DNA of 64,000 bases. Origin: Patescibacteria group bacterium (GTDB lineage Bacteria; Patescibacteriota; Minisyncoccia; Phycocordibacterales; Phycocordibacteraceae). The position numbers were made by a program, and so were the translations under genes. Every line of letters starts with the position of its first letter. Positions within the stretch are counted from its first letter, which is position 1. Location: NCBI GenBank assembly GCA_038064495.1, contig JBBTSZ010000002.1, positions 280,934-344,933 on the forward strand, in the 5' to 3' direction. The notes under the pieces are model-generated. The model did no database searches. It had not been told where the DNA came from and was given only the letters and a program-made list of their open reading frames with translations. Of this stretch, positions 1 through 64,000 are shown piece after piece.

Positions 1-1012
1 CGGGGGTTGGTACTTTGTCGCTAAAAATACCCCGATCCCTCCTCCGATAGAAAAAACACCCATTACCGCTACTACCCTCCAGAAGTCACTTTTCGTACAG
101 AAAGCAGGAGCAGGAGCAGAGACGGAAGTTGAGACTTCAGCTACGGTGTATGCGGGCGATACGCTTCATACGCTTCACACCGGACGCGGATTACTCGCCT
201 CAATAAACGGGACGCAAACCCTTCTTGACTACGACACCGAGCTTACGATTCAAGAGCAGGACGCAACGGGTAGCAAGCAAAGTTATGAACTAACGTTTGG
301 CAGTGTGTGGGCACGAGTACAAAAAGTCCTCGGACAAGGCGAGTATTATGAAATTCAAACCCAGAATGTTGTTGCTGCAGTGCGCGGTACCTCTTTCTCG
401 GTTACCTATCGAGATCACGTAACGACGGTCGTGGTAGTTGAAGGTATGGTGAGCCTCACTCCACTTGACCCACTAACGCACAAGCGACTTACTGAGAAAG
501 AAGTCGTGGTACCAGCGGGTAGCAAAGCAACCATTACAGACGAAGGAGTAATTACGGTGACGTCGCTCACACAAACAGATAAGAAATCAGAGTGGTATCG
601 CTTCAATATGGGTATACGGCAGACACCCCTTTCTACCACAAGCGTAACTGCCCCTACCACAAGCGCGCCTTCCTTACCTACACCAATACCCGTTGAGCCG
701 CAGGTTCCCGTAGTAAAACCGCTTTCTCTGACATCAGTTTCTCCAACCACGGTTGTTTCGCCAAAGCGAGTTACGCTTCGCGGAAGTGGTTTTAGTAAAT
801 TGTCTGAACTTGTTGTGGGAGGCTACAACATACCGAACCGGGATATCACTGTTGAAAGCGATGTGGGTCTCACCTTTAGTACGGAGTCAGTTCCAGCGGG
901 TGTCTACAGTGTGACGGTGATTGATACTGACCAGGGAACAAAAACGCTTGCGCGTGCTCTTACGGTTGAAGCTCCCCCTCAACAACAAACTCCCTACAAC
1001 CAAAAACCCTAA
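1..1012 (+). CDS. FecR-domain protein with C-terminal IPT/TIG-like Ig segment; 5' end probably outside window
   Basis: The reading frame is open from base 2 to the stop at 1010-1012, and GTG at 146 is only the first in-window start. Motif VAAVRGTSFSVTY is a FecR-type fold, followed by a Thr/Pro-rich linker and a TIG-like segment (VTLRGSGF...YSVTVID). It lies 4 nt upstream of a CHASE2 cyclase, which is the usual FecR/CHASE2 pairing. Confidence 0.55.
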   Translation, partial: GGWYFVAKNTPIPPPIEKTPITATTLQKSLFVQKAGAGAETEVETSATVYAGDTLHTLHTGRGLLASINGTQTLLDYDTELTIQEQDATGSKQSYELTFGSVWARVQKVLGQGEYYEIQTQNVVAAVRGTSFSVTYRDHVTTVVVVEGMVSLTPLDPLTHKRLTEKEVVVPAGSKATITDEGVITVTSLTQTDKKSEWYRFNMGIRQTPLSTTSVTAPTTSAPSLPTPIPVEPQVPVVKPLSLTSVSPTTVVSPKRVTLRGSGFSKLSELVVGGYNIPNRDITVESDVGLTFSTESVPAGVYSVTVIDTDQGTKTLARALTVEAPPQQQTPYNQKP

Positions 1013-1015
1013 CTC

Positions 1016-2908
1016 ATGAAAAAGCGTCGAGTACTTTTCCTTCTCGTCTGCATCGCCGCTCTCGTCTCTGGCCTACTACACTACTCAGGCTCGCTAGAAA
1101 GCACCCAGGAGAAAATTTACGATCGGTTTTTTGTGCGTGCCACACCACCAGCTGACGTTGTTATCTTTGCGATTGATGACGAAAGCCTGAAGGAACTCGG
1201 TGGCTGGCCACTTCCACGCTCCGTGCTTGCACAGGCACTTGGAAATTTACAAGGTACACGCGCGGTTGCTTTTGACCTCATTCTTGCTGACCCCTCCTCT
1301 CGTGGAGTAGCGGATGATGCAATACTCGCACAGGCACTGCGTGACTCATCGGTCCCGGTTATTATCCCATTTCAATTTGATGAACGTGGTTTAAAAACCA
1401 CTGAGCCACTGCCTGCTTTTTCTAGTCACAGCACGCGTGCGTATGTGAATTTGTCACTAGATAGTGATGGCGCTATCCGCTCGTATCAGCCAAAGCGCGA
1501 AGGAGAAATGAGTATGTCGGCTTCGCTTCTTCCTGACGTTAATTCTATTCCTTCCGCCGTTCGTATCCGCTACTACGGTCCAGCAAGCACTGTCCTTACT
1601 ATTCCATTTATTGATCTGTACAGAGGCGCAGTGCCCGAATCGGTACTGAACGGTAAAACCGTATTCGTAGGAGTAACCGCGCCTGACCTACACGACATTG
1701 TGCAGACACCGTTTGGTGCAATGCCGGGTGTAGAAGTACAGGCAAGTGCATACGCAACCCTTGCGCAAGGGACGTATTTTAAAGAGACGTCTCCGGTTGT
1801 CTTGGTTCTCCTCCTCCTTGCCGTAGCTCTCCTTGCCGCTTGGTTTATTACGAGCATTTCTCGTCTGTGGCTTCTGGCAGTTCTCCTTACCAGTAGCTTC
1901 GTTCTCATCACACTTGCATCTGCAATACTGTTTGGCTCTCATATCCTGTTCCCAAATCTCACCGTTACTCTTTCATTCGTACTTTCCACTGCGCTCGTGC
2001 TTACGTACCAATACCTTACCGAGTCTAAGGAACGAAAATTCATTCATGATACATTCCAGCACTACCTCATGCCGGAAGTTATTGCTCAGCTGATGGAGCA
2101 TCCTGAAAAATTGGCACTTGGGGGTGAACGACGAAAGCTCACGATTCTGTTTTCTGATATTCGTGGATTCACCACAATATCTGAGGGCATGACACCTGAG
2201 GTACTCATGGAATTCATGAACGAGTATTTGTCAGCAATGACTGATGTCGTTATGGAGTCACGCGGTCTCGTAGATAAATACATTGGCGACGCCGTAATGG
2301 CTTTCTGGGGAGCTCCCATTGAGAACGCACACCAAGCAACAGATGCCTGTCGAAGTGTGCTGGGTATGGCTCGCGAGCTCGAGAAGTTGAATCGCTCATG
2401 GGAAGCACGGGACCTTCCTCGGATACAGATTGGAGTGGGTATTACTACCGGAGACGTAACGGTGGGTAATATGGGTTCCCGCAAACGTTTCAACTACACC
2501 GTGATGGGTGACGAAGTAAACTTCGCGTCACGTCTCGAGGGCCTCACTAAAGTGTACGGCGTAGTGTGTCTTATCAGTGAAGCGGTTGCGCAAGAAATTG
2601 TAGACAGCACTGAGTTCCGTACCCGTGAACTTGACCTGGTGATTGTAAAAGGAAAGAAGGAGCCGAAAGTCATATACGAGCTCATCACGAAACCTGTGGA
2701 TGAGCAGCTTGAAAAAACACTTGTAAGTTTCAAGGAAGGTAGGCAAGCATATATGAAAGGTGATTGGCAGGCTGCGCTCACTCATTTTGAAAAAGCGCAG
2801 ACCTATAGCGCGGACGGTCCAAGCAAACTGTTTGCTGAACGCTGTAAGCAGTTGCTTACGGATCCACCGAATGTGTGGAATGGTGTATACGAATTTACAA
2901 CAAAGTAG
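1016..2908 (+). CDS. CHASE2-sensor class III adenylate/guanylate cyclase with C-terminal TPR-like tail
   Basis: An N-terminal TM helix is followed by a CHASE2-like extracytoplasmic domain, a 3-helix TM block, and a cyclase core (ILFSDIRGFTTISE, KYIGDAVMAFWGAP, GDEVNFASRLE). The C-terminus reads WQAALTHFEKAQ. Confidence 0.8.
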   Translation: MKKRRVLFLLVCIAALVSGLLHYSGSLESTQEKIYDRFFVRATPPADVVIFAIDDESLKELGGWPLPRSVLAQALGNLQGTRAVAFDLILADPSSRGVADDAILAQALRDSSVPVIIPFQFDERGLKTTEPLPAFSSHSTRAYVNLSLDSDGAIRSYQPKREGEMSMSASLLPDVNSIPSAVRIRYYGPASTVLTIPFIDLYRGAVPESVLNGKTVFVGVTAPDLHDIVQTPFGAMPGVEVQASAYATLAQGTYFKETSPVVLVLLLLAVALLAAWFITSISRLWLLAVLLTSSFVLITLASAILFGSHILFPNLTVTLSFVLSTALVLTYQYLTESKERKFIHDTFQHYLMPEVIAQLMEHPEKLALGGERRKLTILFSDIRGFTTISEGMTPEVLMEFMNEYLSAMTDVVMESRGLVDKYIGDAVMAFWGAPIENAHQATDACRSVLGMARELEKLNRSWEARDLPRIQIGVGITTGDVTVGNMGSRKRFNYTVMGDEVNFASRLEGLTKVYGVVCLISEAVAQEIVDSTEFRTRELDLVIVKGKKEPKVIYELITKPVDEQLEKTLVSFKEGRQAYMKGDWQAALTHFEKAQTYSADGPSKLFAERCKQLLTDPPNVWNGVYEFTTK

Positions 2909-2926
2909 ACTGTCACAATTTCTCGT

Positions 2927-3700
2927 ATGATTTCACTCCTCATACCACTCTCCATACTCCTTGCGTACATGACCTTCTTGTATGTCATTGCGCTTCTTGC
3001 GAAGAACAATGCACTTGCGGACGTGGGTTATGGTATCGGTTTCAGCATTCTTTCGGTGGCGACGGTGTTTAATGCACCGCTTGCCTCAAGTGGCTCGCTT
3101 ATCTTGGTTGCGCTTGTGGCACTCTGGGGAAGTCGTCTCTCACTTCGCATCTTCACCAAGAACCGCGGCAAACCGGAAGATTTTCGATACAAGGCTTGGC
3201 GGGACGAATGGGGTGACCAATTCGCACTTCGCAGTTTCCTCCAAGTGTTTATGCTTCAAGGGTTGATTATCTTTCTCGTCGCGCTTCCGGTGACGCTTGC
3301 GCTCACGCATCCTAACTTCTTGCACTCACCACTCTTTACGTTCGGGTTTCTGGTGTGGTGCGTTGGCTTTCTCCTTGAGGCAGTCGGTGACTACCAACTT
3401 GATGCCTTTATCACAAAGTCTGAGAATACGGGAAAGATTATGCAGTCGGGACTCTGGAAGTACACCCGCCACCCAAACTACTTTGGCGAGAGCGTCATGT
3501 GGTGGGGAATTGCAGTATCCGCTTCAAGCATAACAACACTCCCTCTTTTGTGTTTCGTAAGTCCCGTCCTCATTACGTATCTGTTGCTCCGCGTCTCCGG
3601 TGTACCGCTTCTTGAAAAGCGATGGGAAGGGCGTTCAGATTGGGAAACATATAAAGCAAAAACACCCGTATTTATTCCTCTTATAAAAGAATTCAAATAA
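2927..3700 (+). CDS. DUF1295 / steroid 5-alpha-reductase-like (ICMT-fold) membrane protein
   Basis: Polytopic membrane protein with the signature WKYTRHPNYFGE near the C-terminus. Confidence 0.6.
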   Translation: MISLLIPLSILLAYMTFLYVIALLAKNNALADVGYGIGFSILSVATVFNAPLASSGSLILVALVALWGSRLSLRIFTKNRGKPEDFRYKAWRDEWGDQFALRSFLQVFMLQGLIIFLVALPVTLALTHPNFLHSPLFTFGFLVWCVGFLLEAVGDYQLDAFITKSENTGKIMQSGLWKYTRHPNYFGESVMWWGIAVSASSITTLPLLCFVSPVLITYLLLRVSGVPLLEKRWEGRSDWETYKAKTPVFIPLIKEFK

Positions 3701-3716
3701 GCGGTATACTTTTCAT

Positions 3717-3902
3717 ATGAATATCTTCAAAACAAAAGCACTTGCTTGGTGGCAGATAAGCTTACTCAAATTCTGTGTGCTCTCGTTTGGCCTGGTCGTT
3801 GGTGCGCATTTCTCATCAGTCATTCTCCCATATACAACCTTTCTCCTCACGATTGGCGTAGTGCTTGCGATCTATCTTGGTTACATCTGGTTCAAGAAAT
3901 AG
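3717..3902 (+). CDS. small two-TM membrane protein
   Basis: 61-aa ORF with two hydrophobic helices, 16 nt downstream of the previous gene. No homology recognised. Confidence 0.3.
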   Translation: MNIFKTKALAWWQISLLKFCVLSFGLVVGAHFSSVILPYTTFLLTIGVVLAIYLGYIWFKK

Positions 3903-4039
3903 TGTGCACAAAATAGGAGCGCGCCTTTGTGAACAGACAGCGATGAGTTAATTGATTAGCTCCCCATTTGTTGTAGAATATCGTTCGCTGCTCTTTTCAT
4001 GGGGCACGAATAGACTTGATACAAACAGGGAGAAACAAC

Positions 4040-4573
4040 GTGACAGAATTGGCACTTGTCGGCCACATAGCTGACACACGTACACGGCATGCTGCAAGTC
4101 GTGGGACAAATGAACCCGCCCAGCTGCTGATTGAAATATCACCCGCGATACCGTTACGGGTCGTGGGTTTGCGAAACGATACCGGGCTTTACATTGCTGA
4201 ACGTTCTTGGATTTTGCGAAAGCTTTTCCGCTGGGCACTTACCCGAGCGAAGCGGCGATACGAACGCATCGACATCACGCTGAAGGCGTATCGACTGGTT
4301 CGGCCAGCTACTGAGGTGGAAATACGTTCGGCACTTCAGCCGAACTACGCATTCACCGAGCTTCAGGCAAATACCTGTATCCAGCAACTCATTGATCGGC
4401 ATATACTTGAGCCTGAGAAGAGCTTTCTGAGCAAATCTACCCGCAATGTGTTCTTCACCAGGCGTCCACTGTTGTTGTACAGCTATTACGGGAAGGACGA
4501 CTGGTTCGTAGATTCTGAAGAGTCACACGCCGGAAAATGGGAAATCGGTGCGATTATTTTTGCTCACACCTAA
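4040..4573 (+). CDS. hypothetical protein (GTG start)
   Basis: In-frame GTG preceded by AGGGAG at 6-nt spacing; the ORF tracker's TTG start at 4016 has no SD. Followed by a compound hairpin plus T-run at 4595-4640. No recognisable domain. Confidence 0.3.
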   Translation: MTELALVGHIADTRTRHAASRGTNEPAQLLIEISPAIPLRVVGLRNDTGLYIAERSWILRKLFRWALTRAKRRYERIDITLKAYRLVRPATEVEIRSALQPNYAFTELQANTCIQQLIDRHILEPEKSFLSKSTRNVFFTRRPLLLYSYYGKDDWFVDSEESHAGKWEIGAIIFAHT

Positions 4574-4594
4574 TCCCCGCACGAACTGCAACAA

Positions 4595-4640
4595 CCCCTT
4601 TCTGTCTCGCACCTCAGGTGCAGGGCGGGAAGGGGTTTTA
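4595..4640 (+). terminator. compound hairpin terminator
   Basis: Outer stem cccctt/aagggg encloses an inner gcacc-tca-ggtgc hairpin, followed by TTTT. Confidence 0.35.
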
Positions 4641-4714
4641 TGTTTGACATTCCGCGACTTATATGTAATGATAATGAAGGAATATTTCACGTTTCAACAA
4701 AGAGGGGAAATGCG

Positions 4715-5191
4715 ATGAGCGAAATGCTCACAACGAAAGTACTCGGCCCGACAACATCCATTGAGTTGGATTTTGTACCAAGGATGCTTACGCCATTTAC
4801 GGCAACAGTACCAGTTTCGTTTTGTAGGCGTTTTGAATCTGACGTCCTTCAACGTGCCAAAGCAACATACCTTTCGCGTACTGTTCTCACGGCATATCCC
4901 GTGATGGGTGACTTCTCGGACGACGACATCATTGCCTCACTTCCAGATGGTTATTTCTTTTCGGAATGGGAAGTCTGCGCGCGCCTCCAACAGCTTGCTG
5001 AACTGCAACCACGTGACGTTGAAGGGTACCTGATTCCTGGCGAACGTCCAAATTTGTTCTATCTTCGTGACTCAGTGGTAGAAATGAAAAATCGTTTTGC
5101 CAAAGGATGGCACGCATCTGTGTATCCGAAGAATGAGCTCCCGTGGGACAAATGGACGCAAGTGGTTTCGCGAACACCACCTACTTGTTGA
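4715..5191 (+). CDS. hypothetical protein
   Basis: ATG preceded by AGAGGGGA SD. The ORF tracker's longer 4640 start lacks an SD. No recognisable domain. Confidence 0.4.
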   Translation: MSEMLTTKVLGPTTSIELDFVPRMLTPFTATVPVSFCRRFESDVLQRAKATYLSRTVLTAYPVMGDFSDDDIIASLPDGYFFSEWEVCARLQQLAELQPRDVEGYLIPGERPNLFYLRDSVVEMKNRFAKGWHASVYPKNELPWDKWTQVVSRTPPTC

Positions 5192-5253
5192 ACCAAAACC
5201 CTCGCACCAGCGGTGCGGGGGTTTTTCATATCTACGTCTGCTACACTCTCTTT

Positions 5254-5973
5254 ATGCATCACGTCCATAAGTCCGTACACCACGAGCTTCATACCAATGT
5301 GTCCGCAGGTCGTCAAAATTGGCTTCGCGCTGCGGTACTTGGTTCAAACGATGGCATTGTCTCACTCTCAGCCCTTGTGGTGGGCGTTGCCGGAGCGTCT
5401 GCAAGTCCGCACACACTCCTTGTCACCGGTGTTGCTGGGCTTCTTGCCGGAGCCCTTTCCATGGCCGTTGGTGAGTATATTTCCGTGAGTAGTCAGCGGG
5501 ATACCGAGCGCGCACTTCTTGAAAAGGAACGGTACGAGTTGGAACATTATGCCGATACGGAACTTGATGAGCTCACCTCGCTCTATGAGCAGAAAGGGTT
5601 ACGCCCTCAAACAGCACGTACGGTAGCAGAAGAGCTCACCAAGCACGACGTGTTTGCCGCCCATGTGGATGCAGAACTCAACATAGACCCGGAGAATCTT
5701 ACGAGTCCGTGGCAAGCAGCCTTTGCCTCTGCTGCTTCGTTCACTATTGGCGCTCTCATTCCGCTCCTCGCCATTGTGCTCCCGTCTCCAAGTATCCGTA
5801 TTCCCGTCACGTTTATCGCCGTACTCCTTGCGCTTATTGCAACTGGTGTTCTCTCTGCTCGAGTTAGTGAGACTAAGACCCTTCCTGTGACAGCTCGCAC
5901 GGTATTTGGTGGAGTGCTCGCTATGGCAATTACCTTTGGTATCGGAAGCCTGTTTAACGTACCGGCTATATAA
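5254..5973 (+). CDS. VIT1/CCC1-family Fe/Mn transporter
   Basis: Shows RQNWLRAAVLGSNDGIVSLSALVVGVAG, an acidic cytoplasmic loop and C-terminal TM helices typical of the VIT family. Start chosen at the Met preceding the His-rich N-terminus; 5143 is also possible. Confidence 0.7.
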   Translation: MHHVHKSVHHELHTNVSAGRQNWLRAAVLGSNDGIVSLSALVVGVAGASASPHTLLVTGVAGLLAGALSMAVGEYISVSSQRDTERALLEKERYELEHYADTELDELTSLYEQKGLRPQTARTVAEELTKHDVFAAHVDAELNIDPENLTSPWQAAFASAASFTIGALIPLLAIVLPSPSIRIPVTFIAVLLALIATGVLSARVSETKTLPVTARTVFGGVLAMAITFGIGSLFNVPAI

Positions 5974-6012
5974 AAAAGTGGCCACAAGCTTGCGCTTGCG
6001 GCCACGTGTAGT

Positions 6013-6627
6013 TCAGGAATTCTTTTCGAGCACGAGCATCTCGGCGACGGCGATTTTCCCGTACAAATTCTTCAGGAAGTCGCAGTAGCCCCGGCCCGGG
6101 TCGGCGACGAAAATGTCACCATTTTCAACCTTCAAGGCATAGACCCAGTGTTGGCCGGCCTTGCCTGAGGCTGAGTGGTTCAGGCGAAGAACGACGAATC
6201 GTCCTTGCTTGAGCTCAGCTTCAATCAAGGCAGCCACGGTCGCGTCTGTGACGCGCACGCGAGCAACCGGGGTCAAGGGAAGCGCGGTACCGAGTTTCGT
6301 CGGCACAATACGACCCTCTTTGGTGACGAGACCTTTTGCTTCCAGATCCTGCACGAGCAGGAGCGGGTTGATAGAGGTATCGCCAGCGTGGAAAGCTGCC
6401 ATGGAAAGGGAAGTCACGAGACATCCCTTCCTGCCGATAGTAGAGCGACCAAGCCGAGCATGTCGCCACGCCGGGTCGCCCTGCGAAAAGAATTGAAAGA
6501 GCTTGTCAGTGACCGTCTGCGCCACTGTTTCTTGCACTTGCGGTGTCGATTGGTTCGACACCTCCTGCGCGTAACTTTTCGTGGTCGCAAAAAACATCAC
6601 GATCACGAAAAGGAGAATCTTTCTCAT
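6013..6627 (-). CDS. secreted papain-fold cysteine peptidase, C39-like
   Basis: Signal peptide MRKILLFVIVMFFATTKSYAQ, candidate catalytic Cys in GRKGCLVTSLSMA, His in GQHWVYAL, and Asp in FVADPG. Confidence 0.5.
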   Translation of the reverse strand: MRKILLFVIVMFFATTKSYAQEVSNQSTPQVQETVAQTVTDKLFQFFSQGDPAWRHARLGRSTIGRKGCLVTSLSMAAFHAGDTSINPLLLVQDLEAKGLVTKEGRIVPTKLGTALPLTPVARVRVTDATVAALIEAELKQGRFVVLRLNHSASGKAGQHWVYALKVENGDIFVADPGRGYCDFLKNLYGKIAVAEMLVLEKNS

Positions 6628-6749
6628 AAAACCTCCTTTTACAGTGATGAGAAGACTCTAACTATATAACATTTTGAAAGTACTATGTCAAGGACTCGTA
6701 CCGGGGATAGCGGAAAACTTCGGTTTATGGAGCACGTAGCGTAAAATAA

Positions 6750-7832
6750 ATGCACATGAAAGCTCCTCAGGTGGCCTCAAAAGGACCCCTCTATCTTGGT
6801 GGGGCGCTCCTCGCAACCGTTCTTCTTATCTTCATCGTGTTGCCTGAAGTGTTTGCAGGCAGGTATGACAGTGCTCAAGCACAAGGAACCTCTACCGTGA
6901 AAGCTATCTTCAATAAAGTAGCGGACGCACCCCCAACCCTTGATACCAAAGACTATGACCGCCGCATGCTTAAGCTTGCCAACTACGCAAGTACCACTGC
7001 AAGCACGACACGTGCGTGGCCGGTAAAGGGTCCCTATCCAAAAGTCGGAGCCGTTCTCCCGTTTAAACGCATTGTTGCATACTACGGTAACTTCTATTCA
7101 ACCAAGATGGGGGCGCTCGGAGAATATCCACCTGACATCATGGTTCAGAAGTTGGATCACGAGGTGAAAGTGTGGGCTGCTGCTGACCCGTCTACACCGG
7201 TCGTGCCTGCCATTCACTACATTGTAACGACTGCACAGGGTACCGCTCAGGCAGACGGCACGTATCGTCTTCGGATGCCCGCCGCACAAATTCAAAAAGC
7301 TATTGATCTTGGAAATCAAATACACGGACTCGTCTTCCTTGATATACAGGTCGGCCTCTCTGACCTACCGCGTGAACTTCCGCGTCTTGAGCCGTATCTC
7401 AAACAACCAAACGTGCACCTTGCCGTTGATCCTGAATTCGCGATGCATAATGGGGTGAAGCCGGGACGTGTCATTGGCACGATGGACGCCGTCGATATAA
7501 ATTACGCAACCACCTTCCTTGCTCGTATTGTGAAGGAAAATAATCTTCCACCAAAAATCTTGGTCATTCATCGGTTCACTGAAGATATGGTGACCGGCTA
7601 CAAACGAATTACCCTTCAGCCAGAAGTGCAGATAGTCATGGACATGGATGGCTGGGGATTTGGTGCAAAAAAGATAAATACCTACAAGCGGGTCATTACA
7701 CAGGAGCCCGTACAGTTCACTGGATTTAAATTATTCTATAAAAACGACCTCAAACCGCCCTCTACACGCCTTTTGACTCCACAAGAAGTGCTGAGTCTTA
7801 CACCTGCGCCAAGTTATATTCAGTACCAGTAG
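6750..7832 (+). CDS. membrane-anchored extracytoplasmic protein, possibly TIM-barrel glycoside-hydrolase-like
   Basis: N-terminal TM anchor followed by a ~320-aa soluble domain (LVFLDIQVGLSD...HLAVDPEF). Family not firmly recognised. Confidence 0.45.
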   Translation: MHMKAPQVASKGPLYLGGALLATVLLIFIVLPEVFAGRYDSAQAQGTSTVKAIFNKVADAPPTLDTKDYDRRMLKLANYASTTASTTRAWPVKGPYPKVGAVLPFKRIVAYYGNFYSTKMGALGEYPPDIMVQKLDHEVKVWAAADPSTPVVPAIHYIVTTAQGTAQADGTYRLRMPAAQIQKAIDLGNQIHGLVFLDIQVGLSDLPRELPRLEPYLKQPNVHLAVDPEFAMHNGVKPGRVIGTMDAVDINYATTFLARIVKENNLPPKILVIHRFTEDMVTGYKRITLQPEVQIVMDMDGWGFGAKKINTYKRVITQEPVQFTGFKLFYKNDLKPPSTRLLTPQEVLSLTPAPSYIQYQ

Positions 7833-7903
7833 CGAGGTGGAAAACGTAAGGAACGTCGCTTGTTGACGGTAGACTTTCGGTATAGCTCTTAATTTACTAA
7901 CGT

Positions 7904-8173
7904 ATGACACACCTACCACCCATTAAAGTTGGTCTCGTCTTCGGGTTATTTCTCGCACTCCTGCATATCGCATGGTCTACACTTGTGGCTCTCCACCTCG
8001 GTCAACTTCTGCTTAATTTCTCTCTACGCATGCACATGATCCGGCCTGCATTCACGGTGGAACCATTTGATATAGGGCGAGCACTTGGACTCGTCATTAT
8101 TGCTTTTTGTATTGGTTACATTGTGGGACATGTGTTCGCTAAAATATGGAACCTGGTCGCGCACGGGTCGTAG
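7904..8173 (+). CDS. small membrane protein
   Basis: 89 aa with three hydrophobic helices. Confidence 0.35.
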   Translation: MTHLPPIKVGLVFGLFLALLHIAWSTLVALHLGQLLLNFSLRMHMIRPAFTVEPFDIGRALGLVIIAFCIGYIVGHVFAKIWNLVAHGS

Positions 8174-8944
8174 CTACAGACCGAGTGACGTAAGAAATGT
8201 AGAGAGTTCCTTTCCTTCAAGACGCCTATAGCCACCGACAGGGAGATTCCCCAAGGTAACATTCAGTATAGAAAGTCGTTTCAGGTCCCGTACCTCGTTG
8301 TGCATAGCGACCACCATACGCCGAATTTGATGCTTTTTACCTTCGGTAAGAGTAATGCGAAACTTTGATTCACCCGTCACTTCTACATGCGCCCTACGTG
8401 TCACGTAGCCTTCAATATCAACCCCCTTTTCCATGTGCTCAGCAAATGAAGGGCGTAGAGGTAGTTTCGTTGTCACCTCATAGGTTTTGCTGTGGTCCCG
8501 ATCCGGGTGGAGAAGTCGGTCCGTAACCCTCCCATCATTCGTAAGAAGTAAGAGCCCTGCGGAAGCTTTATCAAGACGGCCAAGTGGAAACAGGCGGAGC
8601 CGCTTCAAATCACTCGGAAGCATAGCAAGCACATCTTGCTCACCCTTTTCTTCTGACTGGGTCACAAGTCCTTTGGGCTTGTTGAAGGCGAGGTACACGT
8701 AGGTACGTAGCGGGCGTGATTTCACCTCCACGACATCCGTTTCCTCCACCTTATCTCCAAGCACGGCTTTCTTACTGTTGATAGTCACTAAACCCTTTTC
8801 GATAAGGGTATCGGCATCACGCCTCGTAGCATGTCCTTGGTGCGCAAGGAATTTGTTTAACCGCATAGGATAGAGCGGAGTGGCGGGCTCGGGTGGAGGA
8901 ATACGACGCCGAGAAGGTACAGACATAGTGAGACTGTAGCACAA
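8174..8944 (-). CDS. pseudouridine synthase, RsuA/RluB family, with N-terminal S4 domain
   Basis: S4 motif MRLNKFLAHQGHATRRDADTLIEKGLVTING, then LAFNKPKGLVT and the catalytic-Asp block GRLDKASAGLLLLTNDG. The true start is probably an internal Met. Confidence 0.8.
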   Translation of the reverse strand: MCYSLTMSVPSRRRIPPPEPATPLYPMRLNKFLAHQGHATRRDADTLIEKGLVTINSKKAVLGDKVEETDVVEVKSRPLRTYVYLAFNKPKGLVTQSEEKGEQDVLAMLPSDLKRLRLFPLGRLDKASAGLLLLTNDGRVTDRLLHPDRDHSKTYEVTTKLPLRPSFAEHMEKGVDIEGYVTRRAHVEVTGESKFRITLTEGKKHQIRRMVVAMHNEVRDLKRLSILNVTLGNLPVGGYRRLEGKELSTFLTSLGL

Positions 8945-9045
8945 CGGACGGATGAAAGAGTACGGAAGGGACAGCGTCTAATTCTGTGGAAAACGTGGAT
9001 TGTAAACTTTGCGCGTTCGGACCGGCACGGTACCATAGGAGCACA

Positions 9046-9321
9046 ATGAACGACTTTCTCAAGATGGATATTTTCTTCGTGGTGGCCACGCTCGCCGTCG
9101 TTGTTTTGACACTCCTTCTTGTTGTGGTGCTCATTCGTGTACTTCGTATTCTTAAAAACATTGACCGCATTTCTCAGATGGTGGAAGAAGAGGGACAGAG
9201 AATCCGAGAAGATGTGGCTGATGTACGGGCAAAGATAAAAGAAGAAGGATTCAAACTCTTCAGTCTCTTCAATATTTTCAAACCCTCACTGAAACGACGA
9301 CGTTCTGCTAAGAAATCGTAA
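9046..9321 (+). CDS. small membrane-anchored protein, DUF948-like
   Basis: TM helix followed by a charged coiled segment. Confidence 0.35.
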   Translation: MNDFLKMDIFFVVATLAVVVLTLLLVVVLIRVLRILKNIDRISQMVEEEGQRIREDVADVRAKIKEEGFKLFSLFNIFKPSLKRRRSAKKS

Positions 9322-9335
9322 TTAACTTCATACCT

Positions 9336-9773
9336 ATGGCAACAAAGAAAACTACAAACAAGGGAGCTTCAGTAGCGAGTGCAGCTGCGCTCGCTGGTGC
9401 CGCAGCAGCAGGAGCTACGTATTATTTTTATGGTACTAAGAATGCAAAGAAACACCGCCAAGCAGCAAGTGCATGGGCGAAAGGTCTGAAGCGTGACGTC
9501 CTTAAGGGTGCTAAGTCCTTGAAGAAGATTGATGCAAAGACGGTCGCGCGCGTGGTGGATGATGCTGCATCAATGTACGAAAGCGCACGGGGTGTTACGA
9601 AAGCTGATGTGAAAAAGGCCGCGTCTGAACTTAAGAAGAATTGGAAGATGGTGGAGAAAGAACTCACCCCTTCTAAGGTCGTGAAGCGTGCTCTTGACGA
9701 AGGTATGAAGCACGCAACGAAAGCAGTAAAAACTGCTAAGAAAGCAGTTAGGAAAGCAACAAAAAAACGTTAA
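9336..9773 (+). CDS. Lys/Ala-rich basic protein
   Basis: 145 aa of low-complexity K/A-rich sequence, followed by a clean terminator. Confidence 0.45.
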   Translation: MATKKTTNKGASVASAAALAGAAAAGATYYFYGTKNAKKHRQAASAWAKGLKRDVLKGAKSLKKIDAKTVARVVDDAASMYESARGVTKADVKKAASELKKNWKMVEKELTPSKVVKRALDEGMKHATKAVKTAKKAVRKATKKR

Positions 9774-9798
9774 CGCTTGTTTTCTGTGTGCGAGAATA

Positions 9799-9832
9799 GA
9801 AAATCCCTCCCTGGGATTTTCTCCGTTTTTCT
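9799..9832 (+). terminator. rho-independent terminator
   Basis: Stem aaaatccc/gggatttt with loop tccct, followed by a T-run. Confidence 0.6.
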
Positions 9833-9911
9833 CGCGCGTAGGGCTTGGCTCTGTTAGCATAGAATCACGCGCCCGCGGGGTAAGAGTACCCGCTACAGCA
9901 CGTCATACTCA

Positions 9912-10418
9912 ATGGATCACGACGAAATGAAACAGGAATTCCTTGCCGTATACGACCAGTATGCTGACGATATCTTTCGATATTGTGTCCTTAAAGTATC
10001 AGGTCGAACGGTGGCGGAGGACCTCACTCAGGAGGTATTTATGCGGTACTGGCAGCAACTCCGCAAAGGTACTTCAATCGTGAATGGTCGCGCGCTCCTC
10101 TATGCCATGGCACGCAACCTCATTATTGACTGGTATCGTAGAAAGAAAGAACAGTCACTTGAGGTATTAACCGAGGAAGGCTACCAATTCCCAAGCAATG
10201 ACGAGGGAACGATAGAACAACATGCACAGCTCCGCGAAGTGCTCGACGTAATCAAAGACTTGGACGAGACCTCACGCGAAGCACTGACCCTTCGCTTCGT
10301 AGAAGGGTTTTCGCCGAAAGAAATAGCCGCCCTTTCAGGAGAATCAGCGAATGCCGTTTCCGTACGTATCAACCGTGCTCTCAAAAAAGTGCAAGACCAC
10401 CTACACACCCATGACTAA
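9912..10418 (+). CDS. ECF-type RNA polymerase sigma factor (sigma-70 family)
   Basis: Region 2 reads LTQEVFMRYWQQL...YAMARNLIIDWYRRKK and region 4 reads DLDETSREALTLRFVEGFSPKEIAALSGESANAVSVRINRALKKV. Confidence 0.85.
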   Translation: MDHDEMKQEFLAVYDQYADDIFRYCVLKVSGRTVAEDLTQEVFMRYWQQLRKGTSIVNGRALLYAMARNLIIDWYRRKKEQSLEVLTEEGYQFPSNDEGTIEQHAQLREVLDVIKDLDETSREALTLRFVEGFSPKEIAALSGESANAVSVRINRALKKVQDHLHTHD

Positions 10419-11376
10419 CACCACCCAATTTCTCAAGCGACTGAAGGACGTCCGTCTTTCAGATAACGAGCGCCTTCGTATGCGTGAGCATATTTCGCTA
10501 TACGCCGATGAGCACGCGGTTCATGGCGATACCGAGGAGTTCAGCTATGACCAGCCATTTTTCCTACTCGCCTTTTTTTCAAACAAACGTTTTTCTACCT
10601 ACGTGGGGGCATTACTCATCGTTGCAACGTTTGGTGGCACCGTCACGCTTGCTGCGGAAGGTGCGGTTCCCGGTACCGTGTTCTACCCAGTTAAAATTCA
10701 TGTGAACGAACCGGTGATGACGGCTCTTGCGCCAACCGAAGAAGGGCAGGCGCGCGTTGCGTCACGCCTTGCAACGCGCCGTGCGGACGAGGTAGTGAAG
10801 CTTGCACTTGAAGGAAAACTGACCGACGAACACGAAGCATATCTCACCAAAGCATTTGATACACAAATTGAGAAAGCGACAGCGAAAGCAGATAAACTTG
10901 CACAATCAGGAGACAGTACGGCGTCCGCACAGGTGAAAGAAGAGCTCACCACGCAACTTGCTGGAGAGGCGCAAGCACTTGGAGCTGTTCGATCTACCGG
11001 AGGCACACAAGACAAGGGAGCAGAGCGATTCCTTTCAGTCATCATCGCCCGTTCTGAGAGTATCTCAGGCGTACCTGAGTTCTTTGAAGGTGAGAATACC
11101 GATGAAGAAGAACCTCGCACGGCGCTGCTAAAAACAACGGCACGTTCAAAGTCTGCAAGTACGACAAAAGCAAAGACAGAAAAACTTGATGAAAAACATA
11201 TTCAAAAAACAGTATTTCCTAAACGACTCCAAGTGACCGCAAGCACGACCCTGCGTGTACGACTTGAAGGTACAGCGCTCCAGCTACCAAAGACGGACTC
11301 AGCACTCAACTATCACCAAGAAACGCATGAAGATGAGGAGCACCTCAACGCCAATTTCAACGAACTTCTTCGGTAA
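10411..11376 (+). CDS. putative anti-sigma-like membrane protein (DUF5667-like extracytoplasmic helical domain)
   Basis: The ATG overlaps the sigma stop in ATGA fashion, indicating translational coupling. A short cytoplasmic N-terminus and one TM helix (YVGALLIVATFGGTVTLAA) are followed by a helical Ala/Lys/Glu-rich domain. Confidence 0.5.
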   Translation: MTNTTQFLKRLKDVRLSDNERLRMREHISLYADEHAVHGDTEEFSYDQPFFLLAFFSNKRFSTYVGALLIVATFGGTVTLAAEGAVPGTVFYPVKIHVNEPVMTALAPTEEGQARVASRLATRRADEVVKLALEGKLTDEHEAYLTKAFDTQIEKATAKADKLAQSGDSTASAQVKEELTTQLAGEAQALGAVRSTGGTQDKGAERFLSVIIARSESISGVPEFFEGENTDEEEPRTALLKTTARSKSASTTKAKTEKLDEKHIQKTVFPKRLQVTASTTLRVRLEGTALQLPKTDSALNYHQETHEDEEHLNANFNELLR

Positions 11377-11418
11377 TAGTTCGTAGGGCAGTACGGCTTC
11401 GAAGGATATACTAGAAAT

Positions 11419-12099
11419 ATGGAACGCCCCACACTCATCATCCTCATTACCTCTCTCGTGGTGATTGGTGGCGGAGTAGCCACCTATCTTGTCTTTTCGC
11501 ATAAGGCAGTTGCACCAGCGCCTACGCAAGGCACCTTAAACAGTCAGGATTTACAAGGCCAAGCACTCTTCACTGATGGTGAATACGGTTTTTCGCTTCG
11601 CTATCCAGAGAAATACGAAACCAGTTTCAATTTTGCCTCGTACTATCACCTTCCGTCGTATTGGCGCGCAAACGCACTTCCTGAAGCAACGGGTACACCC
11701 ATCCTCGCCATTGTTGGCTATCGACTTCAAAGTGAGCACTCTTATCCTCGCTATTATGATGCGGAAGTGCGGGTGAGTGCGTCAAAAGACCCGAAGGAGG
11801 TAGCTCGGTGTGAAAAAGCTGCGAGCGAACAGGGAGAAAAGCAATTACCGGATGCCGTGATTGGTGGAACGACGTTCAAAGTCTTCTCTTTCCAGGATGC
11901 TGCTGCTATGCAATATGTGAAAGGCGTGAGTTACCGGACAGTGCATGAGGGAGCCTGTGTCGTGCTTGAGCAACTCGCGACCGGTTCAAATTATCGTGAC
12001 GATCCGAAAAGCTCTGAGGATATTTCTGACGACGTACTTACGTCAAAATATGATGCACTAAATGCCATCATTCCCACGTTTGCGTTTGCGCATCCATAA
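11419..12099 (+). CDS. membrane-anchored exported hypothetical protein
   Basis: N-terminal TM helix followed by a ~190-aa soluble domain. Third gene of the ECF cassette. Confidence 0.45.
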   Translation: MERPTLIILITSLVVIGGGVATYLVFSHKAVAPAPTQGTLNSQDLQGQALFTDGEYGFSLRYPEKYETSFNFASYYHLPSYWRANALPEATGTPILAIVGYRLQSEHSYPRYYDAEVRVSASKDPKEVARCEKAASEQGEKQLPDAVIGGTTFKVFSFQDAAAMQYVKGVSYRTVHEGACVVLEQLATGSNYRDDPKSSEDISDDVLTSKYDALNAIIPTFAFAHP

Positions 12100-12139
12100 C
12101 CACGAACGGGTCGTGGTTTTGATTTGATATACTGGGCTG

Positions 12140-13198
12140 ATGCTAAACAAAATATTTGCGGGATTACTCATACTCACTCCACTCACACTTGTCGTGGAGT
12201 ATCTTGGTTTCTCTCCCCTCACCGTATTTCTCATGGCAGCGGTCGCGATTATTCCGCTCGCAAAATATATCGGAGACGCCACTGAAGACTTGGCAGTACG
12301 CACGAATCCCGCTATTGGAGGGCTTTTGAATGCAACATTTGGAAATGCGACAGAACTGATTGTTAGTATCTTTGCTATTCAGGCAGGACTCGTAGAAGTG
12401 GCCAAAGCTTCTATCACCGGTGCCATTCTCGGCAACCTTCTTTTTGTACTCGGTACCGCCATGTTACTTGGCGGCAGGAATAGGGAACGACAACACTTCA
12501 ATACGACCGCCGCAAAAGCCGCGTGTTCCATGCTCCTTCTCGCTACCACCGCACTCGTGGTGCCGGCTATTTTTCTTGCGACCGCAGGAGACCAGCATCT
12601 GAACGACGTCGGCCTCCTTTCGGTTGTTGTGTCGTTCCTCATGATTATTGCGTACGGCGCAAACCTCTACTTCACACTCCACACCCACAAGCACCTCTAC
12701 GAAGGTGAGTTAGAAGATGAGAAAGCCATTGCACCCAAGTGGAGTGTAAGAAAAGGCGTGAGTGTGTTGCTTGCCTCTACGATTGCGGTGTCGGTGCTTT
12801 CTGAGGTGCTCGTGAGCGCGGTGCGCCCGGTTGTCGCAGAGTTTGGGTGGACTGAGCTCTTCATCGGAGTCGTGATTGTTGCCATTGTAGGTAACGTTGC
12901 TGAACATTTGTCCGCCGTAACCGCAGCAATAAAGAACAAGATGGATTTGTCACTTCAAATAGCGATTGGTTCAGCAACGCAGATTGTCATGTTCGTTGCA
13001 CCGGTGCTCGTGCTCACGAGCCTCTTCATTGGTGAACCAATGAACCTCGTGTTCAGCACGTTCGAGCTTGCAACGATTATCTTCGCAGTCTTTGTTACAA
13101 ACGCCGTTGTGGAAGATGGAGAAAGTACCTGGTTTGAAGGTTTCCAATTGTTAGTTGCGTACGTGATTATGGCGGTTGCTTTTTTCTTCCATCCGTAA
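12140..13198 (+). CDS. Ca2+/H+ antiporter, CaCA (ChaA/CAX) family
   Basis: Two alpha-repeat signatures, GNATELIVSIFAIQAG and GNVAEHLSAV, within 10-11 TM helices. Confidence 0.8.
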   Translation: MLNKIFAGLLILTPLTLVVEYLGFSPLTVFLMAAVAIIPLAKYIGDATEDLAVRTNPAIGGLLNATFGNATELIVSIFAIQAGLVEVAKASITGAILGNLLFVLGTAMLLGGRNRERQHFNTTAAKAACSMLLLATTALVVPAIFLATAGDQHLNDVGLLSVVVSFLMIIAYGANLYFTLHTHKHLYEGELEDEKAIAPKWSVRKGVSVLLASTIAVSVLSEVLVSAVRPVVAEFGWTELFIGVVIVAIVGNVAEHLSAVTAAIKNKMDLSLQIAIGSATQIVMFVAPVLVLTSLFIGEPMNLVFSTFELATIIFAVFVTNAVVEDGESTWFEGFQLLVAYVIMAVAFFFHP

Positions 13199-13266
13199 TG
13201 CACAGCATTGCTTCCAGCTACTCTTCACAGCGGTATACTGTACGAATTAGTAATTAGCGTCATTCC

Positions 13267-13599
13267 ATGACCTTCATCCATTGGCTCATCACTGCCGTAG
13301 CAATTTTGATTGCGGCGTATCTTATCCCGGGTGTTTCCGTAACCCTTGTCGGTGCACTCGTACTCGCCATTGTGCTCGGAATTATCAATATGTTTTTCAA
13401 ACCCATCATCACGCTTTTAACGCTTCCCATTAATATACTCACGCTCGGCATATTTTCGCTCGTGGTGAATGCACTCCTCATCATGTTGTCCGCCATCATT
13501 GTTCCGGACTTCTCTGTTGATGGCTTCTGGACCGCGCTTCTCTTCTCCATCGTCGTTTCGCTCGTCACTGCCTTTCTTGGCATGATGGTGCGTAAATAA
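13267..13599 (+). CDS. DUF360 / phage-holin-4-like four-TM membrane protein
   Basis: 110 aa with four TM helices. The sequence resembles YvlD/holin-4 superfamily proteins. Confidence 0.55.
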   Translation: MTFIHWLITAVAILIAAYLIPGVSVTLVGALVLAIVLGIINMFFKPIITLLTLPINILTLGIFSLVVNALLIMLSAIIVPDFSVDGFWTALLFSIVVSLVTAFLGMMVRK

Positions 13600-13620
13600 T
13601 TTTTTTGCCATTCTTGAATA

Positions 13621-13654
13621 GAAAAAGGGCCGGAGTTCATCGAACTCCGGCCCT
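13621..13654 (-). terminator. terminator of paralog A (usable in both directions)
   Basis: 12-bp stem gggccggagttc/gaactccggccc with a 3-nt loop, with a T-run on the minus strand. Confidence 0.6.
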
Positions 13655-13661
13655 TCAGGCG

Positions 13662-14129
13662 TTATACCGGCTCAAGGATAGCTTCCTCGCTGTCGGCTGT
13701 CACCGTATCGACATCAATCGACCGCGTGTGCTCCTGAAGCAGGGTTTTCCAGACCGCAGTCAGATGAGCATAGGCGACTCCAACATCGCCGTCCGCGTAT
13801 TCTGGCTTTCTGGCAACATAGAAACCATAGTCACCAGCTGCCTCCTGACTAAGGCAGACCCGTTCCCGCATGCAAGAGTAGGGGGTATGGTTTGCATCCA
13901 GTTCAGCAAGCACGCGGCCCCTTCGTGTATGAGTGTATGACACGTCAAGCTGCGCAAGCATGCAGGTGATAGGACAGCCGATGTCGAGTTTGTCCACGTC
14001 GATGAATTTTTGCCAACCGTTCGGCTGTGTCCGTTCGAGAAGCGCGTAACCGCGCTTCGCTGCCTGCGTGAGCTGTCCGAAGTCAACGACTGACGACATC
14101 TTGGTCGCCACTGGTATTCCGTATTTCAT
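13662..14129 (-). CDS. paralog A of a tandem pair of unknown ~150-aa cytoplasmic proteins
   Basis: ATG preceded by GGGAGG at 5-nt spacing. Shares AAKRG..L.ER.P.GWQK.ID.D.L.IG.P.TCMLAQL and D.GF.V.R.P motifs with the neighbouring gene. Has its own terminator. Confidence 0.55.
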   Translation of the reverse strand: MKYGIPVATKMSSVVDFGQLTQAAKRGYALLERTQPNGWQKFIDVDKLDIGCPITCMLAQLDVSYTHTRRGRVLAELDANHTPYSCMRERVCLSQEAAGDYGFYVARKPEYADGDVGVAYAHLTAVWKTLLQEHTRSIDVDTVTADSEEAILEPV

Positions 14130-14147
14130 ACAAGCCTCCCATAAAAT

Positions 14148-14167
14148 CTCAGGCACCATTACCCGAG
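14148..14167 (-). promoter_or_regulatory. conserved 5' leader hairpin of paralog A
   Basis: On the minus strand the element is stem ctcggg, loop taatggtg, stem cctgag, located 25-45 nt upstream of the ATG. The equivalent hairpin upstream of paralog B has different stem sequence but the same loop core. Confidence 0.4.
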
Positions 14168-14204
14168 TGCATCTCGGACTAACGTACACCTCCCTTGAGG
14201 AATG

Positions 14205-14242
14205 TAAATAGGAAAGGGCCGACAGTTCAGAACTGTCGGCCC
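14205..14242 (-). terminator. terminator of paralog B
   Basis: Stem gggccgacagtt/aactgtcggccc with loop cag, then T-rich sequence on the minus strand. It is a sequence variant of the paralog A terminator. Confidence 0.6.
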
Positions 14243-14250
14243 CTATGGCG

Positions 14251-14682
14251 TTACGCCATTTCGAGCATGCGCTCGGACTCGGTTTCGTGTCCATCATCCG
14301 CAGCTGGTGTGAGGTCTTCTGTCAGAAGTTTCCTCCACTCTCCCGTCAAGTACTGATAGACAATTCCGTTAGGTTCGCGGGTTCCTTCGGTCGGATACCG
14401 GGAGACCGAGAAGCCGAGATCGGAACAATCCTCGTCCTTCAGGCCGAGATAGTCGCGCATAACAGCGTAACTGGGCTGTTCAGAAACCTCCTGAGTCACC
14501 GCAAGCTGGGCAAGCATGCACGTGTCCGGCCTGCCGATATTGAGCCGGTCCAGGTCGATGCCCTTCTGCCAGCCGGTCGGCATGCGCTCGTTCAGGAAAT
14601 CATGCCCACGCTTTGCTGCATTCCGAAGATACTCGCTACCGCTTACGGGCAACACATCATCATCAAGTGTTCGTAGTTTCAT
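14251..14682 (-). CDS. paralog B of the tandem pair
   Basis: ATG preceded by GGGAGG at 5-nt spacing. About 35% identity to paralog A in conserved blocks. Confidence 0.55.
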   Translation of the reverse strand: MKLRTLDDDVLPVSGSEYLRNAAKRGHDFLNERMPTGWQKGIDLDRLNIGRPDTCMLAQLAVTQEVSEQPSYAVMRDYLGLKDEDCSDLGFSVSRYPTEGTREPNGIVYQYLTGEWRKLLTEDLTPAADDGHETESERMLEMA

Positions 14683-14701
14683 CGTTACCTCCCATGTAAA
14701 T

Positions 14702-14719
14702 TCGAGCACCATTGCTCGA
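14702..14719 (-). promoter_or_regulatory. conserved 5' leader hairpin of paralog B
   Basis: On the minus strand the element is stem tcgagc, loop aatggt, stem gctcga. It covaries with the paralog A hairpin. Confidence 0.4.
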
Positions 14720-14795
14720 ATGCAGTCTGGCACTACGGTACTCCTACCGTTGAAAAAGTAAATCCTCAGGAGTTTGCACGGTATACTAGACCCTA

Positions 14796-17525
14796 ATGGA
14801 GGGCCCTCGTACACCACTCGCGTCAACAGAGGACGAGCTCGCATATTTGCGTGCAGAAGTGGCGCGCAAAGAGGCTGAGCTGGCTCATCTGAAAGAGCGT
14901 CCGAGCCGGGAGGAGATTGTACGTGACCGGTTGAAAGAGCATAAAGACGCAGATGCGTCGGTTCTTGCGAGTGAGTACAAGCTTCCCGCTACCGAAGTTG
15001 CGCAGGTGGTACTCAACCTTTCACCGGAGCAAAACGATGAGACCATTGCTGAGCTGCGGGCGGTTATGGAAGAAAAGGGTATTAAGAACGCGCTTACGGT
15101 GCTTGATGCACTCAATAACCCCCACCTGGAAGATGACTTTCATCGTTTCCTCGTGCAATACCTCCTTGCCGGGGTACCGGTGAAGGGGCTTGAAGAAGGA
15201 CAACCCGCGTGGAAGGCACTCCGCATGACGTTGTATGAGATTGCGCTCCCTGAGACAGATACCAAAACGGACCAAAATCAGAAAGTGAGAACGCTTAAGG
15301 AGTTGGTCTCTGCGATGGAGCAATTCTATTCAGGCATGCTCAGCGTTGAAAATGCAGTTAAGAATGAACCCCCGTATTTTACGCTTGAGCTTGCGGTTCC
15401 TGTAAATTCCCCGGTGCTGCAATTTTATGCGGCAGTTCCGAATAGCAAGCGCGATTTGTTTGAGAAACAACTCCTCGCGATTTTTCCAAACGCGCGTCTT
15501 ACCATTCAGCCAAACGATTACAATGTCTTTGTAGAAGATGGGACATCCTTTGGTGCTTTTGCAACGCTGAAAGACCGTCACATGCTTCCCCTGAAGCAGT
15601 ACGACGAATTTGATTACGATCCGATTAACTCTATTCTAAACGCGTTCGCAAAAATCTCAGCAGAAGGTGAAGGAGCGTCGCTTCAAATCGTGATTCAACC
15701 CGCAGGCAGTCACTACACGGACCATTACCGTCGTGTGTTGGCAGAACTTCGCAAAGGGGAGAACAGGTACCGAGCGTTCAATACCCCAGAGACCTTTGTG
15801 GGTGACCTCGCACGAGAAGCATTCGGACTCCTTAAGACTTCGCAGAAAGCGCTTGATCCATCCAAGGCTGACAAAGTCGCGATTGAACAGGTGGAGCGAA
15901 AAATTGGTTCACCTATCGTGGATACCAATATCCGCATTGTGGTTTCTTCCGAAGATGCTGTCCGTGCTGAATCCATACTTTCTGAACTTGAATCCTCGTT
16001 CAATCAGTTTGAAAATACGATTGGGAATCGGTTTGCATTCTATCGCGAGAAAGAGAAAGATAAGAAAAAGCTATTTCATAACTTTACCTTCCGTCTTGCC
16101 ACAAAGGGCAGCACACTTGCGCTCTCACTTCGTGAACTCACGACGGTGTACCATTTCCCACCGAAAGGTATTACGTCAACACCGCATCTGGCTCAGTCTC
16201 GCTTTTCTTCTGCACCGGCTCCTGCTGGTATGCCCTCTGACGGCATCGTGCTTGGTGTAAATGAGTACCGTACGGCAAAGACTGAAGTGCGGCTTTCTCC
16301 CGAAGACCGTCTGCGCCATATGTACGTGGTGGGGCAGACCGGTACCGGTAAAACGTCCTACATGAAGACCTTGATTGAGCAGGACATTAAAGACGGCAAC
16401 GGCGTGTGCTTCATTGACCCACACGGTAACGACATCTTGGACGTACTCGCCTCTATTCCGCCTTCGCGCTATGAGGACGTGATTTATTTTGACCCAGCGG
16501 AGATTTCTCGCCCGTTCGGGCTCAATTTGCTTGAGTACGATGAAGACCACCCGGAACAAAAGACCTTTATCGTAAACGAACTTCTCGCCATCTTCAGAAG
16601 ACTCTACGGAGACGTGCCGGAGTCTATGGGTCCTGCGTTTGAGCAGTACTTTAGGAACGCTACACTCCTCGTCATGGAAGACCCTGCAAGCGGTTCAACA
16701 CTCATGGATATTAGTCGCGTGCTTTCTAATAAACCATTCCGTGACTATAAACTAGGGAAGTCAAACAACCCGATTGTAAATCAGTTTTGGAAGGAGATTG
16801 CGACCCAAGCAGAGGGAGAAGCCTCTCTTGCAAACATCGTTCCGTATATCACTAACAAATTTGACGACTTCACCGCAAACGACTTTATGCGTCCGATTAT
16901 TGGACAACAGGAAAGTTCCTTCAAGTTCCGTGACGTGATTGATGGCAAGAAGATTTTGCTCGTGAATTTGTCCAAAGGACGTCTTGGCGAGAGGAACGCA
17001 AACCTTCTTGGACTTATCTTGGTTGGTAAGCTTTTCATGGCAGCACTGTCGCGAGCCGATAATCCACGAGGCGACTTCCCGCCGTTCTATCTCTATATTG
17101 ATGAGTTCCAAAACATTACGACCGATTCTATCCCTGGCATTTTGTCTGAAGCTCGTAAGTACAAACTCTCGCTCACCATTGCGCACCAGTTCTTGTCACA
17201 GGTAGATGAGAAAATCAGGAATGCCGTGTTTGGTAACGTCGGCTCCATGACCGTCTTCCGTGTCGGACAGGAGGATGCTGAATTCTTTGAAAAGCAATTT
17301 GCTCCGGTAGCGAGCGCATCCGACTTCACTTCCATTGAAAACTACAATGCGTACGTCAAACTGCTCGTGCACGGCGTACCGCAGAAGCCATTTACTATCC
17401 ACACACTTCCGCCAGTCGCTGGTCGCGAAGCGCAGGTGGACGATCTTCGTCAGCTTTCCTACCTGACCTATGGCCGCGACCGTAGGGCGGTGGAAGAAAA
17501 CATACGAGCGCGCTACCTTTCTTAA
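14796..17525 (+). CDS. TraD/VirD4-like (type IV coupling protein family, FtsK/HerA superfamily) P-loop ATPase with novel ~450-aa N-terminal domain and no TM segment
   Basis: The C-terminal half carries Walker A VVGQTGTGKTSYM, FIDPHGNDI, Walker B FYLYIDEFQN and a following TIAHQF. The N-terminal half is soluble and starts with a coiled coil (ELAYLRAEVARKEAELAHLKE), with no recognisable domain. A TATACT -10-like hexamer ends 9 nt before the ATG, so a leaderless transcript is possible. Confidence 0.75.
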   Translation: MEGPRTPLASTEDELAYLRAEVARKEAELAHLKERPSREEIVRDRLKEHKDADASVLASEYKLPATEVAQVVLNLSPEQNDETIAELRAVMEEKGIKNALTVLDALNNPHLEDDFHRFLVQYLLAGVPVKGLEEGQPAWKALRMTLYEIALPETDTKTDQNQKVRTLKELVSAMEQFYSGMLSVENAVKNEPPYFTLELAVPVNSPVLQFYAAVPNSKRDLFEKQLLAIFPNARLTIQPNDYNVFVEDGTSFGAFATLKDRHMLPLKQYDEFDYDPINSILNAFAKISAEGEGASLQIVIQPAGSHYTDHYRRVLAELRKGENRYRAFNTPETFVGDLAREAFGLLKTSQKALDPSKADKVAIEQVERKIGSPIVDTNIRIVVSSEDAVRAESILSELESSFNQFENTIGNRFAFYREKEKDKKKLFHNFTFRLATKGSTLALSLRELTTVYHFPPKGITSTPHLAQSRFSSAPAPAGMPSDGIVLGVNEYRTAKTEVRLSPEDRLRHMYVVGQTGTGKTSYMKTLIEQDIKDGNGVCFIDPHGNDILDVLASIPPSRYEDVIYFDPAEISRPFGLNLLEYDEDHPEQKTFIVNELLAIFRRLYGDVPESMGPAFEQYFRNATLLVMEDPASGSTLMDISRVLSNKPFRDYKLGKSNNPIVNQFWKEIATQAEGEASLANIVPYITNKFDDFTANDFMRPIIGQQESSFKFRDVIDGKKILLVNLSKGRLGERNANLLGLILVGKLFMAALSRADNPRGDFPPFYLYIDEFQNITTDSIPGILSEARKYKLSLTIAHQFLSQVDEKIRNAVFGNVGSMTVFRVGQEDAEFFEKQFAPVASASDFTSIENYNAYVKLLVHGVPQKPFTIHTLPPVAGREAQVDDLRQLSYLTYGRDRRAVEENIRARYLS

Positions 17526-17528
17526 TCT

Positions 17529-19007
17529 ATGAAATTCGGAAGCTTTGAAATACCACCCCGCCCAACTTCTGCTGAAGGTACGGAAGATTTTGTGGAGACA
17601 CCACGTGAGAAAAAAGAAGCACTAGAAAAGGTCGTGACAAGCGCAGCAGCACGAATTGAAGCATCCGAGAGAACGAAGGACACGCTACCACTGGATTCGG
17701 TGGAGCGACTCGTCTCACCACTAACCGAAGAAAAAATCTCGGAAGCTCTTGGACGTCTGCGCGCTCGCCTGAACGCTCCAGAGGAAAAGCTTGCGAAGAC
17801 GATAACGCTACTCCCGGAAGAGGTGCAACAGGCATATACCGAGAGTACGGTTCCACAATCCGCAGAAACTTCCAAAAAAGGTCGCAGGAACATGCTACTT
17901 GCCGCAGCTGGTCTCTTTTCGCTTGGTACCGGTGCGTTGAGTGAAAAAGCAGAAGCACAGACCAATTCCACCCAACCATCCTATGAACGGCTGTTCGGAA
18001 ACCAGTCTTTTGAGGCAAAGGCATCACCCGAACACATACCAAGCCCCGATAAACTCTTTCTAGACTTACGACAGTCACTTTTTGAAAAGTACGGGAGCTT
18101 GGAACGTGCTCCAGACAAAGTGTCACAGATTATTATGACGGACCGGAATTTTGACATTGTTGTTCGCGCACTTGGTTTTATCCAAGGCAAAGAAACAGCG
18201 ACGCTTGAAGCCGGCGATCACCTTTCCATAGATACTCACGGCCAACTCCTTTTTCATTCAAAAAAAGGAACACTGGTGCTTATGACGTCTTCCCGGCTGG
18301 ACTCGTTTAAAGTGCAAAACACGTATCGTGGACCACTGCACCCTCAGTCCCAAGAAGAGTATGCCCAGGCAGAGCGAGATGAAGTGGAAACAGCATATCC
18401 CGAGGCGAAGCCAGAAAAAAAGCGAGAGGTTGCTCCTGGTGTGCCCTACGTAGGAGGACATGCACAGGACCTTCCAAAGAAGCCAAGCACACCGAAACCG
18501 CGCTCGCCTGGCCCCGACACTCCGCTGTATCCAGCAGATCCTACGCGGCCAGGTCCTATGCCAAACCGGCCTCCGGCCACTCCGCCTCCTGGGGAGTCAA
18601 TCACTGAAGATAGGGAAGCAAGGCCAAAACCAAATCCGCCGGAAGTTGGTAGTACACCACCTCCTACTCCTGAAAAAGCAACAACACCAGAAGCATTCTT
18701 TGCACCTTCCACTGCTGGTATCTATCAGGATGCTGCTGGTAATCTATTTGTACTCGGGGGGTCTATTAGCGACCGCCTTATCTTGGGCCAGGAATATCTC
18801 ACCAAAAGCGAACATCTCGGTAAAAAACTACAACTGTTTACCATTACTGAAAGTGCTGATCCGCAGACGGGAGTACCTGACGTGAGCATGTTGGTTGAGG
18901 ATGGTAGTGGAAAAGTAAATCTCCAACCCATCGTTCGCGATCCAAGAACCGGAATACCGGTCGCACCGCCGACTAAGGATGAGCTGGTACGAAAAATTGA
19001 ATCATGA
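17529..19007 (+). CDS. bitopic membrane protein with proline-rich extracytoplasmic linker
   Basis: Starts 3 nt after the ATPase stop. A ~118-aa cytoplasmic N-terminus is followed by one TM helix (MLLAAAGLFSLGTGAL), a ~100-aa globular part, and a ~90-aa P/T/K-rich linker (PKKPSTPKPRSPGPDTPLYP...PPTPEKATTPE). A C-terminal domain follows. Confidence 0.6.
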   Translation: MKFGSFEIPPRPTSAEGTEDFVETPREKKEALEKVVTSAAARIEASERTKDTLPLDSVERLVSPLTEEKISEALGRLRARLNAPEEKLAKTITLLPEEVQQAYTESTVPQSAETSKKGRRNMLLAAAGLFSLGTGALSEKAEAQTNSTQPSYERLFGNQSFEAKASPEHIPSPDKLFLDLRQSLFEKYGSLERAPDKVSQIIMTDRNFDIVVRALGFIQGKETATLEAGDHLSIDTHGQLLFHSKKGTLVLMTSSRLDSFKVQNTYRGPLHPQSQEEYAQAERDEVETAYPEAKPEKKREVAPGVPYVGGHAQDLPKKPSTPKPRSPGPDTPLYPADPTRPGPMPNRPPATPPPGESITEDREARPKPNPPEVGSTPPPTPEKATTPEAFFAPSTAGIYQDAAGNLFVLGGSISDRLILGQEYLTKSEHLGKKLQLFTITESADPQTGVPDVSMLVEDGSGKVNLQPIVRDPRTGIPVAPPTKDELVRKIES

Positions 19008-19315
19008 CCGCAACACTCACGCATCGAAAGAAACTACGTGACATCACCAATTCACTACATGGTGAACGCCTTTCCCTTGCTGAACAAGATTCACTCACTA
19101 TCCAGGTGCACTCACTCGTCTTCAGAAGTGCGCTGGTTCGTTTTCTGGAGCAGCTAGAACCGAAGGAACGCGAGCTGTATCGAGCACTTATCGCTCGTGG
19201 AGCGTCGGAAGAGGAATGCCATGATTTCCTCGCTCATCATAAGGGTGAAATGGCGCTTTGTGTGGGGAATGCCATTGACGAACTGGCGAGTGATATACTG
19301 TCCGGGACAGATTAG
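19004..19315 (+). CDS. small cytoplasmic hypothetical protein
   Basis: The ATG overlaps the upstream stop in ATGA fashion. 103 aa. Confidence 0.5.
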   Translation: MTATLTHRKKLRDITNSLHGERLSLAEQDSLTIQVHSLVFRSALVRFLEQLEPKERELYRALIARGASEEECHDFLAHHKGEMALCVGNAIDELASDILSGTD

Positions 19316-19330
19316 ATTAGACCATATCCT

Positions 19331-19873
19331 ATGAACATTACTGCCACTGCCGTCGCCGTCACGCTAGCGCTTGTCGTCGCGGTCGCTTTCTTGTTTTTTG
19401 GGCCCGCGATTTTCACACCGTTTCAGCCACAAACACAGCAAGCACCTGATTCACTAACTGCATCAACCACTATGGAGACAGAAGGACAAGGAGTAACGCT
19501 TGGCGAGAGTAGCCAAGGAGGAGCTCAACAACAGCCACAACAACTTCCAACCACACTTACGGTAACGGATGAGGTTGTCGGAACCGGGGCAGAAGCGAAG
19601 GCAGGGGACACCGTCACCATGAACTATGTTGGTTCACTTCCAGACGGCACCGTATTTGACGCCTCCGCAAAGCACGGTCAGGCATTCACCTTCACGCTCG
19701 GTGTTGGACAGGTGATTAGTGGTTGGGATAAGGGTATTGTTGGTATGAAAGTTGGCGGTAAGCGTAAGCTCATCATTCCACCGGATATGGCCTACGGTAA
19801 TCGTGACCTCGGTAGTATCCCACCAAACTCCACGCTCATCTTTGAAGTAGAAATGGTAAAGATTGGTTCGTAA
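19331..19873 (+). CDS. membrane-anchored FKBP-type peptidyl-prolyl cis-trans isomerase
   Basis: N-terminal TM helix and a Gln/Thr-rich linker precede the FKBP core (GDTVTMNYVGSLPDGTVFDAS...FTFTLGVGQVISGWDKGIVGMKVGGKRKLIIPPDMAYG). Confidence 0.85.
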   Translation: MNITATAVAVTLALVVAVAFLFFGPAIFTPFQPQTQQAPDSLTASTTMETEGQGVTLGESSQGGAQQQPQQLPTTLTVTDEVVGTGAEAKAGDTVTMNYVGSLPDGTVFDASAKHGQAFTFTLGVGQVISGWDKGIVGMKVGGKRKLIIPPDMAYGNRDLGSIPPNSTLIFEVEMVKIGS

Positions 19874-19893
19874 GTAGCTCGCATCAGATATAG

Positions 19894-19930
19894 AAAAACC
19901 GCCGAGACATTCGTCTCGGCGGTTTTCGTT
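19894..19930 (+). terminator. bidirectional rho-independent terminator
   Basis: An A-run, a 10-bp stem ccgccgagac/gtctcggcgg with a short loop, then a T-run. It sits between convergent genes. Confidence 0.7.
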
Positions 19931-19945
19931 GGCATGAGCCAACGA

Positions 19946-20560
19946 TTAGTTTGGATTTTGCGGTGCTTGCGCAGGATTCGCGGCGCCGTCAGGATACGGC
20001 GAGCCGACTGATTGCGTCGGACGTTCGAGCTTCTTCGAGCTCGTCCCACCGACCCAGGGAATGACCCCTACGCCGACGAGTTGTTTGTCGAGCGACTGTG
20101 CCCAGTAGGTTTGTAGGTACATGCAGGCGCCTTGCGCGTAGCGTCGTGCAATCTGCTCGCGCGAGACAGCACCAGCAATCCCGGAACCAGCACCGGCTCC
20201 TGCGCCGTAAAGCGCATAGTCGCTCCATTTCGCGGCTGAGCCAAACGCGCCGACGGCACCTGTAGCAACGCCAATCGCGTTACCAAGTGCCATAAGCACG
20301 CCTTCCTTCAGTACGGGGCCCAGCATACCAGGGCGATGCGGACGAATATCCTGTTCGCACGACCGGTCCAGCTGAACCAGCTGGTCGTATTGCCTGGGAC
20401 CCCATTCCACTTCGTGGCTTCCGGGAACGCCTGCAAGACCTCGGTAGTGAGTGGCAATGTACGCATTGCCAATTTCAGCTGAGGGGCGTTCGCCACCGCA
20501 CGCGGCGACGAGCGAAAGCGATGCGAGGGCTACCCCTCGCAACATATTTTTGGTGAACAT
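19946..20560 (-). CDS. lipoprotein with glycine-zipper (SlyB/17-kDa-antigen-like) domain
   Basis: Lipobox LVAAC follows a signal peptide. Gly-zipper runs GNAIGVATGAVGAFGSAA and YGAGAGAGSGIAGAV. GAGGAG SD. Local GC is about 60%, above the surrounding sequence. Confidence 0.6.
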   Translation of the reverse strand: MFTKNMLRGVALASLSLVAACGGERPSAEIGNAYIATHYRGLAGVPGSHEVEWGPRQYDQLVQLDRSCEQDIRPHRPGMLGPVLKEGVLMALGNAIGVATGAVGAFGSAAKWSDYALYGAGAGAGSGIAGAVSREQIARRYAQGACMYLQTYWAQSLDKQLVGVGVIPWVGGTSSKKLERPTQSVGSPYPDGAANPAQAPQNPN

Positions 20561-20737
20561 CTCGTTCTCCTCTTTTGAGTTTGCGGTAGGGGAAATCCCA
20601 AAACGCGGGGAGGCACAAAATCCATATAAGGATCAGCACTTCTAGTAAGAATTATATATAGATATAGCCATTTGTCAATAGGGCATCCAGCCCTTTTTAC
20701 TTGCTCCTAGAGTAGGAGACGGGTACGGTAGGAGAAT

Positions 20738-21952
20738 ATGTCAGCACTTGCGTTTGAGATTACTAAGAAGCACGGGCGCGGGCGCGCAGGCGTGCTTACC
20801 ACAAAGCATGGTGTCATTCAGACTCCAGCCTTTGTACCAGTTGCAACCAAGGCGGGCGTGAAAGGAGTTCTTCCGGAAACACTGAAAAACCTTGGCGCAC
20901 AGGTTGCACTCGCAAATACCTACCACCTCTATCTCCAACCCGGCGAAGAAGTGGTGCAAAAAGCAGGAGGACTTGGAGCTTTCATGGGATGGGATGGTCC
21001 GACCATGACCGACTCAGGAGGATTTCAAGTATTCTCGCTTGGCGTAGCATTTGGTCGCACCATTACAAAAATTGCAAAGGGAGATGAAAATGCTCGAGAC
21101 CAGGGTGTTTCCGTCTATGACGAAGGAGTTCAATCGCAGCACGGTCAACTTGCCGTGATTGACGAACAAGGTGTCACCTTTACGTCACACATTGACGGTT
21201 CACTGCATCGCTTTACACCAGAGCGCTCGGTTGAAATTCAGCATGCGCTTGGTGCAGATATATTTTTTGCTTTTGATGAATGCACCTCACCAACCGAAGG
21301 GTACGAATATCAGCGTGAGGCAATGGAACGGACGCACCGCTGGGCAGAGCGTTCACTGCGCGCTCACCGACAGAACCTGGAGGCGGGGCAGACGCAATCT
21401 ATCTTTGGGATTGTGCAGGGAGGTCGCTATGAAGATTTACGCGAGGAAAGCGCAAAAGCGATTGCAGCAATGAACTTTGATGGATTTGGTATTGGTGGCT
21501 CCTTTAGTAAGGAAGATATGGAGGGAGCGCTGCAGGCGGCGATTCCACACCTACCGGAAGAAAAACCGCGGCATTTTCTTGGCATCGGTGAACCGGGTGA
21601 TGTGCTTACCGGAATAGCAGAAGGTATGGACCTATTTGACTGTGTTGCGGCAACCCGCATGGGACGTCATGGCACCATCTACACGAAGCGAGGAACCATC
21701 CATCTGACGAACGAGCAATACAAACAAGACTTTCGTCCGCTCGACCCTGAAACGAGTGTGCCTGGCACGGAAACCTTTACGCGTGCATATGTAGGGCATC
21801 AGCTTCGTGCGGGAGAAATGCTCGGGCCGATGATTGCGAGCATGCACAATCTTGGCTTCATCATCCAGCTTATTGATGGCGCACGCGAGGCACTCAACGA
21901 TGGGACCTTTGATACCTACCGAGACGAGTTCCTGAAAGCGTACTACGCATAG
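20738..21952 (+). CDS. tgt: queuine tRNA-ribosyltransferase
   Basis: Shows GVIQTPAFVPVATKAGVKG, LANTYHLYLQPG, and the C-terminal Zn-site region with CVAATRMGRHGT. Confidence 0.9.
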   Translation: MSALAFEITKKHGRGRAGVLTTKHGVIQTPAFVPVATKAGVKGVLPETLKNLGAQVALANTYHLYLQPGEEVVQKAGGLGAFMGWDGPTMTDSGGFQVFSLGVAFGRTITKIAKGDENARDQGVSVYDEGVQSQHGQLAVIDEQGVTFTSHIDGSLHRFTPERSVEIQHALGADIFFAFDECTSPTEGYEYQREAMERTHRWAERSLRAHRQNLEAGQTQSIFGIVQGGRYEDLREESAKAIAAMNFDGFGIGGSFSKEDMEGALQAAIPHLPEEKPRHFLGIGEPGDVLTGIAEGMDLFDCVAATRMGRHGTIYTKRGTIHLTNEQYKQDFRPLDPETSVPGTETFTRAYVGHQLRAGEMLGPMIASMHNLGFIIQLIDGAREALNDGTFDTYRDEFLKAYYA

Positions 21953-21955
21953 GGA

Positions 21956-21979
21956 AAGGCCGGAAGTAAATCCGGCCTT
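21956..21979 (+). terminator. bidirectional hairpin between convergent genes
   Basis: 9-bp stem aaggccgga/tccggcctt. T-runs are weak on both sides. Confidence 0.45.
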
Positions 21980-22004
21980 CGCTGCTAGTGAATCTCCTTT
22001 TCTA

Positions 22005-22415
22005 CTAATGGATGGTTCGATAATCCGTGAAATCAAAAAGGGCATTTCCCCACGGCGGAAGCTCAGCTTCAGTTTCGCAGAATTGCAGCAGATGTTCTCG
22101 AACGAAAACTGCTATTGAGTCGCTCCACTGCGAAAGGTATTTGAGATGTATTGCCTCATATTCACCCGCCGTAATCTTGTGCGAGATAAGCAAGAGCTCG
22201 GTTAACAAGTCGCTCGGACGCTCTGGGCTCCCTGGGTAACCAAAGGCGATTTGTTTAACCGTATCAGGAACGAGCATACCCTCCTTGTCGATGAAAAAAG
22301 GAGTTTCTGCTACAGGAATACAGCCTTTCATTTCTTGCATCACTAATTCAATGAGCTGGAGCAGATTTAGAATACTGGGATATGGTCGAAGTGCGCTGTG
22401 AATGTCTTTCACCAT
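22005..22415 (-). CDS. hypothetical protein
   Basis: Internal ATG preceded by GAGGAGG. The longer tracker ORF would run into the uvrB start. Confidence 0.4.
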   Translation of the reverse strand: MVKDIHSALRPYPSILNLLQLIELVMQEMKGCIPVAETPFFIDKEGMLVPDTVKQIAFGYPGSPERPSDLLTELLLISHKITAGEYEAIHLKYLSQWSDSIAVFVREHLLQFCETEAELPPWGNALFDFTDYRTIH

Positions 22416-22539
22416 AACTTCCTCCTCATGCAGTTCTGTCGTCAGTATAGCCTCCCGAGCAAGCACGCTCGACCGCTCTGGGTATAGTGAGACTAACGAG
22501 AACCTTTCGCTGACCGAGGCTATCCGATAGGATGAATCT

Positions 22540-24609
22540 ATGAGCTTTAAGATCCATTCCCCGTTTCCACCTGCAGGCGACCAGCCAGAGGCTATACGGA
22601 AACTCACCGACGGTGTGAAGCAGGGTCTGACCCACCAGACCCTGCTTGGCGTTACCGGCTCGGGGAAAACCTACACCATAGCGAATGTCATTCAGAACAT
22701 CGGAAAGCCGACCCTCGTGATGGCGCACAACAAAACCCTTGCCGCTCAGCTTGCGCAGGAGTACACCGAATTCTTTCCTGAAAACGCCGTACACTATTTT
22801 GTCTCCTACTACGACTACTACCAACCAGAGGCGTATATCGCTCACTCGGATACCTATATAGAGAAAGAAGCACAGATAAACGCGGAGATAGACCGTCTGC
22901 GCCACGCGGCAACGCAAGCACTTCTCACGCGCGATGATGTCATCATTGTCGCCTCCGTTTCTGCTATTTATGGACTTGGCTCGCCTGCTGAATATGAAAA
23001 GAGACACGTAAAGCTTTTGATAGGAGGAAAAGAGAATCGCTCCTCACTTATCCGAAAGCTGGTCGGCATTCAGTTTGAACGAACGAATGCGGACCTCACG
23101 CCGGGAACCCTCCGTGCGATTGGGAACGCGGTAGAAGTAATGCCCGTAAACGAGCGTGCCGTCTACAAAATTACCTTTGATGCCGACGTTGTTGCACATA
23201 TTGATGCACTGGATCCTGTCAGTCGTGCGAAGACAGGAACACCCGAGTCGCTGTTTATCTTCCCTGCAAAGCACTTTATTACCGGCGAAGAGGAACGTCT
23301 TGTTGCGATTGAGGATATTAAGAGGGAACTGGAGGAGCGTCTTGAACAATTGAAACGCGAAGAAAAGCCCCTTGAACATGAGCGGTTGAAGCGCCGCACA
23401 CAGTATGACCTCGCCATGATACGAGAAGTGGGCTACACCGGCGGCATTGAGAACTACTCTCGTCATTTTGATGGGCGCGCTCCGGGCGAGCCACCACATA
23501 CACTCCTTTCCTACTTTCCGCACAAAAAAGATGGTAGTGCTGATTTCCTCACGGTGCTTGATGAGTCCCACGTTACCGTCTCACAAATTGGTGGGATGTA
23601 TGCGGGTGATCGTTCTCGTAAAGACGTGCTGGTTGAGCACGGCTTCCGACTGCCGTCTGCTCGTGACAATCGTCCCCTACGGTTTGAAGAATTTGAGGAA
23701 CGCATTGGGCAGGTCATCTATACGTCAGCAACACCCGGAAATTTTGAACGTGAGCATTCCATAGCTCCCACTGGCCAGATTGTGGAGCAGATTATTCGTC
23801 CAACGGGACTGATTGACCCCGAGCTCATAGTGCGACCGGTTACCGAGACCGGCGACTTCAAAGGCCAAGTGGCGGACTTCATTGCTGAATCAGAGACCGT
23901 TATCAAGGGCGGTGGACGTGTGCTTGCCACCACACTCACCAAACAAATGGCGGAGGACCTCTCAGAGTTTCTGCGCGCAAAGAATATCAAGGCGGAGTAT
24001 CTGCACTCCGATATTAAAACCATTGAGCGTATTGATATCCTCACCAATTTCAGACGAGGAGTCTTTGATATTCTCGTAGGTGTGAACTTGCTTCGTGAAG
24101 GACTGGACCTACCAGAGGTGGAGCTCGTGGGTATTCTTGATGCGGACAAGGAAGGTTTTCTGCGCTCAGAGACTTCCCTCATTCAAACCATTGGACGAGC
24201 CGCACGAAATATTCTCGGACGCGTGATTCTGTATGCCGACGTGATGACTGGCTCCCTCACGCGCGCTATTGGGGAGACCAATCGTCGCCGCACCATCCAA
24301 GTTGCTTATAACGAAGCGCATGGGATCACCCCGGTCACCATCCACAAAGAGATTCGTGACATTGCCGAGTCTATGAGGAGTGAGCATCAGAAGACCGTGC
24401 AAGGCCTCCTTGAATTTGATCGTCTCTTGTATGCAGAAAATCCTGCAGCCTTTATCAAAGAAAAGCGTGAACAAATGAGTGAAGCCGTTGAAGCACTTGA
24501 TTTTGAAACTGCCGCGTTGCTTCGCGATGAAATCTACGAGCTTGAAGGAAAAGAACCAAAAGCAAAGAAGACGACGAAAAAAGCAACCACACGTAGACGC
24601 GGTCGCTAG
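22540..24609 (+). CDS. uvrB: excinuclease ABC subunit B
   Basis: Shows PAGDQPEAIRKL, Walker A GVTGSGKT, the beta-hairpin region, helicase motifs, and a C-terminal UVR domain (ALLRDEIYELEG). Confidence 0.95.
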   Translation: MSFKIHSPFPPAGDQPEAIRKLTDGVKQGLTHQTLLGVTGSGKTYTIANVIQNIGKPTLVMAHNKTLAAQLAQEYTEFFPENAVHYFVSYYDYYQPEAYIAHSDTYIEKEAQINAEIDRLRHAATQALLTRDDVIIVASVSAIYGLGSPAEYEKRHVKLLIGGKENRSSLIRKLVGIQFERTNADLTPGTLRAIGNAVEVMPVNERAVYKITFDADVVAHIDALDPVSRAKTGTPESLFIFPAKHFITGEEERLVAIEDIKRELEERLEQLKREEKPLEHERLKRRTQYDLAMIREVGYTGGIENYSRHFDGRAPGEPPHTLLSYFPHKKDGSADFLTVLDESHVTVSQIGGMYAGDRSRKDVLVEHGFRLPSARDNRPLRFEEFEERIGQVIYTSATPGNFEREHSIAPTGQIVEQIIRPTGLIDPELIVRPVTETGDFKGQVADFIAESETVIKGGGRVLATTLTKQMAEDLSEFLRAKNIKAEYLHSDIKTIERIDILTNFRRGVFDILVGVNLLREGLDLPEVELVGILDADKEGFLRSETSLIQTIGRAARNILGRVILYADVMTGSLTRAIGETNRRRTIQVAYNEAHGITPVTIHKEIRDIAESMRSEHQKTVQGLLEFDRLLYAENPAAFIKEKREQMSEAVEALDFETAALLRDEIYELEGKEPKAKKTTKKATTRRRGR

Positions 24610-24668
24610 ATACACAGTACAGAAATACTAGAGACTGCACGACACCCGTTCAGTGCTACTATTTCTCT

Positions 24669-25766
24669 ATGAGTGTTCGTACGCTCCTTGGTCTTCTTTT
24701 CCTTGTTACGCTACTTATTGTAGCGGGTTTTATTGCGTTCACGCTTAACATCTTCTGGGTACTTCTAAATGGCCTATTGCCAGCGACCGTAGACGTTGCA
24801 GGAAATATTCTTCCAACACTATTCGTCCTTATCATTGGTGGGTTCCTGTTGTTCTCGCTCATTGTGCTCCTATTCTCCTTTCTCTACCTCTTGATTGACC
24901 GCCTCATTGTTCAGCCGATGAAACACATTGGTACGGCCATGCATGAATTCGCTGAACACAATCATCAAGTCGAGCTTCCGCCGTTTTCTCGCTCCACAAA
25001 CGAAGTGCGTTGGCTTGCTGACGTATTCATTGAGTTCACGAATAGTGTTGAGCGTGTACATAACCGTGATATGGAAGTTTCTCGAATGAAATCGGACTTC
25101 ATCTCCACTGCAGCGCACCAGCTCCGTACGCCCATGACCGGTATCCGCTGGGCACTTGAGGCACTCCAAACTACGGGCGTAACGGCGGACCAAAAGGCGC
25201 TCATTGATAGTGCAACCGATAAAAGTCATGACCTTGTCGCCATCATTGGTACGCTGCTTGATATTTCGTCAATTGAATCCGGGAAATACAAGTATCGTTT
25301 TGAGGCACTTGATATGGACCTCGTCATGCAGGAGATTGTGAACGACTTCAGTCCACTCGCTCAAACACGTCAGGTTACGCTCTTTTATGCTCGAAGCGAA
25401 ACGCCACTAGCAAAAGCGCGTGCCGACCGAGAACGTATTAAATGGGTCTTGAATAATCTTATTGAAAACGCAATTCGCTACACCCCGTCAGGTGGTTCAG
25501 TACAAGTCTCACTTGAAGCCGGGCTCGGACGCATCTTTGTTAAGGTTCGTGATACAGGAATTGGTATTCAAGAGGGAGACCGTGCCAGTATCTTTGAACG
25601 TTTCTACCGCGCCCAGAATGCTGTGCAGAAGGAGAACGCAGGAAATGGTCTTGGTCTCTATATTGCCCGCACCATTGCCAGGGATCATGGTGGAGACCTC
25701 AATTTTGAGACAAATAAGGAGGGTCCGGGGACGACGTTCTCGTTCAGTCTCCCTTTCGCCAACTAA
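24669..25766 (+). CDS. sensor histidine kinase (two N-terminal TM helices, HisKA, HATPase_c)
   Basis: H-box AAHQLRTPMTGIRWALEAL, N-box LNNLIENAIRYT, and G-boxes DTGIGI and GNGLGLYIA. Confidence 0.85.
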   Translation: MSVRTLLGLLFLVTLLIVAGFIAFTLNIFWVLLNGLLPATVDVAGNILPTLFVLIIGGFLLFSLIVLLFSFLYLLIDRLIVQPMKHIGTAMHEFAEHNHQVELPPFSRSTNEVRWLADVFIEFTNSVERVHNRDMEVSRMKSDFISTAAHQLRTPMTGIRWALEALQTTGVTADQKALIDSATDKSHDLVAIIGTLLDISSIESGKYKYRFEALDMDLVMQEIVNDFSPLAQTRQVTLFYARSETPLAKARADRERIKWVLNNLIENAIRYTPSGGSVQVSLEAGLGRIFVKVRDTGIGIQEGDRASIFERFYRAQNAVQKENAGNGLGLYIARTIARDHGGDLNFETNKEGPGTTFSFSLPFAN

Positions 25767-25911
25767 CCTGAGCCGGGCTTACAGCCGACATTCTTTGTTC
25801 TTCTCTGCGCTCAAACATTCAACGTACTAGATGTACGTCTCAAGTTTTCCCTTGAGAAAGCCTCGAATCTGGGGCTTTTAATCCAGACTCAGTGGATGGT
25901 AGACTGGAGCT

Positions 25912-26385
25912 ATGCCTGACTCACAATTCATCCTCGTCGTTGAAGACGACCCTATTCTTAAGAACCTGCTTGGCCATACGCTTGCCGGGAAATATCAAAC
26001 CCTCTATGCAAGTGATGGCAATGAGGCTATCGCTCTCTTTGACCAGTACAAGCCAAAGCTCGTTCTCCTAGACCTTATGCTTCCAACGATGGATGGTTTT
26101 GCAGTGCTTGAAACACTTCGTAAACGTCCCGACGACTCCGCACACACACCGATTATTGTGGTGTCTAATCTCGGTCAGCAGTCAGATAAAGACAAGGCAC
26201 TAGCGCTCGGTGCAAATGATTACCTCATTAAGGCAGAGGTACCGATTGAAGATATTGTAAAAAGAATCGAAGCACTTCTCGGTGTTGTTCCGGCTGCTCC
26301 TGCTGAAGTAGTCCCCGTAGCTCCCGCGGCGCCACTAGAAGTTCCGCCAACTTCAACAACTCCAGCAACACCGCCGGTCGCATGA
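25912..26385 (+). CDS. response regulator, receiver domain only, with Pro/Ala-rich tail
   Basis: Shows VVEDDP, LVLLDLMLP (phospho-Asp) and the conserved Lys region. The C-terminal 40 aa are PAAPAEVVPVAPAAP-type low complexity. Confidence 0.8.
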   Translation: MPDSQFILVVEDDPILKNLLGHTLAGKYQTLYASDGNEAIALFDQYKPKLVLLDLMLPTMDGFAVLETLRKRPDDSAHTPIIVVSNLGQQSDKDKALALGANDYLIKAEVPIEDIVKRIEALLGVVPAAPAEVVPVAPAAPLEVPPTSTTPATPPVA

Positions 26386-27065
26386 GCACTGAAGGTTTTA
26401 GAAATAAGACTTCTGACGCTGACGCTGTAGCGGAGGCCCGCGAACAAGCAGATCCCACTACCTACTCAGCACTTCCGTCCGAACTTGAAGACGGAGCGTG
26501 GCACAAACTCAATCCCAATAAAACACCTGCGCTTCAGCAGGCAGCCGTTCGTTTATTGAAAGGCCTCATTCACGTGTCGGATGTTATCGAGAAAGACGGG
26601 GAATTTTACTCAAAGGAAATGGCACATGAAAGCATTGCTGAAAAGATGTCAGAAGATGATATTCAAGCAGACGCCGAACTCATCAACCTTATCTTGAACG
26701 ATGTCGACCATATTTATAATACGGACGCGGTTCTTCCGACCCATAATGTGAAAGTAGAAAAGGGAACCGCAAGCTTCCATGACTTTGAGGCAGACATGGA
26801 GTCGGTGCCGCACCGCATGCATCGGAATTTGAATGAACGAGCTCGAGCACGCTTTGACCGTAAGTTGGAACAGGTGCAGGAACGCTTTGCATCACCCGAA
26901 GGCGAGGTCCTCGCCCGGAGTATTTTTGACGACATGATGAAGCACGAACCAAAGAGCTTTGAGGGAAGTTTTGATGCATTTTACGGACTTCTGAAAACAC
27001 GCATTGAAAAAGCTGGACAGTTGTCTCTCGAGCAGAAAGAATTACTTGATACGTACGGGAAATAG
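26382..27065 (+). CDS. hypothetical protein, translationally coupled to the receiver gene
   Basis: The ATG overlaps the upstream stop in ATGA fashion. No recognisable domain. Confidence 0.45.
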   Translation: MSTEGFRNKTSDADAVAEAREQADPTTYSALPSELEDGAWHKLNPNKTPALQQAAVRLLKGLIHVSDVIEKDGEFYSKEMAHESIAEKMSEDDIQADAELINLILNDVDHIYNTDAVLPTHNVKVEKGTASFHDFEADMESVPHRMHRNLNERARARFDRKLEQVQERFASPEGEVLARSIFDDMMKHEPKSFEGSFDAFYGLLKTRIEKAGQLSLEQKELLDTYGK

Positions 27066-27160
27066 TTCGCTTGGTCGCGTCACTTCAGTCTTCGCGCTAT
27101 ACTAGCCTTCGTACCGGTCCCGCCACGGATCGGCAAAAGCCGTACCTATCTTAGACTTTC

Positions 27161-29827
27161 ATGAGCGCCAAAAAGAAAGAATCACACAAAGAAGCACACG
27201 CACAGCATGCCCACGCGGACGATTGGATTCGCGTGAAGGGTGCGCGTACCCATAACCTGAAAAACCTTTCCACTGAGTTTCCTCGGGGTGCCATGACGGT
27301 AGTTACCGGTCTTTCGGGTTCTGGAAAATCCTCGTTTGCCTTTGACACTATCTTCGCCGAGGGTCAGCGTCGCTATGTGGAGTCCCTTTCGGCCTACGCG
27401 CGCCAATTCTTGAATCAGATGCAGAAACCGGACGTGGACGAAATCACCGGACTTTCTCCTGCCATTTCAATAGATCAAAAATCACGTTCAAATAATCCAC
27501 GCTCAACGGTGGCGACCGTAACCGAGATTTACGACTATCTCCGCGTGCTCTATGCGCGCGCCGGCCAGCCCTACTGTACCGAGCACGATATACCGATTTC
27601 AAAACTCTCCAAGGAGGAGATGATAAATCTTATCTGGGCTCGCATCCGTGCAAAGTCGGGAGCAAAAGATGGGGAAGTCATGGGTGTACCGCTTGACCGC
27701 AGTCAGGTGGTTATTTACGCGCCGGTCGTGGTGGGACGCAAAGGTGAGTACTATCAGTTGCTGTACGACCTCTTGAGTAAAGGGTATGAAAAAGCCGTTA
27801 TTGATGGAAAACTCCATACGCTTCGTGAGAAAGTCGTGCTCGATAGAAACAAGCGTCATGACATTGATGCTCAGGTAGATTCCATCTTTGTCTCCGAGTT
27901 TGCGCGTACACCGGACCAAGCACGCGAGCGACTAAGTGAAGCACTGGAGCTTGCACTCAAAGAAAGCGATGGACTCGTGAAGATTCTCCACGCCGATGGC
28001 ACGCTTGAAACGCTTTCCGCAAAGTTTATCTGTCCGGAGGACGGCATTTCGTTCCCTGAGGTAGAGCCTCGTCTCTTCTCCTTTAATAGTCCCTACGGCG
28101 CCTGTCCTTCGTGTAATGGACTCGGAACGAAGTCCCTCTTCTCCGAAGAAATCTGCCCCGTCTGTGAAGGGAAGCGTCTACGCCCAGAAGCGCTCCGCGT
28201 CTACCTCTCGGGTAAGAAGAATCCAAAAATTAATAATGGTCTCGGCATCAACGTCGTAGATTTCACGAACTTCTCTATTGCTGAGGCGAAAGAGTTTATG
28301 GATCATCTGCAATTGTCCGAGATGCGTACCGAAATTGCGCGACCTATAGTCCGAGAGATCACGAGTCGCTTGGATTTCATGCTGAATGTTGGCCTGGACT
28401 ATCTCACTCTGAATCGTTCCGCCGCGACACTCTCAGGTGGTGAAGCACAGCGTATTCGTCTTGCCTCCCAGCTTGGCACCGGACTCGTGGGTGCGCTCTA
28501 CGTGCTTGATGAGCCAACGATTGGATTGCATCAGCGTGACAATGACCGCCTTATCAAGACCCTACTTTCATTGAAGGAGCTCGGTAACACCATTCTCGTG
28601 GTGGAGCACGATGAAGATACGATTTACGCATCCGACTACCTCATTGATATTGGTCCGGGTGCTGGTACGCACGGTGGCACGGTGGTTGCGTCCGGATGGC
28701 TTGAGGAATTACTTACAGCGCCCAAAAACGAATCGGGCAGCTCAACACTCGCCTATCTGCGTGGTGACAATGAAATAGCAATTCCTGAAGAAAGGCGTAC
28801 GAGTGAAAAAGGAGCGATTAAAGTACGTGGAGCCACACTCCATAACCTCAAAAATCAGAATGTAGATATTCCACTCGGTAAGCTCGTCTGCATTACGGGT
28901 GTGTCGGGGTCAGGCAAGTCCACCTTCCTCTACGACATTCTGCACCGGAACGTCGCTGCGCGCTTTGCAAAGCGTGAAGTGAAGCTGGAGCATGTTGCGT
29001 CCATGACGGGTACTGAGTATGTGGGCCGGGTGGTGCTCATTGACCAGTCACCAATTGGCCGTACGCCGCGCTCAAACCCAGCGACCTACACGGGAGCCTT
29101 CACGCACATTCGCGATTTATTTGCGGCAACCAGTGAAGCACGTGCGCGTGGTTGGAAGCCGGGCCGATTCTCGTTCAATGTGGCCGGAGGACGCTGTGAA
29201 GCCTGCCAAGGAAATGGGCAGATTGCGGTAGAGATGCACTTCCTCCCTACGGTGTATGTGGTGTGTGACGTCTGTAACGGCACGCGCTTCATGAAAGAAA
29301 CGCTTGAAGTGACCTATCGCGGTAAGAATATCTACGATGTCCTCCAAATGACCATTGAAGAAGCGGAAGTGTTCTTCAAAGATATTCCGGCAATAAACGA
29401 CCGGCTTGAAACCTTGAACTCAACGGGCCTTCAGTACCTCACCCTTGGTCAGTCAGCTACCACGCTCTCAGGAGGCGAAGCACAGCGCGTGAAGATCTCA
29501 TCTGAGCTGTATCGGCCCATCACCATGAAGACGCTCTACCTGCTTGATGAGCCGACAGTAGGGCTCCACTACGAGGACGTGAAGAAACTGATTGATATTC
29601 TGCAGGAGCTCGTCAGGCGTGGTAATACGGTGGTCGTGATTGAGCACAATCTGGACGTCATCAAATCTGCCGACTACCTCGTTGATTTTGGACCTGAGGG
29701 AGGAAATGGTGGCGGTAAGATAATTGCAAAGGGAACTCCGGAAGAGGTTGCGAACGTGGAAGGTTCGCACACCGGTACCTACCTCCATAAGCTATTGAAA
29801 AAGCATGGAAAAAAAGGCTCTAAGTAA
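27161..29827 (+). CDS. uvrA: excinuclease ABC subunit A
   Basis: Two ABC ATPase modules (GLSGSGKSS and GVSGSGKST), LSGGEAQR twice, and zinc-finger Cys pairs. Confidence 0.95.
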
Positions 29828-31103
29828 ATACGACCTCCCGCAAGTGCCGGGCGTCTATCTCTTCACCAAAGGAAAAGGGAAACAGAAGAAGGTGCTGTAT
29901 GTCGGAAAGGCCACGTCACTGCGTGACCGCGTACGCTCGTATTTTGATGACGACTTGATAGCAACACGTGGTCCGCGCGTGGTGGATATGGTCACGTCTG
30001 CAGACGGCATTTCCTATGAAACGACACCGACGGTGCTAGAAGCCCTTGTGCGGGAGGCGGCACTCATTCGCGAGTATGACCCACCAGCAAATGCCATGGG
30101 TAAGGATGACAAGAGTTTTCTCTATGCCGTTATCACGGACGAAATCATTCCACGTGTCCTTATGCTTCGTGGTAAGGATATTAATTTCGCTACAAAAACT
30201 GCAGGCGAGCTAAAACTTCGCGATATGCACGGACCGTTCACCTCAGGCACCCAGTTGAAGGAGGCTCTCCGACTTATTCGTAAAATATTTCCGTTTTACG
30301 ACACGGCTCGCCCCATTGTGCCGGACGCAACCGGAAAGAAAGGAACGGTTCAGGGTGCGAACAAACACCTGCAGGCAAAGGTGGAGTTCAACCGACAGAT
30401 AGGACAGTACCCTAAAGACATTGAGCGAAAGGAATATCTGCAGTCTATTAAGAATGTCTCGCTCTTTCTCTCGGGACAAGTGAAGACGCTTCGCACGAAG
30501 TTGAAGAAAGATATGAAGTCAGCGATTGCTGACGAACGCTTTGAAGACGCAGGCACGATTAAGCGCCAACTCTTTTCACTGGACCATATTCAAGATGTTT
30601 CTCTCATTCAGGAGGAGCACTCGCGAAAAAAGGATTCACCTCGCATTGAAGCGTATGACGTCGCGCACCTAAGTGGCACGAACGCAATCGGTGTCATGGT
30701 GGTCGTGGATGGTAGTGTTCCGGTGTGGAAAGAATATCGCTCGTTTCGCATACGCGGGAACGGAGGGAAATCACTCAATAATGATATTGCGTCACTCAAG
30801 GAAATCCTGGTACGCAGATTCGGACATCCTGAGTGGAATTATCCGCGCGTGATTGTGGTGGATGGGGGAACAACGCATAAAAAAGCAGCGACCGAAGTCC
30901 TCCGCGAGCTTGGTATTGAGATTCCCGTCGTTGCGATCGTGAAAGATGACAAGCATCGTCCGCGCGAGGTGCTGGGAGGGAAGTCAGTAACGATTTCTGA
31001 CGCTGACGCAGTGCTTGCTAACAGCGAAGCACATCGATTCTCAATTGCCTTGCACCGAAAGGCGCGAAATCGTAGTCTCATACAAAAAAGTGACAAAAAA
31101 TAG
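29805..31103 (+). CDS. uvrC: excinuclease ABC subunit C, short form (GIY-YIG, UVR and RNase H-like endonuclease domains; no C-terminal HhH2)
   Basis: GIY-YIG motif PGVYLF...VLYVGKATSLRDRVRSYF, a UVR-like segment FEDAGTIKRQLFSLDH, and an endonuclease region YDVAHLSGTNAIGVMVV. Only 432 aa. Overlaps the uvrA end by 23 nt. Confidence 0.8.
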   Translation: MEKKALSKYDLPQVPGVYLFTKGKGKQKKVLYVGKATSLRDRVRSYFDDDLIATRGPRVVDMVTSADGISYETTPTVLEALVREAALIREYDPPANAMGKDDKSFLYAVITDEIIPRVLMLRGKDINFATKTAGELKLRDMHGPFTSGTQLKEALRLIRKIFPFYDTARPIVPDATGKKGTVQGANKHLQAKVEFNRQIGQYPKDIERKEYLQSIKNVSLFLSGQVKTLRTKLKKDMKSAIADERFEDAGTIKRQLFSLDHIQDVSLIQEEHSRKKDSPRIEAYDVAHLSGTNAIGVMVVVDGSVPVWKEYRSFRIRGNGGKSLNNDIASLKEILVRRFGHPEWNYPRVIVVDGGTTHKKAATEVLRELGIEIPVVAIVKDDKHRPREVLGGKSVTISDADAVLANSEAHRFSIALHRKARNRSLIQKSDKK

Positions 31104-31195
31104 TACTGTGGTATAGTAGCTTTAGAACAAAAAGGGGAGTGAAGTATGCCCTACGACTAGCAGATGAACACATTTTTGCGACCATACTCAAACTA

Positions 31196-31226
31196 GGCCG
31201 GGACACCATGTCCCGGCCGCTTTTTA
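31196..31226 (+). terminator. rho-independent terminator downstream of uvrC
   Basis: 9-bp stem ggccgggac/gtcccggcc followed by gcTTTTTat. Confidence 0.65.
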
Positions 31227-31235
31227 TAGGGGTAT

Positions 31236-31270
31236 TGACAAATTACGCGACTAGTGTATAGTGTATACAG
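31236..31270 (+). promoter_or_regulatory. sigma-70-like promoter candidate
   Basis: TTGACA, then a 16-nt spacer, then TATAGT. Confidence 0.4.
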
Positions 31271-31274
31271 ATCG

Positions 31275-31573
31275 TCGCGCGCATGCGCTTATCGGGGAGA
31301 ACCGCCACATGCCGTATAAGTAGCTAGCGTAAAGGACATACGGGCCTCATCATCGTAATGGGTTGAAATGAAACCCTATTCGCCCGAGCATCGGCCTACA
31401 AAGGGGTCATATCTTAGAACCTCGTGAACTTATTTGACACTCTGGTGCTGCCGGAACCGTCAAAAAGAATCGCGATACCTGAGCTCCATGTACATCCACG
31501 CGCAAGCGCGCACTATGGCCAAAGACCACTACGGTGGCAAAAGGGGAACCCAAAAGGTTCCCCTTTCTCTTTT
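31275..31573 (+). ncRNA. candidate ~300-nt non-coding transcript (unidentified)
   Basis: Bounded by the promoter candidate at 31236-31270 and a strong terminator at 31542-31573 (aggggaacc/ggttcccct followed by a T-run). It contains several internal hairpins (gggtt-gaaatgaa-aaccc; gcgcgcaagcgcgc) and no convincing ORF. Confidence 0.3.
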
Positions 31574-31600
31574 ATATACGACGCCTGCTATACTTTTTTT

Positions 31601-32581
31601 ATGCGAGGCACAGTTGTTGGCGTACTGCGGGGTGGTCCTTCAAGCGAACATGACGTGTCGCTGAAAACGGGTCACGCCATCCTCACGAATCTTCCAGAAG
31701 ACAGGTTCACCATTCGGGATTTGTATATTGATCGGAAGGGCGTGTGGCACGAGCGTGGTACGCCAACCGCGCCTGAACGCGTACTCCCAACCCTTGATGC
31801 TGCACTCATAGGTTTGCATGGTGAATACGGAGAAGATGGAACCGTTCAACGGCTTTTAGAGCGCTATGGTGTTCCCTACGCCGGTTCGGATTCCCTTGCC
31901 TCATCCGTTGCGATGCATAAAGTGCTCACGAAGGAGCGAGCAAAAGAGGCAGGACTGCTCACTCCTAACTACCTCTACGTAGAAACAGAAGCAGATCTTG
32001 AACAGGCGGCTCACGCCATTGTTCGCACGTTTGCACAGCCAGTTGTCATAAAGCCAGTCGCTCTTGGTTCGTCAGTTGGTATTTCTATTGTGGGTGGGTA
32101 TGCGCCGGTGTATCGCGCAATTCAAACGCTCCTGCAAAAGGGAAGCGGAGTGTTAGTAGAAGAGCGCATCACGGGTACGGAAGCCACCGTGGGTGTCGTT
32201 GAACACATGCGCGGAGAAAGACTCTATCGCCTTCCTCCCGTAGAAATCATTCCGCCGTCCACTTCAGATTTTTTTGACGAAGCAGCGAAGTACAGTGGCG
32301 AGACAACGGAGCTGGTTCCGGGACGATTCTCAAAAGCAGTGAGTGACGAGTTGATGAAGAGTGCGGCACTCATGCACGAGGCACTTGGACTCAGGCATTA
32401 CTCACGAAGTGATTTCATCGTCTCGCCGAAAGGTACCTATTTCCTTGAGACGAATACCCTTCCAGGCATGACCACAGAGTCCCTTCTACCGAAATCGCTC
32501 GCTGCGGTTGGGATTCGATTCCCTGATTTCCTAAGTCACCTTGTTGAGCTCTCGCTCGGTCGCATTCCACCCCATGTCTGA
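31601..32581 (+). CDS. ddl: D-alanine--D-alanine ligase
   Basis: Shows VLRGGPSSEHDVSLKTG, an ATP-grasp region (GEDGTVQRLLE) and YRLPPVEIIP. Start taken at the Met preceding the conserved N-terminus. Confidence 0.85.
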   Translation: MRGTVVGVLRGGPSSEHDVSLKTGHAILTNLPEDRFTIRDLYIDRKGVWHERGTPTAPERVLPTLDAALIGLHGEYGEDGTVQRLLERYGVPYAGSDSLASSVAMHKVLTKERAKEAGLLTPNYLYVETEADLEQAAHAIVRTFAQPVVIKPVALGSSVGISIVGGYAPVYRAIQTLLQKGSGVLVEERITGTEATVGVVEHMRGERLYRLPPVEIIPPSTSDFFDEAAKYSGETTELVPGRFSKAVSDELMKSAALMHEALGLRHYSRSDFIVSPKGTYFLETNTLPGMTTESLLPKSLAAVGIRFPDFLSHLVELSLGRIPPHV

Positions 32582-32912
32582 AAATCTTGCACAGAAGAAA
32601 TGTGTCCCGTGCGAAGATGAGGATTTTCCTGCACTTACACCTCCCCAGGCAAAGGATTTCATGGAGCATGTTCCTCTCTGGAGCTTGAATGAGGACAGCA
32701 CAGAACTGTTTCGGGTTTTCCGGTTTAAGGATTTCAAAGAGGCACTTGCGTACACCAACGAGATTGGGGAAGTTGCAGAGGAAGAGGGTCACCATCCTGA
32801 CATTAGTCTTGGCTGGGGGAAGGTTGAGGTGCGCCTTACAACGCATAGTATTCACGGACTTAGTGAGAATGATTTTATTGTCGCAGCTAAGATTGACCTA
32901 CTGGAAAACTAG
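32574..32912 (+). CDS. pterin-4-alpha-carbinolamine dehydratase
   Basis: Shows EALAYTNEIGEVAEEEGHHPDISLGWGKVEVRLTTH. Confidence 0.8.
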   Translation: MSENLAQKKCVPCEDEDFPALTPPQAKDFMEHVPLWSLNEDSTELFRVFRFKDFKEALAYTNEIGEVAEEEGHHPDISLGWGKVEVRLTTHSIHGLSENDFIVAAKIDLLEN

Positions 32913-32947
32913 ATAGCCATTATGGTATAGTGCCCTAGTCCAGAAAT

Positions 32948-33020
32948 GGGCCGTTAGCTCAGTTGGTAGAGCACCTCATTTGCAATGAGGGGGTCGCAGG
33001 TTCAAATCCTGTACGGTCCA
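32948..33020 (+). tRNA. tRNA-Cys (GCA)
   Basis: Cloverleaf read by eye: acceptor gggccgt/acggtcc (G3-U70), D arm gctc...gagc, anticodon stem cctca/tgagg with loop tttGCAa, T arm gcagg-ttcaaat-cctgt. CCA is not encoded. Confidence 0.8.
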
Positions 33021-33063
33021 CACGTGTCAAGGCGTCATTTTGTGCGCCTGACGCCCAATCCCC

Positions 33064-33714
33064 ATGAACGATTCAGAATTGAAAGCTCTGGAAAATACCT
33101 ACAAAGAAGTCTCATCTCTTAGAGATGAGTTCTTCCTCCATCGCGCCCAAACCGCAACAGCGTTATTACAGAGTCAGTTACAATTCCTTCAGGGGTTGGC
33201 CACAATAATTCTGGCTTTTATTGCCATTCTTGTAGCAACCAAATCATTTGAAATTAATCTTTGGTACTTTCTTTCTGGTGGAATTGCCTTTGTGCTTGTT
33301 TTATATACGTTTACTTTTATTAGAGAGTCAATAGATTCAGTAGATGAGGACATGAGACAAATTGATAATAAGCTTGAGATTGCAGAGAAGGAGGTGATTT
33401 CTAAGATTAAGGAAGCAATACGAGTGAACAACTACAACGTGATGTCGAACTACGCGAAGGACAGAATTGAGGCCTTGCAAGTAGAAATGGACCTATCCTA
33501 CGCTGGAGAAATATCCATGTTCCTATTTTTTTCTAGTTTATTATTTTGCATCATAGCTATTCTTAAGTCATACCAAATCTTCAGTCTGATTGATCAGAAC
33601 CAGGTATGCATTGTCATAGGTGTGCTAAGCACTGCAATATTATTCTCCGCTAACTGGAACTTGAAGCTTACACGCTCTATCTCGAGGCTTCTACAAATCA
33701 AGCTCTGGGCTTAG
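33064..33714 (+). CDS. AT-rich membrane protein (3-4 TM), hypothetical
   Basis: GC is clearly below the surroundings. Hydrophobic helices. No homology recognised. Confidence 0.4.
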   Translation: MNDSELKALENTYKEVSSLRDEFFLHRAQTATALLQSQLQFLQGLATIILAFIAILVATKSFEINLWYFLSGGIAFVLVLYTFTFIRESIDSVDEDMRQIDNKLEIAEKEVISKIKEAIRVNNYNVMSNYAKDRIEALQVEMDLSYAGEISMFLFFSSLLFCIIAILKSYQIFSLIDQNQVCIVIGVLSTAILFSANWNLKLTRSISRLLQIKLWA

Positions 33715-33931
33715 GCGACTTCTCCAGATTCCTTCTGCCACTCCTTCTTCAGTCTCTCTGCCGTTCGTATCCGGTTAGCTTTCTCAATATTTTGCCATCC
33801 AGAATTTCTCTTGCGCCGCGGAATGTAGAGGAGTTCAGATAGCTCGATTTCTTTCTCTTTATCGCCTATGCGCTTGATGAGCTCGCGCTTAGATTCCTTA
33901 GAAGTTCGAACTGCGGCATGATGCGGTCCAC

Positions 33932-33976
33932 AAAAACAATGAGGCCACTCCGCAAGGAGTGGCCGATTCTGTTTTT
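33932..33976 (+). terminator. bidirectional terminator hairpin
   Basis: Perfect 9-bp stem ggccactcc/ggagtggcc with GCAA loop, flanked by an A-run upstream and a T-run downstream. Confidence 0.55.
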
Positions 33977-34169
33977 GTAGGTCCGTACAGGATTTAAACG
34001 TCGGAGCGGGGACCCAATCAGCAGAGTGGGTCGCGAGACGGTGCCCAGAGCTGCCGCGAGTGGCGACGAGCGTCAGACTCGCGGGCAAAAGCGTACTCGC
34101 GTTCCGGTACGGTCCACATTAGTTCACAAAGGCAAAGATTCCGTCATTCTGTATTGGCACGCTTAGATT

Positions 34170-36506
34170 TTGGGAGGTTCTAATCTTCTCGTGGACATTC
34201 CATTCCTAGTGCGGGATTATGAAGGAATGAAAGGGATTATCGCGTGGCTCAAGAGACTTTTGCCTTCGAAGAAAGAGGAGGCTCAACCAGTGAGTGAGTC
34301 GGCTGGCTCCATTATGCCAGAAGCTGAGGAAAAATCGACCTATTCCGCAGATAAGCCAATAGAAACGATCGATCAAGACCGTTTCAACCGATGGGCTTTT
34401 GCAAGGCGAATTGCGGATACCCTCTCCACACGCACTGATCCAAGTAGTGTCGTTGTTGGCGTGTACGGACCTTGGGGAGATGGAAAGACCTCAGTCCTCA
34501 GACTGATGGAGATTGCACTCGCAAATCACCCCAAGATCATTCCTGTTCGCTTTAATCCGTGGTACTTCGGTTCACAGGAGCAGTTACTGCAGGGTTTCTT
34601 TAAGACGGTTGCAGAAGCGGCAGGAAAATCCCTCGTTCATAACGGAGAAAAGTTCGGCAAGTTTCTAGAACAATATGGCTCCTTGCTGTCGCTAGCGTCT
34701 CTCAGTCTCAGCGGTGGGATAGTGTCGGTCGGTTCTGGAGGAGAAGCGGCAGTTGGTCTAGGTAATGCACTTTCTACAGTCGATTTGGATAAACGACGCG
34801 AAAGACTCGAGAAAATCCTCGAAGAAACCGACAAGCGTATCATCGTGATGATTGATGACATCGACCGACTTGATCAGGATGAGATTCATGCAATCTTTAA
34901 GCTCGTAAAACTATCAGCTGGTTTCAACCGAACCAGCTACGTACTTGCTCTAGACGACGAAATGGTTTCCGGAGCTTTGAGTAAGAAATACGGAAGCGGG
35001 AATGCACAAGCCGGTCGAAATTTCTTGGAGAAGATAGTACAAGTCCCTCTACACGTACCGGCGGCTGATGAGATTGAACTCAGGCGAGTTACTCTCGAGG
35101 GCGTCGATGCCGCATTGAAGCTCAGCGAGATAGAGCTGTCTCAGGAACAAGCAGACACATTCACGAGACACTTTGTTGATGGTATTGAAGAGAGAATTCT
35201 CACTCCTCGACAAGCAAAGTTGTACGCAAACGCCATAACATTTGCTTTGCCGATCCTCAAAGGCGAAGTGAATCCAGTCGACCATATGCTCATCGAAGGT
35301 ATTCGGGTGTTTTACCCGAAGCTCTATGTCGTCATACGTGAGAACCCCAGTTTCTTCCTAGAAGCTCCGAGAGACGAACAAAGAGGTGACGTACAACGTC
35401 AGCGAATACATACCTTGATCGACACGGCTCTAAAAGAGGCTGGTATCGAGGATCCTGTGCATGTAAAGGATCGCTTGATCAAACCGATGTTTCCTCGTGC
35501 GATAGGTAACGTTTCGTACGGGTCTGAGTGGGATAAAACATGGGCAAAAGAACAGAAAATCTGCTCGTCCGAATACTTCAAGCGCTATTTCCAATACAGC
35601 GTTCCTGCAGGAGATGTACCCGATCTCGCCACAGAAACCTTCCTCAAAGACATAGGCACGAAAACAGACAGTGAGATAGACGAAACAATCATGAGTTTTA
35701 GCGGGAAAAATGGACTCGCTTCGCTCGTGAAGAAGCTACGCAATAAGGAGACAACGATTGATCCCGATATCGCGCCGAAACTAGCACTAGGTTTTGCTCG
35801 GGCCGGAGCATTTGTGCCGCGAGAGAAAGCAATGTTCTCAGACTGGAGCTTCTCCCAAGCAGCAATATTAGTTTCAGCACTTGTTAAAAGGGTGCCGGCC
35901 GGGAAACGACGAGATGACCTTGCAAGAGAACTTATGCGGAGCGCTACACCTCTCGCCTTCGCCTTTGAGTGCTTACGTTGGCTGGGAAAAGATCCGGAAG
36001 ATAAAGACGATGATCGCGTCCTTTTGGAAGCTATGGAAAAGGAAATAGGAGCGATACTTGCAGAGAGAATTAAAGAAGACGCCGCAAAAGGTCCCTTGTA
36101 CAAAACCTATGGGAGCGATACTCCACGTCTATTCTGGGCATGGCATCACTATGGAAACCAAGCGCAAGTAAAAAAGTACTTGGAGGATAGTTTCGACGCT
36201 CAACCGAACGATGTATATGACTTTCTAGATACGTATGTTGGCGTGAGTTGGGGTATCGAGAACGGTCTGCCAAGCAGATCGGAGTTTCAGAGAGAAAGCT
36301 ACAACAGCATAGAAAAGATGATCTCTCCTGATTTTATTATGGCGAAGCTCCGCATTCAGTTCGGTAGCGAGCTGGATAATCCAGAATATTACCAAACGAA
36401 AGATACTCCAATTCAAAAACAGCTTGCTCACCAGTTCGCTATCTGCCACAGCAAAGCTGTGAGTGAGCGTAAACCTCCCGATCCTCCCAAGAGTCCACTA
36501 GCTTAA
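34170..36506 (+). CDS. KAP-family P-loop NTPase with ~450-aa C-terminal extension
   Basis: Shows DQDRFNRWAFARRIADTL, Walker A GVYGPWGDGKTSVL, and Walker B IIVMIDDIDRLD. The tracker start is TTG at 34170; ATG at 34227 (MKGIIAW) is an alternative. Confidence 0.8.
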   Translation: MGGSNLLVDIPFLVRDYEGMKGIIAWLKRLLPSKKEEAQPVSESAGSIMPEAEEKSTYSADKPIETIDQDRFNRWAFARRIADTLSTRTDPSSVVVGVYGPWGDGKTSVLRLMEIALANHPKIIPVRFNPWYFGSQEQLLQGFFKTVAEAAGKSLVHNGEKFGKFLEQYGSLLSLASLSLSGGIVSVGSGGEAAVGLGNALSTVDLDKRRERLEKILEETDKRIIVMIDDIDRLDQDEIHAIFKLVKLSAGFNRTSYVLALDDEMVSGALSKKYGSGNAQAGRNFLEKIVQVPLHVPAADEIELRRVTLEGVDAALKLSEIELSQEQADTFTRHFVDGIEERILTPRQAKLYANAITFALPILKGEVNPVDHMLIEGIRVFYPKLYVVIRENPSFFLEAPRDEQRGDVQRQRIHTLIDTALKEAGIEDPVHVKDRLIKPMFPRAIGNVSYGSEWDKTWAKEQKICSSEYFKRYFQYSVPAGDVPDLATETFLKDIGTKTDSEIDETIMSFSGKNGLASLVKKLRNKETTIDPDIAPKLALGFARAGAFVPREKAMFSDWSFSQAAILVSALVKRVPAGKRRDDLARELMRSATPLAFAFECLRWLGKDPEDKDDDRVLLEAMEKEIGAILAERIKEDAAKGPLYKTYGSDTPRLFWAWHHYGNQAQVKKYLEDSFDAQPNDVYDFLDTYVGVSWGIENGLPSRSEFQRESYNSIEKMISPDFIMAKLRIQFGSELDNPEYYQTKDTPIQKQLAHQFAICHSKAVSERKPPDPPKSPLA

Positions 36507-36608
36507 GAAAATGTGTTGGTCTGGATTGAATCAAGGAAGTTCTAAGATCCCAGAAACCTCTCTTGAGATAGAACTTTTACATATGAGGTAGTTGAGTATA
36601 ATTATCAC

Positions 36609-37103
36609 ATGAATATGGAAGCAGCAGGAGGCAGGCGAAATCTCGAAAAGCGTGAGTCAGAAGAGGCAGAACCTTCTCTTCCGACCGACCCAATTGAGGC
36701 AGCGGCTTGGCTAGAAGAAATTTGGAAGGGAGGCGGGGGATGGGAGGGCCAGCATCCGTTGCGGTTAAAAGTGAAAGATCCCAAAGACTATCAAGAATTG
36801 TCAGAAGAAGAAAAGAAAGAATTTAATAAACTAGGGAAGCAATTTACATGGCTCGCTGAAATGCATCGTTCAGAGATGTCGTGGTCACAATCATATGCTC
36901 ATACTAATTACGGTGAGGTAGTCGGCTTTCGCTTTGGCTATGAGACACCGGAAAATCCTGAGGACGATATTCCGGAAGCGTACATCTATCGTCCTTTTGA
37001 TGAAAAGCAGCCTAAAGTTTTCGTAAGTAGGGCGAGTAATGGGTGGAAAGTAGAGCCTCTGGAAGCGGTGGCAGAAAGCTACGCAAAGAATTTTGACTAC
37101 TAG
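36609..37103 (+). CDS. hypothetical acidic protein
   Basis: 164 aa with no recognisable domain. Downstream of the KAP NTPase. Confidence 0.4.
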   Translation: MNMEAAGGRRNLEKRESEEAEPSLPTDPIEAAAWLEEIWKGGGGWEGQHPLRLKVKDPKDYQELSEEEKKEFNKLGKQFTWLAEMHRSEMSWSQSYAHTNYGEVVGFRFGYETPENPEDDIPEAYIYRPFDEKQPKVFVSRASNGWKVEPLEAVAESYAKNFDY

Positions 37104-37150
37104 ATCTCTGCTCGTTCATATTTAGAATGAAATCTGTGCCTGCAGTAGTT

Positions 37151-37180
37151 TAAAAAAAGCCCCGCCATTCCGGCGGGGCT
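37151..37180 (-). terminator. minus-strand terminator
   Basis: Stem agccccgcc/ggcggggct followed by seven T on the minus strand. Confidence 0.6.
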
Positions 37181-37187
37181 TGATAGT

Positions 37188-37361
37188 TCATTGCTGCCGA
37201 GACCGGGCGAGTTGTCTCTCGACGACCAACTGAACTTGAAGATTAACTGGCTCGATCCTTTCTCGCCGGCCTTTCTTGACCGTCCGATATCCAATTTGGT
37301 CGCCTCGGGCGATCATACTCGCGATTTCGTCATTACTGAGCTCCCGGGAAGGTGTGCCCAT
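37188..37361 (-). CDS. small basic protein (57 aa; start uncertain)
   Basis: ORF terminates just upstream of the 37151-37180 terminator. ATG preceded by GGAG at 7 nt. Confidence 0.3.
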   Translation of the reverse strand: MGTPSRELSNDEIASMIARGDQIGYRTVKKGRRERIEPVNLQVQLVVERQLARSRQQ

Positions 37362-37489
37362 TCCTCGTCTCCAACCAACGACGGACAAAGTCATCCGTGT
37401 CGAATAGGGTAATACACCATCAAGTAATAGCAAATACAGCAGTTGGAAACAAAAAGCCGCCCGCGGACAGCTTTCCGTAGGCGGCGTAC

Positions 37490-37636
37490 TTAGCGAGGTG
37501 CAAACATCATAGCGATCAGAAGGATGGTGACCATTGCGCCCAGTCCGCATACAATCCAGAAGTTGAACTTCTGTTTAGCAGCGTAATAGTTGGCGATGGC
37601 TTGTTTTTGCTCTGGTGAGATATAACCTTCTTCCAT
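37490..37636 (-). CDS. small single-TM membrane protein (48 aa)
   Basis: AAGGAG SD precedes the ATG. C-terminal TM helix. A hairpin plus T-run lies downstream at about 37446-37485. Confidence 0.45.
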   Translation of the reverse strand: MEEGYISPEQKQAIANYYAAKQKFNFWIVCGLGAMVTILLIAMMFAPR

Positions 37637-37850
37637 TACGGTTCTCCTTTCTAGACAAAACTTATCATATGTTGCAAAAGGTTCCAATATAATCACGGTA
37701 GAGGGATGTAGTGACTTGGTTTGGTACATATACCTCAGGTTGCTTTTCCATTTCCCTACCTCTTTCTAAGTAATACGTTAGCATTTACAGAATCACCACT
37801 TCGTGGTTTAGTATTCCTTAGAATACTCTGCACAATTGAAAGGGCATAAA

Positions 37851-38273
37851 ATGACACAATCTATAAATTTTGTAGATGATGGCCACCTGTTGTATTGGGG
37901 ACAGCTCGCTGTATGCAAAGCGCTTGGATTAAGCGATGAAGCCGTTCGATTAGGGACTCGAGAGATAAATAACTTCTTGCCGCATGGCATCCTTATTTCT
38001 GGGTCTGATTTTTCCGTCCAAGTTCTATCGAAACAAGTTCGTGGCAATACGTCTAACATATTCGGTAATTACTGCGAAGCTACTATCATTTTTGTTCGCT
38101 CACATCCAGGTAACCTTAGTCAGCAAAAAGAGTACAAAGTGAAACCCTTCACACTACCAGGCTACAGCGACTGGCTCGCAGGCAAGAAAAAGCTTCTTGA
38201 ACGGTTGAAGTCTGAAGAGGAGGCTCGTTTTGAAGCCTTCAAAAGAAGGCGACTCGAAAGAGCTAACGCATAG
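37851..38273 (+). CDS. AT-rich hypothetical protein
   Basis: GAAAGGG SD. 140 aa with no recognisable domain. Followed by a terminator. Confidence 0.4.
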   Translation: MTQSINFVDDGHLLYWGQLAVCKALGLSDEAVRLGTREINNFLPHGILISGSDFSVQVLSKQVRGNTSNIFGNYCEATIIFVRSHPGNLSQQKEYKVKPFTLPGYSDWLAGKKKLLERLKSEEEARFEAFKRRRLERANA

Positions 38274-38284
38274 AAGTCATTGTG

Positions 38285-38323
38285 AGAGCGCACGACCTTT
38301 GGGTACGGCGCTCTTTTACTTTT
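38285..38323 (+). terminator. terminator
   Basis: Stem agagcgc/gcgctct with a 16-nt loop, then TTTTacTTTT. Confidence 0.45.
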
Positions 38324-38544
38324 CATAGTTATCAAGGACTAAATGAGTTTCGACACTGGCTCGTTGTAATAGATAGGCCGTATATACGGCATGTGGTAGT
38401 GACGGCACTACTTTCTTTTTAGATTTGCAAGGTCGAGGTGCCGACTCAAAAGAAGAGTTACTAGGTATATCTAAGAAGTGTGCAAGACTACAACTATATG
38501 AAACTCACCCCATCTAATGCTAATTCCCGTATTAGCGTCCTCAC

Positions 38545-39786
38545 GTGAAGCCTCGTGCGGACGATACCAGCCAGCCCTATTCTGACCGCGAACTCCAAGG
38601 TCTCAAAGAGCTCAAAACAGCTCGGGCGAGTATTCTAAAGAATCTCCAAGATACCGAGGAAGAATCACAGAATAATCTCCAGAAAACGGCCATTGATGAA
38701 GCTGTACTTGAGAGTATTGGTGACGGGCTGGTCGTTATGGACAAACTCGGCATTATTACCTATGTGAACCCAGCGCTTGAGCGCATGGTCGGCTGGACCC
38801 TCGACGAAATCGTGGGGAATTCCATCGTGGACACACTTATCCTGGAAAAAGAAAAAGGCGAGAAAGTCTCCTACAACGAAGAAATTTTATCTAAGGTACT
38901 TGCCGGCGGTATTGTCGTCGCTGATTTAACCAATCCGTTTTATCACGTGCGCAAAGATAAGAGCACCTTTCCGATAAGTACAACGGTGAGCCCCATCCTC
39001 CTTGCAGGAGAGATTATTGGTGCGGTTATGACGTTCCGCGACATTACGAAGGAGAAAGAAATTGATAAGGCAAAAACGGAGTTTGTCTCGCTTGCTTCGC
39101 ATCAACTGCGTACTCCGCTTTCCACGATTAATTGGTACACCGAAATGCTCCTTGCCGGTGATGTTGGAAAACTGAGTGACAAACAGGATACCTATCTGAG
39201 GGAAATCTACCGGGGAAGTCAGCGAATGGTTTCTCTCGTGAATGCTCTTTTGAGTGTCTCGCGCATGGACCTCGGCACCTTTGTGCTTGAGCCAGAGCCA
39301 ACAGACTTTGTGCGGCTCATACAAACTATTATCCGCGAGCAGCAATTTCATATTGAGCGCAAAAAAATCATCGTCACCACGTCATTCCAAGACTCTCTGC
39401 CTCTCATCCATGCTGATGGAAAACTGCTCAGTATGGTTGTTCAAAACATATTATCCAACGCGGTGAAATATACTCCCGATAACGGCACTATAGATCTCAC
39501 GCTCACGCTCATCCCAAGTGCAAACACGCTTCGCCTAAAGATTAAAGACACCGGCTATGGCATTCCACTCGCCCAGCAGGAGCAGATTTTCACCAAGCTT
39601 TTTCGTGCTGACAACGTGCGCGAAAAAGAAACCGAAGGTACGGGCCTTGGTCTCTACATTGCAAAGACCATTATTGATAACTCTGAAGGGAGACTGTGGT
39701 TTGAATCCGAAGAAAACAAGGGTACGACCTTCTACTTGGAACTGCCGGCATTTTCTGACCAAGTTACTACCAAACACAAGGTATGA
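38545..39786 (+). CDS. cytoplasmic PAS-domain sensor histidine kinase
   Basis: No TM segment. Coiled N-terminus, then a PAS domain (IGDGLVVMDKLGIITYVNPALERMVGWTLDEIVGNSI), H-box LASHQLRTPLSTINWYTEML, N-box VVQNILSNAVKYTP, and G-boxes DTGYGIP and GTGLGLYIA. Confidence 0.85.
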   Translation: MKPRADDTSQPYSDRELQGLKELKTARASILKNLQDTEEESQNNLQKTAIDEAVLESIGDGLVVMDKLGIITYVNPALERMVGWTLDEIVGNSIVDTLILEKEKGEKVSYNEEILSKVLAGGIVVADLTNPFYHVRKDKSTFPISTTVSPILLAGEIIGAVMTFRDITKEKEIDKAKTEFVSLASHQLRTPLSTINWYTEMLLAGDVGKLSDKQDTYLREIYRGSQRMVSLVNALLSVSRMDLGTFVLEPEPTDFVRLIQTIIREQQFHIERKKIIVTTSFQDSLPLIHADGKLLSMVVQNILSNAVKYTPDNGTIDLTLTLIPSANTLRLKIKDTGYGIPLAQQEQIFTKLFRADNVREKETEGTGLGLYIAKTIIDNSEGRLWFESEENKGTTFYLELPAFSDQVTTKHKV

Positions 39787-40253
39787 AAAAGAATCTGAAA
39801 GAAACGAAAACTGTGCTGGTGGTAGAGGACGACCAACCACTCCTTGCGGTCATTAAAATGAAACTTGAGAAAGAGGGTATGCACGTGATTACCTCGCGGA
39901 GCGTTGACCGTGTCTTTAGTATTGAGATTGAGAAGAATGCCGCGAACAAAATTACGATGAGTAGTGTTGAACTTTCACTCAAGCATCTGAATGATTTGGA
40001 TCGTATTGACGCAGTATGGCTTGACCACAACCTGCTCGGAAGTGAAAACGGTCTAGACTTCGTGATTAAGTTTAAAGACAACGGTGGTCATTGGGAAAAG
40101 ATTCCTATTTTTGTTGTTTCAAATACCGCTGACCCAGAACTGGTACAGAAATATGCGGCAGCACAGGTTCCGAACTATTACGTAAAAGCCGAGCACACAC
40201 TTGAAAGTATCGTCAACGATATCAAGAACGTACTTCTTGGAGAAAAGAAATAA
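39783..40253 (+). CDS. receiver-domain-only response regulator (atypical)
   Basis: Overlaps the kinase stop. Shows VLVVEDDQPLL and the phospho-Asp region VWLDHNL. No output domain. Confidence 0.65.
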   Translation: MKKNLKETKTVLVVEDDQPLLAVIKMKLEKEGMHVITSRSVDRVFSIEIEKNAANKITMSSVELSLKHLNDLDRIDAVWLDHNLLGSENGLDFVIKFKDNGGHWEKIPIFVVSNTADPELVQKYAAAQVPNYYVKAEHTLESIVNDIKNVLLGEKK

Positions 40254-40254
40254 T

Positions 40255-40656
40255 ATGAAGGCTCCGAGCATCGTATTGATTGTTGAAGACGAAGCGTCAC
40301 TGCGCCGAGCGCTCTGCGACAAATTTGCGCGTGAAGGCTTTACGGTGTTTGAAGCGAAAGATGGAGAAGTGGGTCTTACGCTCGCCCTCAAGGAAGAACC
40401 GAATGTCATCTTGCTTGATATGATGATGCCGAAGGTAGATGGCATCACCATGCTACATCAGCTGCGACTTGCAAATGAATGGGGCAGACTCGTTCCCGTC
40501 CTGCTCCTTACCAATGTGAGCAGCGACGACAAACGAATGTTGCGAGAGGTACAGGAAGACGGTTCAGCACACTATTTAGTAAAGTCGGACTGGCCTATTA
40601 CCAGACTGGTGGAGCGAGTGAGGGAGGCACTTCGTGAGACTCAAAACAGCATCTAG
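40255..40656 (+). CDS. receiver-domain-only response regulator
   Basis: Starts 2 nt after the previous stop. Shows VLIVEDEASLRRAL and ILLDMMMP (phospho-Asp), plus the conserved T and K regions. Confidence 0.75.
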   Translation: MKAPSIVLIVEDEASLRRALCDKFAREGFTVFEAKDGEVGLTLALKEEPNVILLDMMMPKVDGITMLHQLRLANEWGRLVPVLLLTNVSSDDKRMLREVQEDGSAHYLVKSDWPITRLVERVREALRETQNSI

Positions 40657-40676
40657 CCCTTATAAATCTCCCATCT

Positions 40677-40697
40677 AAGCGCTACAAGGCGCTTTTT
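40677..40697 (+). terminator. terminator
   Basis: Stem aagcgc/gcgctt with loop tacaa, then a T-run. Confidence 0.55.
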
Positions 40698-40820
40698 ATA
40701 TATAAAACGCGAGAAAACCTAGTAAATACTTGATTTCTTTATCCCCAGCGATAAGGGACACAAGTAACAGGCCAGAAACACAGCCGATATACTGGAGGCA
40801 AGGTAACTATTACATTCTTT

Positions 40821-43800
40821 ATGAACTCATCTTGGCTCGAGCGTATTGGACGAAGCATATTCGTCTCTGTACTTTTACTATCCGTCATACTTAGTGGCTT
40901 TCCTGAAGTGCAGGTGCAAGCTGCAACCACTTCGCTGGCGGCTGCAAGCCAGTCAACCGTACTCACGGTTGGTGCCACATCGGGAGATGTCGGTGTCTTC
41001 CAGGCAGTATTGCAGAAGCTCGGGTATCTCAACTCTACTCCAACTGGCTACTACGGCACTCAGACCAAAGCAGCTGTTGCAATATTCCAAAAATTTAATC
41101 GCCTCCCTGTTACTGGTTCGGTGGATGACCGTACCCGTTACTATCTTGGACAAGCAATTGCGCAGCTAGGCGTTAAAGCACCAGTACTTACAACGACGTC
41201 GTCTGTACCCGCGAAAATCAGAACAACCTTACCGCCTACACCAGTAACAACTCCTGTTGCAACAGCACCAAGTACAACGACACTTAAGGTTCGCTCTACA
41301 GGCGGGAAGGTTACGGAAGTACAGAAGTCTCTGAACACCCTCGGACTTCTTGCTGTTGAACCAACTGGATATTTTGGAACTCTAACAGAAGCTGCTGTTA
41401 AAAAGTTTCAAACCAATAATTTGTTGCCTGTCACTGGACAAGTAGATACAACAACTAATCAAATACTCACAACTACTGCCAGCACCGTTCCTCTTGCCGA
41501 CAGCACAACCAAAACGACTACAACGACTACCGTAAAGACGGCTCCTGCCAAAACGCCTCCGCCAGCACCTGCTGATACAACACTAACGTTTAGTTCCTCC
41601 GATTCTTCTGTTGTCGTTGGTACGTCGTACACACTCAGATGGAGTTCACAACATGCCGAAAGTTGTACTGCTTCCGGAGAGTGGTCGGGTACGTTTTCAA
41701 CAAAAGGAAGTAAGACCTTTACACCGACAACAGAAGGGACAAGAACCTACATACTCACCTGCTACGGAAAGTCAGGCTCGGTAGTAGGGAGTCAAACCGT
41801 TGTTGTAACTGCAAACACTGACCCCGTTGTAGCGCCCCCACCAGCTCCAGCACCGTCACTCACGTTCACGGCAACTCCGACGACAGTTACATCAGGTGGT
41901 AGTACTACACTTACGTGGACTACGAAAGATGCAACCAGCTGCACAGGAACAGGAGATGGGATTACCGGTACTCAGCCAACGAGTAAAACCGTGACCGTGT
42001 CTAACATCACCTCTGACCGAACTTTCTCTCTCTCCTGTACCGGTGCGGGTGGCACGGTCGCAAAGTCACTCACCGTAACCGTTACTGAACCAACACCTGT
42101 GCCGACCGTTGCACCAACGCTTATCTTTAGCGCAAGCGCAACTTCAGTTTTCTCGGGCGGAAATGTCACCCTCACCTGGTCCACCACAAACGCAACAAGC
42201 TGTACCGGTACAGGCCAAGGCATTGTCGGTACTCAGCCTACGAGTAAGTCAGTATCAGTATCAAACATCACCTCTAACCAAACCTACAGTCTCACCTGTA
42301 CGGGAGCAGGAGGCAGTATTACCAAATCCATAACTGTTGTGGTCACGGGACCAGCACCACTTACCGGTGTCGTGTCTGAAGGAGACTCCATCTCTGTTTT
42401 TTGGAGTGGGAACCACACGGGTATCTACGCTGCCGCAAATCCAACTGTTCCCTTCAAGGGACTTGCAGTGGGTGGTTCAGGCATTGGTACTCTCACAGCA
42501 CGCCAGCAGGCAGTACTTGATGCGAAGCCAAAAGTATTCACTGTATTTATTGGTGCCAATGACTTAACGAGTTACTCTTCTGCAACAGCCTTTACTAACG
42601 CTCTCTTCTCATATGTTGCAACGATTAAGGCAACCGGTGCAAAAGTTGCGGTAGCCACCATACTGCCGCAACAAATCGCAAATGCGTCGGCAAATAATGC
42701 CTTGCATAATACTCGTCGAGTAGAGGCAAACAACATTATCCGAGCAGCTGTTGGCGGAAAAATAGATGGGGTCATTGACTTCGCAGCTGACCCAACAATG
42801 GGACCTGATTCAGCGGCAGCTAATACAACCTTGTATTACGATGGTCTTCATCCAACTGATGGAAATAGTGCCGGTACAGGAGGTCAAAATAAACTTGCGC
42901 TTGTGTATGGACCAGTCGTAAACGCACTTCTTAACGGGACTCCAGTACCAACACCTTCCCCGTACATCACACCAACGCTGACCTTCACTGCAAGCGCATC
43001 GTCAGTTACTTCAGGAGGAAGTGTTGACCTTACCTGGTCCACCACAAACGCAACAAGCTGTACCGGTACAGGCCAAGGTATTGCTGGCATGCAGTCAACG
43101 AGCAAGACAACGACAGTATCAAACATCACCTCTAACCAAACCTTCAGTCTCACCTGTACGGGTGCTGGTGGAAGCGTTACAAAATCTGTGAGTGTAACAG
43201 TTCTTGCTCCACAGCCCTCTCCGTCAACTATCCCTGCATCTATTCCAAGCAATTTTGACATCAACTCAGAACTCGTTCCGTCATGGGGAACGGGAGCTAT
43301 ACCCGCAAGTGCAGCCCCTGATGTTGTTGGTGCCTTCCGCTTTATCTGTAACGCAAGCCATGAATCATTCGATGACCCTATTGTCTATCCGGGACAACCA
43401 GGCAAATCACACTTACATGAGTTCTTTGGCAACACACTAACGAATGCAAACTCTACCTATCAGAGTCTTCGTACAACGGGAAATAGCACCTGTAACAGTC
43501 CACTTAACCGTTCAGGATATTGGATTCCAGCGATGATTAATGGGGCCGGGCAAGTAGTACGTCCAGACTACGTCTCTATCTACTACAAGCGCCGTCCAGA
43601 TACCGATCCTCTCTGCACCAAGATTGGGAAATCGTGTGTTGACTTGCCTCGTGGACTTAGATTCGTGTTCGGAGCAAACCTAGTCAGTGCAACACCAACC
43701 ACAGGAGGAGGATATTTTAACTGCACGGGTCCTACCGCAACTTCCGGGCATTATAAAGACATCGCTACCGCAGCAAAGAATTGTCCTGCGGGAAATCAAA

Positions 43801-44459
43801 TTGGGGCAATCATATCTGCTCCAGAATGTTGGGATGGTGTAAATCTAGACAGTGCAGACCACCGTAGTCATGTAGCCTACTCTCAGTACATTGGTCAGTC
43901 GTATGCCCAGTGTCCGTCAACTCACCCGTACGTCATTCCGACCTTCACACTTGGCGCATGGTATACCGTGGACAGTACGCTTGATCGCTCAGGAACGTGG
44001 AATCCTGCAACGCCAACCTGGCACCTCTCTTCTGACGGTATGCCGAACGCCACGAAGAATCCTGGTTCAACGCTCCACTCTGATTGGTTTGGAGCATGGG
44101 ACGATACGGTAAAGGCCATGTGGGAACAAAACTGCGTGAACAAACTTCTGAACTGTTCTGGAGGTGATCTTGGAAACGGTAAGCAGCTGAAAATGTTCAA
44201 GGGCTTCAGTTGGACAGCCAATCCACGTACGGTGCCGATACCCGCTGGAGGTCCGATGGCATATATTCCTAATCACGATTTCAAGATTGGAACGAAGGGG
44301 CCAAGTGTAACCGCTCTTCAGAACCTCCTCAAGAATCTTGGTTTCTTCAAAGAGCAGGCAACGGGATACTTTGGAACACTCACGCAAGCTGCACTCAAGT
44401 CCTACCAGAGTAGTTTGGCAGGTGTCGGAGCAGCAGGTACGGAGCACGACCACCAGTAA
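40821..44459 (+). CDS. 1212-aa secreted multidomain cell-wall protein: signal peptide, 2x PG_binding_1, ~5 Ig-like repeats, SGNH/GDSL hydrolase, DUF1996-like domain, C-terminal PG_binding_1
   Basis: Signal peptide followed by PG-binding repeats (GDVGVFQAVLQKLGYL...YYGTQTKAAVAIFQ), twice at the N-terminus and once at the C-terminus. Ig-like repeats of ~80 aa (LTWSTTNATSCTGTGQGI.G.Q.TSK...SNITSNQT.SLTCTGAGGS). GDSL blocks SEGDSIS, GANDL and DGLHPTD. A DUF1996-like region has SHLHEFFGN and RSGYWIPAMI. Confidence 0.8.
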   Translation: MNSSWLERIGRSIFVSVLLLSVILSGFPEVQVQAATTSLAAASQSTVLTVGATSGDVGVFQAVLQKLGYLNSTPTGYYGTQTKAAVAIFQKFNRLPVTGSVDDRTRYYLGQAIAQLGVKAPVLTTTSSVPAKIRTTLPPTPVTTPVATAPSTTTLKVRSTGGKVTEVQKSLNTLGLLAVEPTGYFGTLTEAAVKKFQTNNLLPVTGQVDTTTNQILTTTASTVPLADSTTKTTTTTTVKTAPAKTPPPAPADTTLTFSSSDSSVVVGTSYTLRWSSQHAESCTASGEWSGTFSTKGSKTFTPTTEGTRTYILTCYGKSGSVVGSQTVVVTANTDPVVAPPPAPAPSLTFTATPTTVTSGGSTTLTWTTKDATSCTGTGDGITGTQPTSKTVTVSNITSDRTFSLSCTGAGGTVAKSLTVTVTEPTPVPTVAPTLIFSASATSVFSGGNVTLTWSTTNATSCTGTGQGIVGTQPTSKSVSVSNITSNQTYSLTCTGAGGSITKSITVVVTGPAPLTGVVSEGDSISVFWSGNHTGIYAAANPTVPFKGLAVGGSGIGTLTARQQAVLDAKPKVFTVFIGANDLTSYSSATAFTNALFSYVATIKATGAKVAVATILPQQIANASANNALHNTRRVEANNIIRAAVGGKIDGVIDFAADPTMGPDSAAANTTLYYDGLHPTDGNSAGTGGQNKLALVYGPVVNALLNGTPVPTPSPYITPTLTFTASASSVTSGGSVDLTWSTTNATSCTGTGQGIAGMQSTSKTTTVSNITSNQTFSLTCTGAGGSVTKSVSVTVLAPQPSPSTIPASIPSNFDINSELVPSWGTGAIPASAAPDVVGAFRFICNASHESFDDPIVYPGQPGKSHLHEFFGNTLTNANSTYQSLRTTGNSTCNSPLNRSGYWIPAMINGAGQVVRPDYVSIYYKRRPDTDPLCTKIGKSCVDLPRGLRFVFGANLVSATPTTGGGYFNCTGPTATSGHYKDIATAAKNCPAGNQIGAIISAPECWDGVNLDSADHRSHVAYSQYIGQSYAQCPSTHPYVIPTFTLGAWYTVDSTLDRSGTWNPATPTWHLSSDGMPNATKNPGSTLHSDWFGAWDDTVKAMWEQNCVNKLLNCSGGDLGNGKQLKMFKGFSWTANPRTVPIPAGGPMAYIPNHDFKIGTKGPSVTALQNLLKNLGFFKEQATGYFGTLTQAALKSYQSSLAGVGAAGTEHDHQ
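42174..42220 (+). repeat. intragenic near-identical 47-nt repeat, copy 1 (copy 2 at 43032-43078)
   Basis: acctggtccaccacaaacgcaacaagctgtaccggtacaggccaagg occurs identically in two Ig-like repeats about 860 nt apart. Confidence 0.7.
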
Positions 44460-44475
44460 AAGAAGGAGTTCAAAC

Positions 44476-44508
44476 AAAAACACCACTGACTTCAGTGGTG
44501 TTTTTGTT
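44476..44508 (+). terminator. rho-independent terminator
   Basis: Stem caccactg/cagtggtg followed by TTTTT. Confidence 0.65.
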
Positions 44509-44535
44509 TAGCTGGTACCTCGCTATACTACGTAT

Positions 44536-45015
44536 ATGAAAACTAACCTATGGATTCCGTACTTGGTATGTGTAGTCGCATCACTTCTTGCGGGAGGTAT
44601 CGGCTCCTACTTCACGTTTGAAGCGATTAGTACTTGGTACATGGGACTCACGCTTCCTTCATGGACTCCACCCAATTGGGTATTCGGTCCCGTATGGACC
44701 ACTCTGTACGTGTTGATGGGTGTTTCAGCGGGCTTAGTGTGGAAAAGCACACGTGCGGATAAAAAATGGGCACTCTACCTTTTCTTCTTTCATCTCCTTG
44801 TGAACGCAGCGTGGTCTATTGTGTTCTTTGGTCTTCGCGACCCCGTTTCTGCACTCCTTATTATCAAAGCACTATGGCTTTTGATAGTTGCACTCATGAT
44901 TCTTTTCTGGAAATATTCAAAGCTTGCTACGTATCTTCTGATTCCGTACTTAGTCTGGGTCTCCTATGCCACCTCACTCAATCTTGGTGTTATTCTGTTA
45001 AATCCCCTTATATGA
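44536..45015 (+). CDS. tspO: TspO/MBR tryptophan-rich sensory protein
   Basis: Five TM helices with WYMGLTLPSWTPPNWVFGPVWTTLY. Confidence 0.85.
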   Translation: MKTNLWIPYLVCVVASLLAGGIGSYFTFEAISTWYMGLTLPSWTPPNWVFGPVWTTLYVLMGVSAGLVWKSTRADKKWALYLFFFHLLVNAAWSIVFFGLRDPVSALLIIKALWLLIVALMILFWKYSKLATYLLIPYLVWVSYATSLNLGVILLNPLI

Positions 45016-45419
45016 AAGATATTCTTAAATTGTTTAGTCTCGCACTTCCGATTATGGTAGCTCTGGACCTCTCTTGGGTAAGTGTCATTGCTGCTAGCTT
45101 CTACCATGCAAACTTAGGACCCCTGCTTGCTCCAGTCCCGCACTACGGCGCTATCGTTTTGTTCTATATTTTCTACACCCTCGTGCTTATCTACTTTGCA
45201 CTACGTCCGGCACTTATTGAGCGGTCGCTTCCTCGCGCCATGATAAATGCAGCCGTACTTGGGTTCGGAGCCTATATGACCATTGACCTCACAAACTACG
45301 CACTCATCGCTGGCTGGCCTCTCACCCTTGCCGTAGTTGATATAGCATGGGGCATTATCCTTACAAGTCTCACCGCAGGTCTCACCTATCTCGTCGCTAC
45401 GAAAATCTTTACGCTCTAG
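45012..45419 (+). CDS. DUF2177-like membrane protein
   Basis: The ATG overlaps the tspO stop in ATGA fashion. Four TM helices. Confidence 0.55.
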   Translation: MKDILKLFSLALPIMVALDLSWVSVIAASFYHANLGPLLAPVPHYGAIVLFYIFYTLVLIYFALRPALIERSLPRAMINAAVLGFGAYMTIDLTNYALIAGWPLTLAVVDIAWGIILTSLTAGLTYLVATKIFTL

Positions 45420-45449
45420 TCTGACAACGTATTTGGTGCATTTTTCTTT

Positions 45450-45492
45450 ATAATAAACACTTATTGACACATAGTCAATAAGTGTTTATTAT
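45450..45492. promoter_or_regulatory. perfect 19-bp inverted repeat with 5-nt spacer (candidate operator or structural element)
   Basis: ataataaacacttattgac acata gtcaataagtgtttattat. AT-rich, contains a TTGACA, and lies in the intergenic region upstream of the small-membrane/SPFH gene pair. Confidence 0.5.
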
Positions 45493-45547
45493 CTAAATTA
45501 GATCCCCGCACATTGAAATGTTGCTTGGTTCTGGAAAGGAAACACCC

Positions 45548-45766
45548 ATGTTCATCAGATATCTAGAAGTACTGCTGGCAGTGCTCGTCATTGTCATCGT
45601 TATTTCACAGGTGATAGCTCCCCTCTGGCGGAACCAGCCGATTTTCCCGTTCTTTGGACGGAAAAGGAAACTTGAGCGAGAGCTCACGCAGGTGCACGGC
45701 GAACAGGCAGAGCAAGCTCTTGAAAAGGTAATCAAATCTGAACGCCGCAATGGCCGGAAGAACTAG
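45548..45766 (+). CDS. small single-TM membrane protein upstream of SPFH gene
   Basis: GGAAAGGAAA SD. TM helix followed by a charged tail. Confidence 0.4.
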   Translation: MFIRYLEVLLAVLVIVIVISQVIAPLWRNQPIFPFFGRKRKLERELTQVHGEQAEQALEKVIKSERRNGRKN

Positions 45767-45786
45767 CTTCAGAAAGGAAGCAACAT

Positions 45787-46986
45787 ATGGAACGCGAAGG
45801 TGTAATGGGCTTGGTCCCGAGAAGAATGGGTGCAATTATTGTCGCGGTCGTCGTTGGCCTGCTGCTCTTATTGAGCGTTGGGAAACTTTTCGAAAACGTC
45901 GATGCAGACGAAATAGTTGTTATTCAATCTGTTACCGGCGACCTCGATTGGTACATCACTCCTGGCCCGAAATGGCAAGGGCTTGGCAAGGTCACGAGCT
46001 ACAAAAAACGTTCGATTTATGAATTCGAATCCAAGATTCGATTCAATGACGGCGCGCACGCTCAAATGAAGGGAAGTATTCAATACGAACTTCCTCTCGA
46101 CGCAAAAAGGCTTACCGCGCTTCATACGCGCTTTGGAAGCCAGGAAGCACTTTCTGGGCAGCTTGTTCAGAAGATTGTCGACAAGGCCATATACATGACC
46201 GGTCCACTGATGTCGAGCCAAGAAAGTTACGCTGAAAAGCGCAACGACCTCATATCAGCGGTTGAGGACCAGGTTGCCAACGGCGTGTATCGCACCCTTC
46301 AACGCGACGTCATGACGAAAGATCCGCTCACGGGGGCTGAAAAAACAGTCACCGTGGTTGAAATCGCCGTCGCCAAAGATGGTCGACCAAGTCGCCAAGA
46401 AGCTGCTGTGTTGTCGGAGTTTGCCGTCAAGCCTTTCAATTTCAGCATTGCGTCGCTTGACTACGACAAGCCGGTTGAAGCTCAAATCAATACGCAACAA
46501 CGTGCGCGCGGCGCTGTGCAAACAGCAATTGCCAACGCACGTATGGCGGAGCAGGACGCTGTTACTGCAACGAAACGTGGTGAAGCCATGGTGGCAACAG
46601 CTCGAGCAAAGCAGGAGGCAGTGAAGGCTGCAGCAGTTACTGACGCTGAACGGGAACGTGACGTCGCGCGCCTCCAGTCGGAAGCGGCTGGTTTTGCAAA
46701 ACAGCGTGATATTCTGCTCGGTGAAGGTGAAGGTGCTCGTCGTCGGCTTGTCATGCAGGCAGACGGCGCACTTACGCAGAAACTCGCGACCTATGAAAAG
46801 GTCAGCAAGATGTATGCGGATGCCATCGCGAACTATCGTGGCGCCTGGGTGCCGAACATGGTCTTTGGTCAACAGGGCGGAACCACAAATGGTGGAACGG
46901 CTTTGATGGAACTGTTGACAGTGAAGACCGCTCGCGATCTCTCACTCGATATGGGCACTCCACGGGGCTCACAAACCAAGAAGTAG
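45787..46986 (+). CDS. SPFH/band-7 (flotillin/HflK-like) domain protein
   Basis: N-terminal TM helix, an SPFH core, and a long Ala/Glu/Arg coiled coil. Confidence 0.8.
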   Translation: MEREGVMGLVPRRMGAIIVAVVVGLLLLLSVGKLFENVDADEIVVIQSVTGDLDWYITPGPKWQGLGKVTSYKKRSIYEFESKIRFNDGAHAQMKGSIQYELPLDAKRLTALHTRFGSQEALSGQLVQKIVDKAIYMTGPLMSSQESYAEKRNDLISAVEDQVANGVYRTLQRDVMTKDPLTGAEKTVTVVEIAVAKDGRPSRQEAAVLSEFAVKPFNFSIASLDYDKPVEAQINTQQRARGAVQTAIANARMAEQDAVTATKRGEAMVATARAKQEAVKAAAVTDAERERDVARLQSEAAGFAKQRDILLGEGEGARRRLVMQADGALTQKLATYEKVSKMYADAIANYRGAWVPNMVFGQQGGTTNGGTALMELLTVKTARDLSLDMGTPRGSQTKK

Positions 46987-47041
46987 AGTCCAGACGAGCA
47001 ACACAACTCATGGGCCGTCCTAAAAGGACGGCCCATTTTAT

Positions 47042-48109
47042 TTATTTGCCGCGTCCGTAGTATTTCTTAAGCGTTTTTACGTGTTCTGCATAGGTAGCTG
47101 AGCAGTGGAATTCACCGTTCTTATCATGGAAGTAAAAAATACAGTCGGTTTGCTTCGGGTTGAGTGCTGCAATGACGGCTGCCACTGACGGATTTGCAAT
47201 CGGCGTAGGGGGAAGTCCTGGATGCGCGTACGTGTTGTAGGCAGACTTAATATATTTATCCTTAGGTACCACCGGTGGCCACCACGCACTCTTGGTCGTT
47301 TGTGCCTTTGCGTATTGAAGTGTCGCGTCAATTTGGAGATTCATATTAGTGAAAATACGATTCCAGATGATGCCTGAAATCATGCGCATATCGTCAGTAC
47401 CGCCAGTCTCACGTTCAATCAACGAAGCAATAGTTAGGGCGTCATTCAGCGGAACCTGTTCGGCTGTAGAGGTACTGTAGCGGTCAAGAATCTCTGAGGT
47501 AAAACGCTCATGCAGGACATTCTGCACTTCAGTCGGAGAGGCTGCTCCGTGCACTTCATAGGTTCCTGGCACAAATTCACCTTCGGTAAGGGTTGGTGGT
47601 TTTGACTTTACTTGAGCGACAAATACCTTGCGCTGACCGTTATTCCATCCAAGCGCGTTACCAAAGACTTGAGCGACCTCTTCTTGGCGGTAGCCTGGAC
47701 GTATGGTTACGAATTGCACATCCGTGCCAGCAAGGAGTTTATAGATAGGAAGGCCAGCGACAAAGGATGCAAGCTCTGAAAAAAGACTGGTAGCAAGTTC
47801 AACAGCGGCCGCACTCTTGGATGATTGTCCAAGACTCAAAAGGTCGTCAACGCTTGCGTTTTCAGTAATGACTTTACGGGAAGGATCTACCGAGACAGGA
47901 AAAGGTACTTTTGAACCAGCTGAAGCTTGCTGTTCTTTAATATCAAGTGAAAGGATGGATGGAAGAGAAAAGAGCGCGAGTGCAAGCACCAGCGAGGTGC
48001 CTATTATAGGAGCAATGGTACGCACCGAAGAGCCGACAGTTTTCTTCGGCTTTCCTTTATATGGACCAAAGTTGCGTGGTATCAGGGTCCTTCCTGTTGG
48101 GCCCGGCAT
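47042..48109 (-). CDS. mltG: endolytic murein transglycosylase MltG (YceG family)
   Basis: N-terminal TM helix and the YceG signature AYNTYAHPGLPPTPIANPS. Confidence 0.85.
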   Translation of the reverse strand: MPGPTGRTLIPRNFGPYKGKPKKTVGSSVRTIAPIIGTSLVLALALFSLPSILSLDIKEQQASAGSKVPFPVSVDPSRKVITENASVDDLLSLGQSSKSAAAVELATSLFSELASFVAGLPIYKLLAGTDVQFVTIRPGYRQEEVAQVFGNALGWNNGQRKVFVAQVKSKPPTLTEGEFVPGTYEVHGAASPTEVQNVLHERFTSEILDRYSTSTAEQVPLNDALTIASLIERETGGTDDMRMISGIIWNRIFTNMNLQIDATLQYAKAQTTKSAWWPPVVPKDKYIKSAYNTYAHPGLPPTPIANPSVAAVIAALNPKQTDCIFYFHDKNGEFHCSATYAEHVKTLKKYYGRGK

Positions 48110-48166
48110 GTAGAAATTGTAGCAAGTACGAGCGAGATGTCACTTGGTGTGTCGTGAGTAAGAAAT

Positions 48167-48775
48167 ATGCACCACTATAAACTCTGTAAGGGTAGACAGG
48201 TGAGTCTATCCAGTGCTACGGTGCGGGGAGTGAAAGCATCTCCACAAAAAACGACCGTTGAGCGGGCTGTAGAAAACATTGGCTCCGTAACTTCACTCGT
48301 ACTGCATACGATTCTTTTTATTGTTGCCTTTACTCTGCCCCTTGCCGGACTCGTACCGTGGGAAATCATGCTCTTGGTGCTCACGACGGTGGTATCTCTG
48401 GAAGCTATCTATCTTGCGCTGTTCATTCAAATCACCGTAAACCGCAACACCGCTCAGCTGCGAGAAGTGGAAGAGGACATTGATGAGATTCAAGAGGACG
48501 TCGAGGAGCTCGGCGAGGATGTGGAAGACATTCAGGAAGACATTGAAGAAATCTCTGAAGATATTGATGAGATTCAAGAGGACGTTGAAGAAATGTCTGA
48601 CGAGGAACGCGAAGAGGCGGAAGGCGAGCGCCGTATCAAGGCAGAAAAAGTAACGGCTGAACGAAAAGAGCGCAGAGAGAAGAAAGCCTTTGACGAGGCA
48701 AAGACTCTTGAACAGTTGAGCAAAGACGTCCAACGCGTATTACGTGACCTTGAAGAGTTACGTAAGGGCAAGTAA
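48167..48775 (+). CDS. DUF1003-like membrane protein with acidic heptad-repeat tail
   Basis: Two TM helices with VVSLEAIYLALFIQITVNRN, then about six E/D-rich 7-aa repeats. Confidence 0.6.
   Translation: MHHYKLCKGRQVSLSSATVRGVKASPQKTTVERAVENIGSVTSLVLHTILFIVAFTLPLAGLVPWEIMLLVLTTVVSLEAIYLALFIQITVNRNTAQLREVEEDIDEIQEDVEELGEDVEDIQEDIEEISEDIDEIQEDVEEMSDEEREEAEGERRIKAEKVTAERKERREKKAFDEAKTLEQLSKDVQRVLRDLEELRKGK
48470..48620 (+). repeat. imperfect 21-nt tandem repeat (~6-7 copies), coding
   Basis: gaagaggacattgatgagattcaa / gaggacgtcgaggagctcggc / gaggatgtggaagacattcag ... encode repeats EDIDEIQ, EDVEELG, EDVEDIQ, EDIEEIS and onward. Confidence 0.65.
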
Positions 48776-48789
48776 ACTTACTCAGCTTC

Positions 48790-48860
48790 GGGCCTATAGT
48801 GAAGTGGTATCACGCATCCATGGCATGGATGAAGTCGGAGTTCGATTCTCCGTAGGTCCA
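48790..48860 (+). tRNA. tRNA-Ala (GGC)
   Basis: Acceptor gggccta/taggtcc with the G3-U70 Ala identity pair. Anticodon stem catcc/ggatg with loop atGGCat. T arm cggag-ttcgatt-ctccg. Confidence 0.75.
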
Positions 48861-48898
48861 CAGAATAATCTGTCACACTGTACTCAATCCAAAGACAT

Positions 48899-49390
48899 AT
48901 GGAATCATTAAAACCAGAAAGGAAACCAGAGCTGTTTGAGAAAATCGACCGTAAAGCACCAGCACTTATGGGAGCGCTTGCCAGTGCTCCTGTGTTTAAA
49001 AAACACGGTCAGGTACATGCTCGGCGGGCAGTTGTTGGAGAATCCATCATCACGACTCTTGAAAGTGGTATCAAGGAGACTGAGAATACTGCGCAGGAAG
49101 GTGATTGGATCATCACTAACCCTGATGGCGAGGAATACATCATTTCTGAAAACAAGTTCAACAGTCGCTATGAACCAACGAATGAGGATGGTCTCTATGA
49201 GGCCAAGGGTTCCTGCCGCGCTATTGTTAACCCGTTCGGCAAGCCAATTGAGATTATGGCTTCGTGGGGGTCGCCACAGACAGGCGGTTCCGATTGTATG
49301 ATTGCAGACACCTGCGACGACGACGGCTCTAACATGAATGGTGAACCTTATATAATCGACGCTGATGCATTTGCGAAAACGTACCAGTAA
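48899..49390 (+). CDS. hypothetical protein
   Basis: 163 aa with no recognisable domain, followed by a clean terminator. Confidence 0.45.
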   Translation: MESLKPERKPELFEKIDRKAPALMGALASAPVFKKHGQVHARRAVVGESIITTLESGIKETENTAQEGDWIITNPDGEEYIISENKFNSRYEPTNEDGLYEAKGSCRAIVNPFGKPIEIMASWGSPQTGGSDCMIADTCDDDGSNMNGEPYIIDADAFAKTYQ

Positions 49391-49410
49391 GACCTGTGTC
49401 TAATAATGTA

Positions 49411-49440
49411 AAACACCTCCACTCGGAGGTGTTTTGCTTT
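49411..49440 (+). terminator. bidirectional terminator
   Basis: Stem acacctcc/ggaggtgt with loop actc. T-run on the plus strand and T-rich on the minus strand. Confidence 0.65.
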
Positions 49441-49447
49441 GTATATC

Positions 49448-49651
49448 TTACGAACGGTGAACGTTGATGGCGTACGGACCTTTCTTGCTTTCGGTCACGT
49501 CAAATTTGACCTTGTCGCCAGCCTTAAGCTCACCAAAGGTGACACCTTCAAGTGCATCAGAATGGAAGAAAAGCGTATCCTTTACGCCGACGAGCTTGAT
49601 AAGACCTGAATTGCGCTCACCAAGTTCAACAATCTTGCCCTGTTTCATTAC
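49448..49651 (-). CDS. cold-shock-domain-like small protein
   Basis: 67 aa (GKIVELGERNSGLIKLVGVKDTLFFHSDAL...GDKVKFDV...GPYAINV). Assignment is tentative. Confidence 0.45.
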   Translation of the reverse strand, partial: VMKQGKIVELGERNSGLIKLVGVKDTLFFHSDALEGVTFGELKAGDKVKFDVTESKKGPYAINVHRS

Positions 49652-49735
49652 TGCCAATCTACCATGTTTAGGAAATAGTGTCAAAACAGTATACAAAAAG
49701 GGCCGCTACCGAAGTAGCGACCCTCACGGATAAGG

Positions 49736-50170
49736 TCAGAGCATCTTGGTAAAAACTGTGCCCTGAGATTCCTCAAATCCGACTTTTCGATACAATTCAC
49801 GAGCCGGAAGTCGTTCGCGCCCGCAAACAAGTTCAGCCCACTCGGCATGGTGTGCTTTCGCAAGTGAAAGAACATAACGCATAAGACGCTCACCTTCACC
49901 TTGCTCGCGATACTCCTTGAGAATCACGACGTTATCAATACGTGCCTCCACGCCGTGGAATGTTCGCAGAATGGCAACGGTTGCCATGCCAACCAGTCTT
50001 CCCGTTTCAGGCTCAAACAAGCCAACGGTGTGCGAGTGCTTTTGTTTCAGAGTGTCAAACACGTCTGATTTCGTGCCGGCCCATCCTTCGCGCATCAATT
50101 CATTCATCAACACGTGAATCTCTCGATGTATATGAGTAATCCACGAATGGTTACTTTCGAACTGAACCAT
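49736..50170 (-). CDS. GNAT-family N-acetyltransferase
   Basis: Acetyl-CoA-binding region VILKEYREQGEGERLMRYVLSLAK. Confidence 0.7.
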   Translation of the reverse strand: MVQFESNHSWITHIHREIHVLMNELMREGWAGTKSDVFDTLKQKHSHTVGLFEPETGRLVGMATVAILRTFHGVEARIDNVVILKEYREQGEGERLMRYVLSLAKAHHAEWAELVCGRERLPARELYRKVGFEESQGTVFTKML

Positions 50171-50422
50171 TCTGAGTTGAAGTGTTGTGGCACGAGCTTT
50201 TCGGGCTGCTCCAGTTTCGTATCTACTCACTCTTTGCTCCTCTGTAATGTGCAATAAGAAAGAGCGTTTCCGCTCGTGACGAAATACTACCACACCGCCA
50301 CACGTATTGGCCAGAGCGTCAAGCTACAAGTCCAAATAGCCCTATGAGTTGGTGGATAGTCATCTCTTTGCTAACATAGCTAGTATGAACGGGGTATCGG
50401 CCCAAACGGGTCTTTTTTACGT

Positions 50423-51226
50423 ATGGACACGCTCGTAGCAACCACGAGCGGAGTGGCCACAGTTGCTACTGCTGTGGTCCATGAAAGTCCTATACACGTC
50501 TCCTTGAAGGCGGAGGTGCTCGGCCACTTCCTTGGCTTACCTATTACGAACTCACTCCTGATGACATGGCTCGTCATGGCGCTTCTCATTGGATTTGCCT
50601 TCTTTTTTGGTCGCTCACTAACGCTTATTCCTGGAAAACTACAGGCGGCCGTGGAGTGGCTCTTTGAGGGAGCGTATGGCTACGTAGTTGAAACGTTTGA
50701 AAGTGAGGAACTCGCAAAGAAATTCTTTCCACTCATCGCCACCATTTTCCTGTTTGTGCTTGTCGGTAACGAGTTAGAGTTTGTGCCTGGTGTTGGCTCC
50801 ATCGGATTTTTTCACGGTACGGAATTTGAGCCACTCCTTCGTGCACCTGCAGCAGACCTCAACTTTACTCTTGCTCTCGCCTTCATTTCTTTCTTTACGA
50901 TTGAAATCACCGGACTGGCGGTACTCGGTGCATTGAAGTACTCCGGCCGATTTGTTAACTTTAGTTCACCGGTTAACTTTGCCGTCGGCATTATTGAGAT
51001 AGTCTCCAACCTTGGACGTCTTGTCTCCTTCTCCTTCCGTCTCTTTGGAAACATTTTCGCTGGGGAAGTCATGATTCTGGTGGCAGGGTACTTCTTGCCG
51101 TATCTCCTACCCGCGCCCTTAATCGGGTTTGAGATGTTTATTGGAGCCATTCAGGCATTGGTGTTTGCCATGTTGACGATGTTCTTCATTAAGTTGTCGG
51201 TCACTGATCCGCACGAAGCTCATTAG
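50423..51226 (+). CDS. atpB: F0 ATP synthase subunit a
   Basis: Conserved C-terminal helices with the essential Arg region (LSFSFRLFGNIFAGEV). Confidence 0.9.
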   Translation: MDTLVATTSGVATVATAVVHESPIHVSLKAEVLGHFLGLPITNSLLMTWLVMALLIGFAFFFGRSLTLIPGKLQAAVEWLFEGAYGYVVETFESEELAKKFFPLIATIFLFVLVGNELEFVPGVGSIGFFHGTEFEPLLRAPAADLNFTLALAFISFFTIEITGLAVLGALKYSGRFVNFSSPVNFAVGIIEIVSNLGRLVSFSFRLFGNIFAGEVMILVAGYFLPYLLPAPLIGFEMFIGAIQALVFAMLTMFFIKLSVTDPHEAH

Positions 51227-51281
51227 GGAAACCTAGTGGCTTGGTGCGGCTCCGGGATGGAGTTCGAACTTATTAAGATAA

Positions 51282-51518
<237 letters not shown>

Positions 51519-51539
51519 TTTTCTCTAAGCGTCTGTACC

Positions 51540-51983
51540 ATGTCTGAACTCTTCGACGCATTCGGCCTCCAACTTCCCTTGCTTATCGCGCAGGCGGTGA
51601 ACTTTGGCGTGCTTATGGTGGTACTGTGGTATCTCCTCTATAAGCCCGTCATGGCAACGCTTGAGACTCGCCGACAGAAAATTGCGTCAGGCGTGGCGGC
51701 TGCTGAAATGGCTGAGGCGAAGGCCGCTACTGCCGACGCTGAAGCAGCGAAGGTGGTACACGGTGCTGAGACTGAAGCAGAAGGCATAGTCTCGGTGGCG
51801 CGCGAGAGCGCTCAGTCTGAGCGCACACGCATCATCAAGGAAGCTGAAGCACGCGCTGCTTCAGTAGAGAAGGATGCAGAGGCACGCGCCAAGGAAGATG
51901 CAGCACGCCTACTACGCGACAGCGAAAAGGAAATTGCACGCTTGTCGGTGCTTGCGGCTGAGAAGGTCATTCGTTCCAAATAA
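51540..51983 (+). CDS. atpF: F0 ATP synthase subunit b
   Basis: N-terminal TM helix and a long Ala/Glu/Lys coiled coil. Confidence 0.8.
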   Translation: MSELFDAFGLQLPLLIAQAVNFGVLMVVLWYLLYKPVMATLETRRQKIASGVAAAEMAEAKAATADAEAAKVVHGAETEAEGIVSVARESAQSERTRIIKEAEARAASVEKDAEARAKEDAARLLRDSEKEIARLSVLAAEKVIRSK

Positions 51984-51985
51984 GT

Positions 51986-52354
51986 ATGGAGAAGCTCTAC
52001 GCAAAGGCTCTTACGCAACTCGCGCATAGTGAGGGAGCTGATACGAAGAAACTCGTAGAGCAACTCGTGAAGGAACTCACCGCTTCAGGACGCACCAAGC
52101 TCCTACCGGAGATTCTTCGTGAGCTTAGAGTGCTTGAGGCGAAAGAGGCGAAACGTGCGCCAAGCGTAGAAGTAGCGCATGAGAAGGAAAGTACCGAAGC
52201 ACTCGCCGAAGCAAAGAAGCTCGGCATAGAGGTTTCCAAAGCGCACGTAAACCACGCCTTGATTTCAGGATGGCGCGCGCGTTCAGGCGGAACACTCATA
52301 GACCGAAGTGCGAAGCGCGGACTCATTGACCTCTACCGAAAGGTAACTAACTAA
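51986..52354 (+). CDS. atpH: F1 ATP synthase subunit delta (short, 122 aa)
   Basis: Operon position between b and alpha. OSCP-like C-terminus (GGTLIDRSAKRGLIDLYRKV). Confidence 0.7.
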   Translation: MEKLYAKALTQLAHSEGADTKKLVEQLVKELTASGRTKLLPEILRELRVLEAKEAKRAPSVEVAHEKESTEALAEAKKLGIEVSKAHVNHALISGWRARSGGTLIDRSAKRGLIDLYRKVTN

Positions 52355-52372
52355 GTAATAACCACACACATC

Positions 52373-53923
<1,551 letters not shown>

Positions 53924-53938
53924 TACTCCCAACCACAC

Positions 53939-54847
53939 ATGGCACTCAAAGACATCAAGCTAAAGATTCTGGCCACTAAACGCATGAATAAAGTCACGCG
54001 CGCCATGGAGGCGGTCTCTGCCGTGAAAATGCGCAAGACTCAGAACGCGGCGTTTAATGGACGTGCCTATGCGCGCGCCGCGCTTTCCATTCTGACGCGT
54101 CTTTCGGGTACAGAAGATGTTATGCGTCACCCACTTGCAGCAAAACGTAAAGGCGACACGATAGCGCTCGTGCTCCTTACCAGTGATAAGGGTCTTGCGG
54201 GAGGACTGAACGCCGGTGTGTTGAAGCGAGCATTAGGAGCACTCGAGGGGCGTGAGAAGTCTAAAGTGCTTGTCTACGCCTACGGACGAAAGGGACAGGA
54301 ATATTTCCATAACCGTGGCTATACGATTGCTACGTCGTACGAGAACAAGAGTGATGACGTTGATATCGTAGCGATGGAAGAAATTGCCAAAGAACTCTCC
54401 GACGGGTTTCTTGCAGGGAAATTCAACAAGGTTGTCACGGTCTACAGTCACTTCAAATCAACGTTTGAACAGGTCCCGACGATGCGTCGTTTGCTTCCCC
54501 TTTCACTTGTCGCACTTACCGAGATTGTGGAGGGCATTACGCCAGCAAAAGGTAAGTGGAGCACGGTCGCAAACCTAGCGGCACCGGCTGCGTATGAGGT
54601 GGAGCCGTCTGGTGATGAGGTGCTCGGGATCTTGGTCCCGCGCCTCGTCAGCGTCGCGCTCTTCCACATGCTTCTTGAGAGCAAGGCATCCGAACACTCT
54701 GCTCGTATGGTTGCTATGAAGAATGCTTCTGATAAATCAAAGGAGGTAGCACACGACCTGACACGCAAATTCAACAAAGTACGTCAGGCTGCCATCACTC
54801 GCGAGGTGTCAGAAATTGTGAGTGGGAGCACGGCCCTGTCCGCGTAA
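53939..54847 (+). CDS. atpG: F1 ATP synthase subunit gamma
   Basis: Shows MALKDIKLKI...KVTRAMEAVSAVKMRK and the conserved C-terminal helix. Confidence 0.9.
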   Translation: MALKDIKLKILATKRMNKVTRAMEAVSAVKMRKTQNAAFNGRAYARAALSILTRLSGTEDVMRHPLAAKRKGDTIALVLLTSDKGLAGGLNAGVLKRALGALEGREKSKVLVYAYGRKGQEYFHNRGYTIATSYENKSDDVDIVAMEEIAKELSDGFLAGKFNKVVTVYSHFKSTFEQVPTMRRLLPLSLVALTEIVEGITPAKGKWSTVANLAAPAAYEVEPSGDEVLGILVPRLVSVALFHMLLESKASEHSARMVAMKNASDKSKEVAHDLTRKFNKVRQAAITREVSEIVSGSTALSA

Positions 54848-56257
<1,410 letters not shown>

Positions 56258-56381
56258 TTTCGTCTGCGTTGTTGCGGGTCCTGCTCTTTTCTTCCATCGT
56301 ATAGCACATACGTTTACAGAAAAGAGCTTCCCGCGCCTAGCATCCAAACTCATTTTACGTCGTCTCACCTAACAACATTCT

Positions 56382-56627
56382 ATGGCTAAAACATTTCATC
56401 TCACCATTGCCCGCGTCGGAGAGAATCTCTTTGATGGGGAAGCCACGTCCGTAACGCTTCCGGGTGAAGAAGGGGTGTTCACCGTGATGGCTCACCACGA
56501 AGCATTCGTGACACCACTCAAAGAAGGCGAAGCGAGTGTTGAAACTGAAAACGGAGAGCGAAAAGCCTTCCCTATTCAAAAAGGCATTGCGGAAGTGTCT
56601 AGTAATCAGGTAACCGTGCTCCTCTAA
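56382..56627 (+). CDS. atpC: F1 ATP synthase subunit epsilon (short, 81 aa)
   Basis: N-terminal beta-sandwich only. Operon position after beta. Confidence 0.8.
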   Translation: MAKTFHLTIARVGENLFDGEATSVTLPGEEGVFTVMAHHEAFVTPLKEGEASVETENGERKAFPIQKGIAEVSSNQVTVLL

Positions 56628-56652
56628 GTCTTTGGTATACTGAAGTTACTAT

Positions 56653-56886
56653 ATGGGAGTACAAGATTTTTTTACCCGACAGCTGATGAAATCAAAGCTG
56701 AAAGATGTACCGGAAGCACAACGCGAACAAATTATGACCTTGGTGACCAAGGATCCAGAACTGTTCAAGAAGATTGGAGAGGAGATTGACCGTCGAGTGA
56801 AGAAGGGGGGCGAACCGCAAATGAAGGCGTCTATGGAGGTAATGAAAAAGTATCGCTCTGAAATTCAGGCCCTCATGGCCCGCTAG
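56653..56886 (+). CDS. small charged hypothetical protein
   Basis: 77 aa, 25 nt after atpC. Confidence 0.35.
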   Translation: MGVQDFFTRQLMKSKLKDVPEAQREQIMTLVTKDPELFKKIGEEIDRRVKKGGEPQMKASMEVMKKYRSEIQALMAR

Positions 56887-56888
56887 AT

Positions 56889-57467
56889 ATGGCTTCAAAA
56901 AAGATTTTTATTTTGATGGGGAATCCGGACTCGGAGACGGTAAGTAATGATTTTGCGAATGCATACGAAGCAGAAGCAAAAGCAGTCGGACATGATGTTC
57001 GCCGTACGAATCTCATTGATATGCACTTTGATCCCCTCCTGCATAAGGGTTACAAAGTCATTCAAGAGCTTGAACCGGACCTACGTACGTTTCAAGAGAA
57101 TCTTAAATGGGCAGAGCATTTTGTGCTTATCTACCCAGTCTGGTGGTCAGGCATGCCTTCTCTCCTGAAAGCACTTTTTGAACGTATGTGGCTACCTGCG
57201 TTTGCCTTCCATTTCTGGCCAAACGGTCTTGGCTGGGACCAACTGATGAAAGGTAAGACGGCGCGTCTCATTACTCTTTCCAAAATGCACCCATTTTTCA
57301 TTCACCTTATGTCGGGTGACCACACTTCAGCGCTTCGTAATGGCATTCTGAGATTCTCAGGATATCGTGTCGCACTTACTGAAGTAGGTGGAAGCGAAAC
57401 GCTTACCGAAGAGAAAAAAGCATACTGGATACGACGAGTGCAACGTCTTGCACGGAAAGGCAGGTAG
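56889..57467 (+). CDS. flavodoxin-like-fold NAD(P)H dehydrogenase (quinone) family protein
   Basis: Shows IFILMGNPDSETVSN...HFVLIYPVWWSGMPSLLKALFERM. Confidence 0.7.
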   Translation: MASKKIFILMGNPDSETVSNDFANAYEAEAKAVGHDVRRTNLIDMHFDPLLHKGYKVIQELEPDLRTFQENLKWAEHFVLIYPVWWSGMPSLLKALFERMWLPAFAFHFWPNGLGWDQLMKGKTARLITLSKMHPFFIHLMSGDHTSALRNGILRFSGYRVALTEVGGSETLTEEKKAYWIRRVQRLARKGR

Positions 57468-57584
57468 GCTATAGTGTCGTAGTCGAAGTGTTTGGAGCGA
57501 CGGACTCCTGACACCCGGGTATGGGCGATGCTCCCACACGCCCCCTTGCCTTTGCGCTTCAAGCACTTCGACACCTGCACCTTT

Positions 57585-57612
57585 AAACCGCGCTTCAGGC
57601 GGTTTTTCTTTT
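57585..57612 (+). terminator. rho-independent terminator
   Basis: 7-bp stem aaaccgc/gcggttt with loop gcttcag, then TTcTTTT. Confidence 0.6.
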
Positions 57613-57616
57613 GCAC

Positions 57617-57650
57617 ATTGACATAATAGTCATTTCGTGTACTATAGCAA
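57617..57650 (+). promoter_or_regulatory. promoter candidate
   Basis: TTGACA, then a ~16-17 nt spacer, then a TACTAT/TATAGC -10-like hexamer. Confidence 0.3.
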
Positions 57651-57992
57651 AAGAAGGTCAGGGATGGACCTTGGTAACGAAAGAAAGATGCATATGCTTA
57701 TACTTTGTATATCTCTTACGCTTTCGGATACTGCAAACCCGGTCTATGAGGTACAGCCGGTTCATGTATGTAGTAGAGTCATGTGAAAACTATCTACGAC
57801 CTGCAAATGATGAACATTGCAAAGCATCCTAAAGGCTCCCCAGGTATCAGTCGCGATTGGTATCAGAAGCAAGCCAGCCAGTAGAGGCAACCCCACGCTC
57901 TTACTAATAAGAACGTCTTGGTCCCCGTCGAGCGCTTTAACCAGCGATCCGGGGACTTTTCATTTATTACATAACCACGTAAGGTAATACAC

Positions 57993-59090
57993 ATGTTGAA
58001 AATTGGAATTGTCGGATTGCCAAACGTCGGGAAATCGACGCTTTTTAATGCACTCACCAAAGCTGCGGTGCCTGCGGAGAACTACCCGTTCTGCACCATT
58101 GACCCATCTGTTGGGGTCGTTGGCGTGCCAGATGAGCGCCTCCATAAGCTCGCTGAGCTTTCAAAGTCCGAAAAGACGATTCCGGCAGCCATTGAGTTCG
58201 TAGACATCGCAGGCCTAGTGAAAGGTGCCTCTGAAGGTGAAGGACTCGGAAACCAGTTTCTCTCAAACATTCGTGAGACAGACGCAATTCTCCAGATGGT
58301 TCGATTCTTTGAAGACCCGGATATTACCCATGTACATGGAGAAGTAGACCCGGTTCGGGATATTGAAGTTATTAATCTAGAACTCATCCTCGCTGACCAA
58401 GATTCGGTTCGAGGACGCCGTGAGCGTCTTTCCCGTGACGTGAAGATGAATATAAAAGAGGCGGTTGCAGAAGACGCGTCTCTTGCAAAAGTAGAAGAGT
58501 GTCTTTTGAAAGGAAAACTCGCTATTGTCGCCACCCTTACAGATGAAGAGAAGAAACTCATTAAGTCACTCAACTTACTTACGTTGAAACCGATTTTGTA
58601 TGCATTCAATGGGAAATCAGGCGGACACAACCTGGATGAGATGAATGACGGACGCGCTGAAAAGGCCTATGAGTACGTGGAATCACTCGGTGGGAAATAC
58701 GTCGCCATAGATGCACGCACCGAGCACGAATTGAACGATGTATCGGAAGATGACAAGGAAATGTTTCGTTCCGAGCTTGGTGTACAGGATGACGGTATTG
58801 CTGACCTTATCCGTGGAGCCTATACCATCCTCGGTCTCATTACGTTTTTTACGACCGGCCCCAAAGAAGCACGTGCATGGACGGTGAAGCGTGGGGCACT
58901 TGCGCCAGAGGCGGGTGCAGCTATTCACAATGACTTTAAGGATAAATTTATCCGTGCTGAAGTCGTTCAGTGGAACAAACTACTGGAAGACGGTTCGTGG
59001 AGTGCCGCACGCGATAAGGGTGACATTCGCACGGAGGGTAAGACGTACGAGACTAAAGACGGCGACGTCATGGTGTTCCTCCATAGCTAA
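57993..59090 (+). CDS. ychF: ribosome-binding ATPase YchF (Obg-family)
   Basis: G1 GIVGLPNVGKSTLFNALT and the TGS domain at the C-terminus. Confidence 0.9.
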   Translation: MLKIGIVGLPNVGKSTLFNALTKAAVPAENYPFCTIDPSVGVVGVPDERLHKLAELSKSEKTIPAAIEFVDIAGLVKGASEGEGLGNQFLSNIRETDAILQMVRFFEDPDITHVHGEVDPVRDIEVINLELILADQDSVRGRRERLSRDVKMNIKEAVAEDASLAKVEECLLKGKLAIVATLTDEEKKLIKSLNLLTLKPILYAFNGKSGGHNLDEMNDGRAEKAYEYVESLGGKYVAIDARTEHELNDVSEDDKEMFRSELGVQDDGIADLIRGAYTILGLITFFTTGPKEARAWTVKRGALAPEAGAAIHNDFKDKFIRAEVVQWNKLLEDGSWSAARDKGDIRTEGKTYETKDGDVMVFLHS

Positions 59091-59092
59091 AG

Positions 59093-59125
59093 AAAAACCC
59101 CAGACCACTACGGTCTGGGGTTTTG
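59093..59125 (+). terminator. bidirectional terminator
   Basis: An A-run, stem aaccccagacc/ggtctggggtt, then a T-run. Confidence 0.7.
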
Positions 59126-59143
59126 TGCGTGGGATGCCGGCAA

Positions 59144-59326
59144 TTACGCTTCGATGTCGCGGCCTGCGTGCGAGCGCGCCTGAATCTGACGATGGCGAGA
59201 AATTCGCTTTTCGCGTTCAAGGGCTTCGGCCTTGACGGCTGCCGGCTGCGCAGCACCCCTGCGTGAGAAGTCGGCAGGGATGCCGAAACGCTTCATATGG
59301 GCGACCTTGCGAGTAATGTAGTCCAT
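59144..59326 (-). CDS. small basic protein (60 aa)
   Basis: AGGGAG SD. Arg/Lys-rich sequence. Confidence 0.4.
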   Translation of the reverse strand: MDYITRKVAHMKRFGIPADFSRRGAAQPAAVKAEALEREKRISRHRQIQARSHAGRDIEA

Positions 59327-59562
59327 GACTATCTCCCTTAGTGAGATTGGAACACCCGAACCTCTGTATACTACTATACACCATATAGTAGTACTTGTCA
59401 AGTATGAGAAAGCTCCGAAGAGACTTTCTCGTCGGAGCTAAAAGAAGCGGGAAAGATTGATGATGGGTTCAAAGAACAGGTACGTTGTGTACTTAATTCG
59501 TTCCCATATAAAATAAACGAGCCTTCTCAAGATGCATCTCCCTTATGTTCAGATATGATTCA

Positions 59563-59757
59563 CTACCCTTGGTGTTCTTCGCAGAATGCCGTGTTCGCAT
59601 GAGCTTTGTTCGGACACCGACAGCCGCTGCCTGGGTGAGCAAATCGACATTTCCTATCGGTCGTATCCCTCTTCTCCTCCATTCTGCGTCGACGATGTCC
59701 ATCACTCACGCCAAGTTTCGTTCGTAATTGTGGGTCATGTAACGGGTAAAAGGTCAT
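59563..59757 (-). CDS. small Cys/His-rich protein (putative zinc-binding)
   Basis: AGGAGG SD. Shows C-x4-H-x4-C-x-C-x4-H-x6-C-x2-H. Confidence 0.35.
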   Translation of the reverse strand: MTFYPLHDPQLRTKLGVSDGHRRRRMEEKRDTTDRKCRFAHPGSGCRCPNKAHANTAFCEEHQG

Positions 59758-59859
59758 CGTTTCCTCCTGCACGTTTTCTGAGCTGAGTGTACCTCAATCA
59801 TTTTGAATTATCTAGATAGTCTCAAAAAAACGTCGCCCGACAAAGCGGGCGACAGGTAG

Positions 59860-60198
59860 TCAAGAATATACATGCATGGTGGGCGTCATATCGTCCCAAA
59901 AGTGTCGCTCGGAGCGCAATTCACCTAGTTCAATGCGGAGTTCATCTCCAATGAGGAAAAAACGCGGCTCAAGAAAATCAGCACGTCCCTTGAGAAAGAT
60001 GCGATGCATCTCAAGAAAGTGCACGGTCTGGTCCTGGGCCCTCCAAATAACCCCACGGTCAAATCGTTTTCCACCTCGCCAGACAACAATGTATTCACAT
60101 ATCCCGCACGACGCAGGAGGATGTAACTTATCTGTTGAGTGTATGGTCCCATCAGATTCTCGCCATTCAAACCCAAGCGTGGTCACGGTGATAATCAT
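59860..60198 (-). CDS. hypothetical protein
   Basis: GGGAGA SD. 112 aa. Confidence 0.35.
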   Translation of the reverse strand: MIITVTTLGFEWRESDGTIHSTDKLHPPASCGICEYIVVWRGGKRFDRGVIWRAQDQTVHFLEMHRIFLKGRADFLEPRFFLIGDELRIELGELRSERHFWDDMTPTMHVYS

Positions 60199-60246
60199 GA
60201 CTTTTCTCCCGTACAAGTACCTAATCGGAAAGTAACACACCCTGAA

Positions 60247-60282
60247 TAAAAAACACGCCGGTTCCTTGCGGAATCCGGCGTG
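60247..60282 (-). terminator. minus-strand terminator
   Basis: Stem cacgccgg(ttcc)/(ggaa)ccggcgtg followed by seven T on the minus strand. Confidence 0.65.
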
Positions 60283-60290
60283 CGTCTCGT

Positions 60291-60641
60291 CTAGCGAGCA
60301 TTGATGGGATTTGGCTCACACGTGGCCTCCTCGTACTGAGGTGGGTCCATGGCGTCCGAACGAGCCTCAACCTTGAAGTGATAGCCGACTGGGCACGTAA
60401 CCACAATGCGACCGTTCGACCACCTTTCCAGTCGTGGAGAGTTTGATACTGAGTACGCAGTACTCACCGCGCCTCCACCTGGATACAGGATTTTTGGTGA
60501 TTCAGGCCACTTTCCACTGGCGTCCATCCCGACCTTCTGCGCAATCTTGTTTTCGCTGTATATGGTAGCGATAACGAGTAAAGCAAGGACTGAGGCAACT
60601 ACTACCAGCGGTTCAAGCTCGTTCCATACTCTTTTATACAT
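60291..60641 (-). CDS. membrane-anchored or secreted hypothetical protein
   Basis: N-terminal hydrophobic helix. Followed by a strong terminator. Confidence 0.45.
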   Translation of the reverse strand: MYKRVWNELEPLVVVASVLALLVIATIYSENKIAQKVGMDASGKWPESPKILYPGGGAVSTAYSVSNSPRLERWSNGRIVVTCPVGYHFKVEARSDAMDPPQYEEATCEPNPINAR

Positions 60642-60708
60642 AAGAAGCCCTTTCTACAGATTTCAATTCCACTAAAGATTGTACGTTAAATTTGAAACAT
60701 GTCAAATA

Positions 60709-60915
60709 CTACACACCAAGACCTTGCAAGCTTGCTGAGTAGGAACTAATAAAAGCTGGAATAACAAAAAGGAGGCCAATAAGTGGAAGGAGGAAAAGGA
60801 CTACGGTGATAATCAAGGTCCACTGAAAATACTTTCGTGTCTTCTCTACCGATGCATAGACTGCTTCTACCTTGAGGGTGAGGTCTTGTAGTTTTTGAGA
60901 AAGGTCGGGTTCCAT
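60709..60915 (-). CDS. small membrane protein
   Basis: 68 aa with one TM helix. Confidence 0.3.
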   Translation of the reverse strand: MEPDLSQKLQDLTLKVEAVYASVEKTRKYFQWTLIITVVLFLLPLIGLLFVIPAFISSYSASLQGLGV

Positions 60916-60963
60916 AGTGTGCAGTATACGGCATGTCTAAAGATGTGGTATAATCTTGCCACT

Positions 60964-61953
60964 ATGGAAAACACAACTGCACCGGTAACCCCACTATCAG
61001 GTTCTAAAACTACCCCTAAGGATTTCTTCCTCTGGCTCGGAGCCATCATCGCGCTCTATGGAGCAATTACCTCAATCATTACGCTCTTGTTTGAATACGT
61101 AAACTATTCGTTCCCCGATCAGCTTGCAGGCTACGGTGACCCGTACGGTGGCTCGGTGCGTTTTGCCATGGCATCCCTTATCGTACTGGTTCCTACCACG
61201 GTCGTTCTGTTCCGTATTATTCGCGGCACGATTATTAAAGAGAGTGGTAAAGCATCTATATGGGTTCGTCGTTGGGCACTCGGTCTCACACTATTCATCG
61301 CAACCATCACCATCCTCATAGATTTGGTGTATCTCATCAACACCTTCCTGGGTGGCGAAATAACCACTCGTTTTGAACTCAAGGTTCTCATCATCCTTCT
61401 TGTTGCCGCCGGAGTGTTCATGCACTTCCTTGCGGACCTTCGCGGTTACTGGATAGAAAATGTACAGAAGGGAAATATGGTAGGTGTTGCGGTTGGTGTG
61501 CTCGCTATAGCGACCATTGTCGCTGGGTTCTTCATTGTTGGTTCACCAAGCCATGTGCGTGACCTTCGCTATGACGATCAGAAAGTAAGTGATCTCCAGA
61601 ATATTCAGTATCAACTCACCAACTATTTCCAGCAGAAGCGCGCACTCCCTAAAACGCTTGATGAGTTGAATGACCCATTGACGAACACCATTGTTCCCGT
61701 TGATGGTCAGACGGGAACGGCCTATACCTATGAGGTAAAGACGCCACTTTCCTTTAGTCTCTGCGCGACGTTTAATGCGCCGACACCAGACACTGCCGGA
61801 CGAGGTAACTACGGCAAGGACGTTTCCTATCCGCAACCGATAGGTCCTGACCCACTAAACGAGAATTGGAAGCATGGTGTCGGAGAAACCTGTTTTGATC
61901 GCACCATTGACCCAACCAAATACCCAGCAGTGCCAGCCGTAAAAGGTCTCTAG
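60964..61953 (+). CDS. membrane protein with four-TM N-terminal domain and extracytoplasmic C-terminal domain
   Basis: Start taken at MENTT. Several TM helices, then a soluble domain after a final TM helix. Confidence 0.5.
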   Translation: MENTTAPVTPLSGSKTTPKDFFLWLGAIIALYGAITSIITLLFEYVNYSFPDQLAGYGDPYGGSVRFAMASLIVLVPTTVVLFRIIRGTIIKESGKASIWVRRWALGLTLFIATITILIDLVYLINTFLGGEITTRFELKVLIILLVAAGVFMHFLADLRGYWIENVQKGNMVGVAVGVLAIATIVAGFFIVGSPSHVRDLRYDDQKVSDLQNIQYQLTNYFQQKRALPKTLDELNDPLTNTIVPVDGQTGTAYTYEVKTPLSFSLCATFNAPTPDTAGRGNYGKDVSYPQPIGPDPLNENWKHGVGETCFDRTIDPTKYPAVPAVKGL

Positions 61954-61968
61954 AGCACGGCATCACTC

Positions 61969-64000
61969 ATGGCCAAGGAAACGTTTGACCATAGTGATAT
62001 AGAAAAAAAGACCCAAGAAAAATGGGAGGCGCTTTCCCTCTACACCACTGACCTTACGGATACGGAAAAAGAGAAGTACTATCTTCTCTTTGAATTTCCG
62101 TATCCTTCCGGTGACCTTCACATCGGTCATTGGTATGCGTTTGCACTCACTGACATCTTTGCACGTAAAAAGCGTATGGAAGGGAAGAACGTCCTCTTCC
62201 CTATTGGATTTGATGCGTTTGGCCTTCCTGCTGAAAACGCCGCTATAAAGAATGGAGTGAATCCAAAGGACTGGACCGAGCAGAATATGGAAACGATGCG
62301 TGCACAGATTCGTACCATGGGTACGTCCGTGGACTGGTCTAAGGAGGTAGTGTCGTGTGACCCTGAGTACTACAAATGGACCCAGTGGCTTTTCACGAAA
62401 CTCTACGAACACAAACTCGCAGAGCGTAAAACAGCTCCGGTGAAGTGGTGCCCGAAAGACCAGACCGTACTTGCCAACGAACAGGTGATAGACGGCCGCT
62501 GCGAACGCTGCGGAAGTGAAGTAGAGGAAAAGAATCTTACCCAGTGGTTTCTCAAAATTACTGCGTACGCAGAAAGACTACTCGCCGACCTTGAACCCTT
62601 ACCGTGGCGAGAAGAAATTAAAGAAGCCCAGCGTGCTTGGATAGGTGAGTCTGAAGGTGCACACCTTACCTTTACGGCACACACGGGCGAGGCGGATGTC
62701 CTGCACCCTATTGAGGTATTCACGACGCGTCCTGACACGGTGTTTGGTGCGACCTATCTTGTGCTTGCTCCTGAGCATCCAAGTATTGATGTCTTGATTC
62801 AAGACGCTCTGAACGCGGACCTGGTTCGTGCCTATCAAAAAGAAACCGGTAAGAAAACGGAGCGCGAGCGTAGTGAAAACAAAGCAAAGACAGGTGTAGT
62901 ACTTGAGGGTATTACCGCAACTAATCCGGCTACCAAGGAAGAAGTCCCGGTATATATTGCAGACTATGTATTAAATAGCTACGGCACGGGTGCCGTGATG
63001 GCCGTACCGGCTCACGACGAGCGAGATTTTGAGTTTGCACAAAGATATGCGTTACCTGTTGTGCAGGTAATCGAACCTTCTTTTGTGGATGGAAAAAATC
63101 CTCATGTAGAAGGTAAAGAAGTAACTGATAGAAACGGCGTAATTGGTATTGTCCGAAATAAAAAAAACAATACGTACTTGTGTCTCGCTTGGAAACATGC
63201 AGATTGGACAACCTTCGTCACAGGAGGTATCGAAGAGGGTGAAGACGCACTTGAGGCTGCCAAACGAGAGATACTCGAGGAAACAGGGTATGGGGGTCTG
63301 GAATTTGTTGCCACCCTCGGAAATACACGCTCTGAGTTCTTTGCTTCACACAAAGAGGTGAATCGAATTGGACATACTACATCTTTTCTATTTGATCTTG
63401 TAAGTGATACGCAATCTGAAACTACGAGTGAGGAGAAGGCAAAACATGACGTACTTTGGCTTACAGAACAAGAAATGCATGCACGAGGAATGCGACACGC
63501 AGAATTCGACTATCTCTGGAAAAGAGTTACGGAAGGACTTCAAGCCTATACAGGTGACGGATACCTACTGAACTCGGAACAGTTTTCTGGGCGCGATAAT
63601 CGCGAAGTACTTGAAGAGATGGTTACGTATGCCGGCGGTGAATTCGTAAAGAACTACCGTCTGCGGGACTGGCTCGTCTCACGTCAGCGTTACTGGGGTT
63701 GTCCGATTCCGGTGGTCTACGACCCGGACGGTGAACCACATCTCGTTCCAGCAGATCACCTGCCGTGGCTTTTACCTGAGGACGTAGACCTTACGCCCGG
63801 CGCGCGTGGTGAGGGAACTTCGCCCCTTGCAACCTCCAAAGAGCTTAAGGAGCGTGTCACCCGCATCTTTGGTGAAGGCTGGACACCGGAATATGACACC
63901 TTAGACACCTTCGTAGATTCTTCATGGTATTTCCTCAGATACCTGACGCCTCGTGATGACCACACTTTTTCAGATCAGGGTCTTATGAAGAGTTGGCTTC
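61969..64000 (+). CDS. leuS: leucyl-tRNA synthetase, 3' truncated by window end, carrying an inserted Nudix domain
   Basis: Shows HIGHWYAFALTD, CP1/editing blocks (TGAVMAVPAHDERDFEFA) and NYRLRDWLVSRQRYWGCPIP. The frame is open to the window end. Confidence 0.9.
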   Translation, partial: MAKETFDHSDIEKKTQEKWEALSLYTTDLTDTEKEKYYLLFEFPYPSGDLHIGHWYAFALTDIFARKKRMEGKNVLFPIGFDAFGLPAENAAIKNGVNPKDWTEQNMETMRAQIRTMGTSVDWSKEVVSCDPEYYKWTQWLFTKLYEHKLAERKTAPVKWCPKDQTVLANEQVIDGRCERCGSEVEEKNLTQWFLKITAYAERLLADLEPLPWREEIKEAQRAWIGESEGAHLTFTAHTGEADVLHPIEVFTTRPDTVFGATYLVLAPEHPSIDVLIQDALNADLVRAYQKETGKKTERERSENKAKTGVVLEGITATNPATKEEVPVYIADYVLNSYGTGAVMAVPAHDERDFEFAQRYALPVVQVIEPSFVDGKNPHVEGKEVTDRNGVIGIVRNKKNNTYLCLAWKHADWTTFVTGGIEEGEDALEAAKREILEETGYGGLEFVATLGNTRSEFFASHKEVNRIGHTTSFLFDLVSDTQSETTSEEKAKHDVLWLTEQEMHARGMRHAEFDYLWKRVTEGLQAYTGDGYLLNSEQFSGRDNREVLEEMVTYAGGEFVKNYRLRDWLVSRQRYWGCPIPVVYDPDGEPHLVPADHLPWLLPEDVDLTPGARGEGTSPLATSKELKERVTRIFGEGWTPEYDTLDTFVDSSWYFLRYLTPRDDHTFSDQGLMKSWL
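63079..63560 (+). other. Nudix hydrolase domain inserted in-frame within leuS
   Basis: Perfect Nudix box GGIEEGEDALEAAKREILEETGY (GX5EX7REUXEEXGU), encoded from about 63220. It lies between LeuS blocks AHDERDFEFAQRYALPV and LLNSEQFSGRDNREV. Confidence 0.7.

What the first reader, a model, noticed from the sequence alone, without database searches (positions are those of the whole stretch)
13619..14790. Tandem duplication of a complete promoter/leader/gene/terminator unit encoding two divergent ~150-aa paralogs with a covarying 5' leader hairpin
Two adjacent minus-strand genes (13662-14129 and 14251-14682) encode paralogs. They share blocks AAKRG(Y/H)..L.ER.P.GWQK.ID.D.L.IG.P.TCMLAQL and D.GF.V.R.P, but are otherwise diverged (~35% identity in the conserved blocks). 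Each has its own GGGAGG SD at 5-nt spacing. Each has its own terminator with the same stem family (gggccggagttc.. versus gggccgacagtt..). Each has a conserved ~70-nt leader carrying a promoter-like TTTAC(A/T)-N17-(t)AC(C)GT(T)AGT element and a hairpin whose stems differ but stay complementary (A: ctcggg/cctgag; B: tcgagc/gctcga) around a conserved AATGGTG loop. That covariation argues the hairpin is functional RNA structure and not merely unresolved duplication. Both leaders also carry an in-frame ATG GTG 10 codons upstream of the SD-preceded start. This explains the longer tracker ORFs and could be a tiny upstream reading frame. I do not recognise the protein family; it is Cys-containing, cytoplasmic, with no signal peptide. 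Arrays of diverged small paralogs next to an ATPase operon resemble immunity or adaptor gene arrays.
Basis: seen in the sequence. Interest (0 to 1): 0.7.

Follow-up and report, generated by a model that had tools for sequence, protein, structure and literature searches.

The report
Duplicated phage-type gene cassette, shared leader hairpin
Two neighbouring small genes in a groundwater Patescibacteria genome are old copies of one self-contained expression unit that still share a short RNA hairpin in the leader, and their proteins belong to a large, unnamed family found mainly in phages, so this is a tidy but fairly ordinary case of co-regulated paralogs of unknown function.

Summary
Genes A (14129..13662, 155 aa) and B (14682..14251, 143 aa) are paralogs: 41% identity, E=2e-25. 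Each has a weak sigma-70-like -35/-10, a roughly 45-nt leader, GGGAGG-N5-ATG and a strong intrinsic terminator. The non-coding parts are better conserved (53/80 leader columns) than near-saturated synonymous sites (46%). Both leaders fold into the same in-register 8-9 bp hairpin with an AUGG tetraloop, 7 nt upstream of the SD. All six stem differences are transitions that keep pairing, two of them double compensatory. With only two copies this is moderate evidence for RNA structure, not proof. No third copy exists in about 78 kb of this genome or in IMG/VR. My genome and metagenome scans used a mis-spaced pattern and are void. The proteins belong to a mostly acidic, all-alpha, roughly 100-aa family with over 300 metagenomic members. 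It also occurs in Streptomyces phages and prophages. It is absent from Pfam, NCBIfam, PHROGs and PADLOC, and has no convincing structural neighbour. Nothing supports the immunity or adaptor-array idea. The "upstream reading frame" is an in-frame ATG inside the hairpin loop. Verdict: a real, moron-like duplicated cassette with a probably functional shared 5'-UTR hairpin. Interest is modest.

The parts
13662..14129 (-). Gene A CDS, 155 aa (NCBI AAB472_01820, P0001). It is a member of an unannotated, phage-associated all-alpha family.
   Evidence: A profile built without A and B scores it at 105 bits. AF2 model pLDDT is 87.5.
14251..14682 (-). Gene B CDS, 143 aa from the SD-preceded ATG. NCBI annotates 153 aa from the loop ATG (AAB472_01825, P0002).
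   Evidence: A profile built without A and B scores it at 109 bits.
13624..13656 (-). Intrinsic terminator of gene A: 15-bp stem, GAT loop, T tract.
   Evidence: The outer stem GGGCCG/CGGCCC is shared with terminator B, and the inner stem differs on both arms.
14214..14244 (-). Intrinsic terminator of gene B: 14-bp stem, CTG loop, T tract. The T tract runs into the -35 of gene A.
14181..14208 (-). Promoter-like element of A: TTTACA (14208..14203), 16-nt spacer, TACGTT (14186..14181).
   Evidence: Read from the sequence. It is conserved with B. It falls below the consensus scan's threshold, with only 3 of 6 matches in the -10. No TSS data exist.
14148..14167 (-). Leader hairpin A: CUCGGGUA / AUGG / UGCCUGAG. 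It has 8 bp including two G-U pairs, and dG is -10.6 kcal/mol.
   Evidence: z = -2.7 when folded from the predicted TSS at 14174.
14130..14147 (-). A/U-rich spacer AUUUUAU, SD GGGAGG (14140..14135) and the 5-nt spacer before the ATG at 14129.
14735..14762 (-). Promoter-like element of B: TTTACT (14762..14757), 16-nt spacer, TACCGT (14740..14735). It lies back to back with the upstream region of the divergent ATPase gene.
14700..14721 (-). Leader hairpin B: (A)UUCGAGCA / AUGG / UGCUCGAA(U). It has 8 bp plus one more, and dG is -11.6 kcal/mol.
   Evidence: z = -3.4.
14683..14699 (-). Spacer UUACAU, SD GGGAGG (14693..14688) and the 5-nt spacer before the ATG at 14682.

Best explanation
This is an old tandem duplication, or tandem insertion, of a self-contained, moron-like expression cassette. 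Each cassette runs from a weak sigma-70-type promoter through a roughly 45-nt 5' UTR and a strong SD to the CDS and an intrinsic terminator.

The cassettes encode two intact members of a phage-associated, mostly acidic, all-alpha domain family of about 100 aa whose biochemical function is unknown.

Selection has kept the regulatory parts alike, so the two monocistronic genes are probably expressed together. The shared 8-9 bp hairpin has an invariant AUGG tetraloop and sits 7 nt upstream of the SD. It probably acts in cis at the RNA level, as an mRNA-stabilising or translation-setting 5' stem-loop, or as the docking site of a common trans-acting factor.

The proteins probably work together. This is inferred from family members that fuse 2 to 5 copies of the domain in one chain.

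**Shown:** paralogy, the duplicated architecture, excess non-coding conservation, in-register pairing with compensatory changes, family membership, and the phage or prophage distribution of the family.

**Inferred:** the promoter and TSS, the RNA-level function of the hairpin, co-regulation, and joint action of A and B.
For: - **Paralogy and architecture:**
- **Non-coding conservation:** the leader shares 53 of 80 columns, against 23 of 50 identical synonymous codons (p=0.03) and 41% third-position identity (p=0.0004). The longest identical runs are 8 nt, so recent gene conversion is unlikely.
- **Hairpin pairing:** 8 of 8 pairs hold in both copies, with 2 double compensatory and 2 G-U-compatible changes. 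Sliding the register drops pairing to 50% or less.
- **Substitution pattern:** stem differences are 6 transitions and 0 transversions, against 5:15 in the rest of the leader (p=0.002). Six random substitutions would keep all pairs only about 0.2% of the time.
- **Strand:** the G-U pairs exist only on the sense strand.
- **Folding:** the same hairpin is the MFE fold of both leaders from the predicted TSS, with z = -2.7 and -3.4.
- **Positive control:** the terminators also differ on both arms yet still pair.
- **Family membership:**
- **Phage or prophage contexts:**
- **Multi-repeat members:**
- **Composition:** the cassette has GC 54% and GC3 60-62%, against 49.5% for the window and GC3 52-53% in neighbours.
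Against: - Only two copies exist. The shuffle control has no power. If only transitions are allowed, about 10% of random outcomes keep all pairs.
- The hairpin was picked after the sequence had been read, so the test is post hoc.
- The -10 hexamers match only 3 of 6 positions and fail the consensus scan, whereas other genes in the window have canonical TTGACA/TATAAT-like promoters.
- With upstream sequence included, leader A prefers an alternative hairpin, CCGAG/CUCGG.
- No further copy was found in the window, in about 14-15 kb of flanks, in family loci, or in IMG/VR.
- There is no prophage around the locus.
Confidence: 0.55

Rival explanations
1. The hairpin is a leader attenuator, meaning a weak intrinsic terminator followed by a U-rich tract. 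It would stop most transcripts before the SD unless a factor prevents it from forming.
For: The consensus scan flags the A hairpin as terminator-like: 8 bp followed by ATTTTAT. Both hairpins have dG of about -11 kcal/mol and are followed by AUUUUAU or UUUACAU.
Against: - The B hairpin is not flagged by the scan, and its tract UUUACAU is poor.
- Weak terminator-like sites of this class occur at chance frequency in the region: 26 found against 20.5 +/- 4.2 expected.
- The genes' real terminators are far stronger, at 14-15 bp.
- The only alternative 'antiterminator' pairing exists in A alone.
- The only short leader ORF, MHSGNGA*, exists in A alone.
Confidence: 0.13
2. The 3' half of the 'leader' is coding. 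Translation would start at the ATG in the hairpin loop, as public annotations have it, giving proteins of 165 and 153 aa. The conservation would then reflect a conserved N-terminal peptide MV.E..WE..M.
For: The ATG GTG is in frame, with no stop, in both copies. NCBI calls B from this ATG at 153 aa. Other gene callers use it for both genes, giving 153 and 165 aa.
Against: - There is no SD upstream of the loop ATG, while GGGAGG-N5-ATG marks the downstream start in both copies.
- The ATG lies in a tight tetraloop of a hairpin with dG of about -11 kcal/mol.
- The 10 codons differ 3/4/4 by codon position, so there is no third-position excess.
- The conserved letters are explained by the stem, the loop and the SD.
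- Homologs have no conserved N-terminal extension.
- NCBI itself starts A at the SD-preceded ATG.
Confidence: 0.1
3. The inverted repeat is a DNA operator for a dimeric repressor that sits just downstream of the promoter of both genes, rather than an RNA structure.
For: B carries a perfect 8-bp inverted repeat with a 4-bp spacer, a typical operator size, at about +8 to +28 from the predicted start. The sequence, not only the pairing, is conserved in the loop and in half of the stem.
Against: - In A the repeat is only 6 of 8 symmetric at the DNA level, because two pairs are G-U.
- The two double changes are symmetric. RNA pairing predicts this, but two sites bound by one protein do not.
- The invariant centre ATGG is not palindromic.
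Confidence: 0.1
4. The similarity has no function. It would be residual similarity from the duplication, or patchy gene conversion, and the pairing would be preserved by chance.
For: There are only two sequences, and about 10% of transitions-only outcomes keep all pairs. A CDS block also shows local excess synonymous identity, with 11 of 14 codons identical. This could mean patchy conversion.
Against: Synonymous sites overall are near saturation at 46%, while the leader is 66% identical with differences scattered along it. The stem has a 6:0 transition bias against 5:15 in the flanks (p=0.002). The spacing of every element is kept exactly except for one 1-nt indel.
Confidence: 0.1

Closest known systems
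Phage 'morons': independent promoter-gene-terminator units carried in phage and prophage genomes (from my own knowledge of the lambdoid and HK97/HK022 literature; not checked against papers here)
   Same: Each gene is a self-contained unit with its own promoter-like element and a strong factor-independent terminator. Both are on the opposite strand to most neighbours and have somewhat higher GC than the flanks. Their protein family is mostly phage- or prophage-borne.
   Different: No prophage surrounds the locus. The neighbours are a Na/Ca exchanger, a DUF360/holin-like membrane protein, an ECF sigma factor, a VirD4/HerA-like ATPase, TGT and UvrB. There are two diverged copies in tandem with conserved regulatory RNA, which is not part of the moron definition.
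5'-UTR stem-loops that stabilise mRNA or set translation, such as the E. coli ompA 5' hairpin and the B. subtilis aprE leader (from my own knowledge)
   Same: A stable hairpin lies near the predicted 5' end and a few nucleotides upstream of a strong SD, which stays unpaired.
   Different: The TSS is only predicted, and about 7 unpaired nucleotides would precede the stem. The loop and half of the stem are conserved in sequence. This hints at specific recognition rather than a generic protective structure. No experimental data exist.
Hypothetical proteins of Streptomyces phages (Beephvirinae/Flowerpowervirus: Dennebes gp88, FlowerPower gp83 and relatives) and many metagenomic phage-like contigs
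   Same: They share the same roughly 100-aa all-alpha domain. Its motif is G..LD...PGW...IDL..L......C.LGQL ... GF ... L..W.
   Different: A and B have no direct tblastn hit in phages, so the link runs through the profile. In the loci examined, the phage or prophage copies are single genes inside early or replication gene strings without this leader. None has a known function.
Leader-terminator attenuators, such as those of the trp and pyr operons (from my own knowledge)
   Same: A hairpin followed by a U-rich tract lies between the promoter and the SD.
   Different: There is no conserved antiterminator or leader peptide. The stem and the U tract are weak relative to the genes' true terminators.

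Membership tests
Unannotated phage-associated all-alpha domain family (Dennebes gp88-like) | Full-length match to a profile built from other members | tested here: met
   An HMM built from 127 members without A and B scores A at 105 bits and B at 109 bits across the whole domain. The profile built from A and B recovers 204 representatives at E<=1e-3. The family profile recovers 329 clusters.
Unannotated phage-associated all-alpha domain family (Dennebes gp88-like) | The (near-)invariant residues: Gly in helix 1, Trp of PGW, Cys-x3-Gln at a helix start, the Gly-Phe pair, and the C-terminal Leu-x3-Trp | tested here: met
   Both A and B carry G27, W39, C56, Q60, G102-F103, L123 and W127 in A numbering.
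Unannotated phage-associated all-alpha domain family (Dennebes gp88-like) | Location in a phage or prophage early/replication gene string | tested here: not met
   The locus is flanked by cellular genes. One other member, in L126, is also chromosomal.
Any curated protein family (Pfam-A, NCBIfam, PHROGs, PADLOC) or solved structure | A significant profile or fold match | tested here: not met
   [not shown]
Phage moron | The gene is flanked by its own promoter and its own factor-independent terminator | tested here: inconclusive
   The terminators are clear. The promoters are only promoter-like, with a 3 of 6 match in the -10 and no TSS data.
Phage moron | Insertion between genes of a phage or prophage | tested here: not met
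   No phage genes were found in the surrounding 20 kb.
Known RNA family (Rfam 15) | A covariance-model match at or near the gathering score | tested here: not met
   The best E-values are 0.26-5.7, all far below the gathering scores, and none falls on the leader hairpins. The whole window yields only 2 tRNAs.
Structured cis-regulatory RNA (generic) | Base pairs maintained through compensatory substitutions across independent sequences | tested here: inconclusive
   All 8 pairs hold in both copies, with 2 double and 2 single compatible changes, and the pairing is register-specific. But n=2, so chance ranges from about 0.2% (random substitutions) to about 10% (transitions only).
Leader attenuator (intrinsic terminator in the 5' UTR) | A terminator hairpin with a U tract plus a conserved mutually exclusive antiterminator or a leader peptide | tested here: not met
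   A weak hairpin with a U-rich tract is present. The alternative pairing and the short ORF occur only in copy A.
Immunity, adaptor or defence gene array linked to an ATPase | Co-oriented operon linkage with the ATPase or a toxin, plus recognisable defence or immunity families | tested here: not met
   The ATPase is divergently transcribed. It matches VirD4/TraD/HerA-like models only weakly. The small proteins have no PADLOC match. In the loci examined, homologs elsewhere are not next to such ATPases.

The most novel reading that the evidence does not exclude
The two cassettes are domesticated phage counter-defence or host-takeover proteins. They are acidic helical domains whose weak structural echoes include Cas11/Cmr5-type small subunits. 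They would act as a heterodimer in a CPR bacterium. Their invariant AUGG-tetraloop hairpin, together with the second AUGG overlapping the SD 17 nt downstream, would be a new lineage-specific RNA operator for a dedicated post-transcriptional regulator.
Probability: 0.07. Interest if true: 0.6.

Novelty: new member of a known kind. Interest (0 to 1): 0.3.

Why it matters
If the hairpin is functional, it would be a rare, cleanly delimited example of a cis-regulatory 5'-UTR element in Patescibacteria, where almost nothing is known about gene regulation. Its two natural 'compensatory mutants' sit side by side and are ready for reporter tests.

The protein result may be the more useful one. The two genes tie a CPR genome to a sizeable, mostly phage-borne domain family with invariant Gly, Trp, Cys, Gln and Gly-Phe residues. 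The family has no entry in Pfam, NCBIfam, PHROGs or PADLOC and no structural neighbour, so it deserves a family definition and a functional test in a tractable Streptomyces phage.

The work also flags inconsistent start-codon annotation of the two paralogs in public records.

Tried and rejected
1. **Void collection scans.** The scans for the leader (viral; genome contigs; metagenome contigs) used patterns with one N too many between AATGGTG and the SD. I proved this on the window. Their hits are chance matches and say nothing about distribution.
2. **Corrected viral scan.** The corrected pattern gave 74 loci. None has both a full hairpin and a family gene.
3. **Covariance model.** Model R1 found no third copy in the window, in six family loci, or in about 14-15 kb of extra flanks of the same genome.
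4. **Regulon promoter.** The motif TTTAC-N17-TACNNTAGT has no further matches above chance. The nearby ECF sigma gene has no similar upstream sequence.
5. **Population variation.** Two other assemblies of the same organism are identical over 7.9-10.5 kb.
7. **Function from domain fusions.** Nothing informative turned up.
8. **Plasmids.** There were no hits.
9. **Autoregulation by RNA binding of A or B.** This is disfavoured because the proteins are acidic, with pI 5.3 and 4.6 against a family median of 5.0.
10. **Literature.** Nothing on DUF8128 and nothing relevant on Patescibacteria promoters or TSS.
Full report
**Source.** The window comes from a groundwater Patescibacteria MAG (NCBI locus tags AAB472_01820 and AAB472_01825; contig 565,823 bp). 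The same sequence appears in Hainich H41 assemblies and is identical over 7.9-10.5 kb.

**Observation.** On the minus strand, gene A (14129..13662, 155 aa) and gene B (14682..14251, 143 aa) are clear paralogs. BLASTP gives 41% identity over 115 aa with E=2e-25, and the quoted blocks are present.
- Each gene has GGGAGG 5 nt before its ATG.
- Each is followed by a long GC-rich hairpin plus a T tract, at 13656..13624 and 14244..14214. These are the two strongest terminator-like sites in the first 20 kb.
- The stop-codon context TAACGCC and the outer stem GGGCCG/CGGCCC are shared. The inner stems differ on both arms yet still pair.
- Upstream, both genes carry TTTAC(A/T), a 16-nt spacer, TAC(GT/CG)T, and then a leader that aligns with a single 1-nt indel.
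- The combined motif occurs exactly twice in the window against 0.00 expected.

**Age and constraint.** Among identical amino acids, only 23 of 50 codons are identical, and third positions are 41% identical, so neutral sites are near saturation. The 80 columns from -35 to the ATG are 66% identical (p=0.03 and 0.0004). No identical run exceeds 8 nt, which argues against recent gene conversion. The regulatory DNA or RNA is therefore under selection.

**The hairpin.** In register, both leaders form the same helix.
- A is CUCGGGUA-AUGG-UGCCUGAG and B is UUCGAGCA-AUGG-UGCUCGAA. B has a ninth pair.
- All 8 pairs are standard in both copies. Two changed on both sides (C-G/U-A and G-C/A-U), two changed on one side through G-U, and four are invariant.
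- Sliding the partner strand by 1-3 nt drops pairing to 50% or less.
- When folded from the predicted starts (A 14174, B 14728), this is the MFE and centroid structure of both leaders. dG is -10.6 and -11.6 kcal/mol, with z = -2.7 and -3.4, and the SD is left free.
- With more upstream sequence, copy A prefers a competing CCGAG/CUCGG stem that has no counterpart in B.
- The six stem differences are all transitions, against 5 transitions and 15 transversions in the rest of the leader (p=0.002) and 76:119 in the CDS.
- Six random substitutions would keep 8 of 8 pairs about 0.2% of the time. If only transitions are allowed, the figure is about 10%.
- The G-U pairs favour the sense-strand RNA over a DNA palindrome.

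This is moderate evidence. With two sequences the shuffle control is powerless (111 of 500).

**The upstream ATG GTG.** It lies in the tetraloop and 3' arm, in frame, with no stop before the main ATG. It would therefore be a 10-residue extension rather than a small ORF.
- It has no SD.
- Its 10 codons differ 3/4/4 by codon position.
- Homologs show no conserved N-terminal extension.
- Public annotations are inconsistent. NCBI starts A at the SD-preceded ATG and B at the loop ATG, while other gene callers use the loop ATG for both.

**Search for more copies.**
- Rfam has nothing.
- A covariance model of the two leaders finds only themselves in the window (74 and 71 bits; next best 12 bits). It finds nothing in six loci that carry family members, or in about 14-15 kb of extra flanks of the same genome.
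- A corrected loop-plus-SD pattern finds only chance matches in IMG/VR.
- My genome contigs and metagenome-contig scans, and the first viral scan, were mis-spaced by one base and are void.

**The proteins.**
- Word-based searches found only the two genes themselves.
- A full HMMER scan with the A+B profile found 204 representatives at E<=1e-3. Most are 95-140 aa, and some carry 2-5 repeats of the domain.
- A family profile recovers 329 clusters, nearly all metagenomic. Several lie on 44-50 kb contigs.
- A profile built without A and B scores them at 105 and 109 bits.
- Members occur in 28 Streptomyces phage records and in one 595-kb uncultured-phage record. In Dennebes the gene lies near an ArdA-like gene.
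- They sit in phage-like early or replication strings and prophages next to PDDEXK, RNA ligase, ERF/YqaJ, Prim-Pol, HNH and Dam genes, and once in a chromosomal setting. In the loci examined they are always single copy and never have this leader.
- No Pfam, NCBIfam, PHROGs, PADLOC or PDB-sequence match exists.
- The family is mostly acidic. Median pI is 5.0, A is 5.3 and B is 4.6. This argues against the proteins binding their own leader RNA.

**Context.**
- The flanks are cellular: an ECF sigma factor with DUF5667, a Na/Ca exchanger and a DUF360/holin-4 membrane protein on one side. On the other side are a divergent 909-aa DUF8128/DUF87/TraG-like ATPase (weak VirD4/TraD/HerA and mad8 matches), a Pro-rich 492-aa protein, FKBP, TGT and UvrB.
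- No integrase or phage genes are nearby.
- The cassette is slightly GC-richer, at 54% against 49.5% for the window, with GC3 60-62% against 52-53% in neighbours.
- Nothing supports an immunity or adaptor array.

**Interpretation.**
- The best reading is a duplicated (or twice-inserted) moron-like cassette of a phage-type accessory gene whose promoter, 5'-UTR hairpin and terminator have been kept alike by selection. This would give coordinated expression of two paralogs that probably act together.
- The hairpin most likely works as RNA in cis, either for stability or translation setting, or as a factor-binding site.
- The rivals are a weak attenuator, an N-terminal coding extension, a DNA operator, or chance. 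Each is less well supported but none is excluded.
- The promoter assignment is weak, because the -10 matches 3 of 6 positions while other genes in the window have canonical promoters.

**Verdict.** The finding is real and neatly organised, but it is ordinary in kind. Its value lies in a testable CPR leader element and in exposing an undescribed phage-borne protein family.

Noticed in passing
window 14682-14712 and 14129-14159 (- strand): Public start-codon calls for the two paralogs are inconsistent. NCBI starts A at the SD-preceded ATG (155 aa) but starts B at the ATG inside the leader hairpin loop (153 aa). Other gene callers use the loop ATG for both, giving 165 and 153 aa.
   Followed up: yes
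window 13946-13964 and 14502-14520 (- strand): Inside the CDS the block TGCATGCTTGC(G/C)CAGCTTG is 18 of 19 identical between the paralogs. In the surrounding I-D..D..L..I-G...C-M-L-A-Q-L-.-V block, 11 of 14 codons for conserved residues are identical, against 12 of 36 elsewhere (Fisher p=0.005). This could be patchy gene conversion, codon-level constraint or RNA-level constraint.
   Followed up: partly
window 14757-14798 (+ strand): The divergent 909-aa ATPase gene (ATG at 14796) has no SD. It does have a good -10-like TATACT at 14782-14787, 8 nt before the ATG, so it may be translated from a leaderless mRNA. Its -35 region would overlap the -35 of gene B on the other strand.
   Followed up: partly
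window 14145-14173 (- strand): Leader A alone contains a 7-codon ORF (ATG CAC TCG GGT AAT GGT GCC TGA, MHSGNGA*) that spans the hairpin. It also has an alternative CCGAG/CUCGG stem. In B the equivalent start is CTG and the alternative stem is absent.
   Followed up: yes
window 13605-13625 (- strand): After terminator A, the sequence CTATTCAAG resembles the start of the A promoter region that follows terminator B (CTATTTACATTCCTCAAG). It may be a truncated remnant of the repeat-unit boundary or of a lost third unit.
   Followed up: no
[not shown]
   Followed up: no
proteins P0003, P0005, P0006, P0009, P0012, P0016, P0021: Several family members fuse 2 to 5 copies of the domain in one polypeptide. 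In the AF2 model of P0021, the last helix of repeat 1 runs straight into the first helix of repeat 2 as one helix spanning residues 83-126.
   Followed up: partly
L130 18019-19365 (same genome, beyond the 3' end of the window): A second DUF8128 protein of 448 aa is encoded about 65 kb from the 909-aa DUF8128/DUF87 ATPase. No paper in the library mentions DUF8128.
   Followed up: no
window 36560-36611 (+ strand): Upstream of the 164-aa ORF at 36609 there is TTTACA, a spacer of about 15 nt, and TATAAT only 6 nt before the ATG. This is another candidate leaderless transcript in this genome.
   Followed up: no

What the first reader, a model, noticed from the sequence alone, without database searches (positions are those of the whole stretch)
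14796..19930. Operon headed by a TM-less TraD/VirD4-like coupling-protein ATPase fused to a novel 450-aa N-terminal domain, followed by a proline-rich bitopic protein, a small protein and a membrane FKBP PPIase
The C-terminal half of the 909-aa protein has the hallmarks of type IV coupling proteins / the FtsK-HerA superfamily: Walker A VVGQTGTGKTS, the FIDPHGND motif resembling TrwB/TraD IDPKG, Walker B YLYIDEFQN, and a following AHQ. Two things are unusual. It has no N-terminal transmembrane anchor. And it carries a ~450-aa N-terminal region I cannot assign, beginning with a coiled coil. The three downstream genes are tightly coupled (3-nt gap, ATGA overlap, 15-nt gap) and end at a strong bidirectional terminator. 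Gene 2 is a bitopic membrane protein with a ~90-aa Pro/Thr/Lys-rich extracytoplasmic linker. Gene 4 is a membrane-anchored FKBP prolyl isomerase, which is a natural partner for a proline-rich exported substrate. No VirB-type T4SS components, relaxase or pilus genes are in the window. A TATACT hexamer ends 9 nt upstream of the ATG, suggesting a leaderless mRNA. Together this looks like a self-contained ATPase-driven export, assembly or DNA-handling module, not a conventional conjugation system.
Basis: partly seen in the sequence, partly recalled or inferred. Interest (0 to 1): 0.75.

Follow-up and report, generated by a model that had tools for sequence, protein, structure and literature searches.

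The report
Anchorless VirB4-shaped coupling-type ATPase operon
A highly conserved gene of Paceibacteria (ultra-small "dark matter" bacteria) encodes a motor ATPase whose rear half resembles the DNA-coupling protein of conjugation machines and whose unassigned front half has the predicted shape of the VirB4 docking domain, which gives a concrete handle on the unexplained "orphan" coupling proteins of these bacteria.

Summary

It is a core chromosomal gene of Paceibacteria, with more than 580 species-level hits and 82% identity in the ATPase half among close orthologues. No T4SS or relaxase genes lie nearby. In Bacillus and Embleya plasmids and in phage SPO1, relatives sit directly upstream of a Replic_Relax nickase, which is the coupling-protein position.

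A sister Paceibacteria subfamily keeps one N-terminal transmembrane helix. This clade replaced it with a 135-aa helical extension.

The order g1, g2 (fast-evolving membrane protein), g3 (DUF5663), FKBP holds in about 48 of 58 loci of one clade and not elsewhere. The "self-contained export module" reading is therefore only partly supported.

Verdict: a new variant of a known kind, of moderate interest.

The parts
14782..14787 (+). TATACT -10-like box, 8 nt upstream of the g1 ATG; no Shine-Dalgarno motif; probable leaderless start
   Evidence: Sequence read. A TATA[AC]T-type box starts at -13/-14 in 70 of 76 orthologous loci, and an SD core is present in 4 of 76. The same arrangement occurs at 9 of 66 other genes in the window.
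14796..17525 (+). g1: 909-aa DUF8128 plus T4CP-like P-loop ATPase, with no transmembrane segment
   Evidence: ORF. Precomputed Pfam PF26449 (DUF8128) plus DUF87. DUF87 at 2.7e-7 and TraG-D_C at 4.7e-5. AF2 mean pLDDT 84.7. Maximum KD19 1.53.
14796..15200 (+). g1 aa 1-135: clade-specific helical extension (long helix 11-33, conserved LEDDFHRF at aa 111-118). It occupies the place of the N-terminal TM helix of the sister subfamily.
   Evidence: AF2 secondary structure. 57% mean identity among close orthologues and essentially absent from the ~800-aa subfamily. The sister subfamily starts with one TM helix.
15201..16205 (+). g1 aa 136-470: DUF8128 core with the VirB4 N-terminal-domain-like fold
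16206..17525 (+). g1 aa 471-909: RecA-like ATPase with an all-helical insertion (aa ~588-716). Walker A at 16326-16358, IDPHG at 16410-16433, Walker B at 17088-17114, AHQ at 17181-17189.
   Evidence: Motif positions. Family profile against PDB: TrwB 6.7e-8, DotL 4.9e-6, HerA 0.01. Foldseek to TrwB: TM (target-normalised) 0.62-0.69 over ~415-460 columns. 82% mean identity among 29 orthologues.
17529..19007 (+). g2: 492-aa fast-evolving protein. It has a charged N-terminal region (aa 1-115), one weak hydrophobic segment (aa 122-138, nt 17892-17942), a conserved middle region, a Pro-rich stretch (aa 291-385, nt 18399-18683) and a conserved ~100-aa C-terminal domain (nt 18696-19001).
   Evidence: In 48 loci a 447-1267-aa ORF starts within ~15 nt of the end of the g1 match. 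The ORFs are mutually related in patches; for example, L001 aa 390-491 matches L014 aa 699-797 at 36% identity. No Pfam, NCBIfam, PHROG, PADLOC or PDB match.
19004..19315 (+). g3: 103-aa helical protein, a divergent DUF5663 member
   Evidence: 39 positional orthologues align along their whole length. Three typical members hit PF18908 DUF5663 at 5e-5 to 1e-3, and one passes the gathering score. The window's own copy gives no Pfam hit.
19331..19873 (+). g4: membrane-anchored FKBP-type prolyl isomerase (hydrophobic helix within aa 1-33; FKBP_C at aa 88-176, nt 19592-19858)
   Evidence: FKBP_C at 1.7e-35. KD 2.64 helix. Found downstream of g1 in 58 of 81 loci.
19894..19945 (.). Bidirectional intrinsic terminator between convergent g4 and the 199-aa minus-strand gene. 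It is a 13-bp GC-rich hairpin flanked by A5 and T4, plus a second hairpin at 19926-19945.
   Evidence: Sequence. Fold energies -25 and -37.5 kcal/mol, z -5.6 and -9.0, 0 of 200 shuffles as stable. The second hairpin is listed.

Best explanation
g1 is an anchor-less member of the DUF8128-T4CP family, a P-loop motor of the FtsK/HerA superfamily (inferred to be hexameric, as its relatives are). Its ATPase half is of the VirD4/TrwB coupling-protein type. Its N-terminal half has the predicted fold of the VirB4 N-terminal domain, the part that in R388 binds the VirB3 and VirB8 tails at the membrane (established knowledge from the TrwK structures).

In mobile elements of monoderms and in Bacillus phages, relatives sit immediately upstream of a Replic_Relax nickase. 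On the two plasmids examined this is inside a T4SS gene cluster. The ancestral job of the family is therefore inferred to be handing nicked DNA to a membrane channel.

In Paceibacteria the gene became a highly conserved chromosomal gene, detached from virB4 and relaxase genes. In this clade it lost the single N-terminal membrane helix that the sister subfamily keeps, and gained a 135-aa helical extension. It is probably transcribed as a leaderless mRNA together with g2 (a fast-evolving membrane protein), g3 (DUF5663) and a membrane FKBP.

The most likely mechanism is that ATP hydrolysis in a ring of g1 drives a macromolecule, DNA being favoured, towards or through the cell membrane. The VirB4-like domain and the helical extension would dock the ring on membrane partners supplied in trans: the cytoplasmic tail of g2, the nearby 2-TM stand-alone DUF8128 paralogue, or T4SS inner-membrane parts encoded elsewhere.

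Shown here: domain composition, predicted folds, conservation, gene contexts. Inferred: hexamer formation, membrane docking, the nature of the substrate.
For: - ATPase type: the family profile finds TrwB (6.7e-8) and DotL (4.9e-6) first among solved structures. Foldseek TM to TrwB is 0.62-0.69. TraG-D_C and DUF87 pass Pfam's own cut-offs. Relatives carry PF10412, PF02534 and PF12696.
- Coupling-protein position next to a Replic_Relax nickase: B. licheniformis plasmid, Embleya plasmid with PrgI and an ATP-binding protein upstream, SPO1 gp27.4/gp27.3.
- Core-gene status: 583 confirmed hits among GTDB species genomes. The top 120 homologues are 68-100% identical over the full length. The ATPase half is 82% identical among orthologues. 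The literature reports 5,713 VirD4-like homologues in 2,918 of 3,035 Patescibacteria genomes, only 148 of them near virB4 (PMC12102498).
- Loss of the anchor: all 36 sampled members of the ~800-850-aa subfamily start with a strongly hydrophobic helix followed by basic residues. The ~905-935-aa subfamily has none.
- Trans partners: a g2-like ORF with a hydrophobic segment (48 loci) and a DUF5663 ORF (39 loci) follow g1, with spacing of a few nucleotides. A 2-TM stand-alone DUF8128 protein lies just outside the window.
Against: - No experiment exists on any family member.
- No VirB4, PrgI or Replic_Relax relative was found by tblastn in 1.39 Mb around the Paceibacteria homologues, so any link to a T4SS in these bacteria is unproven.
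- The T4CP homologue of Saccharibacteria was reported as non-essential (PMC12102498). It is unknown whether that protein is of the DUF8128 type.
- g2 and g3 are absent from 8 or more loci and from the 53%-identity clade, so they cannot be obligatory anchors.
- Phage homologues (SPO1, G) lie in genomes without a full T4SS, so the motor can probably work without a channel.
- The sequence-level link of DUF8128 to the VirB4 N-domain is weak: hhalign probability 34%, E 4e-4, covering only the last N-domain unit plus the P-loop.
- The hydrophobic region of g2 is weak here and looks like a hairpin in some orthologues, so its topology is uncertain.
Confidence: 0.45

Rival explanations
1. g1 is a purely cytoplasmic DNA translocase or helicase used in chromosome maintenance (HerA/FtsK-like work such as end processing, segregation or repair). 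The downstream genes are neighbours by conserved gene order only.
For: - It is TM-less.
- It has a DUF87/HerA-central hit and HerA structures among the fold hits.
- Its very high conservation is typical of housekeeping genes.
- It is embedded in housekeeping synteny: TGT, UvrB, UvrA and UvrC downstream, or SecY-Adk-Map-g1-Ndk in another clade.
- Homologues occur in lytic phages, next to replication and nicking genes.
Against: - The sister subfamily and the Embleya relative carry an N-terminal hydrophobic helix, which suggests a membrane-anchored ancestral state.
- The N-domain has the fold of VirB4's membrane-docking domain.
- The T4CP profiles score better than HerA.
- Tight coupling to a membrane protein occurs in most loci of this clade.
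Confidence: 0.2
2. The four genes form a self-contained ATP-driven export or assembly module in which g1 drives export of the proline-rich g2 and the membrane FKBP folds it outside the cell.
For: - The g1-g2-g3-FKBP order is conserved in about 48 of 58 loci of the clade, with gaps of 3-15 nt.
- g2 is proline-rich and evolves fast, as surface proteins do.
- FKBP is membrane-anchored.
- A single terminator follows g4.
Against: - FKBP still directly follows g1 in loci that lack g2 and g3: L013, L023, L024, L027, L029.
- The whole stretch from the holin-like gene to UvrB is syntenic, so adjacency alone does not show a functional link.
- Other clades of the same ATPase family have none of these neighbours.
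- In the three mobile-element contexts examined, the g1 relative is paired with a DNA nickase, not with an exported protein.
- g2 needs only Sec to insert.
Confidence: 0.15
3. The locus is a remnant or a part of an ordinary conjugative or mobile element, with g1 as its standard coupling protein.
For: - Relatives in Bacillus and Embleya plasmids sit in conjugation clusters.
- NCBI names relatives 'type IV secretory system conjugative DNA transfer family protein'.
Against: - No relaxase, VirB4, integrase or repeat boundaries were seen.
- GC content is flat across the window at about 0.50.
- The gene is present at a syntenic housekeeping position in dozens of species.
- Orthologues are 60-80% identical, as expected for vertical inheritance.
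- The flanks hold no T4SS genes.
Confidence: 0.05

Closest known systems
VirD4/TrwB-type type IV coupling proteins (T4CP; R388 TrwB, Legionella DotL)
   Same: The ATPase half is shared: Walker A, an IDPxG-like motif, Walker B/TraG-D_C, and a RecA-like core with an all-helical insertion. TrwB and DotL are the best solved relatives by sequence profile, and TM to TrwB is 0.62-0.69.
   Different: g1 has no N-terminal transmembrane domain. About 470 extra N-terminal residues include a VirB4-like domain. No relaxase or T4SS genes are nearby. NCBIfam T4CP models score far below their cut-offs (49 bits against 366).
VirB4 ATPases (R388 TrwK; TcpF/ConE in Firmicutes)
   Different: No VirB4 sequence model is matched: TIGR00929 E 0.016 and VirB4_plasma E 0.0023, and no AAA_10 or CagE_TrbE_VirB hit. 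Profile-profile comparison against the TcpF family gives only 34% probability. No VirB3, VirB6 or VirB8 genes lie beside it.
T4CP-position ATPases paired with Replic_Relax nickases in monoderm mobile elements and Bacillus phages (B. licheniformis plasmid NZ_CP035190 885-aa protein; Embleya plasmid 812-aa protein; SPO1 gp27.4; phage G gp156; PHROG 5156)
   Same: These are homologous beyond the ATPase half. Alignments to g1 start within the DUF8128 region, at g1 residue 165-172 (SPO1, phage G), 263 (Embleya) or 357 (Bacillus), and run to residues 809-893. phrog_5156 covers aa 144-903 at E 2.5e-74. The Bacillus and phage proteins have no N-terminal hydrophobic helix.
   Different: They are encoded on mobile elements or phages, directly upstream of a nickase, and are only 22-27% identical to g1. 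They lack the 135-aa helical extension and the g2/g3/FKBP partners. None has been characterised experimentally as far as the searched literature shows.
The 'orphan' VirD4-like homologues of Patescibacteria described by Quinonero-Coronel et al. 2025 (PMC12102498)
   Same: By its HMM hits g1 would be counted among them. They are abundant (5,713 in 2,918 genomes), mostly far from virB4, and have been suggested to be exapted.
   Different: In the passages read, that paper does not describe the VirB4-like N-domain, the TM-less versus TM-anchored subfamilies, or the g2/DUF5663/FKBP operon.
TM-anchored DUF8128-T4CP subfamily of Paceibacteria (~800-850 aa; e.g. P0236, P0290)
   Same: It has the same DUF8128 core and ATPase: 29% and 51% identity.
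   Different: It has one N-terminal TM helix instead of the helical extension. Its neighbourhood differs: small TM protein, FtsQ-type POTRA protein, 597-aa polytopic protein, ~160-aa protein, then the ATPase, then TrpRS.

Membership tests
VirD4-type coupling protein (T4CP) | FtsK/HerA-superfamily nucleotide-binding domain with Walker A and B and the TraG-D_C region | tested here: met
   Motifs located. TraG-D_C at 23.7 bits exceeds the cut-off of 22. The family profile hits TrwB at 6.7e-8.
VirD4-type coupling protein (T4CP) | All-alpha domain inserted in the nucleotide-binding domain, and an overall TrwB-like fold | tested here: met
   The AF2 model has helices at aa ~588-716. Foldseek to TrwB gives TM 0.62-0.69 over nearly the whole chain. 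PF10412 scores below its cut-off in g1 itself (17.6 against 20.5) but is on record for relatives.
VirD4-type coupling protein (T4CP) | N-terminal transmembrane domain that anchors the hexamer | tested here: not met
   Maximum KD19 is 1.53, in the ATPase core, and there is no N-terminal hydrophobic segment. This is a crude hydropathy test, not a dedicated topology predictor.
VirD4-type coupling protein (T4CP) | Genetic linkage to a relaxase and/or a T4SS | tested here: not met
   None in the window or its flanks. None by tblastn in 1.39 Mb around homologues. The rest of the genome could not be examined.
VirD4-type coupling protein (T4CP) | Curated family-model score (NCBIfam TraD/VirD4-like equivalogs) | tested here: not met
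   The best score is 49.3 bits against a cut-off of 366 for SXT_TraD, and 40.8 against 250 for the CD1115 family.
VirB4 ATPase | Two-domain architecture with the characteristic N-terminal domain fold | tested here: met
   [not shown]
VirB4 ATPase | Match to VirB4 sequence models (TIGR00929, AAA_10, CagE_TrbE_VirB) | tested here: not met
   TIGR00929 scores E 0.016 (13 bits against 643). There is no Pfam VirB4 hit. hhalign against the TcpF family gives 34% probability.
VirB4 ATPase | Adjacent VirB3, VirB6 and VirB8 genes | tested here: not met
   None are called in the window.
Pfam DUF8128 (PF26449) | Match to the family model | tested here: met
   A precomputed PF26449 hit is on record for the identical protein P0001 and for all listed homologues. 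The model is absent from the local Pfam copy, so the score was not recomputed.
HerA helicase | HerA N-terminal barrel (HAS) domain plus HerA-type ATPase, usually paired with NurA | tested here: not met
   Only the ~50-residue P-loop stretch matches DUF87/HerA_C. HerA ranks below T4CPs in the profile search (0.01 to 0.05). The N-domain fold matches VirB4, not a HerA barrel. No NurA is in the window.
FKBP-type peptidyl-prolyl isomerase (g4) | FKBP_C catalytic domain | tested here: met
   PF00254 at E 1.7e-35, 121.6 bits against a cut-off of 21.1.
Pfam DUF5663 (g3) | Match to the family model | tested here: inconclusive
   The window's copy gives no hit. Positional orthologues score 19.8 to 24.1 bits against a cut-off of 23.7 and align with g3 over the full length.

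The most novel reading that the evidence does not exclude
DUF8128-ATPases are a third lineage of T4SS-type motors, not described in the literature searched here. They keep the VirB4 docking domain but carry a VirD4-type engine, which would make them a surviving intermediate between the two signature T4SS ATPases. In Paceibacteria one branch shed its membrane helix and was domesticated as a near-universal housekeeping translocase. That branch works with its own fast-evolving membrane partner (g2) and a DUF5663 adaptor, independently of any conjugation system, for example in DNA or protein traffic with the host cell.
Probability: 0.2. Interest if true: 0.8.

Novelty: new variant of a known kind. 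Interest (0 to 1): 0.55.

Why it matters
Patescibacteria carry about two VirD4-like genes per genome, mostly far from their T4SS, and their role is an open question (PMC12102498).

This work shows that at least this large Paceibacteria family is built like VirB4 at the front and like VirD4 at the back. It comes in an anchored and an anchor-less form, and it has relatives in the coupling-protein position of monoderm plasmids and in the tractable phage SPO1 (gp27.4, next to a nickase). Those findings give concrete things to test: candidate docking partners, DNA as the substrate, and a genetic model system.

The result also bears on how the two signature T4SS ATPases diverged.

If the conservative reading holds, it remains a useful re-annotation of DUF8128 as a VirB4-N-domain-like module.

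Tried and rejected
- Anti-phage defence. PADLOC gave only generic ATPase-domain hits (mad8 8e-13, HerA), and nothing in the locus is defence-like. Rejected.
- Terminase or FtsK. The PHROG terminase and FtsK hits cover only the P-loop. Rejected.
- g2 and g3. Pfam, NCBIfam, PHROG, PADLOC and PDB sequence searches found nothing beyond a weak DUF5663 match for g3 orthologues.
- Sequence-level homology of DUF8128 to the VirB4 N-domain. hhalign of the family against a single VirB4 sequence gave nothing. Against a 20-sequence TcpF/VirB4 alignment it gave 34% probability over the last N-domain unit plus the P-loop. This is suggestive and colinear, but not proof.
- The afdb50 fold library was unavailable, so annotated AlphaFold-database relatives of the N-domain could not be surveyed.
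- Taxonomy of distant representatives. The listing of cluster members returned names for only two clusters, Minisyncoccia and Paceibacterota.
- Viral contigs. Thirteen loci were found, mostly relatives of the ATPase half only, with the best at 41% identity. Not followed up.
- pLS20. Its VirD4 has two N-terminal TM helices (PMC8557374), so the Bacillus plasmid relative found here is not the pLS20 type. By gene order it sits in an ICEBs1/Tn916-like (TcpF-type VirB4) cluster.
- The sigma-70 consensus scan did not list a promoter for g1. The evidence for the -10 box is comparative.

Full report
**1. Observation**

All four ORFs exist exactly as described: g1 14796-17525 (909 aa), g2 17529-19007 (492 aa), g3 19004-19315 (103 aa) and g4 19331-19873 (180 aa). 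They are separated by a 3-nt gap, a 4-nt ATGA overlap and a 15-nt gap.

The quoted motifs are at aa 511-521 (Walker A), 539-546 (FIDPHGND), 765-773 (Walker B) and 796-798 (AHQ).

A hydropathy scan finds no membrane-helix candidate in g1. Its maximum 19-residue mean is 1.53, inside the ATPase core. g4 has a strong N-terminal helix (2.64). g2 has one weak Ala/Gly-rich segment (aa 122-138) after KKGRRN, and 29 prolines in aa 291-385.

g4 is an FKBP (PF00254, 1.7e-35).

The hairpin after g4 is very stable on both strands, with z-scores of -5.6 and -9.0.

Gene calls with precomputed Pfam hits cover the whole window, about 9 kb upstream and about 5 kb downstream. They show only housekeeping genes and no T4SS, relaxase or pilus gene. 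GC content is flat. The window contains two tRNA genes and no other Rfam match.

**2. What g1 is**

*C-terminal half.* It passes Pfam's cut-offs for DUF87 and TraG-D_C. It gives weak hits to the TraD, CD1115-VirD4-like and CedD models, far below their cut-offs. A profile of 60 family members finds TrwB (6.7e-8) and DotL (4.9e-6) first among all solved structures, then HerA. VirB4 is not found by sequence.

*N-terminal half.* It is not uncatalogued. The identical database protein and all homologues carry PF26449 (DUF8128). No paper in the searchable library mentions that name.

*Full-length model.* An AlphaFold model built on a 60-sequence alignment has mean pLDDT 84.7. Its best Foldseek hits are TrwK/VirB4 chains of R388 aligned over about 900 columns, that is both halves. 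Next comes TrwB over about 420 columns (target-normalised TM 0.62-0.69), then HerA and Cagbeta.

*N-domain model.* The DUF8128 core alone (aa 135-470) was modelled with pLDDT 90.7 and pTM 0.89.
- The first 13 Foldseek hits are all TrwK.
- No other P-loop NTPase appears in the listed hits of either search, so the match must be to the VirB4 N-terminal domain and not to its RecA-like half.
- At the sequence level, a profile-profile comparison with a TcpF/ConE-type VirB4 family gives only a colinear 34%-probability alignment. It runs from the last N-domain unit into the P-loop.

*Conclusion on architecture.* g1 has VirB4 architecture with a VirD4-type motor. It is preceded by a 135-aa helical extension that is conserved within its clade and includes an invariant LEDDFHRF motif.

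**3. Distribution and conservation**

- The 120 best homologues are full-length, 68-100% identical, and named Patescibacteria, Parcubacteria or Paceibacterota.
- Two peptide patterns recover 583 confirmed relatives among GTDB species genomes. The best 80 are all Paceibacteria-type MAGs.
- Among 29 close orthologues, mean identity is 57% in the extension, 63% in DUF8128 and 82% in the ATPase half.
- A scan of 1.84 billion cluster representatives with aa 1-470 finds 990 clusters at E ≤ 1e-3 and 141 at E ≤ 1e-30. One subclass matches only from about residue 140.
- That subclass is about 800-850 aa long and also comes from Paceibacteria-type MAGs (Portnoybacteria, Pacebacteria). NCBI names it 'type IV secretory system conjugative DNA transfer family protein', and it carries PF26449, PF10412, PF01935 and PF02534.
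- All 36 sampled members of that subclass begin with one strongly hydrophobic helix followed by basic residues, and DUF8128 starts right after it. The ~905-935-aa subclass, which includes g1, has no such helix.

Being TM-less is therefore a derived trait of this clade, in which the helix was replaced by the helical extension.

The literature already records that Patescibacteria hold 5,713 VirD4-like homologues in 2,918 of 3,035 genomes. Only 148 lie near virB4, and exaptation has been suggested (PMC12102498). In the passages read, neither that paper nor the 2025 T4SS nomenclature review (PMC12857230) describes the N-domain.

**4. Relatives outside Patescibacteria give functional context**

PHROG 5156 (function unknown) matches aa 144-903 at 2.5e-74. 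tblastn finds phage G gp156 and SPO1 gp27.4 over most of the length. The ATPase half finds 444 plasmid records from Bacillus, Streptomyces, haloarchaea and others.

Three contexts agree with one another:
- On a 27.6-kb Bacillus licheniformis plasmid, a TM-less 885-aa relative (aligned to g1 357-873, E 5e-39) is followed by a Replic_Relax protein. An ICEBs1/Tn916-like gene series with a TcpF-type VirB4 comes next.
- On an Embleya plasmid the order is PrgI, XF1762 family, ATP-binding protein, the 812-aa relative (aligned to g1 263-893, E 1e-57, with one N-terminal hydrophobic segment), Replic_Relax, NlpC/P60.
- In SPO1, gp27.4 is followed by gp27.3, annotated 'replication initiation by nicking' and confirmed here as Replic_Relax (2.9e-12).

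In phage G, a gene annotated 'VirB-like' precedes gp156.

In mobile elements, therefore, the family sits where coupling proteins sit, beside a nickase. This is the basis for inferring DNA as the ancestral substrate.

By contrast, tblastn with these VirB4, PrgI and Replic_Relax proteins finds nothing in 1.39 Mb of sequence around the Paceibacteria homologues.

**5. The operon**

Across 81 loci, tblastn finds FKBP downstream in 58, a Phage_holin_4_2-like gene upstream in 57, TGT in 51 and UvrB in 47.

Between g1 and FKBP, 48 loci carry one large ORF (447-1267 aa, 4-11% proline) that starts within about 15 nt of the end of the g1 match. It has an Ala/Gly-rich hydrophobic region preceded by basic residues. 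In 39 of these loci it is followed by a ~100-aa ORF.

The large ORFs are related to each other only in patches: around the hydrophobic region, in a middle region and in a ~100-aa C-terminal domain. They therefore form one fast-evolving family. They have no Pfam match.

The small ORFs align over their full length, and typical members match DUF5663.

Five loci have FKBP within about 50-200 nt of g1 and no g2 or g3. Three more have only a short ORF in between.

In the 52-54%-identity clade none of these neighbours is present. In L075 the gene lies between SecY-Adk-Map and Ndk.

The TM-anchored subfamily has yet another conserved context: small TM protein, FtsQ-type POTRA protein, 597-aa polytopic protein, ~160-aa protein, the ATPase, then TrpRS.

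The four-gene arrangement is thus real and conserved, but it is clade-specific. The FKBP link cannot be told apart from general synteny.

**6. Expression signals**

A TATA[AC]T-type box starting 13-14 nt before the ATG is present in 70 of 76 orthologous loci. A Shine-Dalgarno core at the usual distance is present in 4. This supports a leaderless transcript.

Within the window, 9 of 66 genes have the strict box at that position, several more have near-variants, and only 9 have an SD core. The feature is therefore genome-wide.

**7. Mechanism**

The best-supported reading, at confidence 0.45, has two parts:
- g1 is a ring-forming ATP-driven translocase of the coupling-protein lineage, domesticated as a core gene.
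- The ring is positioned at the membrane through its VirB4-like domain and helical extension, by partners supplied in trans. Candidates are the cytoplasmic tail of g2, the 2-TM stand-alone DUF8128 paralogue just beyond the window, and T4SS membrane parts elsewhere in the genome.

DNA is the favoured substrate because of the nickase pairing in mobile elements.

The rivals are:
- a purely cytoplasmic DNA motor (0.2)
- an ordinary conjugative-element remnant (0.05)

What is shown here is the domain composition, predicted folds, conservation and contexts. Ring formation, docking and substrate are inferences.

**8. Verdict**

The thing is a new variant of a known kind: a coupling-type ATPase with a VirB4-type N-domain, here in an anchor-less form with its own clade-specific operon partners.

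Interest is moderate (0.55). The structural assignment of DUF8128 and the anchored/anchor-less split were not found in the searched literature, and they make the 'orphan T4CP' question of Patescibacteria testable. The family itself is already catalogued, however, and no function is demonstrated.

Noticed in passing
just outside the window, about 66011-67357 on the + strand (L088 18019-19365): A stand-alone 448-aa DUF8128 protein has two N-terminal hydrophobic helices (aa 26-49 and 52-72) and no ATPase. It aligns to g1 aa 139-481 (21% identity, E 3e-10) and ends where the ATPase of g1 begins. It lies between a sigma70_r4 protein and YceG. It could be a membrane partner or paralogue of the g1 N-domain.
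   Followed up: partly
[not shown]
   Followed up: no
window 13662-14159 and 14251-14712, minus strand: Two tandem paralogous genes (38% identity, E 9e-27) of unknown function share a GWQKxIDxDxLxIGxPxTCMLAQL motif. Each is followed by a strong hairpin terminator (14244-14214 and 13656-13624). They are inserted between the holin-like gene and g1 in this genome and were detected in only four other loci (L002, L003, L005).
   Followed up: partly
whole window: Shine-Dalgarno cores are rare (9 of 66 genes). Many genes have a TATA[AC]T or near-variant box ending about 7-8 nt before the start codon. This suggests widespread leaderless transcription in this organism.
   Followed up: partly
window 13267-13599, + strand: A 110-aa Phage_holin_4_2 (PF04020) family membrane protein is conserved upstream of g1 in 57 of 81 loci. 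In several loci it appears to be the gene directly upstream on the same strand. Whether it belongs functionally with g1 was not examined.
   Followed up: no
L082 4604-7967 and L084 4510-7993: The TM-anchored sister subfamily of the ATPase is preceded by a conserved block: a small 1-TM protein, an FtsQ-type POTRA protein (~265-274 aa), a 597-aa polytopic membrane protein (weak PMT_2 match) and a ~160-aa soluble protein. This could be a membrane complex for that ATPase, or simply cell-envelope genes.
   Followed up: partly
L093 (SPO1) 5881-9418; L095 (phage G) 3249-7391: SPO1 gp27.4 (906 aa, uncharacterised) is a full-length relative of g1 and sits directly upstream of the Replic_Relax nickase gp27.3. 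In phage G, a gene annotated 'VirB-like' (gp155) precedes the relative gp156, which is mis-annotated as MsbA-like.
   Followed up: partly
L089 (Sulfitobacter plasmid) 8004-9191; L096 (Bradyrhizobium plasmid) 5083-7209: The closest plasmid relatives of the ATPase half (33% identity, E ~1e-65) are a 395-aa ATPase-only protein next to transposases and a 708-aa protein flanked by CHAT-domain and TPR proteins. PADLOC model mad8 also matches g1 (8e-13). Some branches of this ATPase family may serve in defence-like systems.
   Followed up: no
window 40821-44459, + strand: A 1212-aa protein carries several PG_binding_1 domains, a GDSL lipase domain and DUF1996. It is a large secreted-looking peptidoglycan-binding hydrolase that could act on a host envelope.
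   Followed up: no
window 34227-36506, + strand: A 759-aa KAP-family P-loop NTPase lies in an otherwise housekeeping region, just after tRNA-Ala.
   Followed up: no
window 22540-31103: UvrB, then a histidine kinase and response regulator pair, a 227-aa protein, UvrA and UvrC are lined up on one strand. A two-component system is embedded within the excision-repair genes.
   Followed up: no
L099 6001-7224 (IMG/VR contig 3300015370_000561): A viral-collection contig encodes an ATPase-half relative at 41% identity (g1 aa 491-908). This is closer than any isolate phage or plasmid hit, and it may be a Patescibacteria-associated element.
   Followed up: no

Follow-up and report, generated by a model that had tools for sequence, protein, structure and literature searches.

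Did the genes that lie immediately 3' of a tRNA gene in a groundwater member of the Paceibacteria (Patescibacteria/CPR) arrive together, as one integrated island, or separately? Patescibacteria have very small genomes, and little is understood of the routes by which accessory and defence genes reach them and pass between them. The stretch of DNA analysed here (64 kb, hereafter the window) contains such an interval, which starts from the 3' end of a tRNA gene at 32948, and the tRNA call agrees on this point with a first-pass annotation of the same sequence. The gene reported there as tRNA-Cys(GCA) is, however, tRNA-Ala: the anticodon loop reads TTTGCAA in the sequence, the anticodon is UGC, the G3:U70 pair (T70 in DNA) is present, and codon and anticodon had been swapped. 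This tRNA-Ala(UGC) gene is the integration anchor of the locus. The features of the interval are collected in Table 1; the called start of the PCD gene is 32574.

Table 1. Features at and downstream of tRNA-Ala(UGC), in window coordinates
Feature	Position	Strand	Details
tRNA-Ala(UGC)	32948..33021	+	ARAGORN; Rfam tRNA match, 72.6 bits
Insert 1, block nearest the tRNA	33023..33932	.	0.9 kb cassette; GC 0.418
M216, 216-aa ORFan membrane protein, cargo of insert 1	33064..33714	+	GC 0.387; codon score -0.053
Long imperfect palindrome	33924..33999	+	tail copy, A-tract, GC hairpin 33943-33964, U-tract, inverted tail copy 33980-33999
Structured RNA-like module, ~140 nt	33980..34117	+	part of ~200-bp block; RNAalifold, model R1
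Right boundary of insert 2, direct repeat TCCGGTACGGTCCACA	34103..34118	+	15/16; tRNA joined to following sequence in L069, L051
Conserved leader unit	34119..34186	+	ends in T-loop-like core AGGTTCTAATCT at 34175-34186
KAP, PifA-like KAP-family P-loop NTPase	34227..36506	+	759 aa; Pfam, PADLOC, alignment, tree
Conserved trailer unit, 5'-truncated	36474..36560	+	blastn matches to L069, L047
A164, 164-aa acidic protein	36609..37103	+	pI 4.8; own TTTACA/TATAAT promoter
Short basic ORF, 57 aa from internal ATG	37157..37361, including terminator	-	longest frame 37188-37550
Short single-TM ORF, 48 aa	37445..37636, including hairpin	-	longest frame to 37729
O140, 140-aa basic ORFan	37851..38273	+	GC 0.439

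A change of composition after the tRNA had been claimed, and an absence of deviation on quantitative analysis would have counted against an island; deviation is present, as the genes between 33064 and 38273 depart in both GC content and codon usage. The codon-usage score is below 0 for every ORF of the interval against a core mean of 0.056 (sd 0.042); at 38545, in the histidine kinase gene, it is back to 0.071. Comparison with relatives, proposed as a check on the first-pass annotation, shows the interval to be variable. The order UvrA-UvrC-Ddl-(PCD)-tRNA-Ala(UGC) is shared by 80 related Paceibacteria loci, in none of which M216, KAP, A164 or O140 was found. The interval has both of these marks of an island, absence from relatives and atypical composition.

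The relatives also reveal where the variation begins. A co-occurring strain (L006) keeps 99.9% identity as far as 33021 and is unrelated beyond; the break, at 33021/33022, is the tRNA 3' end. In L013 the hairpin and RNA-like module stand directly against the tRNA, in L069 and L051 the leader is joined directly to it, all junctions fall after GGTCCAC or GACCAC, and in L060 and L075 a ~55-nt part of tRNA-Ala is duplicated. The next downstream tRNA can be as close to tRNA-Ala as 25 nt or lie more than 5 kb away. Between the tRNA and A164 (33023-36560), at least four blocks are separately present or absent, which does not agree with the one ~5 kb island first described.

The interval is probably a lineage- and strain-variable insertion hotspot at the tRNA-Ala(UGC) 3' end, with cassette exchange, that carries a candidate anti-phage gene, rather than a single island. 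The proximal 3.5 kb between the tRNA and A164 is a nested array built by successive insertions, each block ending in ...GGTCCAC: (1) a leader/trailer unit; (2) the KAP cargo, inserted in the T-loop-like core AGGTTCTAATCT of that unit; (3) a block of ~200 bp (insert 2) with the RNA-like module; and (4) the ORFan membrane-protein cassette (insert 1). The position of block 4 beside the tRNA and its strain-level polymorphism suggest that it may be the latest insertion.

The right end of insert 1 (33902-33932, AAGTTCGAACTGCGGCATGATGCGGTCCACA) is a degenerate copy of the T-loop and 3' end of the tRNA. The tail sequence CGGTCCACA is present twice, at the tRNA end (33014-33022) and at 33924-33932, where it is preceded by a degenerate T-loop part from 33902, and the same 31-nt right end is found on a different, unrelated insert in L022. 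The AT-rich membrane-protein gene described earlier is borne out by the low GC content of M216 and its several hydrophobic segments; a database search with M216 returned only itself, and Pfam, PADLOC, PHROG and NCBIfam searches gave no family match. A minus-strand frame at 33715-33923 and the small ORFs are likewise without Pfam, PHROG, NCBIfam or PADLOC assignment, and a 125-aa minus-strand ORF (33711-34088), which crosses the RNA-like module, is probably no gene. The GC hairpin within the palindrome is terminator-like by score on both strands, in accordance with the strong bidirectional terminator noted previously, and the palindrome arrangement also lies 3' of the tRNA in L013, L045, L046, L052, L095, L098, L099 and L101.

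Further copies of the tRNA tail occur in the interval: a second direct copy, TCCGGTACGGTCCACA, with a 15/16 match to the tRNA 3' end (34103-34118), an inverted copy (33980-33999, 18/20), and a degenerate copy inside the trailer, near 36490-36498. The earlier statement that the tRNA 3' end is not repeated is therefore wrong within the interval, but is correct for the distal boundary, as no repeat was detected near 38.3 kb. Beyond 36560, both strands were searched for copies of the tRNA tail, leader and trailer; the plus strand gave nothing above shuffled controls, and two minus-strand alignments scoring slightly above shuffles were judged to be chance, without comparative support. The arrangement of a tRNA-type island, flanked by the tRNA gene on one side and on the other by a direct repeat of its 3' part, is found for the inner blocks and fails at ~38.3 kb.

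The left junction of the KAP cargo is the terminal core of the leader, and the leader is kept ahead of unrelated genes in L069, L051, L035, L022, L047 and L043. The trailer, within which the last ~10 KAP codons lie, carries GAGTCCAC, a degenerate copy of the tRNA tail, and also a second leader-like unit that terminates in GTTCTAAG; the trailer is found 3' of unrelated cargo in L069, L047, L022, L035 and L106, and in its full form opens with the core GGTTCTAATCTCCGA..., which is missing from the window copy. Cargo in four genomes (L069, L047, L022 and L035) is flanked by direct repeats, 12-15 nt long, of the AGGTTCTAATCT core, and no homology was found between the cargo proteins of the different genomes compared, one of which is a CHAT-domain protein. 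Apart from the pair of copies on either side of KAP, the window shows no enrichment of the GGTTCTAAT core, and no uninterrupted leader plus trailer, representing an empty site, was found. L051 was considered as an empty leader/trailer hybrid site and rejected, being colinear throughout with the L069 leader, and the trailer was not accepted as a second structured RNA, as inspection gave no consistent covariation. Leader and trailer units are mosaic between genomes.

For A164, seven homologues were identified (58-75% identity). The simplest relative, L104, has a tRNA-Ala followed directly by a terminator, a promoter and the A164 homologue, while L106 has cargo, the full trailer, the same terminator as L104 and then the A164 homologue. 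Because A164 stands directly 3' of the tRNA in the former and has the full trailer 5' of it in the latter, it is a conserved local anchor gene; the first-pass annotation was right about an acidic protein and wrong in counting it as island cargo. The distal segment that follows (37104-38544) is variable, and no boundary repeat was found in it. Both of the tiny minus-strand genes with terminators described there were recovered as ORFs with hairpins. The basic ORF (37188-37361) has no family match and is followed by an 11-bp GC hairpin with a T-run (37181-37157); the single-TM ORF (37490-37636) has a weak DUF2157-like match, and its GCCGCC...GGCGGC hairpin and T-run (~37478-37445) were read by eye only, being absent from the terminator scan list. 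O140 corresponds to the AT-rich orphan gene of the earlier description, with a terminator-like site downstream (38395-38412).

One classical island or prophage remnant that entered in a single event, by means of its own integrase, and later decayed and lost that integrase would account for the position beside a tRNA, the atypical composition, the tRNA-tail repeats and the defence-type central gene. It would not readily account for blocks whose presence in relatives varies independently and that are each bounded by a repeat of their own, or for a conserved local gene, A164, inside the proposed island; moreover, no integrase fragment was detected, the distal end has no repeat, and there is no PHROG match except to an unnamed family matching KAP itself. 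The degraded island envisaged at first is thus disfavoured, and we consider it very unlikely.

As stated in the earlier description, no integrase or recombinase is evident: none, and no transposase, was called between window positions ~2140 and 64000 (Pfam of called genes), no recombinase Pfam families occur in the ORFs of the interval itself, and recombinases do not appear among the recurrent Pfam families listed, at most 25, for 150 ORFs adjoining tRNA-Ala in relatives, where a family occurring only once could fall outside the list. A plausible route of entry for the blocks is site-specific recombination, by a recombinase encoded elsewhere, at the T-loop/acceptor end of the tRNA gene or at a T-loop-like mimic; the blocks would then be reshuffled among relatives by homologous recombination via the conserved tRNA, leader and trailer.

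The failure to find a recombinase nearby is also what would be expected if no site-specific mechanism were involved, and the interval were a hypervariable stretch between genes, reshaped only through homologous or illegitimate recombination following uptake of DNA, with the tail copies serving as functional parts of a tRNA-linked RNA and terminator. Mosaic leader and trailer units, KAP copies elsewhere without leader/trailer flanks, and the tail copies of L020, L087 and the second L095 module, which match the adjoining tRNA and always form the closing helix, fit this scenario as well. Nevertheless, the junctions always fall at the same nucleotide after GGTCCAC, direct repeats of the T-loop-like core (12-15 nt) flank unrelated cargo in four genomes, the 55-nt tRNA duplications in L060 and L075 are typical of attL/attR products, and the 31-nt degenerate tRNA-like right end is common to unrelated inserts in the window and L022, so that this scenario appears unlikely, though it deserves some weight.

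The insertion hotspot with cassette exchange resembles the tycheposon islands of Prochlorococcus, which are tRNA-linked and built by repeated integration (doi 10.1101/2020.12.28.424599). In both, the genome is streamlined and the hotspot lies at a tRNA 3' end, where successive insertions displace older inserts outward; both also have scattered partial tRNA copies, and cargo of unknown function together with defence genes. Tycheposons, however, have a tyrosine recombinase and replication genes and span several kb, whereas the blocks here are 0.2-2.4 kb long with 0-1 gene and no recombinase; the tyrosine recombinase and replication module that is their hallmark was found neither in the window nor among the listed recurrent families of the relatives, and one of the insertion sites here imitates a T-loop and lies within a conserved non-coding unit. 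Judged by its integrases and palindromes, the locus does not resemble an integron or CALIN, since it has no integrase and a single long palindrome (33924-33999), with none at the 3' end of the KAP cassette. What the locus does show, at nucleotide resolution, is that unrelated single-gene cargos, among them a PifA-like NTPase, a CHAT-domain protein and ORFan membrane proteins, are swapped between conserved non-coding units at a tRNA-Ala hotspot in the absence of a local recombinase.

The module of insert 2 is closed by a helix formed by pairing of the inverted with the direct tRNA-tail copy, and its core contains conserved CGGAGC, a CAGCAG-loop hairpin, GCGAG, GGGGUCG, a GAGUGACGACGAG-loop hairpin and, at its end, a small hairpin. 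RNAalifold on five sequences found compensatory changes in 19 of the 48 pairs. Model R1 finds 19 module copies, which lie on the strand of the tRNA; the one in L086, which has no visible tRNA, scores as the forward strand of the model. Altogether, 91% of cells are paired and 38/48 pairs covary, with a covariation score of 0.418 versus 0.134 for shuffled and at most 0.07 for slid controls, and the fold energy is -63.2 kcal/mol (z = -3.3). Rfam 15 gave no match, either for the window region at E <= 5 or for six other module loci at E <= 1. The specific module pattern had 0 matches in viral contigs, and a looser core pattern had more than 120 chance matches there, with none of the 80 loci listed confirmed by the model. 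The module is thus a candidate non-coding RNA motif, backed by covariation, tied to tRNA 3' ends and outside Rfam, and would most likely be transcribed with or after the tRNA on the plus strand. Identification as a tmRNA, T-box, retron, group II intron domain V, integron attC or IS200/IS110-type guide RNA was rejected, as none of these fits the anatomy; the module is without a tag ORF, a T-arm, or a reverse transcriptase or transposase nearby. A conserved downstream gene, as expected of a riboswitch or leader, was not found.

Like MITE-like repeats (Correia, RPE) and folded recombination sites (integron attC, CTX phage attP), the module is small, non-coding, stably folded, bounded by inverted and direct repeats and polymorphic for presence or absence. 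In contrast to these elements, its terminal repeats duplicate the tail of a tRNA, its loops are conserved in sequence and its helices covary as in a functional RNA, a single copy is present in the 64-kb window, and copies with a visible tRNA are all on the strand of that tRNA. In L020, L087 and the second L095 copy the inverted tail copy of the module (in L087 also the direct one) matches the adjoining tRNA, and the tail copies bounding the module could be functional RNA parts and not att scars. A bolder and rather improbable proposal is that the module is an undescribed tRNA-linked mobile structured RNA of Patescibacteria, whose tail copies are working parts that pair with the tRNA-gene end, as a guide or a folded att site, and mark or program the insertion of integrase-less cassettes, including defence genes such as the PifA-like NTPase, at tRNA 3' ends by a recombinase encoded elsewhere. 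Participation of the module in targeting would represent a new way to build defence islands; without such a role it would still give this large uncultivated phylum a new candidate non-coding RNA.

The central cargo had been annotated as a KAP NTPase with Walker A and B motifs, an identification confirmed by a Pfam match to KAP_NTPase (PF07693; residues 76-358, 4.6e-46, 157.8 bits against a cut-off of 20) and by the presence of both required motifs, GPWGDGKTS and IIVMIDDIDRLD. The length of 778 aa given for it does not hold, as the public gene call starts at 34227 and yields the shorter product of Table 1, and what was seen as a long C-terminal extension is a conserved part of a family of ~750 aa. 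In total, 1843 homologues were found, and G84, G86, K87, D210, D213 and R214 are invariant across 118 of them. Residues 56-676 are colinear with positions 3-653 of the 720 in the PADLOC PifA profile (2.3e-75), at 253 bits, about a quarter of the 963 bits of a genuine PifA; the protein is thus a full-length but distant PifA-family member. Neither mark of a QatABCD system was seen: the NCBIfam QatA model scores it at 90 bits against a cut-off of 600, and there are no QueC or TatD-like neighbours. AlphaFold2 predicts the fold with a pLDDT of 90, with an insert between Walker A and B made of helices 140-162 and 174-201 and a low-confidence loop (163-175); the Kyte-Doolittle maximum of this insert, 1.44, is below the cut-off of 1.6 applied for a TM-like segment.

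The window copy lacks a C-terminal domain of ~115 aa found in its four closest relatives, and as it is nested in the tree clade that carries this domain, the clade-specific domain has apparently been lost; a deletion may have taken both this domain and the initial ~45 nt of the trailer. KAP is 74% identical to the L090 copy, whereas Ddl and UvrC of the same genomes are only 34% and 41% identical, which indicates horizontal transfer; with L092 the corresponding values are 64% for KAP and 50% for Ddl. The closest KAP copies (L088, L090 and L092) have no leader, trailer or tRNA-like flanks, and the mobility of KAP is therefore not tied to such sequences.

As the first-pass annotation noted, KAP NTPases recur in defence contexts; the PADLOC match agrees with this, and KAP NTPases have been experimentally validated as anti-phage proteins (PMC13552941). 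It seems most likely that KAP acts as a single-gene, NTP-hydrolysis-dependent anti-phage sensor and effector, and this candidate probably defends against phages, although in its truncated form it may be inactive. Loss of the C-terminal domain of its nearest relatives and the lack of conserved partner genes would also suit a pseudogene in decay, or an NTPase that serves the host in some other way, at a locus without immune function, and the primary role of PifA has itself been questioned in literature quoted in PMC13552941. That alternative seems doubtful, given an intact reading frame that keeps all invariant family residues, a confident fold prediction, a patchy distribution of the family across phyla and on plasmids, and the neighbours of KAP genes elsewhere: restriction-modification-like genes and a recombinase (methyltransferase, helicase, large serine recombinase) beside the L093 homologue, and HEPN/Toprim and toxin/immunity genes on a Xanthomonas plasmid. 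The closest solved fold, that of the RADAR defence ATPase RdrA, also argues against it.

Among known systems, PifA of the F plasmid, which excludes T7, is similar in length (741 aa, against 759 for KAP), likewise has an N-terminal KAP NTPase with Walker A/B motifs, and is a single gene in mobile or variable DNA. Identity is only 24% over 353 aa, within the first ~360 residues (BLASTP); on F, the pifC repressor lies directly upstream of PifA, while KAP has a non-coding leader there instead, belongs to a CPR host and is without a clear membrane segment. The tested anti-phage KAP NTPases similarly combine the NTPase with a large, mostly helical region and occur as single genes in hypervariable or mobile contexts, but the tested proteins have transmembrane helices and unrelated C-terminal regions. 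RdrA (PDB 8hr8, 8fnu) is the best whole-length structural match to the predicted KAP model (Foldseek probability 1.0, E = 2.6e-5), as each combines a P-loop ATPase at the N-terminus with a C-terminal part that is large and helical; with a TM-score of ~0.3, ~11% identity and no RdrB deaminase partner here, the resemblance is a lead and not proof of RADAR membership. Being widespread and confidently modelled, this KAP family is well suited to phage-defence assays.

The window derives from a 397-kb contig of the Hainich aquifer metagenome (well H41, 0.1 µm fraction) that carries the NCBI organism name Patescibacteria group bacterium, and its Ddl-based relatives are Paceibacteria/Kaiserbacteria-type MAGs. 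The tRNA gene bordering the variable region had been taken for tRNA-Cys in the first-pass annotation; however, both ARAGORN and Rfam assign it to tRNA-Ala(UGC), and the sequence reads as an anticodon loop TTTGCAA and an acceptor stem with G3:T70. All ORFs named in that annotation were found, with public gene calls of 216, 759 (KAP, start 34227), 164 and 140 aa, and the compositional shift that it described proved to be quantitative, as codon-usage scores are below zero for every ORF from 33064 to 38273, compared with 0.056±0.042 for core ORFs (GC 0.502±0.030), and are back up in the following histidine kinase gene.

Positions and properties of the features discussed
Feature	Position	Orientation	Codon-usage score	GC	Remark
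DUF8128 gene and following gene	14796-19007				909 and 492 aa
tRNA-Ala(UGC)	32948-33021				
First inserted segment	33023-33932				
M216	33064-33714	+	-0.053	0.387	
Tail copy	33924-33932				9 nt, CGGTCCACA
Structured module	33980-34117				
Tail copy	33980-33999	inverted			18/20
Tail copy	34103-34118	direct			15/16
Leader	34119-34186				
KAP	34227-36506	+	-0.024		
Trailer	36474-36560				
A164	36609-37103	+	-0.005		
Distal segment	37104-38544				
O140	37851-38273	+	-0.067	0.439	
Histidine kinase gene	38545		0.071		
Repeats in secreted-protein gene	41881-43186				~217 nt each
tRNA-Ala(GGC)	48790				

The gene order UvrA-UvrC-Ddl-(PCD)-tRNA-Ala(UGC) is common to 80 species-level relatives, and within 10 kb none of them encodes M216, KAP, A164, O140 or the small ORFs. 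The next downstream tRNA in these relatives lies 25 nt to >5 kb from tRNA-Ala(UGC), and in many of them it belongs to a Val/Pro/Pro/Ala/Ala cluster. L006, a low-coverage contig recovered from the same well, matches the window at 99.9% identity through 33021 and is unrelated beyond; 3' of the tRNA (934-1363) it has a terminator, an ORF for a 65-aa membrane protein and the end of a minus-strand gene. A gene order shared by all relatives, which the first-pass annotation had named as speaking against an island, is thus clearly not what is seen. Independent Logan assemblies also break within the tRNA-Ala gene, consistent with an assembly graph that branches because of strain variation at the site. 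The locus is real, variable and tRNA-linked, and contains a credible defence gene, but it is not a single island.

Several smaller observations concern the same tRNAs. The L006 tRNA has a T-loop G where the window has A, and in the same samples the Logan contigs L004 and L005 end at window 32975-32976 and L002 starts at window 32993. The cluster 3' of tRNA-Ala(UGC) in many relatives consists of Val(CAC), Pro(CGG), Pro(GGG), Ala(CGC) and Ala(GGC) (L020, L026, L037, L044, L054, L075, compared with window region 32948-48861); the window has Ala(GGC) alone, 15.8 kb away, and none of the other four within its 64 kb.

Within the proximal 3.5 kb, the repeat search identified three copies of the tRNA tail, so that att-like repeats do occur here. 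In eight loci (L013, L045, L046, L052, L095, L098, L099, L101) the tRNA directly precedes an A-tract/GC-hairpin/U-tract, followed by the inverted tail copy and then, after a GC-rich core of ~100 nt, by the direct tail copy; hence the first segment after the window tRNA has been inserted between the tRNA and this block. Its right end is a 31-nt degenerate T-loop-plus-tail copy, AAGTTCGAACTGC...CGGTCCACA, which also terminates a different insert in L022. The hairpin-plus-module block, bounded by 16-19-nt tail repeats, is an insertion as well, since in L069 and L051 the tRNA is fused directly to the leader. In L104 the tRNA tail runs straight into a terminator, which is followed by a TTGACT/TATAAT promoter and an A164 homologue. 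In L106 the L104-type terminator and A164 homologue come after an unrelated cargo gene with a complete trailer, which ends in the degenerate tail copy GTACCAATGACCAC. These two arrangements indicate that the leader-cargo-trailer block too was inserted at the tRNA end, and that A164 is a conserved local anchor gene.

Direct repeats of AGGTTCTAATCT, a core similar to AGGTTCAAATCC of the tRNA, lie on both sides of the cargo in L069, L047, L022 and L035, and in the reconstructed uninterrupted sequence this core could form a T-arm-like hairpin. All junctions fall directly after GGTCCAC or GACCAC, and the cargo proteins of both slots are unrelated from genome to genome. In L069, Parcubacteria bacterium C7867-004, the leader-trailer slot that KAP fills in the window is occupied by a gene (11514-13613) whose 699-aa product matches the CHAT (caspase-like protease) domain and which could likewise belong to a conflict system. 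Partial tRNA-Ala duplications of ~55 nt in L060 (4391-4490) and L075 (1860-1960, ~2575) are classic attL/attR-type repeats at this hotspot in relatives; they run from the 3' side of the D-arm to the 3' end and lie downstream of the intact tRNA. Fragments of the module 3' end (GCGTA[A/C]TCGCGGTCCTGTACG...) also occur as extra tandem or displaced pieces in L047 (12465-12560, reverse strand) and L099 (555-650), a sign that module, leader and trailer units have recombined repeatedly.

The block structure is the product expected of repeated site-specific integration at a tRNA 3' end, for which the tycheposon-built islands of Prochlorococcus are the closest documented analogue (doi 10.1101/2020.12.28.424599). 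No recombinase family was represented among the genes called in window ~2140-64000, and none was recurrent in 150 ORFs adjoining this tRNA in relatives. Either a recombinase would act in trans, or exchange would proceed mainly by homologous recombination across conserved sequences of the tRNA, leader and trailer. The distal segment, which contains the 140-aa ORFan and a pair of short ORFs on the minus strand, is compositionally atypical and absent from L104 and L106, and no boundary repeat was detectable for it.

Islands of this kind are already known, the present one being a variant, and the least expected component of the locus is the structured module. Five copies aligned with MAFFT gave 48 predicted pairs in RNAalifold, 19 of them with compensatory changes, and a second subtype has an identical outer architecture. 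These five copies were used to build a covariance model, which recovered 19 copies in 1.3 Mb of related loci. Wherever a tRNA gene is visible, the module shares its strand and follows shortly after its 3' end, usually beside Ala(UGC) but beside Ala(GGC) in L020 and L011 and Val(CAC) in L095; the L086 copy has no tRNA within the available sequence. In the model-fitted alignment, which is biased towards the model as the MAFFT-based result is not, 91% of cells pair and 38/48 pairs covary, with a covariation score of 0.418 against 0.134 when shuffled (0/500 reach 0.418) and <=0.07 with partners slid. Reverse-strand model scores are ~21 versus 83 bits, and the invariant G·U pairs together with the lower fold energy of the + strand (-63.2 versus -55.4 kcal/mol) favour either an RNA from the + strand or a fold of the top strand.

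The inverted tail copy matches the neighbouring tRNA in L020, L087 and the second L095 copy, as does the direct copy in L087. L011 keeps a UGC-type helix beside a GGC tRNA, a mismatch suggesting that the whole unit was transposed. The module had no Rfam match, no confirmed copy in the scanned viral contigs, and no conserved gene was found downstream of it. It is most likely a tRNA-co-transcribed RNA using an acceptor/T-stem-like closing helix, with a possible role in recombination.

KAP matches Pfam KAP_NTPase (4.6e-46) and the PADLOC PifA profile (2.3e-75, positions 3-653 of 720), on which F-plasmid PifA scores 963 bits; with 24% identity to PifA over the first 353 residues, it is a distant, colinear family member. 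The family numbers at least 1,843 members, with a typical length of ~750 aa and 45-55% identity across phyla; they occur in Binatia, Burkholderiales, Ralstonia, Kaiserbacteria and on a Xanthomonas plasmid, where the gene adjoins HEPN/Toprim and toxin/immunity genes. The four closest homologues (64-74% identity) have an additional ~115-aa C-terminal domain; as the window KAP groups within the domain-bearing clade, where its sister is the closest homologue, this domain was lost, coincident with a trailer that is missing its initial ~45 nt and, with them, the right-hand core repeat. Two of the four lie downstream of UvrC-Ddl in far more distant genomes, and KAP identity to the window far exceeds that of Ddl and UvrC (L090: KAP 74%, Ddl 34%, UvrC 41%; L092: KAP 64%, Ddl 50%), strong evidence that KAP was transferred horizontally into the same neighbourhood. 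Leader, trailer and tRNA-like flanks are absent around these two copies.

The AlphaFold2 model is confident (pLDDT 90, pTM 0.83) and combines a P-loop domain at the N-terminus with a C-terminal half made up entirely of helices; among solved structures the best match is RdrA, the RADAR ATPase, with a TM-score of only ~0.3, and no clear transmembrane segment was found. KAP NTPases fused to uncharacterised C-terminal regions confer Walker-B-dependent phage protection (PMC13552941), and only from homology and context do we infer a putative anti-phage role for the window protein. A 52%-identical homologue on a Kaiserbacteria-type contig (L093 8001-18262/L094) neighbours an N6/N4 methyltransferase, a ResIII/SWI2-SNF2 helicase and a large serine recombinase, which looks like a defence-island or mobile-element context. 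Two distant homologues, in L088 (~2990-3240) and L092 (~7760-8000), share a conserved upstream non-coding stretch, ACACAAAGCCCGCCAC...GACGGGTT[C/T]TCTATG, that is absent from the window and could be a regulatory element of their KAP clade.

Elsewhere in the window, a 1212-aa secreted protein with PG_binding_1, GDSL lipase and DUF1996 domains is encoded by a gene whose internal repeats share 74-82% identity. The DUF8128 protein has a weak DUF87 (HerA/VirB4-like ATPase) match and the protein encoded after it had no family match; the two may form a module for DNA translocation or secretion in a CPR genome.
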